Shown here: piece after piece, positions 1 through 64,000 of the stretch
Position numbering within the stretch: position 1 is the stretch's first letter
Layout: every line of letters begins with the position of its first letter
Assembly (NCBI GenBank): GCA_051362555.1
Contig: CM120641.1
Coordinates: 8,804,001-8,868,000 of the forward strand
Direction of reading: 5' to 3'
DNA length: 64,000 nt
Origin: Lingula anatina
Taxonomy: Eukaryota; Animalia; Brachiopoda
Made by a program: the position numbers and the translations under genes
Notes under the pieces: generated by a model
Told to the model about the DNA's origin: nothing
What the model saw: the letters and a program-made list of their open reading frames with translations, nothing else
Database searches by the model: none

Positions 1-124
1 GCTTGTCAAGCACAAGACTGGTGGCTGCACCCCTTATTTTGTGTATGTGGGGGTCTATACGAATGCGCTTGCTCCAGCTGGTGGTACAATATTCGGAGGC
101 GGTATCGCCTCTCTGATCCTCTAG
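1..124 (+). mobile_element. End of a non-autonomous Helitron/Helentron-type element, opposite orientation to the copies at 17925 and 60073
   Basis: Reverse complement of the segment starting at 17925 and 60073; hairpin GAGGCG-gtat-CGCCTC followed by CTAG and a T-run. Confidence 0.75.
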
Positions 125-292
125 TTTTTGACAGAAGTTTTGAAGGATCTATTATTTTTGTTCATTGTAATAAAATGTGATTAAATAAGTTATTATTTGT
201 AAGGTAAGCATAATATTGTAAAAACTGTAAGACGAAATTTGTATTATGGCCATTGTTTTGTAATCCTGATTTTCTTTTTATTTTAATCTCAG

Positions 293-1368
293 GCCATAGC
301 AGAATTGAATAAGACCATTGATATACTGAGAGAGGAAAAGAACAGGTAAATAAATACAGTTATTTGGTATTTTTTATAACAAATTTGTGTGCTCTAACTT
401 ATTTCAATTTGTAGGAGTGTTGTTTACCATCAAATAAATTCCAGAAGGATTTAAGTACCTCTAATTCAGTATTATACATTTTTTCTACTGCAGGTTGATC
501 CAGGAGAGTAACAAGAGATTCTCTGAGATTTCCAGTAAGCTTGAAGAGGAAAAAAGAACAATGAAGAGGCAGCATTCAAATACAATGATGGTAATAGATA
601 AGTGCTTTCTTGTCCATTAACACATTACTTTTTTTTTTAAGTCATTAAATCAAAGTCATCGCAAATTGAATGGAATAGTTGTATTAGCATTGTACTCCCT
701 GAGAACTTTTTTTATAATATATTAACTCTATGAATTTTTCTCAAAATTCTTCCTGGCCTTGGTGTGTTTTAAGTATCAGTGTGCCTGACAACTCAAATAT
801 CTGAATATTATTTTGCCATATTCAGGGTGCTCAACAACAGTTGGATGAGACCAGAAACCATATTAGGAGCCTGGAGAAGAGACTTCAACAGCAAGAAGCA
901 GAATATGAGGACAAGGTGATAATATTTTGAAAAATTGGAATTCTCTAATGTAATTTCATCTTGGAATGGTTTAATTAAAAAAAAAAGATTTGTAAATAAG
1001 TAGGTAATGAATAATACTTGTCCTTTTTCCGGTTAGTTTTGTGGAAATATAGGTCTAGAATTATTTATCACTATTGATTGCCATTTTCTCTTTTTTTACA
1101 CACATAGATCAGTTTTTACCAACATCCTGTGTCCTTATTACAGATAAACGATTTGAGGTATCAACACGAGAACAAAATGAAAGGACTGATGCCAGTGTCA
1201 TTACGCAATGAACTGGAGGACACCATTGCATCACTGAAAGCTCAGGTGACAGCGCTCCAGCAGAGGGCAGAGATATTACAAGATGAGCTCAACACCAGAG
1301 ATAGATATTCCTCAATGGGAGGAGGACCCAGAACTCTATCCCCTGCTAGATCACCTATCAGAACTTAG
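293..1368 (+). CDS. CEP112: Centrosomal protein of 112 kDa (CCDC46), last four coding exons
   Basis: Exons 293-345, 494-590, 826-915, 1144-1368 with AG/GT boundaries and compatible phases; coiled coil ending KGLMPVSLRNELEDTIASLKAQVTALQQRAEILQDEL, matching the CEP112 C-terminus as I recall it (KGLMPASLRQELEDTISSLKSQV..LQ.RA.ILQEEL). Confidence 0.85.
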
Positions 1369-1757
1369 TTGATGAACTTACTTCAATATTTAGTGTCCTA
1401 CAAGATTTCCAAATGCCAGATATGACACATTGAATGTGGGCAATTAAGATGTGTGGAAAAATAATTACGTGTCAGACTTTATTTATTTATTTAGCTATAT
1501 GTGAAAATTTTGTTTTATTTTTTACTTTTATGAACATGACTGTTTTTATTGATTTTATATTTTTGAATTTCTGCTATAGAGTTTAAGCATAAATTATGCA
1601 GTGTCTTCATGAAAAATTTCCACATTTTCTTGCCAGCAGCATTAATTCAGTTTTGTTGATTTTTCATTGCAGTGTTAATAATTGATAAAATTTCTAAACT
1701 CATATTTGTGCCAAAATGTGTGAATTCAGTCCATCTTCTCATTATCATTTAAGGAAA

Positions 1758-1794
<37 letters not shown>
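1758..1794. repeat. (TAT)n microsatellite
   Basis: Read directly. Confidence 0.9.
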
Positions 1795-1796
<2 letters not shown>

Positions 1797-4700
1797 GCAT
1801 GTACACAGTCCTAAATCCTGACTATTTAGCATCAACATTTATTTAACAGCTCCTGATTTCAATTCTATTATTTTATTTGAGATATTGTATTATTTGACAC
1901 TTACTTAGATACTTGAAAGCCCTGAATAATTATTTTTCATGGAAAGAAGAAAGTTCTGGGGCAGTGTAAAAGATTGCTTGACCAATTAGTGCTTCCCAGT
2001 ACCAAATTCAGTATTAAATGCAGGCTCAGGGAAACCGAGGATTTACAGCATCTGCATGTCTTTGTTTTTAGAGATTCATCAGCTAATGTTACAATGTCTT
2101 GAGCACTCTTGTTCTTCTGGAAGCAATTGTATTGCAGTGGATTTTCATTAAGTAGTAGCTGCACACTGCTTGATACCGTTTTGTGGGTTGATGTAATATT
2201 TTACTAATGACAGTGTCACTGGCCCTTCCTGTTACAATGAAATAGCCATCATATAAAAGCTTTTTTTTTTTTCGGGTAAAATAATTTTCACGGAAAGTTA
2301 AAATTGGTCGTTACTTACTCAATAGAAAAAAGTGCTAAATGATCTGGAATGTTTCTTTTTATCTCATTCAAACATGTATAAAACATTATTGTAACATTTG
2401 AACATGCAACTGTCAATATTTATGTAAATTCAACTGTACATAGTAAACACTGATTGAAATGAGAGAAATTTTTGACTGTTATTTGTTGTTTCTCCACCTC
2501 AAGTCTTAGAGGTCCCAGGGAACTGAATCTAAAGATGTTTCTCCCAGCAGAATTAACTTTTATCTGTTTATGTTTGAAATAATTTTTTGTTTCTGATAGT
2601 TTGTGACAACAGTGTATCAACTGTTAGATATTTGTAATTTTTGGGGGGTATTATAGATAAAGCATTCTCAGAATTCAATGTTGCAAACAGTGCTGATACT
2701 AAAAGCAACTTATATCCTACCATTCCAAATTGTCTTATTGTTTGGACTACAGCAGCCTGAATTTGAGATAAATTAGTAGGTGGTATTGACTTTCTTGGAA
2801 TTAAACATTTAACATCTTTCTCTGTCTAGTATGCTGTTCTCACTGTAACAGATTGCCCACACGCCTCATTTATTTCAGCTATGCCAGAAGACCTGCTTAA
2901 TTATCAATCTGATAAAAAAAAACTTCCTCTCTCTGTGCCACTTTTTTTTTTTTTTTGATGGTTATGTATACCTATTATTTTATGTATGAGATTTTTTACT
3001 ACAGCCTTCTTTATTATCTTTTTAAAGATGAGATATAGTTGGTTTAATTCAATTTAAAATATGCAAAAAGCAGGACTGTCTGCAACTATGCTTTTCTTAA
3101 TGGAAGTGACTTTTGTCATGAAAACTTGCTTTGATCTGCTTACACAAAATGGTATTATCCATGTGATGTATTGTTCACCATATTAGCAATAGACACTACC
3201 TTCCTTGAAATGGAGACTTGGGCGATAAAATGACACTTTGATACTTGATTCAGGACACTTTGAACAATTTATAACACAATAACATCAAAGAACAGCATTT
3301 GCAGTATTGTGTCAGTGATGAAAGTCATGCCAACCATTTAATGCATCTATTACTGAAAACTAGATGTTTTCTTATTGTGTTTTTCATTATTAAACAGCAA
3401 GTGAGTTGGCAGAACTAATGTGTTTGAAATAGATCTGAGGATTAGTGTTGACTTGTTCAAATACAAAGCAGCAGTTGATGGCAATTTAATTGATTCATCA
3501 TTTAGCCTGCATCACTCATCTCATTGTCTTTTTAACAATTAGTGGCCAACCAAATGATATGAGTGCTACAGAGTAACAAATGTCCTACTGCTCAAAATTT
3601 TTTTGCCATTTATATTGACACTAGGAGTAAAATTTGTCATATATTTTTACTGATTTATCTTGACAGAGTTGATACAAAGTAATATATTGGGACTTAAAAT
3701 GAATGATGCCTTTTCTCCAAGAAACTTTTACCCTAATGTTTTAGTTTTGTTTGGATTACCTTTAGTTATGTATTTTACTTAGCAAATCGTACTGATCACA
3801 CAAAATATGTCATTTTCACTGTACAAAACAGTTTGTTGTAGATAAAAAAAAAGATTACCTTATTCTGGAAAAATGTTATATCATTTGACTTTTAAATTGT
3901 ATAAGCATGTCCAATTTCATATTCACAGAAATCTAACCCACCCAACATATTGTGGGAGGAAAGAACATTTTTTTCCTTGCAAACATTTTTTAATTTGGAC
4001 CATTTTGCAGGACTTTGTGAACCAAGTCTTTTCTCCTCTTTTGGTAAGGTTCATGGCTCATGGCTGGTTTGTTATGGAAATGGGAGGCGACCTCTGCATA
4101 CGCGAAAATACCCCCTCTCCCAATGCTCATGTGACAGTCCCTGTAGTCAGCCACGTAGTATGGCCGATTTCTGTTGGCAGGACTTCTCAAAGCTCTCCAA
4201 ATTTCTGTAAGTCATTTTAATATAATGTAAAGAGGGTAAAAAGTCTCATTTCATGCTGTGCAGAACTTCCATCAGACCTCAACATTTCCAATCAATTTCA
4301 CTGTTTAACCCAATGGGGGACCAATTAAGAACAAGCCAATGTTAGGGTTGCCATGGCAATGTTCTCTTCAGTTTGTCAACATGCAGGTGGCCATTTCCTT
4401 TAAAAGGTGACAAAATGAGAGAAATGTTACATATTGCACTTAGTCAAGTGTGGTTTCTAGAAGCATGCAGTCAACTTTTCACATAACATCTGTATGCTTC
4501 TGACAGTCTGAAGTTTTTAAGTCAGAAGAGAAAAACAAAAAGAATTCTCTACTCGTTCTCTTTTCAATTTTGAAGTGGTTAGTAGTATACTGGCATCAAC
4601 CCGTCAACATAAATTTTAGATGTGAATTTGTTTCATATTCTCATGTTGTAATTTGTTCACCATTTTTATTATTCATGTGACATAAATCAATCCCTTTGAT

Positions 4701-6967
4701 CATATTTGCTTATGGTTTCAACTTCCCTGTTCAAGCTGGTCATGTGCATAAACATTCCTATTCAAAAGTGAATTTTGGGAAAATGCATACATGTTACATT
4801 TGTTAAGTTTTCATAAACAGATTTCCACTTTCTAAGACGTAATAACCAGGCACTGGTATAATTTTGTGGTGATGTAGTGGTCTGTCCCTACTCACCCATG
4901 GCCTTGAAATGGACATTTGGGTTTAGAAAACTGTCACAACAGGCCATTGGCTTATGCAGACTTTGTATATTTTGTCCAGCTTAGTTGCAGAAAAAAATCT
5001 TTAAAACAATTTTATTACTTAAAAATAATATACAAACTTTTATTACCAATTTTTGCCAAAATACAACTGGTATTATTCTTTATCTGCACCCTTCACTGGG
5101 CAATTGAACACTACAAACTTCACCCTGCCGAGCGGTAGGGAAGTTTACCTCATGGGAATAACCATAAAATAATACAATGTACAATCATGATTTAGGCAGC
5201 AAACTGCCTTTCCATTTACAAGTTGATGAAGCAAATAATAATTTACAAAAATTTGTTGGATCACACAGTATTATACAGGATCCATAATTACATTTTGATT
5301 AAAATCTCACAGGAGAATTGTGAGGAAATCCATGCTAGATGACAATTCATCATAATGATTAAATCTGTACCCAAGAATTTCTGAATTCATAAGTAAACCA
5401 AAAGAACAGCTATAAAAACAAAGAGCATTCTACTCAGAGTGAAATAAAGAAAACACAAAAACCTTAACGATGAATAAAATCAATTCTATCATGCGTAATT
5501 TCTTAGAAGGCACATTTGGTACCGTTCGTTAAGCAGTTTGTTGTAGGGGAACTTTGAAAGATAACTTGGTGTAATAACCTTAAGAAAATTGCCCAAAGTT
5601 CCGAAAAAGTCATTTTTTACGAAATTACGAACCTGATAATGAACAACTGGGCAAATTCTTAAGATGACAGTCACATCACATGACAATAACAGACATGGAA
5701 ACTCCCAATGTCTAAATTGCATCAACAGCCCTTAAATATAGCTAATGGTTTTGAAAAGTTTGCAAAGATTATATTTTCAGCACAATGTCATTCAATAGCA
5801 GTTTATATTATTTGCAGCAGTTTCCCTTTTTCGTCTTGCAGAAGCTTTTGTTGTAGAAGTTTAAATCACAACCTATAGACCCCAAGAAAGCACAGAACTG
5901 GAAGAACTCTGGCATGGATCGTATCAAGAGAACACCAAATTTAACAGCTATAGATTACTCTTTAATTAAGATCTTTAGGCAGTAAAAAAAGAGTAGTTTT
6001 TAAGTTTCAAACTAAAAAATTCAAAGTTTTTAAAAACTCAAAGCTGCAAGATATTACAAGAGCATATTGACTTAAAATCAATGATGAACACACTGGGTCT
6101 TTATTCTGCTGTAGTGAAACATTTCTGTAACATAATCTCCATAATGTAATTGCACTGTTGATGTGAAAATGGCATGACAGACTCCCTTTTTGAGGTGGTT
6201 CTCTTGGGGAAATCTAAATTAAAATAAAAACCAACAAATTCATGTAGTGGTAAAATAAATACTGTTCACTTCCTGGTACTATTTACACTTAGCTAAAAAG
6301 GAAAACCTACTAAAACTGATGAAGTTCATGACGTTTTCACCTAATGATAATGTGTTATACATTCAATAATAATATAATAAGTTCCCTGCCATGGCGCACA
6401 CAGTCTGCCCACACCTGAGGCAGAAGATATTGGCATTAACTAGTTGTGGTGTGTATTTCTGGCAAATCATAAAATAGTTTTCCCCTTCTAATTCTGAAAA
6501 TTTATGATCCATATTTCCTTTCACAATACAACCCAATGTACAGCCTTCACTGGCAAATGTTAAAATCAAATTTCCTTAACAGAATAAACTGCTATAGATC
6601 TCATTCTTAACACACTCTAACACATTGCTTGCACAGAATTGCTAAGCATGCATCAGTACGTCCTTTCAATTCATCCCTTGGGATGTGTCCTTCACTCTGG
6701 AAGATGTTGTTCATCCAGACCATGGAGAGGCAGTTCTGACCCACAGAAACACGCCCGCGTCCACTGAGATTTGGACCCATAGTCTTAAGAAGAGGCATCA
6801 CATTCTGGGTGCCCTGCATGGCTGTCTGGAACTCTCGTATAACTGCTTTGAGGATTTCTATCTGTTTTCTTCGCACAGCTACACCTTCACGCAGCCCTTG
6901 AAACCATCAGGTTTTCCCTTACAGATCTTCTTCAGGTTCACACAGAAACTACTATTCTGAAGTCTCT

Positions 6968-9900
6968 TCACTCTACTTTCTCAACCTTGGCAACAACTTT
7001 TCCTTCATACAATGGCAAGATGGCATTGTCGTTGATCACCTCAACATGAACAACACCAGTTTCAAACTCATCGCTGGCACATTTGAAGAAATATCTGAAA
7101 TCACAAGAAGAAAAACTTTCAGGGGCTTTGTTATTTAAAACAGAGGTGCATCTGATGAAAATCTCAGAAGATGTGTCCACTTTTGCTTAATCCTTACTAC
7201 ACAATTAACTCTGACAACAAACAAAACATAACTACTCACCTGTAATTTCCTTTCTTGGTCAACAGACTCTTAAACTGTGCCAAGGTGACACTCTTCCCTG
7301 GAAGCTGAGTTCTGTATGGAATGGGTTCACTGCAGAAGTAATAGCCCACCACAGTGACCTCCTGGGATGATGTTCCTGATGCTGCTACAACTGGGACTGA
7401 TGTTGCTGGTCCTGGGGCTGGAGCACTGCTGGGTCTGTCAGCACCACTTGCTACCTGCTGCTGCATGCTGGCCAGAGGGTGAGTTGGGGGCACGGAGCTG
7501 GAGGCTGGGTACTTTTGTCTGCCGACTGGCATTCCAGTATTGCAAGTCCTGGAGTTATTGAAACAAAGAGGCAACTCAGATTAGCATCAAAGCAATTATT
7601 ACCAACAATATGGAAACTGGCTCTACTAGGATTTTTTAAAATAATTTTTATGCCCTATACCATTTAGTGGAATATTCATTTTTTTATCAAATATCGATCA
7701 AATATTTTTAAGTACTACATAAAACTTATCAGCTTAATAGAAGAAAATCTTAATCAGCATCCCTCAATGTGATCAATTTTCAGGTTAAAAAATAATGCAA
7801 GATCTCTCTGTATACCTTGATCCTTTAGCTAGCTCCTTGGCTAGCTGTCTCGCATGCGCTTCATTTTCCAAACGCCTTCTAGCCTCCTCTAGCTGAGTGG
7901 TAGCATTGGGAGGGGGAAGCAGAGGCATGGAAGGGTCCTGGGCAAAAGGCTGTGAGGGACGTCCAACGTGCATGGGAGCCAGCTGTGCATTGATGACGCT
8001 GCTAATGCCACTACGGTCAAGAGACCCAGAGCGACTTACATTGTACTGAACTGGTGGTTTACTCTTACTACCAGCACTAAAATAATTGGAAACAATAGCA
8101 TACATTAGAAATGTAGAAAGTAGAAGCATAGGCAAGCAAGCTATCTTAAAAACATTGAGATATATTTCAAATGAGTCACCAATTGCATCTGCATATGATA
8201 TTTTAACAATATCATTAACACAGCAAGCTGGAGTTCTTTAATCACATCATTATATTTATAAAATTCAGAGTTAATAAATGCTACAGCATTGTATTCAAAC
8301 ATCAAGCAATGATGAGCAGTAAAAATTGTACTAATCATCCACACTATAATTTAACAGAACCACACCGGAAACATAAAAAAGTCCACTTTGAAATAAAAAT
8401 TTTGATAATATTCAAATATGACAATAGTCACCTTTGCCTGTGTGGTTGCTGCGCATTGGAGGAGCTTGGCTTGGAGTGGTGAGAACGTTTAGATGAACTC
8501 CTCTCTGTACTTCGCTCAGAGTCTGTGTTCGTAGAGGCACTTTGTCTGATCTTTTCATTTTCTAATATCCAGTTCATGACCCTAAAAGTAGCAATAAAAT
8601 ATCTCAATTATGTAAGAGACAACAAGTTACATTTTTGAACCACTTCATAAGCATTGGCTTAAACCCTAGTAAAATGTCATTGCACTGCTTAACTTCATTC
8701 AACTTCCTACTAAACTATTAATGTGTAGTTAATTGAGACTCTTTTAATAAAACACCAATGCTTTGGGCACATACACATAAATATGGTTTATACTAAAGAT
8801 GGTTTGAAAAGTATGATAACCTTTCCATGAAGTACAATTACACATGGCTTCATGCCACACTTCTTTGGTTTGACACTGGAGTGAACCACTGAAGTGAACC
8901 AACCTTGACACAAAATTTGTCAAGATAAAAGTCACAATATTCAGCCCACATTGGTTCTTCCTAATGTCTGTGCACCTAATGAGTTAACCTCAGTTCAGGT
9001 TAAACATTCACCTTAGCAGGACCCCTATTATTCCCCTAAAGCTTACCCCAGACCCTCTATCAGAATGATCAAAAGGATTTATCAGGATATTACATAACTT
9101 CACTCACAGATGTAATTAAGGTAGGTTTATAGCTTTCCACCTGAATATGGTGCAACTCTGTCATCTGGTACATCTGCATTGAAAATTACAGAGTGACTGC
9201 CTCCCTCCCTTTTATCTTTGTGCCTGATCACTTGCATTTGAATGTTGAAGGTATTCAGTAACTAGGGTAGTTTGCACACAATATCTCTCTCTGCAGGATG
9301 ATGGTCAAACTGAGCCTGATAAACAGGACGAGGGCTGCCCCAAACCATGATCTGGGGAGCAAAACAATACCTGGGGCGACAAGGCAACCAAAAAAATTGT
9401 ACACTGGTGAGAAAGGTGGTCTTATAGTTGCTGAATGCTTTATTTTGTCTTTAACTGCTTTCAACTGAATCTAGCAAGTATAGATCCACAATCACCAGAA
9501 TGGCTGTTCATACCCCTCCTTCCCTCAATTCTAATAGATATAAAATACTTTTCAACTTTTCACTCCGCTTAGCTCACATCTAGGCACCACTTCCCAAATA
9601 GCAACCATTTGACCAAATAGGAATTATTGTATTATGGCGGTAATAAAAACTAACTAGCCATTTTTGGAAATACTGGATGTCTAATTTGACTTCCTACATT
9701 ACGCCTGCTTGCTGGGAGTTTTTGCTTTGAAGTGCTTTGAAAAATTATGAAATACGGCTCATTGCAGGAGATGAAACAAATTACTTGAAAATGTGTGCAC
9801 AATGTGATGAGAGCTACACTGGGAAGAACATCAATTCCCCTTGATGCAACTTGGAATTGAATGAAGCCAGGATCCAAGGTCTGAGCTAAGAAATTAGACA

Positions 9901-12900
9901 TGCATGCAGTGCCACGATTGTCTAACTTTATGGCAGATTAATTGGTTTAACGCATGCAAATTACACTTATTCATTCCCATTTAGTGTTATCTCTAAGCCC
10001 AGTGGCCAGGACCATGGATAAGAATATGAATTTGATTCGCTGGCTGATCAAAGGCTTGCAGATCAAGAGTCAGGAAATCTGTGCAGTTCAGGACAATCCC
10101 CAGCCACCTTAGATACAGTTGTGAAAATTGATTGTCATCAACCATCTATCATGCCGATACTCAGGAGAAGATCCCCACTACTGTAGATAAAGGAGAAGCC
10201 AGTTAACAAAAGGAAATAAAATCTACAGCTATTGAATTAATGCTGGAAACATCTCCTGCTCGAATTCCCCTTTGTGTTCTCTTAACTAAGGGGAATTGCT
10301 GATGCTGATCTATTGATAACAGTTCAAAGACTGCCGCCAGCTCCATAGAGTCCTAGCGATAAAAAAATAATTGCCCTTAAAACCGGTTTGCTGCTATGAG
10401 GACTGACAATGATTTGTTTGGCTTATTCTTGCTACAATTAACTGACAACCACAACCATGCAATCAGAGCAAAGCTACTTGAACAGGAACTTGGCTTTTTG
10501 ACTTCATGGCTGCCTAACTTATTGCCTGCACGCGCAACTTAGCATTTTAATCAGTTGACATGCTGACCTCCTGCAGCTCATGTTTCTTAGAACTTGATAG
10601 TTTTTAACTTTGATGTTGTTTTTTCCTTCTTTTTCATTTTTTTTACTGGTAATAAAAAGTCAGCATTTAAAACTCACTTCAAATGCAACTATGTACGTAC
10701 AAACATGACCTTACATGGATATTTCTTAAATTGCTTCAATTCTCATTTAACACAAGTATTCATGTCTGCTTATCCAACCATAGGTATTTTTTTAAAGTTT
10801 TCGTTCACTGATGACCACGTTTGAAAAACCACAAATATATATTAATCTTGGTTTACAACAAATTGTCCAAAATCAGAAGCATGTCAGCAACATTTACTCC
10901 CACTGGTGTCACTTTGAGCTAAACTGGTATTCCGACACGACCACCCCCAAAATCTACTTTGTGGCCAATTAACACAGGACATCATCTTTCAATTTCTCTT
11001 TAAAATGGACCTTTTTTATCATAATAACCTAAAGAATGGTTGAACTATAATCATTAAAAACATGGCTTAAGTTTGTCATGTTTTTGATCTGACATATAAT
11101 AGAAATAACCCAATAACAAACACTAATTATAAGTGAAACGTAAGCCATTTCATTACAAACACTGAGGCATGAAAAACAACTGAAACCTCTCTCTCCAACA
11201 CATACATTCACTCCCTATTTCTATATTTCAAATAATGCAATGACTTACTTTTCATTGGCTGGATTTGTAAGGTCTGGGACTGGCGGTTGGTCAACACCGC
11301 TGACACCACTATCACATTGGAGGTCTGCGCTGCTGGCATCTATACTTTTCTTGCTTCCTGAGCGTTTGCTGCCACTGTCGCGTGTGCGACCTCTGGATAG
11401 ATCCATTCCTGAGTTATCTCCTACGCTGCGTGCCGTTTGATCCCCATGAAAATGCGCCATACTCCTTTGTTCTGCGTGATGTTCCAAGTGCTGCCTGGGT
11501 TTACCTGAATGCATGTTATGATAGTAATGATGATAATGGTGAACATGACGTGTTTTAGTGTCTTGGTCATAATAAACAGCTTGGTGTTCTTGTGAACTAA
11601 CTCCACTGTCACAAGACACCATAGACATATGATCTCCACGATCCTTTTTCGTCTTCGGCCGGTTCATAGTCCCTGGTAAACTGGTGGCCGCTCCAATACC
11701 AGACGAACGACGATGAGCTCTCTCTGGCGATTTTGAGCGACTTGGGGTCTGTTTTCCAGGTGACCTGCTTGGTGTTTGACCAGTAGAACTGTCCCATATC
11801 CTGGAACAATGCTCATCTAGAATACTTTGAGAATTGTCTAAATCACTCTGTTCCTGCGTAGCTTGGGCCATAAGCATTGTGAAGACTGGATTGCTGGCCA
11901 TTGCTGTCTTTGGTACTAGTTCAATTTCAGATTCTTCTCCCTGTAGTGATGGATTAAGAAAGAAATAATTTTAAAGTAATATCCCATTAGAGACTTAATC
12001 TAACTGCTAACAAAACATTCAATATGTATATACAATGATTCTGTTTCAATGAAATGAAAATGTTTATTCAACAAACATATATGCTGTTCTTTTCACAAAA
12101 ATTATAAAAAAAAATTCCTTCATCCAACTTCAAAATGCATTGTTGAATCCATGAATTTTTTTTTTACAAAATGGTCAATATTTGACTTACCTCACTAATA
12201 AGGGTCATCTTCTTGTTGAACTCTTCCTGCATGTCTCTCTCCCTCTCCACTTTCTTCAATTTTTCAATCAACATTGATGCAAATCGATGTGGATCTGTTT
12301 CTGCTATATTACGTTCCTTGAAATCTTTAATCCTTTCTGTGCGCTACAAAATGAAAACGATTATAAAGTACATGTAAGTTCAAGCAAATCAAACATTCAT
12401 GTAAAATTCCCATATAAACAAACACAAGAATCAACAAGAAATAGGTCACTTTAAATTAAGAAAATTCCTTGTTATTACATGGTCAGTATCCATGAAGAAT
12501 AAGTTCCAAGAACTTGGTATAATAAAAGTGCTTGCAGAAGTACACGTCATCATCCCAGATGAAGCCATCATCGCACAACTGTCAGCTGCAACGAACACTG
12601 TGATGTATACCGATTCCTAGAATCCCAGGAAAGGAAAGAATCATGCATGCACACAACAACATAACTCGCTCAAGCACAAAATTACCAATCATGCACATGA
12701 TCTCTTCTGCTAAACATAAAAGCATCTCTGGAAGCCAGCCATTGCATTATTTTATCAGACTTCGAAGCAAGCTGATCAAATTATGCCACTCAACAATATC
12801 ATTATAGCTAATAGGATCTGCTAGATCAAAGGAAAGGACAATTAGACCATAGCTATTTCGAATGACACTAAAAGACAGCATTATCCTTTCATCTTTCTCC

Positions 12901-13943
12901 GTTCTTTTCTCCAGAGAAATAGACACACACATTCATACTGTAGAGAATAGAACAATTTAGAACATAACAATGCCCTATTCCAGGAAGGTGCAAGCCGTCA
13001 ACTCCAGGGAATAGGAGCAAAGATCGCAAGAGATTGTAGAAAAGAACAAAGAATGGGGAATATTTCCTCAAAAGCACTTGGTTTTTTTTCAAAAGCAAAT
13101 TAGTATCTTCATATACTCTTTACATCCTACTGATGAATATTGAAATTTCATCATGTATTTCAAGGGATTAACTGATTAATATTTTAGTCCATGCATTATT
13201 CCATGTAAAATGACATAATTTACCTTATCAGATATAAGGAATGAAAAGTCTAGGTAATGGTAGGCCTTTAAAAAGTACATATTCAACTACAATTATATCA
13301 TTTTATCATCTTAAAACATTTCTCAAAAGACAGAGGGGTCTGATTTTTTAAAGGTTAATAATCTCAGAAAGGATATCTATCCCTCAGGTGGAAAAGAAAT
13401 GGCATCAAGTAATTTGCTTTCATCTCCTCTTCTCCTACAGGAGGAAAAACAAATGGCAGTTCCCTTTATGCTGCGTACATCAAAGTAAAATATGTGGCCA
13501 TGCAATCAGGAGTTCTAAAGGCATGGGCTGGCATACCTTATTGTAAGATCAAAGAAGTACAGGTACATGTGACAGATGCAGTTAAAGTTAGCATGCAACT
13601 CATTACAGAAATTACTGGAGTGCTCATTAGAGACATCAAAGAGAGATCAACCCGACCAACATCATCTGAGCCTTAATCACAAACTTCGAGTCCAATTTCT
13701 AATGCTACAAACATTTATCACAGGAAAAAGTGTAGGAAAGTTACACCAGTTTATAAATAAACTTCACAAATAAAGGGCATCAACAATAAAAGCTTGAGTG
13801 AAGCACATGGAAACAATGCCAGTTTATAAATAAACTTCACAAAGCAAAGACCTGAAGAATAAAAGCTTCAGTTCATTTCCTTTCTGAAAAGGGATACTAC
13901 TACTTTCATTGGCCTGAAACTAATCAATGCATTTCCTCAAATC

Positions 13944-14001
<58 letters not shown>

Positions 14002-17000
14002 CCATCTAAGTTGTTCTCAGTGCAGAAAGCGCCAAAATAGAGGTAATTTTCCCTTTGTATCTGGATCAGTTCATTAAGTGTGGAGGAATTTTTCTCCTTT
14101 ATTTGTTTTTTATTTCAGTAATAAGCACAAAAATGATAGTGGTGATCAACTGTATCTTAGGCACATTCACTGTAACAAAAGAAAATGTTCCTCTTATCAA
14201 ATATGTGCAAGGGTGTGGCAGTGTGCATTTTCCTACTTCACGTCTGTTGGCTCTGGTAACAGATTTATAAGTACATGGTTAGTTTTGCTTGAACCCTTGG
14301 ACTTGATAGACATGATCAAAGGCAAGCTTTATTGCCAAGAGAGCAGGTGATTATAGAGAATAACTACCCATGTATTTCTTTCACATGCAATCAAATAAAA
14401 CAACAGACAATCAATGTATTGTGTTCTTTTGTAGGCAGGTCTCTTGGGTATGGAAACAACATAATGTAGAGGCCTCAAAGTAATGTGCATCAAGACAGCC
14501 ACACAAATGAGCTGTTTTGTTGAAAATCTCCCTGAAAAATCTTATCATAGGGAAATATATATTTGAAATTTCTACTGCCGATTATGGAGTCATCTTGGTG
14601 CATCCTGGCTAAGTTCACAAAACTTTTTTTTGTTACAAAATCATTAAAATGTTGATCAAAGTTGAGTTTATTGGTTTGCCTAGCTGTGCCTAGCATAAGG
14701 TATTTGATACTAAGAACATGCACACACACTTGCACATACACGCACACAAACACTCACAGAGCCCTTTACTTCTGAACGAGATTTCTCTACACAAGCAAGG
14801 GCTCAGCACTATACTTACAGGTATAAGGTGAGTACTGAGTGCTGTATCTCTGTTCTGGGCAGCTGATCGTTGCATTTGTTTCCGATGCCGCCTCCAATAA
14901 CGTCTATTTGGGGGAATGCCATCACTGTAACAAAAACAAAAAATACTTTTATATTGGTGGTTCAATTGAAAACCATTAAATATTATTTAAATACAATGAC
15001 AAAAGGTAGCAAACTTATGCAAAAAAAAAGGAATTATTGTTCATCTTTTGTTTTAATTTTTATTTAGAAGGTTTCCTTTTACTGACACATATATATAAGG
15101 CACCTAAACAATTACAAACAGTTGTATATCCCAAGAGGCCAAAAAGCACTTGTTGCTATAATACCCAAAAGATGTAACAAAACTTTTTCACCACCACTTA
15201 GAAACAATGGACAACAAAGATATCAAATAACTTTTATTAATGCCCTGAACATCATTTTTCTCTACATTGTTATGTATCAGTGTAGATCTATGGAATCCCT
15301 TCATTATAAACAACCTTTGATGAAGTAAAACAAAAAGAAATCAAAGGATAAAAAACACAATGTGATCACAAAACTGGAAACATGATCTAAGAATCGCTGT
15401 CCATTGCAGCTTTTACTGACTTCTCAGGGGATCAGGAAAAATTAATTTCTCCTTTAATAAACTTCCCCAACTTCAGGATCTAACCAGATCAAAGATTTCT
15501 TTGACATACTGAATGCTACTATACATTTTTTTTTCAAAATCATAAGCCTGATTAGCATCTGCTTTGTCCATTTCCAAGTCATACATTCACCCGACTGTGT
15601 GATATTTTTGCCTACACAAACTTCAAACATACACTTGCCTTTGATGTTCTATGCAATCATATAGAGCAGACATTGGCTGAAGTATTAGCCTTTTTTTCTT
15701 TCCTTTTTAGAGAGTGGGCCATCCAAGCAACAAGTCAAAGAGCGCGTTCAGAACAGCAGACTAAGGCCACATTCACATCAAGTTGAGCCATGGCTCTACA
15801 AAGCCACAACCTAAATATGGCGGACGTACATGAAAGGAAAACCGCCTAATCTTTCAATAGTCTCTCCGCCTCTCACACACATCCCCATGTGTCGTCCCAA
15901 TGGAGCAGATATTTAATGACTGTACCCCCGCAGGGACGACGCTTGGGGAGGCGTGTGAGAGGTGGAGAGACTATTAAAAGATTAGGCGGTTTTCCTTTCA
16001 TGTATGTCTGCCATATTTAGGTCGTGGCTTTGTAGAGCCATGGCTCAAATATGGCTGACCCACTTGAATACTTGTTGCTAATCCCCACGAGAAATTAATT
16101 CAGTATCTTATTGGGAATTAAGCAAACTTTTTAGTGGGTCACAATATTTGATTTGTGGATCTGTTAGTCTGCTGTTCTGTATGCGCTCTTAGAGTTGCCT
16201 TAACAAAGTAGCAAGTTGGAAAAACTAATGTGTTTGATACAATGCCATACAATACTACAAATGCTTATGCTGTACTGAATCACTACAAAAAATTCTAACT
16301 TTTTCATATTCAACAAATAAAAATCCCCAGACAGGCCTTCGTGATGCAGATAGAAACACTTGCTAAGGTGGGTCTTTTTTCACTTCAAAAGCACTATAGC
16401 CCTTTGATGAGGAAATACATCAAGGTACGTCTTCAGGCAGAAAAATTTGTCATAGTAGATGGAATACATTCCAAAGTAGCCATCTTCTTCAACCACGCAT
16501 ATCATATATCATGGAATATTAATCACCTGTAAGTTGGAAAAGCAGTAAAACCAACTTTGCTCCCCACAAAAGAGAAAGAGAGAGAGAGGAAGAAAAGTCA
16601 ACTGATATCACCCAAGTCAGCTTGGCTGATATAAATTAGTAAGCTTTTGGGACATGCAATTTCTTTTTTATCCTTCCTTTCCCCCATTCTCTGCTCAAGT
16701 AAGGTGATTTGAATGCAAGAACTTTGATTCTCTGCTACTGCCTGCTGCATCCTATGAGATAAACACGCTTATTCAGATCAAAAGACTCTTGAGGAATCAA
16801 GCGAAGGATAAAAGGAATTGAAAATGAAGAAAAAGGCTTTGATGCTCAAAAATGTAATCGACATTAACAAAGTATCTAATTTAGCCAGTCTCATTTCCAT
16901 GTGAATGCTTATCTTGTCAATTTATCAGACAGCCACGCTGGCTATGAAATTCAAAGTGTTCTCTAATCTTGCAATCCAATGAACTCTTATGCTTCCCTTT

Positions 17001-20000
17001 TCTCTTTACATGAAGACTAGAGCAGCACAGGAAAAAACTCCTTTTGTATGAATTACAGCTTATGATGGTTGAATTTTTTCTGCAATGCTATCATAAACTA
17101 CAGCTTTGATTAGGGTCATGTGTTATTTCTGTCGCATACCAAAGCTTAATGAAAGAATGTGATCAATACAGCTTATTTGCAATTCAGTGATTGGTGATTC
17201 AATCATTGTGGCCAAAAACAATTGCACTATCCTATGACAATTCCCTTTGATCTGAGTAATATCATACAAAACATTCACACAACGGAATCCAATATACATA
17301 TATCTTTCACAAAGAAACAATATGATGGAATGACTGCCTTTGACCACAAGTGCATGTTTTGCTGCATATAAAATACCATGTGAGAAATAAAGGCTGAAGT
17401 TTGTATCATAATCATTTGTAAAAATTTTCCAATCGAAATGTACCCAAATTTGAACCTACATAACCACATCCACCAAAAGAAAAACAAAACAATGTACTTA
17501 TGTTGCCTTCCTCTTCAAAGTATTTCTACAAATACCCAACCAGAAATAAGAAAGATGGAAACAAGCAGCAGACCCAAAACAATTTCTGGTTGCAATTCTA
17601 ATACGAAGACTCCACCCAATAACAACTTAAAGCCAGCTACACTAAAAAAAGATCTCCCCAGACCTCTAAACCATTACCACATCTTCTGATTTACAAAAAA
17701 AATTCACCACAATTGATATTTTTTTCACATACATTTGTTCAAATCAAAATTACCCATGGCCTACAAGAACCTGTAACTGATAAAATATCAGCCGCTCTAC
17801 TGGTGGACAACTCTAGATTAATTCTGAAGTACTTGAGAAATGACAGTTGCCATGGGAAAAATTATTATTTGGCCATGCTCTACAGACAGACTGTCCAATG
17901 CTTTATAACAAACACACACAAAAACTAGAGGATCAGAGAGGCGATACCGCCTCCGGATATTGTACCACCAGCTGGAGTAAGCGCATTCGTATGGACCCCC
18001 CACCCAAAAAAAGGGTCTCCACCACCAGTCTTGTGCTTGACAAGCTCTATAAAATGCAATCAACAAGAATTCTCAAAATATGCAAAAAAAAAAAAAAAAA
18101 AAAAACTAAATATGGTACAATCAAAGTTCAGTTCATCGTAAAAAGTAGGTCAAGGGTCACAGTAAATTGCCTCTAATGACTTTCTATTCCAGGTCAATAG
18201 TAACTATGGACCTATCTCTGCCAGTTTTGGAGAGAAAAGGGAACAAAATTTGCAAAGTTCAATTCATGGTTAAAAGTAGGTCAAAGGTCAATTTCAAGGT
18301 CACATTTAGATTGCCAGTATATGACTTTCTACTCAAGTTCAATAATAACTATGAACCTATCTCTGCCAGTTTTGGAGATAAAAGGGAACCAAAATTTGCA
18401 AAGTTCAATTCATGGTGAAAAGTAGGTCAAAGGTCAATTTCAAGGTCACATTTAAATTGCCAGTATGTGACTTCCTATTCAACTTTAATAGTAACTATAG
18501 ACCTATCTCTGCCAGTTTTGGAGATATAAGGGACTAAATGTTATAATTTTCACAACCACAATGTACTTTTTGATACAGCATAACTCGAAAACTGTATGGA
18601 ATACGAAAAAACGGAGACCATCAGCAGTGTTAGGCTTTACATGCTCTACAAAATGCAAAAAAGAACGGGTCTCTAGCATTAATGGTTCCTGAATTATAGG
18701 CAGTTTTCAGTTTCGGTATCTTATGGTCGCTACTCCCGTGAAAATGCACTGATTGACCCCGAATTCACGGAGATGAAAGATGACCCAAAGGGGAACACTT
18801 TCCAATAATATTATTGGTTAAGTCTGTGTAGTGTCTGAATAACAGCAAAAATTATTTTTTTTTGTAAAAAAATTTGTTTTTTTGAAAATTTTGGCCCGTT
18901 TGACCTTGAAACAAAGGTCAAAGGTCAAATCCAAGGGCATATTTGAAATCTCCACATATGACTTTCGGTCAGTTGTCTGTAGAAATTTTTCCCATAATTC
19001 CTACCGTAGGGTAGATAATTGGTATTGAATTTTCAAAAATTTTGACAAAGGTGCAATTCAACGAGTGTCACGCCCAGGTCAATGCACCGACTGAGACAAA
19101 AAACTTGGGGGTTCAAGTTGAGGTTATATGTGACCTAAATCCAAGAGATGGAGACAAGGGTCCTTGCGGTCTAGGAGGAGAAGCGGTAACGGTGACTTGT
19201 ATCCGGCGCCAGTACGCGGAGCCGGCGGAGCAAACGGAGCCGGCGGAGCCGCAGGAGCCGGCGGAGCCGGACGAGACGGGTCGGGACTAAAACCATGAGT
19301 ACCGCCAGCGTACACGCTGGTGGTACTAATAAGATGAAGCTTCCAAGATCTTGTAATAACCCAAAGAACTTGAAAGTTTTTTATAACTATGACCAGTGTT
19401 AACATATTTTAACCCTGACATATCATGACATGCAAAATGCATGTCAGCAAAAAATAAAAATAAAGTAAATAAACAAAAAATAAATAAAAGCTTTTCATAC
19501 TTATCAATGCCATCAGCATACAACTGGATCAATTAACATCATTTCCACTATGAATGAATCTCTATAGCTACTTACACACTGCTGTCTGTGAGAGACATAG
19601 TGTCATCTGTGAGAGCATCACTGGAAAGGCTCTGCAGCTCAGAATCCTGGGCCGAAACGGGAGCATAGCTGACATGGTAGGGGTGTGGTACTCTACCTCC
19701 AGGCTGTAGGTACAGGCTGAAAAATTAAGAATTAAATAAATTACAGATTGAAGTTATCTTCACTAGGAAGTCATTTCACTGAGTTATTATAATTTTTGTC
19801 ATGCACTGCATTTGTTTCCATTATTTTTTTTAATACTTCAAGCATCAACCCCCCCCCCCCCCCCCCCCCCGGCAATTTTATTTTAACTTAAAATGAGTTT
19901 TACTGTGTGCAAACCATTGCCCAGATCATAGTCTAAGTTACAGGACATCTTTCAAGTTCAGGGTTATCAGAGTGGCTGGTGAGTCATGCCTGTACAAATA

Positions 20001-23000
20001 CTTAGTAATGAATGGCTGATTTGTCCCAGGTTTAGTTGAGCCATGACTTACATCACATCAACCCCCAAGAACCTTGCTCAGTTAACTCCAGACAAATGAA
20101 AACCAAGTCTCCATCACATGTCTATAGATCATGTAAGAGTTGACTTGCCTTTGCAATTTTCTAGCAAGCAATGATAAATAAGTTTAACTGCATCTTCCCA
20201 CCTTAAAAATCTATTCATAAATGAGATCAAACTAGTTGTAATGAATAGTGGGAATACAGTATTTCCCAACTAACTTCAAATAATAACAAATGGGTGAAAA
20301 AAAACTTGAAATTATGTCTTTGAAATTGAACCAAGAGCCCAAACATATCACTTTGTGTGGTTTGAGACTTTTGAAACAGTGGGCCAGATTTAGTGCTACT
20401 GGCCTTGTGTGCACTTTATTTATTGTATAATTCTCTGTTCTCCCACCTGCTCAAAAGCTTTCTCCTAAGGCAGCAAATCAGAAACCTGTGCCATGGATTT
20501 GTTTATGAAAGCAGTCTCAAATATTTGGCTTCTGTCACCATGTATTGTTTCCCAATACACATGGTTGCTTTGTATAATTTTTACTCAGCTTTGACTCATT
20601 ATTACGTCCAAAGCTTTTATTATGAAGCAACTCTAAAAATACTCAGCAGCTGTACTGAGAAAAAAAAAACATGCGTCTCATCTGATTGAAAGATAACTTT
20701 CACCTTCATCAAACTTGTGTTCCCTTTTAATTTTTCAATTCACTTGCCTTTTCCCACATGAAAACAACCCTAAGCGTTCATTCACTCCAAGGCAAAATAC
20801 AAAAGACAGAACGCTTCAGGAAAAGCTCAGCACAGTGCAAGTACACTGAACGTCAATGATTTTTTTTACAAATGTTTAAAGTAGCTGGTTGATCAAAGTA
20901 AATACTGGCTGCTTGGTGATTACACTGAATCCCATGAAAGCCCTGTTCGCTGAAGCCTTGATGCAGCGAATAGTAAACATTCCTTGTGGGAGTGAATAAA
21001 CCTCTGATAGTTTGATTGCACTGAGGTGACCAAGGTTAATTCCAGTACATTCATAGAGAGATATATTAGGCTAAAATAATGCAAATTACAAAGCAAAACA
21101 GGATTTTCTTGTAGCCTCACTGCTAGGATGACAAATTTGGATGAAAAACAATTCTGAATGATTAAAATTATTGGGGGTTTTATCCTATCTAATAAGACAC
21201 AATCAAGAACTGAACTTCATCTCCTACCATCAAGGTGATACCAACATTTCCCTATCCCTAATAGCAAATTTACACAGCAAATATGGCCGCCCAGGTTAGG
21301 AACCCTAAGTTACTAGGTCACAGTGAAGGGCCCTTGATAGGTTTATGGACCACAAAAGCTTGAAGGTTCCTCAATAAATCTTGCAAGTGATCGTAGGTTC
21401 AGTTTTCCTTGACTTTATGTGCAAGTGGCCATTTGTGCACCTCTTAAGGCTCTCTATACTAGTTTCAGGGACTGAATAAAGGAACAGAGGTCGTGCCCCG
21501 AAATTTGATCTGCCATACTGAGGTAGTCATGTGGAAAGCACAAGGAACAAAGTGTGTTTTGCTGGGCCAGTTCTTCAAAACCCAGGTAGCTAAAATATGA
21601 GTCAAATGTGGTATGGGGTGACTTGCTACCCCACACAGGAAGGACTGGATCGATATAATTAAATCTGATTTTGAAAGAAACAGACTGAAATGGCATTTTC
21701 AACTGGCGGGATTCAGTTAAATGGATAGAAATCAACTACTGTCCTAAACCTGGTCATGTGAATTGTTTCTCAGTAGCATTTACATGAACTCAAACCAATT
21801 TAGAAATGTCTATTTTAGGATCCACAGAAAGTTGAGCTATTTAGTATGTAACAATGGGTGTATTTGTGTATATTTCAATCTCCTCTCCTTTTCCATTATA
21901 GCTGAACTTGGCAAACTTGGGGGTAGAATATATGGAGTAGATTTGGTACTCACTTAAATTTTAATTGGAAACTTTGTTTGATCTCACACACCTAGCTGAC
22001 CTAAACCCACTGCGAGGATGGATATATTACAAGCTCAGTTAACCATAACTGCCAAAAAATACAGCCAATTAAATTTGATCTGTGATCAAAAACTGACTTA
22101 GGTCAGACGATACATCTTCGAGTCAAAAAACACCGTCAATCCAATTACCGCAATGCTTTGGTGCAGACAATCATGACCATGTTACCATGGTGATGTACTG
22201 TGGCGATCTTTTAAAAGAGTAATAGAAAAAAATGACATTCAAAGGAAGTTTGCATTTGTTGAGTTTGTTGTACATGGCTAGTCAATTAGTTCAAAGGAAA
22301 CCAAGGGCCTCCTCTGTTTATCCACGCAATTCCCTCCAAATGTGCGATCTGCTGCTACGCCAGGGAACACATACTTCCAGACATGGTTTGAATTTTGCAC
22401 TGACTGTGAACCTGGTAACATTTGCACAAAACATCAAAGCTTGTGAAGCTAGGCTTTGAAGTGGAGAGATTGTTTTGTCCTTTACACACTGCCAGCGGCT
22501 AATGTGCCCCATGCCACAAGACACTTTTGATGAATAACAACACGGTTGCCTTAAATTACGTTAAATTCTCGCTTTTTGAAACATCCTTAGGGCTTGGCAG
22601 AGAAAATGGGTAATTTCTTAAGACAATGCATTGGAAATCACCCACATTTCTAGTTCTTTTCCTCTGGCTTTTTGTTAATGAAACTACTTTTCAAGACCTC
22701 TAGATACCTCTATCCCAGCAGCTTAGAGAATGCCAAGGCAGCAAGCACATCAAGTTCAATCAGCTTGCCAATATATAAGTTTCAACTACCATAACATCCA
22801 ATTTTAGGTATGGCTGCTCTACTTGCTGGCCAGTATGAAATCCAGATTTCAAGAGAAATCCACAGTCAAAAACTGACCGAAATACCATTAGTGGCTTCTC
22901 ATATTTTTCCCCTTAGTAATGTGGGAAATTACTTTCTTCAAAATCTTCAAAGTCTATAATGGTGTCAATAACAACTTTATCCTTATATCCCATTATCACA

Positions 23001-25064
23001 TCAATTTAAATTTTGAGCTTATTCTTATTGCTTTCCACAGGGTTATGAATTTATAAATAGAGGTCTTTTTTGACAAATCTATGACCAGATTAATAAATGA
23101 CCTAAATTCACAACAGTGGCCATACACATGCACACGCCTCTTGTACCAGGAGCAGCAGGAGGCATGCAACCATGGATGCTCAAAAGATACACAATGCCAC
23201 CAGTCAGTTGAGCGTTTATTCCAGCCACATGATTAATGAAATACCAGCTGAATTGAAAGTAGGGGGAGGCAGTTTTGATAGTAGTTGGTTTACTTTTAAG
23301 ACACCCTTGGCAAGTGTTGGATTTGGGCCACATGGACTGATGAACTGGTCTACATTAGGGGCATCCTTTAATGGTTTCTGTCTGCAAACAATCAGGCTTA
23401 GACATTTGCTCTACCCCTTGGTAAAAAAAATGCCATAAATATATAGATGATACATAGAACTTGAACACTGAGAGGCCTCTTTTTACACCTTTTGTTATAC
23501 ACAAAATTGGGCCTTTCATAAACATTTTTGGTGGTCATTCCATGGTTTGTTTGATGGTGCATTGATCCCCGTTTCAGAGCCAGAAGCAAAACTGTAATTC
23601 ATATAACGATTTGTAACATTCTCGCTTCATAAAACAATGTCATGCCAAAATGACCTACACATCTCATAAATCAAATCCAAGAGAAAAGTTATATTCTTCA
23701 AAATACCATTCCTGGGAACAATAATTGTTAAGACTTGTAAGTGAATTTAAAGATAATTAAAATAAAGTAACATTCTTATCAGATCAAAAAGTTATCCTTA
23801 AATATTATGTATTCAACTGGCCTGCATTACCTATGCAATGACCGTGAACTACACCATCTAATATGGTAGAGCTTGCACATCTATCATCACTGACTAGGTT
23901 TGAGTAAACGGGTCTTGGGTTGTAAATATTCTGAGCAAAATTAGATTAATCCTTAGCCAATATGTCATTTTCTGACACCTCAGAAGTGAATATGCCCATC
24001 TCATGTATAGTTTATTTGGCCTAAGTGATTTGATCACTTATTACACTGACTAGAGTTCTGACTTTAACCCAATCCCACTGTCCATACACTTACCCTGCCA
24101 CTGCTTCTGGTCTTTTAAATGGTGGAAATCCACTGTCTAGCCTAGTATTCCGAGTTGCAGTCAAAGATTTTGTAGTAAGAGGTATTGGAACAGTTGTTTG
24201 AGGTATCGACTCTGCTAAAAGTTCAGAGTCCTCATGCAGAGTTGGTAGTGGCCCCGCAACACTGAGTGGACGGGCACTGTTTGATCCACTAGAATTGGAG
24301 CTACCTCCCTTGGGACTCTCTCCTCCATTTTGAAGGTATTGCACATAAAGATCAGATTTTAAGAAGGTTTGATATGTCTCATTTCGCATAATATCCTCCA
24401 CCTCTGCCTGGGCGCTGTCAAATATAGCTCCATCAATGTCTTTTTTATTTGCAATTTTATCCTGTATTTCTTTTCTTATTTCCCCACTTAATTGTATTCC
24501 AGTGTCACCACGAATATATTTCTTGTAAATCAACTTGATGATCTGAGTCTCTTGGGCCTTTTCTTGTTTTTTCAAACCGTTCACTGCAAACCAGAAATCC
24601 AGAAGATTCACTGTTTGCTCCTGCTCAAGAAACTCACGAAACAGTTTTACCCCATCTGCATCTCCAAGTAAAAGATTGAAATTTTTAGCCCAGTTTAAAT
24701 ATGGTGGGGTCTCTGTAAATGGCGGCGAATTGGCAGCACTCCCTTCTGGTTCAAAACCTAGTGGAGCCTCGATCTCTTCGGCATTTAAATCCTTGTTTGA
24801 ATTTGTGAGAGAGCCACCCCCTTTGTCCAGATTGGACCTTCTTGGAGTTCCTGCAGGGGAATGGCTAACATCACTCTTTAAACTCTTGCTGGAGCTGTGG
24901 CTTTTGTGAGATGCATGGCTCTTGTGTGAGCCACTACTTCGTGTACTGTGACCTCCATTGGATTGGAGTTCATTCTCTTCTCCTGGTACAGGGGGCCGAG
25001 GTGCAGTTTCAGTGAACTTGTGTCCACCCGAGTCATTAACGAATTGGTGCACCTCAATGCTCAT
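6968..25064 (-). CDS. AXIN: Axin, Wnt destruction-complex scaffold, complete CDS in 9 coding exons
   Basis: Exons 25064-24094, 19716-19576, 14924-14819, 12343-12191, 11940-11249, 8581-8432, 8076-7816, 7548-7240, 7094-6968, phases consistent. Tankyrase-binding [10 protein letters not shown] and [12 protein letters not shown] domain, [29 protein letters not shown]3-binding helix [16 protein letters not shown], beta-catenin-binding [12 protein letters not shown]-terminal DIX domain ([12 protein letters not shown]...[16 protein letters not shown]). Confidence 0.97.
10321..10339. promoter_or_regulatory. Candidate TCF HMG site plus Helper site in an Axin intron
   Basis: AGTTCAAAG (10321-10329) followed 3 nt later by GCCGCCA (10333-10339). 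Confidence 0.4.
13477..13641. promoter_or_regulatory. Cluster of three consensus TCF/LEF sites in an Axin intron
   Basis: ACATCAAAG 13477-13485, AGATCAAAG 13546-13554, ACATCAAAG 13633-13641, all in the same orientation. Confidence 0.5.
13746..13870. repeat. Two-copy ~73 bp tandem duplication
   Basis: CCAGTTTATAAATAAACTTCACAAA...AATAAAAGCTT occurs twice. Confidence 0.7.
13946..13996. repeat. (TA)n microsatellite
   Basis: Read directly; similar tracts at about 41746-41775, 42934-42982 and 63003-63042. Confidence 0.95.
15740..16188. mobile_element. MITE with GAG...CTC termini containing an inner fold-back element
   Basis: Outer inverted ends GAGCGCGTTCAGAACAGCAGACTAA / TTAGTCTGCTGTTCTGTATGCGCTC; inner palindrome about 15783-16048 related to the TIR of the 49313 element. 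Confidence 0.75.
17925..19327 (-). mobile_element. Apparently complete non-autonomous Helentron-type (HINE/DINE-like) element
   Basis: CTAG end with hairpin (about 17938-17953), subterminal inverted repeat GTACCACCAGC (17962-17972) / GCTGGTGGTAC (19316-19326), about 3 internal ~145 bp tandem units, GAGCCGGCG-type minisatellite about 19217-19285, terminal stem-loop, A-rich flanks, no TSD seen. Confidence 0.8.
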
Positions 25065-26628
25065 GTTGTTGATAGATGCAGTTTCTGAAATTATAGATGG
25101 ACAAACTAAAAATATATCATAAAAGCCTCCTATCAATACATGTGACCCTTAAAAAGAATAGTGGACTGTACAAATGAGAAGATTTCTATCTATAACATTC
25201 AACAAACACTTAATATATGATTCTTTTAACTGGCAGAGGGACTGGATATTCTACAGCTAAAATGCACCCCTGCAGATAAATAAGAAAACTTTCAAAATCT
25301 GTCTTAACATCTTTATAACATTTGCAACACTTATGCCATGTTGTACTGCAAAGCATGTCCACATATTATGCAATGATTGTGCTAAAGTGAGAAAAAAAAA
25401 TATATGTATATATATAATGTTATATAATGTTAAATATATTATGTTATATATCTAGTCATAAAGGCTTAATTTATATAATTATAACACCCTGTATGCACTT
25501 GGTCACATTCAACAAATGATGCTTTAAATTACTGAAATCATTTGATAAACAGCAACAGTGTTCGCTTTTTCTGGAGTGCTACTTAATTTCTAAGTGAGAC
25601 CCAACTTACAGGGCAAACAATTAATTTACAAGAATCAGGTCACCAATTAAAATACTGACAAGAGGTATGCTTCCAAATAACTTTGCATGTTGTTATGACG
25701 AAAATGTATAAAAAATCCTTACTCTTATATACTATACCATATAAAAATCAACAACATAAACCTCAAGTTCCTAAATAAGTCTGGCAACACTTCCGATTTG
25801 ACCCCACCATCTACAAGACTACAGGGCTATGAGAAAGCTACCCAAAGAATGGAAGCCGCCATCTTGCATGCAAATAGGACAACGGGGGCACGTTTAGGGA
25901 GAAGCCATGACATACAGAGGACATCGGCTTCTCAAATTACAACAAAGTTGTGCTAAATTTACTGTCATCATTAAAATAACATTTAATTAAAATGAATTGA
26001 ACTGCAATTAATACTGATTTATTGTTTAATTGATGTTACCAATGTCAGAAACCCTGACGGAACCCCATTCATTCGTTAGCCAGTGCCCGTTCTCTTGAAA
26101 GACCACACGAAAATCGGACTTGGGTCAAAAAGAATTACTTCTATAAACCACCATATATATATTTCCCTCCACAGATTTTTGAACCCTTTGCTGCTTCAAG
26201 CTTTAGTTTAATGGGAATGCAAATTACAAATGGGAGAACAAGGAGCCCATTGATTGAAGTTTACAAAACAAACTCAAAACGTGGATAGGAGAAATGTGAC
26301 TTAAACAAAAGTGCGTATTCTACAACATTGAGCATCCTAAGTTAAAGAATTTTCAAATCTTAAACGACAAAATGGAACCCACCTCTCTCTGTCATTCACA
26401 TTGTATCGACCTCGACTCACAAAGGCAATAATGTATAGCCAGTCATTCTCATTGAATGGCCCATAATTTGATGTCGGAAAGTTTTCAAAGCCAATGGAAT
26501 TCGGTCGATTTCTCCACGAAAACTACTAAAAGTTCTAGTTTGCATGATATGATAAGTGAGATCTTGTACTAACCTTCTGCTATACCATCTTGATCTTTGT
26601 GGTTTGCTTTTCGAAGGGCTAAAAAGAC

Positions 26629-26729
26629 ACTTCAAAGTTTGAATACCTTAGATCAAAGCCACATGCCCGCCGCCGACAATCCCTGTACACACTGACGTCA
26701 CGAGGTTTTTGAAACACCGCACCAATCAG
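26629..26729 (-). promoter_or_regulatory. Probable Axin promoter with TCF sites, Helper site, CRE and CCAAT box
   Basis: ACTTCAAAG 26629-26637, AGATCAAAG 26650-26658, GCCGCCG 26669-26675, TGACGTCA 26693-26700, CCAATCAG 26722-26729; candidate 5'UTR donor at 26382 and acceptor at 25270. Confidence 0.55.
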
Positions 26730-28619
26730 AGGCAGGGAGATATCAACACACTTGAAATGAATTGGGCGAGATCATTTACCCCACAATAGGTCCCATTTAC
26801 CTGAACGGATATTACTTTACTCTACTTCAAAACTTTATAGAGCTATATCTTTTAATTTTTTATAATACTATTGCATTTTACCTGTATTTTTATATCAAAT
26901 CCAGGTGAAATGTTGAAAAACCAATTAGAGTTAGTAAAGAATCTGTAATTAAAAATGCCTGGCACCCCTTCTAATTCCTCGGTCCACTTCAATTGGTAAC
27001 GAAGGGGTTGGGAGAATCAGATAACTCGCAGATCATAGGACTGTTATTTTATCGTATTCTGGGTTCATTTTTTCATAGTATCACCAGGAATAGTGATCAT
27101 GAGAACCCTTTACGGGTCTGATATCATGACAAAGGTGCACTTCTTTTGATTACAGTACTAATTGAATGAAAAGAGGAGATTTTTCCACCATCTGGCGAGA
27201 ACAAATGTGCCCGTTTTATTACTCCTTTGATGTTCCGGTAAATGCTAGCTGGCTGCTATTTAATTACACGATAGGGGTTGTGGATTTCTTTGTAATTACC
27301 CGACATCGTGCATTAACCATGTGTCTTTGTTTGGATCAACTAAGAGACATTTAGTCAGGCAACTATTTAGTTACATGTATTTTAAGAGTGAGAGGATCTA
27401 AAAAGACGTACTGACATGACATTTCTGTGATCTGTGTTTTCTCAGAGAAAAATCACCATTAAAATCATTTGTGTGGTTTGTGCGACTTTCTCAGCTTATG
27501 TGCAAGTGAGGCCATTTCAGGAAATAACCAGAAAATTGAGTTTCATCGATTGGAAGGAAAGGAAATCCATGCAGCTATCGTTTGATTTCTTCTCACGCAA
27601 TCTTTTTCGCGCTATTTTAGAATTAGCCTTTAAATTCTTATCCTTATTTTTGTACCTTGGACGAAGAAATCGTTTTATTCGTCCAAATTCTACTCCAAAA
27701 ACTATTTCCACAAACCACTAAGGTCGTCTAGACATGTTATAGTCATGAAAGATTTAAAAGTCAGTGAGAAGTCATCCACAGAAAAACAGATTCCTCATAC
27801 GAACAGATGTTAAAACCACCAACCCGTTTATTTAGAACTTTATTTGTAATTTGCCTCTGCGCTGCACCCAAACAAAATCTTGTGAATAGGAAGACCAGCC
27901 TAACTGATGAACGAAGCTATTTACCACATTTTGGGGATTTTCTACTGAAAGTAAAGGTTAAAAAAATGTAGGATCTTAAAATCGAGGGAACGATGGCATC
28001 TTTTCTTAGGAAACCCACATGTACATTAAGTAGGTCCCGTAAAGATGAAACATCAACTGGTGCTAAGCTCAAATATGAAGTATCAAGTCCGAAAAATAAC
28101 GATCGCCAAGCCAATACTTAGTGTAGCTATATAAATAAAAGAAGGGAGAAAATAAACAAATTGAAGGAAGAATAAAATGCACGCTCTCTTGTGATTTTGC
28201 CACCAATTCCCCAACATGAAAAACGTGACTATATCAAAAAGAATAAATAAATATTTCTTTTTTGGTTTATTTAACTAACCTTGGTGCCTTCCTTCCCATT
28301 AAAAAAATTAGGCAGGCACCAAGGTAACTTTTTTAATTAAATATATATCATTTTTGTTGTTGTTGTTGTTTTACCCTTTAAGGTTTAGTCATTTTTCTCA
28401 ATCACAAACGTCTCTACGTCTTGTGGATTTTATGCTTTATGGTCCTTTCTTCATTGATCGAGAAATCATTACGAGGATATAGGATCTAGAATACTATCGC
28501 CATCTATTGGTTGTCATTTTTGTTAATTATATAGACGTCGCTAGCGTAGACTAACTGACCCTGACCTTGCGCGAAAAATACTCCGAGGCGGAGCAAGTAA
28601 CTACAGTTTAAAAAGTCAA

Positions 28620-31600
28620 ATGTCGTGGGGAGGAACGCCGCATTATGTAAGTTATACATCAAAATTAAAAATGTGTCATGGCGTAATTGTCTAAAACTAC
28701 AGGAGATGGATTGCCAATGAGCTGAAAACAATTTGACAGGAATACTGTCACTTCAGCTCTAGTAGCCTATAATTATGCATGTACAGTACCACCAGTACGT
28801 GTATTTCCTCGTTTTTAATTTTGATGAATTAAATTTAAGGGCATCAGTTTTTAAAAGCAGCAAGTGTAAACTCAGTATTTCCGGGTTGGACACTTGTAAG
28901 ATTTGTGAAGACCATTAATAAACACCATTCAACAAAAGGTGGTCTGTTCATTTTATATTGATGTCAAAATTTTTCTGTTATAAGGTGACGAGATATAATA
29001 TAATAGGGCCTAGTTGTGCCACAACTACTTACAAGTGATATATTGGAATGTGGTAAAATTGTTTGTTACAATGTTTATTTCGCTTGCACTGTTTAATTAT
29101 CTTCATGCTGTGATCAAAGTTTAGCGCACTCTCTCTCTCTCTCTCTCTACTCTCTCTCTCTCTTTCTGTGTGTATGTGTGTGTGTGTGTGTGTGTCAGTA
29201 TGTACATATACCAGTATCTGATCTTGCACATGATATCACTCTCCTGTCTCCTGTGCAAGTGAATAGCAAAATGGGCTTTGGCTCATAATATAGCATCTGT
29301 ACCTATAAAACGATCAACAAGTTTTCAATGAGGAAAAGAATAAAGAGTTTTGACCTTATATGGTTGTACACCATTTTTAGTCACTTAAACTCTGTCTGCA
29401 TTATGAATAGATTGTGTTACAAGCTGCACATCCAGGCAGCTGCTTCTGTTTCCATCCTACAGTGATTGTCATTGCAACAGTTTTTATTGAAAGTGGCAGA
29501 AATAAATGCATCTTACACATTTGATGTTATTAATAACATCAGGGCTATGGCCAGGCCCCACCCCCACAACAACAAGGTTATGGTCAGCCATATGGTCAAG
29601 GTCCACAAGGTGGACAGTACAGGGGACAGACACCCAGCTCAGGGCAATATGGTCAAGCACCTGGACAGTACGGTCAACCTCCTCCTGGACAGTATGGTCA
29701 GCAGCCTTGTCAGCAATATGGGGCAGGATATGGCTATCAGCAGCAACAGCCTGGTGGAGCGTATGGCGGTGGGTACCCAGGGGGACAACCCGGAGGGGGC
29801 GGTTTTGGATATGGTGCAACACCTCCACCCCCTGGGATAAGCCCAGATTTGTGGCAATGGTTTCAGGTAAATAATATTTTAGTTGATAATATATTTTAAA
29901 AAATCAGTTAATACCATGTGTGATGGGTGAGAAGTTATTTTTATTTATTTATTTATTTATTGTATGAGAAAATGAAAACTTTGGGCTATTGACAAGTAAC
30001 ATCCTCTTGCTAGTTTCTGTCCATTCTATCAGACAGATTTTCAGAAAAAAAAGGCTAAAACCTGACTGCTGAGAGATCTTGTTTTGTGAAACTTTTGGCG
30101 GAAGTAAGACGCCATTGCTTGCTGCATATTCTACATTTTTTACCATTGAGGCCCTGTAAATTAAACAAGAAAGTAAATTTCACTACACAAACTCATTCTT
30201 ATTTGTAACATGCAGTAGCTTTGCAGACAGCTGGCAATGAGCTAGTGCAGTAAGTGAATGGCTCGATGGTTATCAACCTTTTTTATCTTCTGTACATTGT
30301 GTGGCACAATGTCACAAGATATGTCTTATATTTATGCTACATAAGGAAAATTTGATTGATTCTATATTTACTGATTAAAAAAAAAAATCCCTGCATACCT
30401 TACGTCTTTCTGGTTACAGGCCTGTCTGTATAGGCTGATCATTTTTAATAAGAAGCTTATATTTTTATTTTCATTACGCAGGCTGTTGATCAGGATCGAT
30501 CAGGCCAGATCACAGCAAGTGAATTGCAATCAGCTTTGGTGAATGGAAACTGGACACCATTCAATAAAGAAACATGCAGGCTGATGATTGGAATGTTTGA
30601 CAAAGATAGGTCTGTTTGTTATGTAAAATTTTCCTTGAATTTCAGAACAAATAAATGTGAGTTTTTAAAAGGATGGATCTAGGAAATAAAATGGCAGAAA
30701 TGAAATGCCATCTAAAGATATATTTGATACAGTTAAGAATTCTGTGCTACCGATATGTTCATTTGGTGAGAAGAAGGACACAAAGATGTGGAAAAAGAAA
30801 ATCTTTGTGAGTTGTATGTCACAGTGCAAAGAATTTTTTTCTGTCTCTTGACTCTGGCTTGCTGCAAGGTACACTTTTTGATCACAAAAATTGAATCTTA
30901 AATGTGCCTTGGTGCAACTTAAATATAGAAGAATGCCTATTTTCTGATATTTTGCCAGTGTATATGATCTGCTTTGTAAATGATTATTTACCATGTGTAG
31001 TAAATTGATACACTTGGTAATGGTATGTGTTATATTTTATTTTTAGATTATCATTCTTGTATATTTTATATCATTAACAGAAGTGGGACAATAGGTGTTC
31101 AAGAATTTGCAGCCCTCTGGAAATACATACAAGACTGGAAAAGCTGTTTTGATGGGTAAGCTTTTCATATGTTATTTAGAAAGTTTACATGCTATTTAAA
31201 ATTTACACATCATTAGGGTTTGTATGTATTAATCCGACAAAATACATTTAAACCTTAGAAAGTTGTAATTAAAAAGTTACATGTAATGGTATTTGTTGCA
31301 TGTAGTTTTTAAAAATATATATATATTTTTTTTTAAGTTTTGATGCAGACAGATCAGGGAACATTGATGCCAATGAACTCAATAATGCATTCCGTACCTT
31401 TGGGTATAATTTGTAAGTACTTGTACATGTCTTTAATTCAAGCCTTCAGTTGATACTGATGTTTACTCCAAATAATTAAAATCTGTTTTTTTAATGAGGA
31501 CTGAACTTTGAAATTATATCTTTTAAGACACCAATCTCTTTTTAAATTTTTTTTTCTGAACTGAGAGGAATGTAACATGCTTCTTCTTTCTTATTAAATA

Positions 31601-32659
31601 ACACCATACTAGTATTGTAGAGCCAAATTTGCTATATTTTTTTAATAAGCCTGTTAAAATGTCTATTATTTTATGAATAAAAGAATAGATACAGTACTTC
31701 AGAAGGCTTATACTTTCCACATTACCATGTGGCACTTCTGTTTTAGATCCCCACAGTTTTGTCAGTTGGTAACTCGTGTCTTTGATCGCAGTGGTAGAGG
31801 AGTTATGAAATTTGACGACTTCATTCAAGCATGTGTGATGCTTAAGTCATTAACTGACAAATTTCGAATGAAGGACACATCCCAGCAAGGAGTTATAAGA
31901 ATACACTATGAAGAGGTTAGCATATTTTACATCATGTTCAGACCCAGTAATGCCTGTGCATAGCCCATCTGATTCTGCCCATTTCCCCACAATAACTACA
32001 AAACAATGTTACCGTTTTGCTTCAAACTCACATGCATTGCACACCCATTGCTCTAAAAAGCCTGTCAGTTTTGAAACTGGGTGTGATATGATGATCTTTT
32101 AAATTCGATTTTTTACCTATTTTGCCTCATGGAGACCATTTCATCCAAGTGGTAACTCTAACTTTAAAGCTGAAACCTGATGGGGCTACCCTCTGATATC
32201 AGGGGCTTCTGAATTAGTACACAAACTCTAAGTATGAGCCATACAACAATTATGTAACAAAGATCTAGTGCATCCTGTAGACAGAATGTGTTATAGGGCT
32301 ACTTTTACCAGTAGGCCTAAATTGGAGGTCAAGTCCAAAAGTGGGCATTTTGTAGCACAAAATTAGTAAATAATTAAAAGGAAGTATGTGTTTGCACTGT
32401 CTTCATTAATTTTGAACTTGATACACTGTGGATCTCTGAGTAAATAAATTGTCTTTTACATCAGAAAAAATTATTATGAATATTGTGAATGTCCCATAAA
32501 AACTCTGTATTTAAATGTGATTTTGAAATTTTGTCTTTTGTATATTGTGTATTATTAAATTATAATTTTTTTTAGATTTTGATAATTGTATTTAATTCCA
32601 TATCTCTTTTACAGTTTTTGGAGATGGTGCTTGATAACACCTTGAATAGAATCAGTTGA
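28620..32659 (+). CDS. Penta-EF-hand calcium-binding protein, peflin/PDCD6 (ALG-2)-like, with a long Gly/Gln/Pro/Tyr-rich N-terminus
   Basis: Exons 28620-28646, 29543-29866, 30482-30609, 31081-31155, 31338-31412, 31747-31915, 32615-32659, phases consistent; EF loops DQDRSGQITASE, DKDRSGTIGVQE, DADRSGNIDANE; FDDFIQACVML..LTDKFR.KD. Confidence 0.92.
29129..29194. repeat. (CT)n/(GT)n compound microsatellite
   Basis: Read directly. Confidence 0.9.
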
Positions 32660-34086
32660 AATTAACCTGTTATCACAGACAAAGAGAAGGGTGACAAAAA
32701 TGGATATGATCTGTGCTCTTCATGGAAATGAGACTGACATTGGTTTATGATTACAACAAAATGTGATATTTAACAAAGCAAATAATTTCAAATGTAAACT
32801 TGACCCAATATTCAGATGAGCACATGTTGCCACAGAATCTGGAAAATCATTATTTGATTCTAGGATCCAACATGTTGGGTCCCAGTTTGGTTTCATCAGT
32901 AAGTATGAATTTGACCAGATCATGCTGTTAAGAATTTGTCACTGTAAATGTATAAGAAGTTTTAATGGTTGTAATTGATGTAATTAGAAAAATAATGATA
33001 ACCATTGTGTTTGTAAGTACATTTTATAATACATGGAGATTTAATACATGTATATACCGGGTATGCTATTGATGTACAGTACCAGTATTTTCTTGAATAT
33101 TTTTCATTATGGAGATTTTGGATTAATGTGATTTATTAAACAAGGTTTTGTTTCTTCTTTCTTAAAGAAAATTAATTTTTTTATTAAAAAGGCTGTATAC
33201 AGAAATTTTGCATAAAATTTATGATTTATGGATTTGCTTGGGGTCTAAAACAATTCTTAAATTGTGACAGCTGAGCGTGGGCTCATCCTGTGGGTGTTCT
33301 GACTGATACTCCGAAATGCGATCTGACACACACCTTGAAAACGGGTAGTGTGGTCCGATATACCGGTTAATTCAGGATCCTTATGTGCCGAGTCTGGTAG
33401 TTGGGTAGGCCTGAATACTACCCCAGTACTTGCATGTCTATAACTCTGTTGAGCTTCAAGTTCAAAATTATTAAATTTAAGTACCATTTCACAACCACAT
33501 TTCCTTCACTTGGCTGGAGTAACTTAATACTTATTCACAAACCTTCATTTTGATATGAATGCAGATTTAGGAGCAAATGGTAGTCGAGTTCATCTCTTAA
33601 AAGGATGCATTGCAGGGACTCATACGTGTGCTAAAATTGAGCAGATCAAGACATTGGCAATCCAGGGTTTAAGCAGTTTGTGTTAAATAAGGTGATTTTA
33701 ATTTTTTTTTTATCTATCTCAAAATTTAAGAACCATTTTACGTTATGTGTTTTGCAAATAAAAAATGCACCCTTTCTTTAAACCTCGACTTTGACCTACT
33801 CCTGGATTTGGCCTCTCTTGCACAACGAATTATCGATGAATATTGTTTTCACTTAGTACCAAACGATTTTCAGCACAAGAAGTGTGTACGCATCTTGTTA
33901 TATCTGCTTACTATACTTGGTTATGATGGATACAGTACGTGCCCAGAATCTATTTGATAATCTATGAAAGTTGCATCATCATGTTGGCATTGGAGTCGAT
34001 ATAGGAGATCATCAAATCGACATTTAAGAAATATGATTCTTGTCTTCAGTGTTGTTCCGTCCACGCACTGATTACTGGTTATAATT

Positions 34087-36887
34087 ATGATACTTAGAAC
34101 ACTCTCGTATATCTGGAAAACTATGCTTAGGAGTAAATATACCGATGCGCTGTGGAATTTTCTGGTTCGTGCGGGTTTAGTAGCCCTCCCCAAGCCAAGA
34201 ATATTGTTACAAAATGATCACTTAGTAGTGATTGACAAAGACCCAGATGTAAGGATAAATTCGGACGATCCAAACATGGCTGTCACAGTTGAAAATCAGC
34301 TTCGCTTATTATACCCTGACAAAGCGGACGCACGGATAAAGCATGGTTACAGGTAGTCAAGTTTATAAAAGAACTACAAGTGTAACATTAAATGTTTTAA
34401 TTATTTGTTATGATAATTAACTTAAAGGGATAATAACTCTTCGTATGAGATCTATATTTCACAATAAAAACATTGTTAAAAACTCATAGAAATATAATAT
34501 ATTCTGTTGTACCACAAAAAAGGCAGTTATAGCTATTATTCTGATATCTGAGCTTGTCCTCAATTGATGGCTAAACTCTGCTATAATCTCTTAAGAGATT
34601 ATAACAATAAAACAAACTTTTTAGGAAAAAAAACAGGGACTAACTTTGAATGTTTAAATGGATTCATTAACCATAGGTGAGTATGAGAAAATTGTTTACT
34701 TCAGGAAAATTAATTTTTTGGCCAAAACGAAGAGTTAGTATCCCTTTAATTGTACACTTATATATCTCAGTTGTACTCCGTTCACGTACTGTTTATATGG
34801 GGTTATCAATTTATGTTTCTGCATCAACCCAAGTTGTAGAGTTACTTCCCTGCATCATTACCCTGCCTTGCAAATATTTTATCCTACTTATCCAATACCA
34901 ACCCTACCCACTCTGATATGCCCACACAATATGGAATTCTAAACTTCATTTTTACCATTAGTTGTGTATTGATTTCTTTAAAAATAAGCTACTGTAAAAT
35001 AAATATCTTGTTCAATTTACTCTTTTTCCAGGTTTATTCATCGTCTGGATTTTGCTACCAGTGGAGTCTTGTGTTTAGCATTCAATAAAAAAGCTTGTAA
35101 TGAGGCCAGTCAGCAATTTAAGAATAAGAAAGTGACCAAACACTATCTTGCTTTGGTATGTCTAAAAAAACATGTTGATCCTACTTACAGTGAACCATTT
35201 TGAATTCGTATTGAATATAAAGGTATACTATACATTGTATACAGCTATTAAAAATGTCCTGAGGTCATATTTTCTGTCCTTTTATATCCTGTGATATACC
35301 CTACTTTCCCAATTCAGGCCTTTCAAATGTTGAAACCCCTAAATTGAAGTACCTGATGTTGATATTTCCTTCTGAAGTGTTCAGGAAGACACAGCCATCA
35401 AAGTGGCTTGCCAGTTTGGCAGTCATTTAGCCACATATTTAATTAAAATGTATAAGGCATCAGATTCAAGAGCACAGTTTGATGTTTAAGAAATAACTAA
35501 TTTATTCAGCAGATTTATACCATCAAAAATTGTGTATGAACTATTTTTAAAGGGAAATAATATATTCCATTTTATCTCTGGATTTCCTTTGGTGAACACC
35601 AAATGCTTAATTGCTTTCATCTGAACAAGTTCTGTTCTCAATACAGATTCTCTTATCAATTGAGAATTTGCTATGCTTAATCATTAACCCATCGCCTGCA
35701 GTATGTACATGTTCCACAGCAATGCAAGCATTTGAAAACACAGTTGGGCTTTAACCAATGATATTAACATAATTATAATTTAAAAGAATCATCTGAATCA
35801 TCTTTTTTATGCTGCTAGGTTCGTGGCCACATTCAAATCCCCTATCTCACCATCAATCTTGCAATTGGCAAGGAGACTGCTCCAAGCATGGAGCATATGT
35901 GCTGTGCATCAACCTCTGCAACATGTATCAATCCGAAGCAAGCTAAGACTCATCTAGTGCTTTTAGAGTTAGGCCTGTATCAGAATTCTCCTGCATCAAA
36001 GGTGCTGTTAATACCAGAGACAGGTAAACTATTCAGAAAACTGTCTGTAAAATGTCAACTTTTTATTTCAGGCGTTCTTTCCTATATTTTGCAAGTTGAG
36101 TTGAATGTTTTAAAAGTTCAGTTGAAAGGCTTCTCTTTCTGTTAATTGAAATTTTAATTTACAAAAGTTAAACTTTTTTGTTTGATACAGTCTAATTTTT
36201 AATTGTCTCATGTCAACTTTTTAAAACGGCCTAAGCATAATATCAAAATCTATAATGGGTAACTTGTGGATTGAATAAAGCAATGCCACTACAATAAGGG
36301 TCCATACCCACAGATATTTGGATTGATCTATCTCCCTGGGGAGTCTCACTAAATTGCTATCAAACTTATCGACTTAAACATTTGACACGTCTGGTAAAAC
36401 TGTTAGGGGGTAATTATCTTTACCCCTAGCTGATTCAGTAGGCGTGACAGACATTTAAGCCTCTTGAGCAGATAGCAATTTAGCGTGAACCCCCAGGGAG
36501 TTAGGTCAATCCAGATGGATCGATCTAAGTATGGGAACCCAGTCTCAAATATGCCTTATAAACTAAGCATTATGTCACATATCCTACTCCATGACTACAT
36601 AAATATTTTGTGTTTGATTCAATCTTAAAATTTAATTTCAAGGTAGACAACATCAGCTCAGAGTCCACTGTATGTCTGTTGGTCATCCCATAGTTGGGGA
36701 TTACACATACAGTTTCAGAACAGACAACAAACCATATCGTATGATGCTGCATGCGTACAGGCTGATCATTCCTCTACAAAGTGGAGACATAGATGTCACA
36801 GCTCCAGATCCATTTTTAACAGAGACTGATGGTCATTGGAGACCCACTGATATTTTGTTGACTTATTCAGACTTCATTAAGACTTAA
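34087..36887 (+). CDS. RPUSD1: RluA-family RNA pseudouridine synthase domain-containing protein 1
   Basis: Exons 34087-34352, 35032-35155, 35819-36023, 36643-36887; motifs HRLDFATSG (catalytic Asp), VTKHYLAL, TGRQHQLRVHC..GHPIVGD.TY, RMMLHA, PDPF. Start codon uncertain. Confidence 0.9.
36298..36544. mobile_element. Palindromic MITE in RPUSD1 intron 3
   Basis: Imperfect fold-back; shares CAGTAGGCGTGACAGACAT.TAAGCCTCTT and the ACTGGGTTCCCATAC terminus with 56786-57010. Confidence 0.65.
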
Positions 36888-37450
36888 AATTGTCTATATT
36901 ACAAATGTTAATTATACCAAGTACATTTAATAATATTTAATAAATGTTAATATTGCAGATATTTGATATTTTGTATTTCCTTAAAGTAGATAATAAGATA
37001 TCTTGGGCATTTTAAGCTTAAAAAATACATATATGGAAAGTTGTCTAACAAACACTTCCTTCAAAAATTCTGACATGGCAATGGCAGAACAAAGACATTT
37101 TAAGGCACCAGACCTATGCTCTTGACAATTTTCACTTTCTGTACACAAGGTGAGGTCAGATTTTACACATTAAATCAATGCTTTATAAATCACAAAACTA
37201 TATATTAAAGTATATCAAAAAGAACAGTTCTATCACATTTGATGGCCATAACCTCTACCCAATGCAAGTCCATCTGTGTAAACATGGTATTTGTCCATGA
37301 GCATATCAATGTAAATTTGTTGCACCTGGTACATGTATATCTATCCTTAGCTGTCTTCATGTAAAGCCAATGCCTTATCGTTAAATTGTGTATATAAAAA
37401 TAAATATTAAATGTGTGTATAAGGTACAACATAGAGAACAGTTCAGTCAA

Positions 37451-40400
37451 TCACTGAGCCATAGCAATCTCTACCCAATACACTTCCTCATCTGTGCATA
37501 ATTCGCCATCATATTTGTCCATGACTATCTTAATGTAAACTTTGGCACCTGGTTCCACTACTCTCCACTTGTCTTCATCCAATCCATTAATACTGTTAAT
37601 GGCATTGTTTATTCTGTCAATGAAATTTTTGCAGTCTTCATCATCTCTGTACTTTGGTGGGATATTTGCTGGATGGATTGGTTTTCCCTTATATTTTTCC
37701 TTACAAAATGTAATGGTATAACGCCTATCTGGAATGTGTTCAACCTGAAAAAGTCAAACATTAGGGTGATCATACACGAGACCTAAACAATTCCTTTTTC
37801 ACTGATATTCCAAGTAATGGTATTGGTACTTCTGCTCTGTAAATGAGTACATGGAATCACCAAGTAAAGACAAATATGTTACAAAACCCCATAGAGGCAT
37901 CAGGGTAAAACTGCACCAAAATGTCATCTCAGAATACAAAACAAAAGTAACATGCAAAACACGAGCACAGGATTCCAGTGATTGCGCATGTACAAAAAGT
38001 AAGCTGTTTGAAATGGACAAATGTTGAAATTGACAAAGCCTGTCCGAGTCTACTGTCTGGTTGATTTGATTTGCTTTCTGGTGTCGTTTTGAGAAAGTAT
38101 ATTGGAAATGTTCTGTTGATTGTATGTATGAAAAGGTAAATCCATCCGACTTTGCCTAGAATTACACTTATTTTGCCTGCATTTTTTGGGGGGGGGGGGG
38201 GTTCCATCCCTCTCCCAATCTTGATAAATAAAATGGTTCATTTGGCAGATTAAAAATGATATTCCAAAATGCATTTTAAATTGTAGGAAGGTCAATTGCA
38301 GGTAATGCTGCGAGGATGTTTTTATTTGGGGCCAAATTGGCCAATATAGAATTTTTAACTTCTACTTTTGTGTTTTGAGTGCCAGCTCAAATTTTTCAAA
38401 AGCGAGGCATTCATATCAAACACTGTGATACAATTTACCTTGTAAAAATTTGTTTTTTAATAAACACCATAGCTTGGCATACATCAAAAGACTTCTCATT
38501 TATGATTGGAATCTTTAATAAATACAAAATATATATGATATAATAAGCTCTAATGTGATGCCTATTTATTAGCTTAATTGATATTTTTGTAGAATTTAGA
38601 GATTAAAAATGCCAAAGATCGTCTTGTGACCTGGTTATATGTTTTTCCTGTGCTCAAAATGAACGTGATGAATGCATACTGTTTTCCAAAAGACTGTAAC
38701 TCTACAGAACTTATGAGATAACAATAATAACAATATTCTTGAATAAATTCTGTCAGCTTTTATTTGGTACAACACTGCACTCACTTATCTTTCTTTCCTA
38801 CTTCACTTCCAACTCCAAATCCCAACACAAATTCTCACTTGATTTTATGTTAAGTCAAGAGACTACAGGTAGACTATATAAAATGATTTCCATTGAAACC
38901 TGCTATAGTTCATCATGAACTGACCAGATAAAGATCCCGACATTAGACAGTCCAGTCAGAAATCAATTCATATGGATTGTTTAAGATTTTTTCAAATAGC
39001 TCAGAAAATTTCTGGTAAGACTGCGGATTACAGACTAACTTGGATTTGAACTATCACAATTTCTTTGAATACTCTTTTTATCTGAGCTCGGGCAGTAATC
39101 CTTACCTTAAAAACTAAGAGTTCATTTGTTCTGGTTTCTGTAAGATGATCAAGCAAATCCATCAGCTTATTTCCTGCAATGTCGATAAGCAACACTGGCC
39201 CTGATTGAAGCTTGACGTTCTTTGTCAAAAAACAGTGCAAGGGAAAGTTGCGGTACAAGGACTGCTGAAGATCTTCATCACTGTCAATCTCACAATTTAG
39301 TACTTCATCCATCAAACACAGATGCTCTCCTGATATCCTAGCAGGGAAATACCCTGCAAGAAGAAAAAATTGCTTCACTTAAATTCATTTGACATCAGTT
39401 TTGGAGGTTAATTTTTAATTAATGTCACGAGTTACAATACACTAATCATGACCCTCATTTTACATTTTCATGCAATGTGAAGAAACACATAACAACCTCT
39501 TAGCTATAAACAAATCTCTTAATCATCACTGTTATCATATATCAATAATCTATATACTCAGAAGCAATGCAACTGAACTGATAACAAACCCTTTTCTTTA
39601 ACTTGTTCAGCTATATAATCTTTGAAGGCTGACAGCTCATCACCATCTCCTTGAGGTTCATCTTTCAGTTTCAAGACCAAATTTCCTTTGGGAGTAAAAA
39701 CTAATGCCTTCTGGTTCAAGTCCTCCTTGTTGTAATAAGCAATTTTCATAGGGCGTCTATGATGGGAATATATTTCTGGTTGTTGGATACCATGATTTAA
39801 ATTATGTAATTCCCTTTTGACATGCTCATACACATAACTTTGTAGGATTTCAAAAGAGATGTACCCTTTTACTGATGCTTCTTTTTGCATCGTTTCACAC
39901 AAGCTACATGTGTTATTACTATCCTGAAGGCCACATTCTTGACCACTTTTCAGTCCATTCACCATGTGTTTTGTGAAGATACTTAGTCCATCACAGATCA
40001 TTGCACGAGATGTCTGATGCTCTGCACAGGACCACCATTGGTAAGAACAACGGTTGTCAGAATCAGAAGGTTCGCCTTTTACAATATATCTATGATGAGG
40101 ATTGATGGCTGCACCATTACTAGGGGATGCACTATCTGAATCAGCTTCTAAATTCTTGGCTTCCAGTGGCAACTCTGTAGTGGCTTTAGCATCTCCAGCA
40201 GCATTTATGGGACCAATATGACAGCTCTCTGGACTTGACTGCACATCTGGGAGTCCCATATCGATGACACTCATTTTATAATCCACTTTGCCGTCTGCCT
40301 CTAGACTATCACTTTGGCTGACGTCTGTTATGGTCTGAGCAGAACCCATTGTTCCCTTTTCAATATCCCTATTAGAAGCTGCAAAACAGCAATCCAATAT

Positions 40401-41743
40401 AACCAGTTTCTCTGAAGCAGACACGCCCCCTAGCATAGTCTGAAGTTCACTCTTAGTAATATCAAAAGCCTTTTTTCCTGGTAGCGGTTGTAAACCACTT
40501 TGAGTGCCATGTCCTGAATAATAGAACACAAATGTGATTTCTGGAAGCCCTGACGTCTTATCCTTTATTGTATTTAGATGTTCTTCTATTTCCTGCTTTA
40601 CCTTTTTACTGTCTTTGTCACACAAAACTGTATACACTTGGTTCTCCCTGTTGAAAAAGAAATTTTAAACATAGTCAACTAGAAAGTAAAAATGTACACG
40701 TGAGATATGCTATCAATAGTTGATCAAGTAGCAATCAACCTACATATATTTTGTCATTAATATCTTAAAACTTTTTTATAAAAACAGTTGATTATTATGA
40801 AATAATTCAGAAAAGCCGGAAAACAAAGCACAGCCAGATACTTAGTAGTACACGTATTTAAGGATTGAAAAACCTGCAAATTCAAACAATGAACTTGTCT
40901 TTCACATGAGAATATATCAAATCTCTACCCTTAATAAAAATAATAAACAAGGCAGCAAAGCTGTCAAATGTACAGACAAAAAACAGAAAATAAAGATGCA
41001 AAAAAGGTCATTTTGTCAATTTTGATGCATTAATAAATAATGCTTATAATAGCACTGCCAGTCAACACTGAATTTTAATCATGCACAACAGGTAACATGG
41101 TCAATAACAGGAGCGGACCCTGAGATATTTTCTGACAGTATTCCAAAGTATCTATGTTGATCCATCCTCCACTTTGATGGTCTTCCAACAGAAAAAAATA
41201 GATACCAGTCAATATAAACTTAATAACTTGACTGTCTTCCGGAAGACCCAGAAGATGGTCTCAATCCACCCCTTCAATAAGATTACAGTTTCATGTCCAT
41301 GAGAGACCAAAGTCGCACGATGAAAGTCTCAATATTTGAAAAATGATGACAGTGCATAAAATAATATTACATAATGTTTAAAGACATAAAAACAATACAA
41401 CTGCTTCTGTGGAAATACGGAAAATTTTGCAGAGCCTCGAGCGGATTTGAGTTAAAAGTCACAAATGCAAGTGTTTGAGAAAAAATTATAAAGGAAAACA
41501 TAACAAAACTAGAACAGCACTCCGAGAGTGCAGACCTCTGCCAAGGCAGCAATTGTTGATTATTATTGATTGATAATTGATCCAGACCACCACCAAAAAT
41601 TAATCATTGGCCCACTTCTGACAGTTCCTTTTTGAGTAATGTTGATGACAGACAAACAGGGGTGAAAATATAACCTCCTTTGCAGAGCCTGAGGTAAATA
41701 TAATTCCAATGATGCTGCTATTCAAACTTTTCATCTTTGTGTT

Positions 41744-41780
<37 letters not shown>

Positions 41781-42916
41781 CCTGAATAATTTACCTCCAT
41801 AATTATCACTGCTTCCTTATTATTAATCTAGCAGAGAGCTTAACCTTTGGGAGTTTACAGGGAGATATCAACAAGTGTGCTTTATGTAATCTCATTTAAT
41901 GGCCTATTAATAATCAATTAGGCAAATGACTTTATAACTCAGAGCTCAGCTAAGTGATACCCAAGGGAAATTTACAGACTGACCCTCTCAAAGGCCTTTT
42001 AGACCCATAAGTCACATCTTAAGAAAAGCACAAAACAAAATAGGAGACTACCAATTCTGATGCATTAATACATTATGTTTAACTGCACAGTCAACATCAA
42101 ATTTTAATTATGCATAACAGGTAACACCAACTAAAGTAGGAGCATAAGGCTTCAGGCCCATCAAAGTTCAAGTTTATACTAAGAAAGTGCCAGAATGAGA
42201 AAAATGAAAATTTCACACAAAACTGCATAAATTATTCAATAATAAACAATAACCCAATTGACCTGGCTTTCTAATTTGAACTGCATGCCAATCCTTGAAA
42301 TCATACTTGGAAGTTAAAAATAATAATAAGTAACACAATTTTCTTTTCATAATGTTTGCAGTAGCAGTGCAAAAAGATTGTTGTCAATTTTGATGTAACA
42401 TTACATAATAAATTGTAGAATAATTATCACCAATTTTTGATTATTGACTATAAATAGCATGGACATGTAGAAAATTTGATTACCATTCGCCTTCATGTCC
42501 ATGGGAGCTCCGAGTCCCACTACGAATATGCCAAAAAGATAATGAATATTTCACTCAAATGTATAACTTCCAGAAAAAGAAGCAAATTAGACTGCTTTTC
42601 CATTTCCAACTCAGGCTGCATTTTAGTTCAGTGTTTCTTTTTCAAAGGTTTGACAGTCATAAGTAACACAGTTTTTTTATAATGGTCATCATGGCAGCAG
42701 CACCAAAAATTGTGTTTTCTTCTATTTTGATGCAACATTACATAATGCTTTACAGCAAAATGACCATCTATATTTTAATAATAGAATATTAGTAACATGG
42801 ACATTTAGAAAATGTGACAAGCAAAGGTCTTCAGGATCATGGAACTTCAAAGTCACACCTTGAAAATGCCAACATGTGAAAAATTAAATTTTCACAAAAA
42901 ACTGTTTAACTGCCAA

Positions 42917-42987
<71 letters not shown>

Positions 42988-45900
42988 GACTGCATTGCCT
43001 ACTGAAGCTGTATTATAGTCCCATGTTTCTTTCCTGTAAGTTTGAGAACAGTAAGTGACATGATTTTCCTTAAATGGTCATCAAGGGAGCAGTGCCCAAA
43101 ATAGGGGTTTCTTCAAATTTTGATGCAATATTACATAATTTTTAACAGCTTAATGACCATCAATTTTTAATTATAAAATATATGTATCACAGATATTCAG
43201 AAAATGTGACTAGCAAAGGTCTTCAGGCCCATGGAACTTCAAAGGCACATCTTGAAAATGCCAAAATGTAAACAAGACAGCACTGTTCTGAAATGGGTTC
43301 ATTTCTATTTTTAATACTTTTTTAATATAAAACAAAATAAACATTTTACTGCCATTTTTATATGACCAACTAAGAAAATTGATGAGATGGGAAAAGTATC
43401 AAAAGAACAGTGTTAAATGTCAGATTTCCTCCATTCTGAGATTCTGAACATAGTGGATGATTGAATCTGACAAACTGCAATGATATGAGTTTATTTCCAT
43501 TTTTGACACTTTATTATACAGTACACAATATCAAGTTTACCATTATTTTTACATAATCAACTAACAATGTTGTAAAGATGCAGGAAATATCAAACAAACA
43601 CTTTAACGTATCTTATTAGTTAAATAAAGAGACTGTTAACATGCTTAAGAATTGAATCTGAGGAAATGTGAAAAAAAAAACAGCATAACTTCTAAAATAA
43701 TAGCCCGATTATGCTGATTTTCGAACTCAACCTGCTTTTTGGTAAGATTGACTACTCCTGTAAGTATTATGACAATTGGCCTATCTGTTTTTCTTATATT
43801 GTGTTATCAGTGTTGCATATATGTTGGAAAAAGTGAAAATAAAAACAGCTAAACTTCCATAAAAATGACCCGATCATGCTGATTTTCGAACTTGACCGGC
43901 GTATTATGAATATTCATCAGTTCTGAAACTTTCAAGCCAAAAGGTAAAATGGTGTTCCACTAATCATGTTTACGGTGTTGCATATATGCTGAAAAAAGCG
44001 AAAAAAAAGCATAACTTCCCTAAAAATGACCCGATCATGCTGATTTTCGAACTTGACCGGCGTATTATGAATATTCATCAGTTCTGTATGTTTCAAACCA
44101 AAAGGTAAAATGGTTTTCCACTTATCGTGTTTACGGTGTTGCATATATGCTGAAAAAAGTGAAAAAAAAAGCATAAATTCCCTACAAATAGCCCGATCAT
44201 GCTGATTTTCGAACTTGACCGGCGTATTATGAATATTTATCAGTTCTGTAAGTTTCAAACCAAAAGGTAAAACGGTTTTCCAGTTATCGTGTTTACGGTA
44301 TTGCATATATGCTGAAAAAAGTGAAAAAAAAGCATAAATTCCCTACAAATAGCCCAATCATGCTGATTTTCGAACTTGACCGGTGTATTATGAATATTCA
44401 TCAGTTCTGTAACTTTCAAGCCAAAAGGTAAAACAGTTTTTCACTTATCGTGTTTACAGTGAAAGTGCACGCCAACGGCGACGGCGACGGCGACGACAGA
44501 CGCAGATGATGGCAATATGTACAGACACATCTGTGTCTGTACATAAAAAAGATTGCTGTTTTGATCATCAATTTCCATTTAATCATCTAATAGGCATTTT
44601 GATTCATAAAGACATATTTAGCAAATATATTACTAAAGTGACCACAGAAGCAAACTTTACCTAGTATATACATACCTGAAACCCATAATGTTGGGATTGA
44701 TGACAACTTTTTTGAATTCTAAGACATCTCTTTGAAAGATGTCAGGATCGTCTTCATCAAACCCACCAACCAGTATGGCATAACTGCTATCATGACCTTA
44801 AATATGGTAATTAAAAAGTTTCATTTAAGCAGATAATTGATGGGGGGAAAAGCACTACATTTTATTTATTTTTATTTTTTCTAAAACCCAACTACAAATG
44901 TCCTTAAATGCTACTATATAACATTTTAAAGAGACTAAGCATACGTAAGATTTCAAACAAACAGCATTTTGTTTAACTTACCTTTGGCCAATTTATAATT
45001 ATCAACATTTTTTAATAAATAAAGGCCACAAATTTATGTCACTAAATATAATTTATCATCACCAGAAGAATATGTCAACCATCTTAACAGTTTTGGATTG
45101 TTCTCAGTTGTCAGTTCTCAAAGGTATGGAGGTATTTCAAAACCCACCCTTTAGCATGGGCTTAAGACTTTGTTATTTTCCCAGATTATTATAGAGTTCA
45201 CTGTGCATGTTTAACTATACAGCATTTACAGTGAAGATGGCTATTTCGCTACAAACGGTTATAGTTCAAATACAAATTGCCAATATCATACATGTAGTCT
45301 CTAGGATGGTGGCATTCTTTTACAGAATGCTGCTGCAATCTAAATAATTGTTTTCAATCTGGATGAGGCAACATTCCAAGACATTATGGGCATGTAAAAC
45401 ATTTTGACAGTCTGCCTTAATTACTATACCCTGTCATAATCCCTATCACAACATTGAGGTCTTTGAGCGCATTCAAAAAAGTTGATCTGCAGACTAACAG
45501 ATCCGCAGATTAAATATGCGTGACCCACTTCAAAGTGATACCACTAATCTCCAAATGGTCTCCCTGCCTCCACACGCCATCCCTGCACAGGCCTAGCAAT
45601 TAAACCTCAGAACCAAGATTTAATCCGCTTAATGGCACATGTGGAAGCAGGTAGACCATCAGTGAATTAAACAGCTTGCTTTTAGTGGGGTTAGCCATAT
45701 TTAGTCTGTGGATCAGTTAGTCCAAAGAACAGCTGTTCTGCATGTGCTGTATCTAACCCTGAAAGATTGTTTTGGATTAAGTTGGAGGATATATGTTCAT
45801 GGTAGAAGTCAGGATGTATCATACCAGAAAGATGCAGAGAACACTATGCAAGTTCAATAAATTGGCTTTTTAAGAGATTACAAAAGATATTATCATTAAT

Positions 45901-48900
45901 TTTTGTAACTGAATGTGACTTGTGTTTCCAAGAAAGTGTACAGTGATGTGAGGATCATTGAGGGTTGGTAAAATGACATTATTTCTATAAACTTCTGGTT
46001 GTAACTGTTACAATACATTCTGTTATAAGAATTTCATATTCTGCAGACTAAATTCTGAAATTTGTTTGACAAAAACAAATACTCATACTTTGCAGACTCA
46101 ATTGTGAAATCTGTTTGACATTAACCAATCCTCACCAATTGGTGGCTGTGAAAGGCCATGGGTTGGGCAGTATAGAGGATTGCGATAGTGATCCATAAGG
46201 CAACCTTGACAAAACAGCCTGCACTTTTCTTCTTTTCCTGGTCCAGTGCAACCAATTCTTGGATGCAAATCCAGAGCTACAGTAAACAAAATCAGCACTA
46301 CCATTAATGTCATACTCATCATCATTCTTTCTTGTTACATTCAATACCATAGACAAAAACAGGTCTTGTGGTACAAGAAAACGTATCTGTAAATAAAATG
46401 TATGAAAATTTTGAAGGGATTTAGTCATGCAAATTTAGATTTCAATACTCATTACTAAAACCATTACTGAAACAGGTGTCTTTAAAAATGATCTTATTTC
46501 TGATGCCAACTTGTCATTACATCAATATTTATAACAAAATACCATCTTGCAGGACAGTTAATAATAACAATAAATATAACGTCTACAGACATAGAAGACT
46601 AGACTGCAAAGCTGCCAAATGTACAGACACCATACAGGAAACAAGGCAGCAAAGCTGTCAAATGTTCAGACATTATGCAGAAAAAAGAACACGTCTTAGC
46701 CAATTTTGATGCACTGCTACATAATGTTTTAAAACAGTATAATCAACCAAACCCTCTCACATTATGTACTACAGGTAACATGGACATTGAAAAAATAACA
46801 AGTGATTCAGTTCCATGAGATACAAAAGCCACTGAAATGTGTGAAAAAAAAAAAGGAAAAATTTCAAAAGGAAAAAAAAAACAATAATTATCGTAAATGT
46901 AAACCAATCATGCTGATTTTCAGAAGCAACTTGTCTCTTTACCAAACAAAGCCACTCAGTTAATTTTAAGTGAAACAAAAAAACGGTTGGTAGCTATGGA
47001 GAGAATGTCACCAAAATTGTGCAAAAAAAACCATCATTAACGTAAATGTAAACCAATTATGCTGATTTTCATAAGCAACCTGCCTCTTTACCAATCAAAG
47101 CCACTCAGAATATTGAAGGTAAAAATAAATTAATAAATAATAATTTACTGTAATTATAATAAATAAAAAATTACAACAAAGGTAAACCCATACGGGCTGA
47201 TTTTTGAAAGCAACCTGCTCCTTTACTAAGTAAATTTAGAGTAAAGTAAAATATTATTTGGAAGTTATGGAGCTAAGGTTATGTGTCTGACAACAACGGA
47301 GACAGGAACAACACAGACAGACAGATAGATCTGAATATATACAGACACTTACAGTGTCCATATATAAAAATGAAAGAAGCAAATTTATGGCAAATGGGCA
47401 AAACAAATGTTGAAAAAGTTTTTAAATTTTCTTTCAAAAATCAGAAATATTAATATATAGCTTAGCATAGTTTTCAAACTGAGAAATTTCAATCAACATT
47501 AGAGCAAGAAAATGTATGCTTCAAATGCTTACCAGGATAGTTCAAGTTGCATTTGCAACATAAAGATCCTTTGATAAAGGTGGGTATTTTTGTCTCATTT
47601 AGGATTCCCTGTGTGTAAAAAAATTATCATTCATTAAAATGTTAAGCTTTAAATGACTAGAGGATCAGAGAGGCACTACCACCTCCTGAAATTGTAACAA
47701 CAGCTAGAGAAAGCACATTTGTATGGAAAACAAAAAAAAAGGATACCACCTCCAGTGTTGTGCTTGAAAATTATGTAGAAAATTAAAATTCATAAAAAAA
47801 ATCATGGGAAAAAGAAAAAGCTCAAATCCAAGGCTGCAGTAAGATTGTGAATACAGGGCCGTAGCCTGAGTAAAATGCCAGGGGGGGCAGTAAGCGGACA
47901 CGAGGGGGCTTCGCCCCTGATGGGGGAGGGTGTGAGAGGGGGTGTCACCCTCCCATAATAATAATAATAATAATATTTATTTCTTAAAACCGCACTACAC
48001 TAGCGTCTCAGTGCTGTTTACAGGTAAAATTATTAGGATTACAACTTATTATATATATAATAAAAGCTAAGGTAAAAAAAAAAAAAAAAAAAAACAATTA
48101 AAATAATTAAAACTGGTTAAAATAGTAATGGTCTGAACAATAAAAATTTTTTTCTGATAAAATGAGAAGATATTAATTAAAATACTGTGCAAATAAGAAT
48201 GTTTTTAAATCTTTTTTAAAAACCTCAACACTGTCAATAGTCCGAATGTGTGAGGGTAATTGATTCCATAAAATTGGTGCTGAAATTGAAAATGCCCTGT
48301 GGCCGTAGGTTTTGGTTGTTTTTTTATTATCATTTCTGATAAAACAAGGAGTGGAGGTGGATCTGGTAGACCTGGTGAGACTGGGTGTACTTGGATGTAG
48401 CATCGAGTTAAAATATGAGGGGCATTCACTTCTAGTGAATTTAAAAACAAACAACAGTAATTTAAAAACAATTCTCTGTCGTACAGGAAGCCAATGTAGT
48501 TCGAATAAAATGGGTGAAATGTTTGATCTGAGAGGGATTTTGGTCAGTAGTCGTGCTGCAGCATTTTGGACAGATTGCAATTTTTCAATTTGATAGGTAG
48601 GAAGACCATACAGTAGACTGTTTCCGTAGTCAAGATGTGAAGTTATAAAGGCATGGACAAGCCTCTCCATTTGACTTTTATCAAGGATGTGGGATAGTTT
48701 GGAAATTTTTTTAAGACCATAGAAAGCGGCTTTGCATTTTTTGCTGATGTCGGCAGCCATATCGCACCATGGTGTGGAAAATTTTAAAAAACTGTATGTA
48801 TAATACTGCATTCTGGCGCATTTTAACTGTTATTTACTGCTCAATCAGAATTTTTTTTTTTTACTTTTGCGATTTTTTTTTTTTTTGCACCTCAAATCCC

Positions 48901-51900
48901 AGGGGGGGGGAGCTTCCCCCCCCCCTCCCCCGGAGGCTCAGCCCTGGAATATAAGACTTCCCATCCAAGATCAAAGAAATTGTAAGAGCTTAAAAAATTT
49001 GCAAAGTGCCGTTCATGGTGAAAAGTAGGTCAAATTCAAAATCATACTGAGATGATCAATATATGACTTCCAATTCAAGTTCAGTATTAACTAAATTTGA
49101 AGGGATTTGCAAAGAGCCGTTCATGGTGAAAAGTAGGTTTAAGGTCAAATTCAAGGTCATAATAAAATTTCCAATATATGACTTCCTATTCAAGTTTAAT
49201 AGTAACTATTCCTAGACCAGTGCACAGACAAAGTGCAAAGTTTACATGGATAGAGCTAAGATTATATGTGACCTAAATCCAAGAGATGGGTATGCAGGCT
49301 TTTGTAGTCTAAGAGCGGATTCTCAACGAATTGAGCCAGGCTTTACAAAGCCGGTGACCTAAAAATGGCGGACGTACATGAAAGAAAAACCGCCTAATCT
49401 TTTAATAGTCTCTCCGCCTCCCCACACGTCGTCCCTGCGGGGTACAGTAATTAAATCTCGGCTCCAACCTCCAACTACGTCTACTGGGGCTGGGTAGTTC
49501 TGTGAATATCTCTGGTGATATTATCTCCGTAGATAGTCGATTCGTTGCTGCTCTACGGGCCAATTCATTCCTTTTTCGTCTCTGTTTTGACAGATAATAA
49601 AACAGAAGAACTTTTTTCCTTCGAACGCCTTCAGCCGCCATGCTTTCTTCACCACGAGTTTAACTGATGAGCATGCGCACTTAATATTTCTCAGGTAGCT
49701 TCCGCATGGCAAACAGAGCCGAGATTTAATTACTGTATCCCGCAGGGACGACGTGTGGGGAGGCGGAGAGACTATTAAAAGATTAGGCGGTTTTCTTTCA
49801 TGTACGTCCGCCATTTTTAGGTCACCGGCTTTGTAAAGCCTGGCTCAATTCGTTGAGAATCCGCTCTTAGTCTAAGAGGAAGTGGTTACAGTGATGTGGT
49901 GGCAGAGCCAGTGGAACCTCGCGGACAAGACATGTCTGGACTAAAACCATGTGTACTGCCAGCACCTTGCTAGTGGTACAAAAAACTTAACAAAAATTAA
50001 AGTGCAAAAGTGCCAAATAATTCTAAAAAGCACATACATAAGTATTAAATTCAGGATATTCTTCCCTTTTCGATTTTTTTTTATGTAACAATGAAATGAA
50101 TACTGATTATCACAACATTTATCATTTAAAACCTTCACTGATAAAAATATGGAACATGTACTTCAAGTTATGAAGACTTTTGTGCCTTAAAATCAAAATA
50201 ATTATTAGAGTTTACATTGAGCAACACCTACCTCTCTAATGCTATCCTGGAGATCATCCAGACTTATTCTGTTGGCAATTGGTTTCTTTATGCACTTCAG
50301 GGCCAACTCAGCAAATTTATATGTACATTTGAACATCTTCTCTGATCGAACAGGCCAGATTCCAGGTAAATCTTTCTGTGCCTTTGAAGAAAAAGAGGGC
50401 ACAGTAAAGCAAAAGCAATTTGGTAATGTTGCAAGACACAAGTTTCTACAATAATTTCCCATTTATGGCCAATGTCAACATAGCACTTATATTCATAAAG
50501 CAGTGCAACAAGTTCATGGTGCAAAGAAGGTCAAAGGACAAATCCCAGGTCTGTTAAAATGTCAATGAATGACTTCCTTTTCAAGTTCAATAGTAACTTT
50601 GGGCATATCTCTGCCAGTTTTGGAGATATAAGGTCCACAAAGATGAGTTTGTGATGAAAAGTAGGTCAAAGGTCAAATTCAAGGTCACAGTAAGATTGCC
50701 AATATATGAATTTTTATTCAAGTTCAATAGTAAGTATGGGCATATCCTTGCTAGTTTTGGAATATTTCACCATAGAGCATTTCAATGTTGAACATTTTGA
50801 AAAAAGCACAACTAATATATGTTTGGAAAAAGTGTTGCTCCTGATAAGCCCTACATAATGCAACAAACAAGATGTCTCTAGTATTTCTGCATCTAATGGC
50901 TGCCTCTCCTGTAACAATGACCCCAAACTTACAAACATGAAAGGAAATCCAAGTGAAGTTCCTCACCATAGTATAAAAACTTAAGTCCCTGTACTTTCAG
51001 AGTATTGGCACAAACAAGTATTTCTTTGCAGAAAATTAAATTTTTTACAAAATTTTGCCCCGTTCTCCACATGACTTTTGGTCAGACTTCTATAGTAACT
51101 TTTCCCATTATTCATCCAATTTGGGGGATATTAAGCATTTAATTTTCAAAATTTTTGACCAGGGTAAATTGCGATGAACATCACACCTACATGTACAGTT
51201 TTGTGCAGAGAAGATGACATTACGGATACGGATAAAGCAAAACCGATTAAGTTGTCTTACGTACGCCCCTTAAGAGGACAAAAGAATTGTGTGAAAATTC
51301 GTAAGCTAAGGACAATGCCGACTTACGTATATTTTACGGACATCTTACGTACATCTTACACACATGCAGCGATGAGTAAGAAGGGGTGGGCTTATGTAAA
51401 TAAGGTGACGGCGGGGTGTTTCTCGCCTTGCGGCAACACAACCATGTGTGAAAAGAGGCGTGATATATGATCCCGCTTAATTGTGGGCTATTAAATCGTC
51501 CTCTGTTACGCTGCGACGCAACCCAAACATGACAAAACCCTGGTTAGAATGGGACGTTTAAGAGTAATTTACATTGATTTATTGATTTCTTGTAAAAAAT
51601 CAATCCCAACAGAGACTACTAGGATGCCCAGTCAATCCTTACCTTCGCCAGCAGTTATGCACGCGATTCTTCTTTTAAAAGGTGTAAGGCATTTTTTTCA
51701 AACAACTTGTTTCTCAAGCTCCGCCGACTTTAAAATGGCCAAAAAAAATAAAATTGAAACCAAAAATAATTTTGTTTTTTTTTTCACCAATGTCCGACTG
51801 ATCATACTGTTCAATTGGAATAACATAAACGCAAAAATTCTTTTTCACGGTACTCTCACGTCACATGACTGCCTACAAGTTGTAAACGAAGGCCATTTGT

Positions 51901-52873
51901 GCCAAGGTAAACGCTTGGTTCATTTCCTCGAGCTTCCAGTTTTTAAGCCAATCAGTACTTCGTTGATATTTCACACTACTCGTTCGACTACGTGTCAAAT
52001 TAATGCAAAATGGCAGGAAAGTGAGCTGGAGTAGCCGTCTTGATTTAAGCAGGAATTTGACCACTGTTGTGTGGCTCAGTTTATAGTGAAGGAGGGACCC
52101 AGTGTTACAGATGTTTTAGGCAATTTAATGACTACTTTCTGTCGGAAATGAACATATCAGTTGCAACACTTGCGTCACGTGTGGAGTGTTTAAACAGGGA
52201 ACCAGCAGCGTAAAGAGCACAAAGCATGTTTTTTTATTATTATTTTGTAATTTACAAGAATGATTGACATTTATTTAGAAAAATAAAACATTGAAAATAA
52301 ATTGCTGTTTTTTGTCCAGAAATTGCTTTACTGTGTTTTAGTTTTTACCATTGTCTTATGTAGTGTTGAAAGTGAGTTACCTAAAAGTATTTTTCACTTT
52401 ATTTCACTATTTTTCACTTTTCACCCCATCCGACCTCTGTCAAAAATAAAAATTGTTTGAGAAAATAGTAATTAAGGCGTGAATATCACTGTAACACTAC
52501 CTTTGTTAAACGCACAATTACAGGCCAGTCATTATCGGTGGGGGTGAGGGGGGGGGGGGGGGGGGGGGGTTATACCAGTGTATGAAATTCAAGGAAATTA
52601 CTAGCCAGACCACCAGGCAGGTAACTCTGAAAAGTTACCAGCCCAGCCATGTAGTTACCTGTCCTAGTTATGATAACCCCTAGAGTTAAAGGAGGTATGC
52701 TGAGGGGGTCTAGAATGCATTCTTGGGAGAGTAATTTGGAAATGAAAGGGCAATATCATGCCTTATGCGTGGAAATTTAGAAATTGGTTGGAATTTCTAC
52801 TGAATGATACCTTGTCAGTGTTGGATTTAGAGGGGTCAGGGGGGTCCTGACGCCCCCCATCTTCAATTTCTAC

Positions 52874-52905
<32 letters not shown>

Positions 52906-55900
52906 CCCTCATGAAATAAGACTTTTCACTAGTGGAATCATAGTTCTAAACCATACCAAATGGCACCATTCACCATCTAAAATACCAAAAATTTTCAGGG
53001 CCCTTTAGCGGGCGGGGGAGGGGGGTAGTCAATTCAGTTTATGTTAACCTTGCAGGCTGTCTCATTTCTTCTTCAATAATTTATTCATAACTTTTATTCC
53101 GATTTCATGATATCATTTGATCATAATTTTTGCTTTTCTGTATAGCAACAAGTATGACCAAATACATATATATTCTTTTCAAATAAATCGATCTCTGTGC
53201 TGACAATAAAGAAGAAAGAATTCAGCACGTAGGGTCCCTTTGAATATCGCTTAAAGCGGTCGGGAATGGTCCTGCACCCTAATGGCCCATAGACAGTCCT
53301 GCAGGGCCTCGTATCTCGAAAGCATCGCTTATTGAGAATAGCTATGTCACACAGAGGCTACAATATATTATACGGGGCGAGTATAGGTGAGTTATTGGAT
53401 CGAGATGCTTGCGCTCGGTCGCAATGCGTGATACTTTTGAGTTACGGTTTTACAAAAAATGTTGCCGCTCGACTCATTGCAAATCGAAGTCACCTTTCCA
53501 TGGGTCCCAATTTGTTCTCTTTCGTTTGGTTCTGTCGTAATCTCTCTTATTTTTATTTCTTCCCTCAATTGTTTTTCTTTTGTGAACTTCTCTATCGGAC
53601 TTGATAGAATTTTTTTTCATTTTTGACAGCCCAAGATGAAAGCACGTGGGAAAAGAACTACATCTGATGCACGGCGTAAACTCATACGTTCATTCATAAT
53701 TTTGGGATTCAAATTTTTTGTAAAATTCTCCTTTAATTTGCCTCCGTTGCCTTTATTACTGTTGATTATAAGCACTTCATGTACCTGTAAGTCTATTTAA
53801 TCAATATCATAACTTTTTATACTTTCACATTTTTATTACTCTCAACCTACAAATTGCTACTCGCGGTATCTCTACACAAAACAATGACGTAACATTATCT
53901 GCTGTGCACTGAATCTGGTTAAGATCAATTTGCCCCGTTTCAAATTGTCTTTCAACTTGATATCACACAGACGGAACTTTGAAAACGAGGCCACTGAGAG
54001 GGAGACTGTTGGTTACATTTCGATACGAGCGTTCGATTGCAAGCTATGGTTAGTTCTTTAATTGCTTCTATGAAAGTGGGTGAAAACAGTGAGTTGATTT
54101 GATATTTTGCTGAAATCACTTGTGAACATAGACAAAATAAAAGGTGAATATAGGCTGTAAAAATAGCCAGCCCGTCGGGCGGGTAATTTGTAAATCTTAC
54201 CCGCCCGGCCTAAAAGTTACCAGCCTCGGGCTGGCGGGCTGGCGGGCTGGCGGCCATTTCATACACTGGGTATACGCTAAATCTATTGTATTACAATATA
54301 TAGAGCCTGTGTCTGCTTTGACAAGAGTCAGTATGGTGTACAATACTAGATAGTAAAGAGGTGCTAATAGTAATCCGTAATTATGCCGTTTCTGTAGCAC
54401 ATCCCACCCTCCTTGATTTTAGTTTGCTTACTAGTCGATACCCTATTTAGCGCAGTCTAATTTTAAGAGTGTTGTCTTTTTTTGTTTTATTTTTTTTTAC
54501 CCGTTTAAGCAACGTCCAAACCTGTGTAATGAACATCAAACTTACAGATCACATCAACAACATAACAGTATAAATCTTAACGGAACCTTCTTTCTGTAAT
54601 GTTTGAGTTAATTGGTGGTGGGCAGAGTCTTATTATTCAATGATGATAATAATAATTGTAGAAGTAGGGCTACATGTAGTCGCACAAAAGCACATTCCTT
54701 AATTCTGTGATCTATTCTAGGGTGTAGGTTTTCGTATATTTTTTAACTGAGTCTGTACCATCAACTTACCAGCTTTGGACAACTGGCGAGCAGACATTTT
54801 TCCTCTAGGGATGATAATTTCACTGTTGTCAGGTGCTGGTCTCATATCGGCAGTTGCCGCAGGGAGCGTGATTGAAATCAAAACTTGGCACATCTTGAAA
54901 GTTTAAGTCGGACAAAAGAACTTCAGGTGACCCTTTTAATCAGAGCTGCCAGGTAAGCTAACAGTTTAATTACTGCAACGTACAGGTAAATTGAGAGTTG
55001 CGATAAGATCACCTTCTTCCTATCTCTCCATCAACATATTTCTTGAGACTGCCTTTATTTTCGTTCACTGTTCCACAAGGATAATTATCAAACGAAGAAC
55101 ATTGTATGGAGAAGGGGTTTTTATTCATTATTTTATTCATGAAACAATAAGCAAACTGCTCGTTTCAGCAGAAGGATGGGAATATAAAACCATTTATTTA
55201 AAATAAAGTTCTTAAAAAACTGCTTGCTTAAAGCATTCCATCAAGATACATGTGAACTAAATCTGGATTGAATAAGTTGTATGAATAATGTCATAAAAGA
55301 ATATTTGCTATATGAATATATGCCAGACATTTCACTCATTGCGATAGATAGAATATTCTGCTATAAAATAGAAAAAAAAAACAGAAGGTACTGGTGACAG
55401 CCCGTATCGGTAATGTATAATTTGGCAGAGCAAGCTTACATGCACCAAACCAAACAAATTTCAAAAAACAATTTTTGTAACATATTTATTGGTAATGTTA
55501 GCCGGTCAGATTCCTTGAAAACATTATATAACCATACTGGCAGAGACTAATAGAAAAGTGCAACAGATTGGCTAGGTCAGCAAGTAGATGTAGTTATCGA
55601 TGAAGGTTACTTCTGACAAATGAATTGCGGTAAAAAATGATAAAAATTTTCACCACAATCAAAATAAGCCGTAAAGCCAAAATGTCACATAAGATGACAA
55701 AATTACAAGTAAGACGTGGCACTTCTTTGACTTTGGCATTTTAAGTCGAACAAAAGATTTTGGTGACACGTTTAATCAGAGTTTACCTGCCACGTAAGTT
55801 AGATTAATAACTCCAAAGTACAGGTAGACTGAGATTTTCGATAAGATCATCCACTCATTTCTCCATCTCCGCAATTCTTTGGAGCGTCCGATAAGATCTA

Positions 55901-58900
55901 AAGGGACTCGGGCACGTGGATTACACGGAATTACCATGATCGTTGATTATCTTCCTTAAATGCTTGCTTAAGCTCCGATCATCCATTTTTAGCCGACTCC
56001 ATGTTCTAAGAAAATCCTTTTAAAAACCCTTTCTACAAGCATTTAATTTGATGTACGAGTCAATGGATATTATCTTCGTCGTCTTAATCTACAATTGAAT
56101 ACTCCGCGCCGCTTCATAATTAAAAGTAAAAAAAAAAAAAAGAAAAACGTGTATTGTAAAAAGAAAAACGTGTATTGTAAATATCCACATATACCTTGTC
56201 AGTAACCTTTTCAACATCACAACAAGTTCCGTCTTCATTCCTGAACTTCTCCCAAATGTAACTTTTGTTGTCCTCATCGTCATCTTCATCTTCATCTTGT
56301 TCTGCTTGCATCAACCTCAGCATAACTAAAAAAAAAGAGAAATGCCATAACTATCATTTACTGAGGCATATACAGAACAAGGAGGGCACTCCCTAACACA
56401 TCCCTTTTCCAGACTGTCCCTAGCATAGCAAGAAGTGAAAAAAAATGCCCCAAATGCTCCCAAAATGGACCCCCTTTTTTCCCCCCTTCAAGATCATTAT
56501 TTGCATAGGAGAAGTGGGTGCATGCTTGACAACTTTAATCCACCAAGTAAATCAATGTTACAGCTACAAGGCACATTTATAGTTGGAATTTTCTACATGA
56601 GAAACATAATCTGAGTATGCATGAAGCTACCATGAAATATACACAACTTACAAATGTACCATAAAACCATTAACAGCTAGCCCTTACTTTATCAAAAAAA
56701 AGAGTGGCCATGTTGGTTCACTTTGTAGTATAATTTACAAATTCAAAAACATTTGTAAAATGGTATGTAAAAACATTCACTATGACTGGGTTCCCATACC
56801 TAGATTGATCTAACAGGATCAATCCATCTCAGAGGGGTTTCTCACCAAATTGCTTTCAGCTTAAGCAGCATAGATGTCTGGCATGCCTACTGAAAACAGC
56901 TTCAGTAGGCGTGACAGACATCTAAGCCTCTTAAGTTCATTGCAATTTAGCGAGAATCCCCTAGGAGATAGATTGATCTACAGTTAGTACAATAGGGTCT
57001 GGGAATGGTCCCTAACACACAAAAATATTTTGGAATATGCACTGGCACATGCATTAATTTCAAGACTTAATACTCTGCCATAAAAGAATAAATAAAAAAG
57101 GCAAATTTTCTGCAGTATATATGTCAAGGAGAGCATTTATCTTTTAATCAAGCTCCTAAGCGAACAACAGAGCATCTTGCATATAAAAAGCTGCATTAAA
57201 ATAATTTATAATGGGTGTGAAATATATGAGAAACAATAAGTCTGCATTCATCTTTTTGAAATTTCTTAGATACTTTCCCATTTGTACTGAATATTTAAGC
57301 TAATACTAGCACAGCTACTGACTTTGTGATCCAATATTTCTTACCAACTCCAACACTGAAAACATCATATTCCTTGCGGTACTTGTTCTTATAGGAGGAG
57401 TAGAGAAAGTCTGGATCCTGATAACTAACAGCACCATGGCCAATAGCAGTAACTTTGCTCTGTTTAGACTTCATCTCTGTAGCCAATCCATGGTCTCCAA
57501 TGCGGGCATTTAATTCCTGATCCAACAAAATGTTGCTGGGTTTGATATCCATGTGGAGAATAGAGTTTCTGAAAGGCAAAATTTTTTATTAGCCAAAATA
57601 AAGGAAAAAATTCTTCATGGAGAGAATGCTGTAAATACATACTAGTATTGCATTTCAAGGAATCAGCATTGTGAAAAGACAAACAACATTTAAAAAGTTA
57701 CTATAGACTAAGATTTTATAATTTTCAATCCTTTTAAAATCAATGTTCAAATTACACATTAATTTTTCTTATCATGGCTCTTATTCATCTAATCAAAAAA
57801 TAAAAACTGAATATACATAAAATTTACCAAAATGTATTTGAATCTATTCTTCTTTTATGATTGTTTATTTATTTTATTTATTTTTTTTTTTACCTAATTT
57901 TAACACCCCCACTCTTAACTGGTGTGTGGAGATATTGTAGGCCTGCACAGACTTGGTATATAATGCGGCACCTGTCACGCCAGCCTGGTACAGGACTTGT
58001 ATTTTTTAGTACATAATCCAAGTCTCTCTTCTCCATATATGGATACATCAAATAGATTTCCCTGAAGGTAGGAAAAACATCAGCCAAGACTGTTCAGAAG
58101 TATAGTTGGTTAAAGTCATAATAACTCTTCATTTTGGCCAAAAATTGGATTTTCCTGGAGTAAACAGCAATTTTCCCGTACTTACCAATGGTCAGCGACC
58201 CCATTCCTGCATTCAAAGTTAATCCAGGGTTTTTTTCCTAAACGTACGGTTTTTTGTTAAAATCTCTGAAGAGATTTTAACTGACGGAGCTCTCTCTGAC
58301 ATCGCATAATCACTGTTGAACTACTTAAAACCGCGGGAAAAGCAGACAACAACAACACTATATAAGATTCATGAGATATATTCGTCTTTTTGTTAAAAAT
58401 ACATTAATATCCACAATGTGTGCCATTCTGGGCTTTTCGTTATCCGACGCACAGTACAAAAACTCGCAACTTACGTCTGCGTCTGCATTAATGTGTTTGG
58501 CGCCATATGTTATTTTGGTCTCGAATGATCGCGAGAATCCGCATGACACCATTACGTCATTAGCAACGAATGCCTTGATGGCCGGGAAGAAAAGCATCGA
58601 AAGTCCTTTTGACAAGCACAGATTTTAGTTTTACTACAATAATGGCCGTTTTAGTGGTAAAATACAATAGAATATATTTCCATGCGTTGTTTACAATGTA
58701 TTTCATGCGGAATTTTGAATCTCAAAGGAAGAGTTATTATTGCTTTAATCTACTGCCAAAAAGCAGTTATTTGTTTGGCACAAACCCAAACAAGTATGAT
58801 GTTATCTGATATGTTCACCAATAGAAAATTTGATTCTGGTATGTCTTTGTCCCAGATTTAAGCGTGTCATTTAAGTGTCATTTTTGGCCAAGAATTAAAG

Positions 58901-59663
58901 AGTTCAAAATACACACAATGTTTGGCAATGCAAAATTGTTTGTTATAATAAGACAAATCCACCTCCTTTTACATAAAAGCACCCCAGTGTAATCCAACAC
59001 ATAGGAAGTATTGTGGATGTGCAGATATATTAAATACAACATAAACAAAATAAATTTTTGCTTAACCTCAAGAAATGAACATTCAAAAGCAGTCCTTAAA
59101 TGTTATTTTTTACAACCAGCACAATGAACAGGGACTGCAGGAGGATTGCACAGTGGGGCATTGCAATCAGGTGTACACATTCTGCAGTTGAAGGACTGAA
59201 ATATATATATTGCTTTATATATTATTATTATTATTCTTATGCTCTTTTATACTCACTTCTGTGTAGCTGCAACTGCATATAATGGCAACAGAAAGGGATG
59301 TCTTATATGACCAACAATCTTTTCCTATTAAATATGAAAGGAAGAAATGGTTAAGAAAGAAATGCAACTTTATTAAAACCAAACCTCAAACATTCAGGTT
59401 TCTTTACATGACATAACACTGACAGAGCTCTGTAAATTATACTTCATATAAATTCTTTTTTCATTTTAGTCAAGCCCAGCAAGACATTCAACTGGAATTG
59501 ATAACTAGCTGTAATTGGCCAATTATCTGGTATTTAGCAACTGCAAATCAATTATTACTAATATTTGTAACTGAAGATACCTTCACATACTGGAGCTCAT
59601 GTTCCTTTTTGGCTTTCTTACAAACTTTGATGGCAACTTCTTTGTCTCTGTATTTTTTGGAAC
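37451..59663 (-). CDS. Multidomain protein: Pelle/IRAK-like non-RD kinase + RING-like Zn finger + metacaspase-type peptidase C14 + unknown C-terminal region (5' exons not found in window)
   Basis: Exons 59663-59581, 59324-59257, 58061-57894, 57568-57345, 56325-56195, 50381-50232, 47608-47533, 46276-46136, 44796-44676, 40647-39590, 39353-39106, 37744-37451; every junction is GT-AG and phase-matched; 2762 nt = 2 nt + 920 codons, no internal stop seen. Confidence 0.85.
39590..44796 (-). CDS. Caspase-like (C14, meta/paracaspase-type) domain portion of the fusion gene
   Basis: YAILVGG..FQRDV (exon 44796-44676); FVFYYSGHG (His codon 40509-40511); LVILDCC (Cys codon 40386-40388); p10-like WSCAEHQTS..GLSIFTKHMVNGL and ISFEILQSYVYEHV..QQPEI. 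Confidence 0.88.
41509..41698 (-). mobile_element. Short HINE/Helitron-like non-autonomous element
   Basis: CTAGAACAGCACTCCGAGAGTGCAGACCTCTGCCAAGG start with hairpin, ACAG microsatellite remnant, AACCTC..GAGGT end. Confidence 0.6.
42040..43262. repeat. Degenerate ~360-380 bp tandem-like repeat units
   Basis: Recurrent blocks TTTTGATGCAACATTACATAA, AGAAAATGTGAC.AGCAAAGGTCTTCAGG..CATGGAACTTCAAAG and GAAAATGCCAA. Confidence 0.6.
43270..44548. mobile_element. Second Helentron-type element with an internal ~161 bp tandem array
   Basis: About 4-5 units (CCCGATCATGCTGATTTTCGAACTTGACCGGCGTATTATGAATATT near 43870, 44030, 44192, 44353), (ACGGCG)n microsatellite, hairpin TATGTACAGACACA-tc-TGTGTCTGTACATA 44516-44545, A-run. 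Confidence 0.75.
45465..45748. mobile_element. Degenerate MITE of the GAGCGC-terminus family
   Basis: GAGCGCATTCA..GCAGACTAACAGATCC start and a decayed inverted end, similar to the outer element at 15740-16188. Confidence 0.55.
46136..47608 (-). CDS. RING-like Cys/His-rich exons of the fusion gene
   Basis: Spliced peptide CCKCNLNYPALDLHPRIGCTGPGKEEKCRLFCQGCLMDHYRNPLYCPTHG: CxxC...H...C...C...FCxxC...CPxH. Confidence 0.7.
46870..47370. mobile_element. Decayed relative of the 43270-44548 element
   Basis: Repeated CATGCTGATTTTC units, (ACAG)n, decayed hairpin TATATACAGACACT..AGTGTCCATATATA. Confidence 0.55.
47854..48946. mobile_element. CAGGG-terminus non-autonomous DNA transposon hosting a LINE fragment
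   Basis: CAGGGCCGTAGCCT ... AGGCTCAGCCCTG imperfect TIRs; GAATA on both flanks. Confidence 0.6.
47955..48768 (-). mobile_element. 5'-truncated LINE (L2/CR1-like): C-terminus of the RT ORF plus (TAT)n tail
   Basis: LVHAFITSHLDYGNSLLYGLP..KLQSVQNAAARL..LHWLPV..RI.FK..YGHRAFS..AP.LWNQLP; minus-strand 3' end AAATAAATA(TTA)n. Confidence 0.9.
49313..49866. mobile_element. Young MITE with ~150 bp near-perfect TIRs
   Basis: 49313-49464 is the near-exact reverse complement of 49716-49866; GAG...CTC ends; TAGTCTA(A) repeated in both flanks. Confidence 0.9.
50232..59663 (-). CDS. Protein kinase domain portion (Pelle/IRAK-like) of the fusion gene
   Basis: VAIK, alphaC Glu (YVKE), IRHPFLLPL, LMYPYME..DL, W.DR.RI...CAGLQYLH, ILHMDIKPSNILLD, IGDHGLA, YQDPD, YDVFSVGVVML, LALKC....NR. 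The Gly-loop exon was not found in the window. Confidence 0.92.
50520..51170. mobile_element. Internal fragment of the 17925-type element
   Basis: Tandem-unit sequence (AAGTAGGTCAAAGGTCAAATTCAAGGTCA) and downstream body similar to 18540-19030. Confidence 0.65.
52576..54268. mobile_element. Non-autonomous hAT-like element (~1.7 kb) with probable internal insertions
   Basis: 13 bp TIR CAGTGTATGAAAT / ATTTCATACACTG; subterminal GCCAGCCC/GGGCTGGC repeats; flanks GTTATAC / GGTATAC resemble a TSD. Confidence 0.7.
56786..57010. mobile_element. Palindromic MITE, same family as 36298-36544
   Basis: Fold-back centred on GCCTACTGAA..TTCAGTAGGC; sequence shared with the RPUSD1 intron copy. Confidence 0.65.
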
Positions 59664-60072
59664 CTATAATGCAACAAGGCCATTACAGATAAATATCAGT
59701 AGCAAAACCATTAAAAATACCAGGAACTAATAAGTAAAATATTGACAAATATCCTCTTACTGGCATTATGAAAAATAAAATTGGATAAAACATAATGTTT
59801 GTCTTTTAATTATTTTGATTAGTTTAACTTTAATAACTTTACCAATACAGCCCATATTTGAACTGCATTTTAGTGACATGAAATGCTCCAGTGTTTCATG
59901 ATAATAATCAATACAGTTATCCATTTATTGCATTTACATTTGAAAAGTGCATGGCAATGACGACAATAGATTCAGATGATAGTTTCATGTTCAGTCAAAC
60001 TTTGTCTGTACATAATATGCAATCTAAGAGCATTTAACACAGGCATCTTAAATACATCTTTCAAGACATTAA

Positions 60073-61990
60073 CTAGAGGATCAGAGAGGCGATACCGCCT
60101 CCGAATATTGTACCACCAGCTGGAGTAAGCACATTCGTATAGCCCCCCCCACAAAAAAAGGGACACCACCACCAGTCTTGTGCTTGACAAGCTGTAAAAA
60201 TTGCAATCAACAAGAATTCTCAAAATATGCAAAAAATATATATAACTAAAATGGTACAATCAAAGTTCAATTCATGATGAAAAGTAGGTCAAAGGTCAAT
60301 TTCAAGGTCACACTTAGATTGCCAGTATATGACTTCCTATTCAAATTCAACAGTAACTATGGGCGTATCTTTGCCAGTTTTGGAGATAAAAGGGAACCAA
60401 AATTTGCAAAGTTAAGTTCATGGTAAAAAGTAGGTCAAAGGTCAATTTTAAGGTCACAGTAAATTGCCTCTAATGACTACATATTCAAGTTCAATAGTAA
60501 CTATGGACCTATCTCTGCTAGTTTTGGAGATAAAAGGGAACAAAATTTACAAAATTCAATTCATGATGAAAAATAGGTCACAGGTCAATTTTAAGGTCAC
60601 AGTAAATTGCCAGTATATGACTTCCTATTCAAGTTCAATAGTAACTATGGGCATATCTCTGCCAGTTTTGAAAATAAAAGCATTAAAAAGTTGCAAAGTT
60701 CAGTTCATGGTGTAAAGTAGGTCAAAGGTCAATTTCAAGGTCAGAGTAAGATTACAAATATATGACTTCCTATTCAAGTTCAATAGTAACTATGGATCTA
60801 TCTCTGCCAGGTTTGGAGTTAAAAGGGAAAGAAATTAGCAAAGTTCAGTTCATGGTAAGGTTAAAAGTGGGTCAAAGGTCAATTTTAAGGTCACAGTAAA
60901 TTGCCTCTAATGACTACATATTTAAGTTCAATAGTAACTATGGACCTATCTCTGCCAGTTTTGGAGATAGAAGGGAACCAAAATTTGCAAAGTTCAATTC
61001 ATGATGAAAAATAGGTCAAAGGTCAATTCCTATTCAAGTACAATAGGAACTATGGACCTATCTCTGCCAGTTTTGGAGATAGAAGGGAACAAAATTTGCA
61101 AAGTTCAATTCATGATGAAAAGTAGGTCAAAGGTCAATTTCAAGGTCACATTAAGATTGCCAGTATATGACTTCCTATTCAAGTTCAATTATAACTATGG
61201 ACTTATCTCTGCCAGTTTTGGAGATAAAAGGGAACCAAAATTTGCAAAGTTCAATTCATGATGAAAAGTAGGTCAAAGGTCAATTTCAAGGTCACATTAA
61301 GATTGCCAGTATATGACTTCCTATTCAAGGTCAATAGTAACTATGGACCTATCTCTGCCAGTTTTGGAGATAAAAGGGAACCAAAATTTGCAAAGTTCAG
61401 TTCATGATGAAAAGTAGGTCAAAGGTCAATTTTAAGGTCACAGTAAATTGCCTCTAATGACTTTCTATTCAAATTTAATAGTAACTATGGGCGTTTCTTT
61501 GCCAGTTTTGAAAGTGTAAGCAATCAAAAAGGTGCAAAGTTTAGTTTATGGTGTAAAGTAGGTCAAAGGTCAATTTCAAGGTCAGAGTAAGATTGCCAGT
61601 ATAGGACTTCCTATTCGAGTTCAATAGTAACTATGGACCTAGCTCTGCCAGTTTTGGAGATAAAAGGGTATCAAAATTTGCAAAGTTCAATTCATGATGA
61701 AAAGTAGGTCAAAAGGTCAATTTTAAGGTCACATTAAGATTGCCAGTATATGACTTCCTATTCCACTTCAATAGTAACTATGGACCTATCTCTGCCAGTT
61801 TTGGAGATAAAAGGGAACCAAAATTTGCAAAGTTCAATTCATGATGAAAAGTAGGTCAAAGGTCAATTTTAAGGTCACAGTAAATTGCCAGTATATGACT
61901 TCCTATTCAACTTCAATAGTAACTATGGACCTATCTCTGCCAGTTTTAGAGATATAAGGGACTAAATGTTATAATTTTGGAGTTACAATA
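60073..61990 (-). mobile_element. Copy of the 17925 element with the internal array expanded to ~12 units of ~145 bp
   Basis: Same CTAG/hairpin end; unit marker AAGTAGGTCAAAGGTCA (or variant) near 60282, 60428, 60572, 60715, 60865, 61009, 61120, 61266, 61412, 61556, 61702, 61849; interrupted at 61996. Confidence 0.85.
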
Positions 61991-61995
61991 ATGTG

Positions 61996-62700
61996 CAGGG
62001 ATCTCCCAGGGTTCCTTTTTGCGCCATTGGCGCGCACAGATTTGTAATGACGCACTTTTTCAATAGCAGTGCGTCCCAAGGGTGCATCAAAAATAAATAA
62101 ATTTAAAAAAAGGAGTTTGTTTGTTCAACATATTTTAAACTGTTAAAATTGTGTATTTTTAAACCCACCAAAATTTTACTAAACTTGGAACAAGTGTCAG
62201 TCGGGAAAACCGAACTTCAAAGTTCTAGTCTTACGTCAACTGCGTGCGTTCTCTGCATGGAGAGTACCTTCTCTGGGTAGAGAGTACACCGGAAGTTCAG
62301 AGATGCCCGCGCCAAAAGTAAAGCAGCCGAAGCTTTCGTTTTTTTGGCATACGAGTAATGTACCAGATAGCGGACATACTAGTGGTAAAGTACCAGATAG
62401 GGAGCCTCCACTAACTTCCGTTAAGAAGTTTCAGCAAAGTTGGCTGCAGAGATTCCCGTGGCTGCGCTTCGACAAGGAAAAGTCAACCACGTGGTGTGCA
62501 CCATGCAAAAAGGCGGGCAAACGTAATACCATGGCCCTGGGGGTATCGTCCAACCTTCTCACCAGTACGCTCACCCGCCACGTTGGAATGACCAACCATG
62601 TATGCGCTATCCAGTAACTTAAATAAATTTACTCTGGTTCGAATTCAATTAAAAAATGAGTGATTTTAACTTAAAAGTGTTTCCACGTGTGCAGCCTACT
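61996..62700 (+). mobile_element. hAT-like element start carrying a TTF-type zinc finger transposase N-terminal fragment (ORF 62303-62617)
   Basis: CAGGG terminus; KKFQQSWLQRFPWL...WCAPC...N...TLTRH....H is typical of ZnF-TTF domains of hAT/ZNF862-like transposases; no catalytic domain seen. Right boundary not determined. Confidence 0.7.
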
Positions 62701-62999
62701 TAGAGATGTACGCACTCGTACAGGGAGTTGAAATTATTTTGAGTTTCTTGTGCATTTGGCCTTGAGCAAGGTACTACGTTTTTGGTGGGATAAGCAGTCA
62801 ATTAACCATATAATTATGTCTTCCATTTCTATTTGTGTTGTTTTGAATACAATTTGGTACTAGTAGTTTATTGCCAAGTTAATGTACTGTATGATGTAGA
62901 AATCATTATGCAAAGTAATGGGATTGCATTTTAGTCATTTTAGTTTGAGTATCACTGATTGTTATTATGGACAAAATGATTAGTGAATTTTTAAGTGTC

Positions 63000-63042
<43 letters not shown>

Positions 63043-63049
<7 letters not shown>

Positions 63050-63135
63050 GGAAATAACCGCCCGTCCCAACGTCCTTGACGGTCTAATTTCATGGAGGAC
63101 GGGTAAAATTAATTTGGAGACCGTCCTGTGGTCGG
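63043..63135 (+). mobile_element. Terminus of a hAT-like element adjoining a (TA)n tract
   Basis: CAGAGTTGGAAATA start with CCCGTCC/GGACGGG subterminal motifs. Confidence 0.5.
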
Positions 63136-63492
63136 GCCGCACTTTGAAGTCGTCAGTAGATCTGAGCGTGAAACATCGCGTCTTTCTTGATTTTGAGATT
63201 CACACATTTACTTATATATAAGTGTTTACAATATAAATCACATGAGCATTCCGAATATAGGAAAATAGGTCAATGATACGTCATTACATCGAGTACTTCC
63301 GACTTTTACCGCGGGAAAATTTCACTGCGATAAACCAATAAGTCACGTGAACATTCCAAATATAGGGATATAGGTCAGTGATATGTCATTAAATGACTTA
63401 CTCTCGACTTTTGTCGCGGGAAGATTCGCTGCAATAAGCCAATCAAATGCAAGGTAACATCGGTAATATGATAAAGAAGACAATATGGTGAG

Positions 63493-63795
63493 CTAATGTA
63501 GCGTAAATTCACGATGCCTTAAATTTTTGCATCCTTTAACGAAGGGTCCATTTTTATATTTCTTCCTTGACAAAAGCGGGCCATAAATGGGTATAAACGG
63601 ATATAAAATTTGACGGTTTTCGTTACATATCAGCCAACTAAACTCTGCTTTCCAACTTGGAACAATCGTCCGCTGCCTCTTATTTTGGTCGTAGTCTTTA
63701 CGGACCTCCGTCGCTGGTCGCTTTTCATGATTTTTTTCAGGAAGACCAAGAAACTTTCGTTGCATGTCGGTGCTTCTAAAGACGTAGAAGTTCAA
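63493..63795 (-). pseudogene. Degenerate TTF zinc-finger transposase fragment
   Basis: RQRTIVPSWKAEFSWL...PFVKGCKNLR; the expected CxxC is lost. Confidence 0.55.
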
Positions 63796-64000
63796 ATGTA
63801 CGCTACATTAGTTTGCCACATTGTCTTCTTTATCATATTACCAATGTCACCACTCATTTGTAACCCATTTAAGTCAGGTAAAATATGCAGTAAATTTATT
63901 GGAGAAAGATTTTTATTAAATACTGAAAAAAAATTTTGTATAGTACTAGTTAAAATGCCTTATGATGAAGGAAATCCAAACGTATGCTTTTTTTTCACAC

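What the first reader, a model, noticed from the sequence alone, without database searches (positions are those of the whole stretch)
39590..44796. Metacaspase/bacterial-style caspase domain with intact catalytic dyad in an animal genome
Seen: FYYSGHG and VILDCC rather than the animal caspase QACRG; an N-terminal YAILVGG..RDV strand-helix and p10 elements SC...QTS, SIFTKHMVNGL, L.SYVYEHV...QQP. Established: D-x-C plus the upstream Asp form the acidic S1 pocket of Arg/Lys-specific meta- and paracaspases; animals are generally held to have only caspases and paracaspases. Inference: an active basic-residue-specific protease of a lineage distinct from MALT1 (no Ig domains seen), possibly of ancient horizontal origin; most of the domain sits in one 1058 nt exon, unlike the small kinase exons.
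Basis: partly seen in the sequence, partly recalled or inferred. Interest (0 to 1): 0.82.

Follow-up and report, generated by a model that had tools for sequence, protein, structure and literature searches.

The report
Bacterial-style caspase domain in brachiopod kinase
A brachiopod (Lingula) gene that is transcribed and spliced joins a protein kinase to a caspase-fold protease domain of the bacterial/metacaspase type, not the animal caspase or MALT1 type; it is predicted to cut after arginine or lysine and likely belongs to an uncharacterised animal signalling-protease family.

Summary
On the minus strand, exons 44796-44676 and 40647-39590 encode a complete Peptidase_C14 domain with FYYSGHG (His), ILDCCF (Asp-x-Cys) and the upstream Asp. 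The window is Lingula anatina LOC106152876. Its paralogue has the architecture DED-DED, TKL kinase, Cys-rich module, C14, then a predicted beta-grasp domain.

The domain belongs to an unnamed family. Named members come from brachiopods, annelids, molluscs, hemichordates, amphioxus and a glaucophyte alga. In 53 non-redundant members the catalytic His and Cys never vary, and a Cys3His insert (likely a zinc site) marks the family.

A family profile scores bacterial "caspase family proteins" at up to 107 bits, plant and fungal metacaspases at up to 33, caspase-1 at 18, and does not list MALT1. No member has QACxG. The metacaspase acidic stretch that I recall as the calcium site, Ig domains and DxCR are absent.

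I read it as a third animal C14 lineage of orthocaspase/metacaspase-like type. It is predicted to be an Arg/Lys-specific protease switched on by induced proximity. Activity, specificity and origin are untested, and a phylogeny with reference para-, meta- and caspases could not be run. Recent horizontal transfer is unlikely.

The parts
44676..44796 (-). Exon (121 nt) encoding the first strand and helix of the C14 domain (GHDSSYAILVGG...FQRDV...GFR). It includes the upstream S1-pocket Asp codon at 44728-44726.
   Evidence: Translation; AG acceptor at 44798-44797 and GT donor at 44675-44674; 28 RNA reads whose loose ends at 40650 read into this exon; tblastn to P0003 residues 687-733.
39590..40647 (-). 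Exon (1058 nt) encoding the rest of the C14 domain. It holds the catalytic His (40511-40509), Asp-x-Cys (40394-40386), a disordered linker of about 100 aa, the p10-like half with the Cys3His insert (Cys 39935-39933, 39908-39906, 39899-39897; His 39824-39822), and the first strands and helix of the following beta-grasp domain.
   Evidence: ORF; Pfam PF00656 E 1.3e-6; RNA depth confined to 39593-40663; junction reads at both ends; codon coordinates.
39106..39353 (-). Exon (248 nt) continuing the predicted beta-grasp (PB1/RA/CIDE-N-like) domain that follows the protease domain.
   Evidence: Joint 39352/39589 in 4 runs and joint 37742/39104 in 2 runs; identical to P0107 residues 283-365; fold of the paralogue's equivalent region.
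37451..37744 (-). Last coding exon (97 codons plus TGA stop at 37453-37451), encoding a C-terminal tail of unknown fold.
   Evidence: Joint reads in X1 (8) and X2 (18); tblastn to paralogue P0005 residues 286-378, 49% identity; translation.
46128..47611 (-). Two exons (about 47611-47501 and 46277-46128; boundaries not refined) encoding a Cys-rich module directly upstream of the C14 domain. The pattern is CxxC...C...CxxC...CPxH, and the module is likely zinc-binding.
   Evidence: tblastn HSPs to P0003 residues 614-689; the pattern is conserved in family members (alignment).
50208..59664 (-). Six protein-kinase exons (HSPs 59664-59524, 59324-59256, 58078-57902, 57573-57346, 56341-56180, 50411-50208; boundaries not refined). 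The exons for the glycine loop and for any death-fold domain are not in the window.
   Evidence: tblastn to P0003 residues 342-622; Pkinase E 4.7e-38 on P0003; exon 57573-57346 best matches plant receptor kinases and RIPK3 at about 5e-9; no match to P0003 residues 1-341 in the window.

Best explanation
The region encodes the protease domain of an expressed Lingula anatina multi-domain protein (LOC106152876) in which a TKL-type kinase, a Cys-rich module, a C14 peptidase domain and a predicted beta-grasp domain follow one another; the protease is predicted to be an active Arg/Lys-specific enzyme that likely switches on when death-fold or other adaptor domains bring copies of the protein together.

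Shown: the domain has the caspase-hemoglobinase fold. His, Cys, the Asp two residues before the Cys and the upstream Asp sit where metacaspase 4 has them. The domain belongs to a coherent family found in brachiopods, annelids, molluscs, hemichordates and amphioxus, and also in the glaucophyte Cyanophora. The family is marked by an invariant Cys-x8-Cys-x2-Cys...His insert in the p10-like half. Its closest relatives outside the family are bacterial 'caspase family proteins' of conflict systems, not caspases or MALT1.

Inferred: the acidic S1 pocket gives specificity for basic residues, as in all characterised non-caspase C14 enzymes. The Cys3His insert binds structural zinc. N-terminal DED, Death, CARD or TIR modules (seen in paralogues and orthologues; not in this window) recruit the protein to a signalling platform. 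There, proximity activates the kinase and the protease, possibly with cleavage in the long p20-p10 linker. The output would be limited proteolysis of signalling substrates in immunity or cell death, in the manner of MALT1. Calcium activation of the metacaspase kind is unlikely.
For: Identity and expression. P0107 (L. anatina LOC106152876) is 100% identical to the window translation over the 283 aligned residues up to the 39590 splice donor. The stranded RNA-seq depth is confined to the exons, and junction reads support 40647|44676, 39590|39353 and 39106|37744. Of 237 laid reads, 98 are at least 99% alike.

Fold. PF00656 is above its cut-off. The AF2 model has core pLDDT above 90. VIA-align gives metacaspase 4 Z 21.1, legumain 20.5, metacaspase 9 19.5, GPI8 18.9, MALT1 18.0 and caspase-3 17.8.

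Catalytic residues. The HMMER alignment puts the family Cys on metacaspase-4 Cys139, which entry 6w8r mutates. It puts Asp(-2) on Asp137, SGHG on SGHG, and the upstream Asp on the Asp of CVND.

Conservation in 53 family rows: His 50 of 50 rows with a residue, Cys 53/53, Asp(-2) 52/53, upstream Asp 34 of 35 rows with a residue, Cys3His 52/53, 52/52, 50/52 and 51/52.

Relatives. phmmer over 1.84 billion representatives gave 87 hits. Family members carry kinase (15 of 86 scanned), DED/Death/CARD (7), TIR or Roc-COR domains. 15 of 30 looked-up proteins are from named animals of five phyla. A1-profile scores are at least 120 bits for all but two family rows, at most 107 for bacterial rows, 33 for the best metacaspase and 18 for caspase-1, with MALT1 not listed at E<=10. 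NCBIfam's bacterial EACC1-type caspase model scores 47 bits against 27.5 for Pfam's general model. The nearest ESM Atlas clusters are bacterial caspase-family clusters, scoring 0.94-0.95. Bacterial rows share FYYSGHG and LDCC[FHY][AS]G. On columns that exclude the insert, the family is one side of a branch with SH-aLRT 98.

Not a contaminant. Introns are confirmed, and an Axin gene lies next door.
Against: There are no biochemical data for any family member.

I could not inspect model coordinates, so His-Cys geometry, the third S1 residue and the zinc site are inferred from alignment and invariance only.

The model and profile start from the paralogue P0003 (90% identical in the large exon), not from the window's own spliced protein.

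The residue after the catalytic Cys is Phe here. In the family it is Tyr, Phe or His, with Arg in only 2 of 53 rows, so it fits neither of the published DxCH and DxCR conventions.

Structural Z-scores do not separate metacaspase, legumain, MALT1 and caspases well (21.1 to 17.5).

The first tree, with all 72 rows, supported the family/bacterial split at only SH-aLRT 70. The value of 98 came after I dropped four long-branch rows and relabelled two rows, and from a quick search, not the careful one.

Of 13 variant sites seen in RNA reads over the large exon, 9 are non-synonymous, and 6 of those 9 match the paralogue. Some reads may therefore come from the paralogue.

The window holds no death-fold exon, so recruitment of this copy is extrapolated from paralogues.

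The kinase has DHG in place of DFG.
Confidence: 0.6

Rival explanations
1. It is a divergent paracaspase, that is a bilaterian survivor of the 'type 2' paracaspases, and therefore a relative of MALT1 and not a separate lineage.
For: It shares Asp-x-Cys and an acidic pocket with MALT1, and animals are known to have paracaspases. MALT1 aligns structurally at Z 18.0 over 194 residues. The review passages read say that paracaspases may be a subclass of metacaspases that arose several times, so the names are fluid. Type 2 paracaspases are reported in early-branching animals.
Against: The family profile does not list MALT1 at E<=10, while six metacaspase sequences score between 2e-7 and 7e-4. The DxCR motif used for type 2 paracaspases is present in only 2 of 53 family rows. 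There is no death domain or Ig domain next to the protease. Bacterial caspase-family proteins score three times higher than any solved eukaryotic homologue. Hulpiau et al. 2016, which defines type 2, was not held, so no type 2 sequence was compared directly.
Confidence: 0.15
2. The domain is a non-catalytic scaffold or regulator, a pseudo-protease like c-FLIP or the inactive caspase domains of some bacterial conflict systems. The kinase would be the only enzyme.
For: About 70% of caspase domains in the effector position of bacterial vWA systems are inactive (Kaur et al. 2020, passage read). The glycine after His is replaced in many family members (GHC, GHN, GHS, GHH). Nine of 13 variants seen are non-synonymous.
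Against: His is kept in 50 of 50 rows, Cys in 53 of 53 and Asp(-2) in 52 of 53 across at least five animal phyla and a glaucophyte. This pattern is expected only if catalysis is selected. None of the 13 variants touches these residues or the Cys3His residues.
Confidence: 0.1
3. It is an ordinary Asp-specific caspase with an unusual pro-domain, like the 'kinase-, ROC- or TIR-pro-domain caspases' reported in annelids and flatworms.
For: Krasovec et al. 2024 list caspases with kinase, ROC and TIR pro-domains in lophotrochozoans and place them in caspase trees (passages read). Some of these may be members of this family. Pfam names the domain 'Caspase domain'.
Against: No QACxG is present in the window or in any of 53 family rows. 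Asp residues sit where non-caspase C14 enzymes build an acidic pocket. Caspase-1 scores only 17.8 bits against 33 for metacaspase 4.
Confidence: 0.03
4. It is bacterial contamination or a recent horizontal transfer into Lingula.
For: The nearest non-family relatives and the motif spelling are bacterial.
Against: The domain is split by a 4-kb intron with confirmed splicing. It is fused in frame to kinase exons and flanked by an Axin gene. GC content is 30-41% throughout the window. There are at least three Lingula paralogues, and named orthologues in four further animal phyla.
Confidence: 0.02

Closest known systems
Bacterial 'caspase family proteins' / orthocaspases of NTP-dependent conflict systems (EACC1-, EAD- and TCAD-associated caspases; NCBIfam NF047832)
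   Same: They are the best-scoring relatives outside the family: up to 107 bits with the family profile, and NF047832 at E 1.5e-12. They share the motif spelling FYYSGHG and LDCC[FHY][AS]G, the G.G....S...Q.S....S.FT..L..GL block after the linker, and frequent fusion to TIR and other effector or adaptor domains.
   Different: The bacterial proteins lack the Cys3His insert (gaps in 49-52 of 55 outgroup rows), and their profile matches stop before it. NF047832 scores 47 bits, far below its 140-bit cut-off. The Lingula gene has introns and eukaryotic partners (DED, TKL kinase, beta-grasp).
Plant and fungal metacaspases (AtMC4 6w8s/6w8r, AtMC9, Yca1, Candida MCA1, T. brucei MCA2)
   Same: They are the best matches among solved structures by sequence profile (E 2e-7 to 9e-3) and by fold (Z 21.1 and 19.5). 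His, Asp-x-Cys and the upstream Asp align. The long disordered p20-p10 linker recalls type II metacaspases.
   Different: Profile matches cover only the p20 half (profile positions 16-149). The Asp/Glu-rich stretch of AtMC4 between His and Cys aligns to gaps or non-acidic consensus. That this stretch binds calcium is recalled, not tested. The family has its own Cys3His insert and sits in multi-domain kinase proteins. Metacaspases are described as absent from animals (abstract).
MALT1 / type 1 paracaspase
   Same: It is the closest functional analogy: an animal, non-caspase C14 protease with Asp-x-Cys, tethered to a death-fold domain and working inside an immune signalling complex. The fold match is Z 18.0.
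   Different: There are no Ig domains and no DxCR motif. The family profile does not list MALT1 at E<=10. The partner domains are a kinase, a Cys-rich module and a beta-grasp domain.
Caspase-8 / FADD / RIPK1-RIPK3 (DED and RIP-kinase cell-death platform)
   Same: Paralogue P0003 has tandem DEDs (E 1e-30) like caspase-8, followed by a kinase. The window's kinase exon matches RIPK3 and plant receptor kinases best, at about 5e-9. Recruitment module, kinase and C14 protease are thus combined in one chain.
   Different: The protease is not a caspase (no QACxG). No RHIM or death domain was looked for or seen in this copy. The kinase family assignment is coarse, because B-Raf scores nearly as well.
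'Caspases with unusual pro-domains' (kinase, ROC, TIR, ANK) in annelids and flatworms (Krasovec et al. 2024, PMC11463336)
   Same: The domain combinations match those found here for family members: kinase-C14, Ank-Roc-COR-CARD-C14 and TIR-kinase-C14.
   Different: That paper treats them as species-specific caspases. It mentions neither metacaspases nor paracaspases (0 occurrences each) and lists only a PARP-domain caspase as unusual in L. anatina. I did not check whether its sequences belong to this family.

Membership tests
Peptidase family C14 (clan CD, caspase-hemoglobinase fold) | Match to Pfam PF00656 above the gathering score | tested here: met
   28.7 bits against a cut-off of 21.4 on the window's large exon; 27.5 bits on paralogue P0003.
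Peptidase family C14 (clan CD, caspase-hemoglobinase fold) | Caspase-hemoglobinase fold with the His-Cys dyad at the conserved positions | tested here: met
   Z 21.1 to 17.5 against metacaspases, legumain, GPI8, MALT1 and caspases. His and Cys align to those of metacaspase 4 and are invariant in the family. The 3-D geometry was not inspected.
Caspases (C14A) | QACxG pentapeptide at the catalytic Cys | tested here: not met
   The window has ILDCCF. 0 of 53 family rows have QACxG.
Caspases (C14A) | Basic S1 pocket giving Asp specificity | not testable with these tools
   Asp residues occupy the two alignable pocket positions, which argues against it. Specificity itself needs an assay.
Metacaspases (types I-III) | DxCH motif at the catalytic Cys (criterion quoted in Klemencic and Funk 2017) | tested here: inconclusive
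   Asp-x-Cys is met in 52 of 53 rows. The next residue is Phe in the window, and in the family Tyr 22, Phe 12 and His 6 of 53.
Metacaspases (types I-III) | Metacaspase-type p10 domain with the acidic 280-loop | tested here: inconclusive
   Profile matches to all solved metacaspases end in the p20 half. A structural p10 equivalent exists, but it carries a Cys3His insert instead.
Metacaspases (types I-III) | Acidic calcium-binding cluster in p20 between His and Cys, with calcium-dependent activation | tested here: not met
   In the HMMER alignment the Asp/Glu-rich AtMC4 stretch faces gaps or non-acidic consensus. The identity of the calcium ligands is recalled. Calcium dependence itself is untested.
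Paracaspases type 1 (MALT1-like) | Death domain and Ig domains flanking the protease | tested here: not met
   Pfam finds DED, kinase and C14 only in P0003. The region after the protease models as a beta-grasp, not an Ig fold.
Paracaspases (types 1 and 2) | DxCR motif | tested here: not met
   Phe in the window; Arg in 2 of 53 family rows.
Paracaspases (types 1 and 2) | Grouping with MALT1 or type 2 paracaspases in a phylogeny | not tested
   No reference sequences could be fetched. Indirectly, the family profile does not list MALT1 at E<=10.
Orthocaspases / bacterial EACC1-type caspases (NF047832) | Score above the NCBIfam cut-off | tested here: not met
   47.4 bits (P0003), 47.0 (P0013) and 52.7 (P0024) against a cut-off of 140. 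It is the best-scoring specific model, but the proteins are not members.
Orthocaspases / bacterial EACC1-type caspases (NF047832) | Prokaryotic gene, with p20 followed by variable C-terminal domains | tested here: not met
   This is an animal gene with spliced introns. The family forms its own side of the tree against bacterial rows (SH-aLRT 98 in the reduced set, 70 in the full set).

The most novel reading that the evidence does not exclude
Animals have a third C14 protease lineage beside caspases and paracaspases. It is a zinc-bearing, Arg/Lys-specific protease of bacterial conflict-system ancestry. In bilaterians it was welded to death-fold or TIR adaptors, a RIPK/IRAK-like kinase and a PB1-like polymerising domain, forming a single-chain death/immune signalosome. 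The lineage is retained in brachiopods, annelids, molluscs, hemichordates and amphioxus, and may be missing from vertebrates and the ecdysozoan models (none appeared among the named hits; loss was not tested).
Probability: 0.45. Interest if true: 0.8.

Novelty: new variant of a known kind. Interest (0 to 1): 0.64.

Why it matters
Reviews state that metacaspase-type enzymes are absent from animals, and that animal C14 proteases are caspases plus MALT1-type paracaspases (passages; abstract). This family would add a further, widely conserved animal lineage. It resembles bacterial conflict-system caspases most closely, and it sits in one polypeptide with the module types used in animal cell-death and innate-immune signalling: tandem DED, Death, CARD, TIR, a TKL kinase and a beta-grasp domain.

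That gives a concrete, testable link for the proposal that animal apoptosis and immunity components derive from bacterial conflict systems. It offers a natural fusion of recruitment module, kinase and protease for studying induced-proximity activation. It may also re-file some published lophotrochozoan 'caspases with unusual pro-domains' under another subfamily.

For genome annotation, two RefSeq models of these Lingula genes appear wrong. P0107 starts after the catalytic His and reads through a splice donor. The model of the paralogue P0003 probably also reads through a splice donor.

Tried and rejected
1. Phylogeny against reference caspases, paracaspases and metacaspases was not possible. 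The three word-indexed searches and the exhaustive search returned only family members and bacterial proteins. No whole genome is held for the window.

2. phmmer of the window exon against solved-structure sequences gave no hit at E<=1. P0013 gave none at E<=10. P0024 gave only metacaspase-1, at E 0.0027.

3. Foldseek against the PDB did not rank the clan CD families apart. E-values ran from 2e-6 to 3e-4 for metacaspase 9, legumain, MALT1 and caspases, and TM-scores were depressed by the disordered linker.

4. Homodimer prediction of the protease domain was never accepted: the queue was full or the machine was busy. Dimer-driven activation is therefore untested.

5. A search of the paralogue's kinase region against solved structures was not run (sent). 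The kinase type rests on one window exon only.

6. No indexed RNA holder was listed for the stretch. Expression rests on raw-read runs of the same species label that I laid myself.

7. The first lay over 37300-47700 was swamped by repeat-derived joints in the 40.8-44.6 kb intron. A narrower lay resolved the junctions.

8. The careful tree search did not finish, so quick trees are reported.

9. Death-fold exons were sought in 59.7-64 kb and not found. That stretch holds a 145-bp tandem array and transposon-like ORFs.

10. Earlier findings of this scan: three look-ups returned nothing.

11. Hulpiau et al. 2016 is not held.

12. Literature searches found no description of a DED-kinase-C14 protein of this type. 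They cover open-access papers only.

Full report
WHAT IS THERE

On the minus strand, the interval 39590-44796 holds two coding exons separated by a 4-kb repeat-rich intron. Exon 44796-44676 (121 nt) reads GHDSSYAILVGG...FQRDV...GFR. Exon 40647-39590 (1058 nt) reads on through FYYSGHG and ILDCCF, and then a stretch of about 100 residues rich in Ser, Asp and Glu. After that come WWSCAEHQTS, LSIFTKHMVNGL, a C-x8-C-x2-C stretch, SYVYEHV and IQQP. The splice sites are AG/GT. Pfam finds Peptidase_C14 on the large exon alone (E 1.3e-6, 28.7 bits, cut-off 21.4).

WHOSE GENE IT IS

A word-indexed search found a 1090-residue Lingula anatina protein (P0003, LOC106168344) that is 90% identical to the large exon. 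Its architecture is two DEDs (E 1e-30), a protein kinase (E 4.7e-38), a Cys-rich stretch and then the C14 domain.

A second L. anatina protein (P0107, LOC106152876, 390 aa) is 100% identical to the window over the 283 aligned residues up to the splice donor at 39590. The window is therefore L. anatina, and this is that locus. P0107 is a truncated model: it starts at an internal Met after the catalytic His.

tblastn places kinase exons at 59664-50208 and Cys-rich exons at 47611-46128 on the same strand. It finds no DED or glycine-loop exon in the window. A third paralogue (P0005/P0006/P0090) shows that the gene continues downstream, through exons near 39414-39088 and 37753-37457.

EXPRESSION AND SPLICING

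No indexed RNA holder was listed. Raw-read RNA-seq runs of the same species label do cover the exons when laid on the window. On 38900-40760, depth is confined to 39089-39403 and 39593-40663. It is zero in 38900-39088 and 40664-40760, and almost all first mates lie on one strand.

A joint at 39352/39589 (GT..AG on the minus strand) is seen in 4 of 4 runs, with 5, 1, 5 and 2 reads. Loose ends at 40650 occur in 3 of 4 runs (5, 12 and 11 reads). Their consensus is the reverse complement of the end of exon 44796-44676. A joint at 37742/39104 has 8 and 18 reads in two of four runs.

The refined exons are 44796-44676, 40647-39590, 39353-39106 and 37744-37454, with the stop at 37453-37451.

One caveat applies. 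Only 98 of 237 laid reads are at least 99% alike. At 6 of 9 non-synonymous variant sites the read residue equals that of paralogue P0003, and four X1 reads carry a P0003-like insertion at 40192. Some reads may therefore come from the paralogue. Reads that span the window-specific indel near 39800 show that this locus, or a close allele, is itself expressed.

THE FAMILY

phmmer with the protease region of P0003 against 1.84 billion representatives gave 87 hits at E<=1e-3. Pfam scans of the other 86 show two groups.

The first group scores at least 120 bits with the family profile, apart from two lower-scoring rows that carry the insert. It matches through the Cys-rich insert. It comprises stand-alone proteins of about 300 aa and multi-domain proteins. 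The multi-domain architectures are:
- DED-kinase-C14
- Death-kinase-C14
- CARD-DED-kinase-C14
- TIR-kinase-C14
- Ank-kinase-C14
- Ank-Roc-COR-CARD-C14
- DED-C14

Of the 86 proteins scanned, 15 carry a kinase domain and 7 carry a death-fold domain.

Of 30 proteins looked up, 15 are 'uncharacterized' proteins of named animals:
- Lingula anatina
- Owenia fusiformis
- Haliotis asinina
- Gigantopelta aegis
- Ptychodera flava
- Glandiceps talaboti
- Saccoglossus kowalevskii
- Branchiostoma

The second group scores at most 107 bits, and its matches stop before the insert. It consists of bacterial proteins with EAD11, TCAD2, TIR, FGE-sulfatase, SLH or T9SS sorting domains. These are the conflict-system caspases described by Kaur et al. 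2020 (passages read).

CONSERVATION

In 53 non-redundant family rows:
- His is present in 50 of the 50 rows that have a residue there.
- The catalytic Cys is present in 53/53.
- The Asp two residues before the Cys is present in 52/53.
- The upstream Asp is present in 34 of the 35 rows that have a residue there.
- The Ser of SGH is present in 46/50.
- The four further positions Cys, Cys, Cys and His (window codons 39935-33, 39908-06, 39899-97 and 39824-22) are kept in 52/53, 52/52, 50/52 and 51/52.
- Those four positions are gaps in 49-52 of the 55 outgroup rows.

I infer a structural zinc site from the invariance and the spacing. I could not see model coordinates to check it.

WHICH KIND OF C14 DOMAIN

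(a) No row has QACxG. The window and the family read LDCC followed by Phe, Tyr or His. Bacterial rows read FYYSGHG and LDCC[FHY][AS]G, letter for letter like Lingula.

(b) A profile of 34 family domains (A1) was searched against all solved-structure sequences. The results were:
- metacaspase 4: E 2.2e-7, 33 bits
- Candida metacaspase-1: 5e-6
- metacaspase 9: 8e-6
- Yca1: 7e-4
- GPI8: 1e-3
- T. brucei MCA2: 9e-3
- caspase-1: 0.011
- GSU0716: 0.05
- MALT1: not listed at E<=10

The printed alignment puts the family Cys on Cys139 of metacaspase 4, Asp on Asp137, SGHG on SGHG, and the upstream Asp on the Asp of CVND. The matches cover the p20 half only. The Asp/Glu-rich metacaspase stretch between His and Cys faces gaps or non-acidic consensus.

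(c) NCBIfam's EACC1-type bacterial caspase model gives 47-53 bits on three members. This is more than the 27.5 bits Pfam's general model gives P0003 and 5-7 bits more than it gives P0013 and P0024 (45.7, 47.7), and far below its own 140-bit cut-off.

(d) The nearest ESM Atlas clusters are bacterial caspase-family clusters, scoring 0.94-0.95. This is a lead only.

(e) The AF2 model has a mean pLDDT of 76, with the core above 90 and residues 141-239 disordered. It aligns to metacaspase 4 at Z 21.1, legumain 20.5, metacaspase 9 19.5, GPI8 18.9, MALT1 18.0, caspase-3 17.8, caspase-9 17.5 and GSU0716 17.4. This establishes the fold, but it is too flat to assign a subfamily. Foldseek was no sharper.

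(f) A tree was built on columns that exclude the insert. In the full set of 72 rows, the split between family and bacterial rows has SH-aLRT 70 and needs two label changes. I then dropped four long-branch bacterial rows and relabelled two insert-bearing rows as family. After that, the 35 family rows form one side of a branch with SH-aLRT 98. This is a quick search; the careful one did not finish. The Cyanophora rows fall inside the family side.

By the criteria quoted in the review passages I read, the domain is not a caspase. It is not a type 1 paracaspase, because it has no death or Ig domains and no DxCR. It is not a canonical metacaspase either, because there is no demonstrable metacaspase p10 or calcium features, and because it occurs in an animal. 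It fits best as a eukaryotic offshoot of the orthocaspase / 'metacaspase-like protease' group, with a family-specific insert.

SURROUNDINGS WITHIN THE PROTEIN

Directly upstream lies a Cys-rich module with the pattern CxxC...C...CxxC...CPxH. It is conserved in family members, including some without a kinase.

Downstream, the model of paralogue P0005 shows a beta-beta-alpha-beta-beta-alpha-beta unit at residues 163-250 with pLDDT 80-90. Its best matches are all beta-grasp domains: PB1 4mjs at Z 8.9 (75 residues, rmsd 2.5), the RA domain of PLC-epsilon at 8.3, p40phox PB1 at 8.0 and CIDE-N at 7.2. These Z values are middling, so I claim only the fold. The last roughly 130 residues did not fold confidently.

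The window's kinase exon 57573-57346 matches plant receptor kinases, RIPK3 and BAK1 at about 5e-9, and B-Raf at 1e-7. That makes it a TKL-type kinase. It keeps the catalytic Asp and has DHG in place of DFG.

HOW IT MOST LIKELY WORKS

Shown: the gene is expressed and spliced, and it encodes a kinase and a C14 domain with all alignable catalytic and pocket residues under strong conservation.

Inferred:
- It has basic P1 specificity, because all characterised non-caspase C14 enzymes with this acidic pocket have it (review passage).
- It is recruited through death-fold or TIR modules, which are present in paralogues and orthologues.
- It is activated by proximity, perhaps helped by a polymerising beta-grasp domain and by cleavage in the long linker.
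- Its output is limited proteolysis in immune or death signalling, analogous to MALT1.

The homodimer prediction that might have informed this was never accepted by the tool.

NOVELTY

I searched open-access literature six times. I read passages of Kaur 2020 and 2021, Staal 2018, Klemencic and Funk 2017, Fay 2025 and Krasovec 2024. None describes this family.

Krasovec et al. 2024 report lophotrochozoan 'caspases' with kinase, ROC and TIR pro-domains, which may overlap with this family. They do not discuss metacaspase-type features. Subscription papers, Hulpiau 2016 (not held) and supplements were not seen. Prior description cannot be excluded, for instance in the domain-architecture tables of the Kaur papers.

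I rate it a new variant of a known kind.

SETTING

The flanking DNA is ordinary animal sequence. An Axin gene (tankyrase-binding, RGS and DIX domains) lies at 25148-7239 on the same strand. GC content is 30-41% throughout, and the introns are full of repeats. Contamination and recent transfer are excluded.

Noticed in passing
window 7239-25148 (-): An Axin homologue lies downstream on the same strand. ORF 25148-24093 has the Axin tankyrase-binding domain (E 7e-9) and an RGS domain (E 5e-25). ORF 7580-7239 has the start of a DIX domain (E 2e-13).
   Followed up: partly
window 39106-39740 (-) and paralogue P0005 residues 163-250: The protease domain is followed by a predicted beta-grasp domain. 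Its best matches are PB1, RA and CIDE-N domains (Z 8.9-7.2). Stand-alone family members keep only its first hairpin and helix.
   Followed up: partly
window 46128-46277 and 47501-47611 (-): A conserved Cys-rich module (CxxC...C...CxxC...CPxH) lies between the kinase and the protease. It is also present in unnamed family members that have no kinase. No Pfam family reached E<=0.1 when the whole of P0003 was scanned.
   Followed up: partly
window 39031-39105 and 39561-39589 (-): Public gene models look wrong here. P0107 starts at an internal Met after the catalytic His and reads through the donor at 39106 into the intron. The paralogue model P0003 ends in residues that, at this locus, come from reading through the donor at 39590, which RNA reads show to be spliced.
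   Followed up: yes
window 40770-44586: The intron that splits the protease domain holds repeats with RNA depth up to 137 on both strands, many chimeric joints, a 161-bp tandem array (43797-44461, 4 copies) and a GCC/GAT-type microsatellite near 44488. These are probably transcribed transposable elements with copies elsewhere in the genome.
   Followed up: no
window 60261-61961: A tandem array with a unit of about 145 bp (some 12 copies, 82-88% matches) lies in the intron upstream of the first kinase exon seen. A related 115-bp unit lies at 48997-49208.
   Followed up: no
window 62183-62617 (+) and 63496-63807 (-): Two ORFs have a zinc-finger-like FSWL/RFPWL motif. The first matches Pfam zf-C17orf113 at E 4e-6, below its cut-off. 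They are probably transposon-derived.
   Followed up: partly
window 29537-29899 (+): An ORF rich in Gly, Tyr, Gln and Pro (QGYGQ repeats) ends in GISPDLWQWFQ. It has no Pfam hit. From memory it resembles the N-terminal region of penta-EF-hand proteins.
   Followed up: no
proteins P0052 and P0054 (Cyanophora paradoxa): Two glaucophyte proteins carry the full family signature, including the Cys3His insert. One is fused to a UPF1-like helicase (AAA_11/AAA_12). They group with unnamed sequences P0024 and P0079 inside the family side of the tree.
   Followed up: partly
window 40192, run X1: Four reads break at 40192 and continue with letters that encode the five-residue insertion present in paralogue P0003. 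This shows that the paralogue is expressed too and that its reads cross-map.
   Followed up: partly
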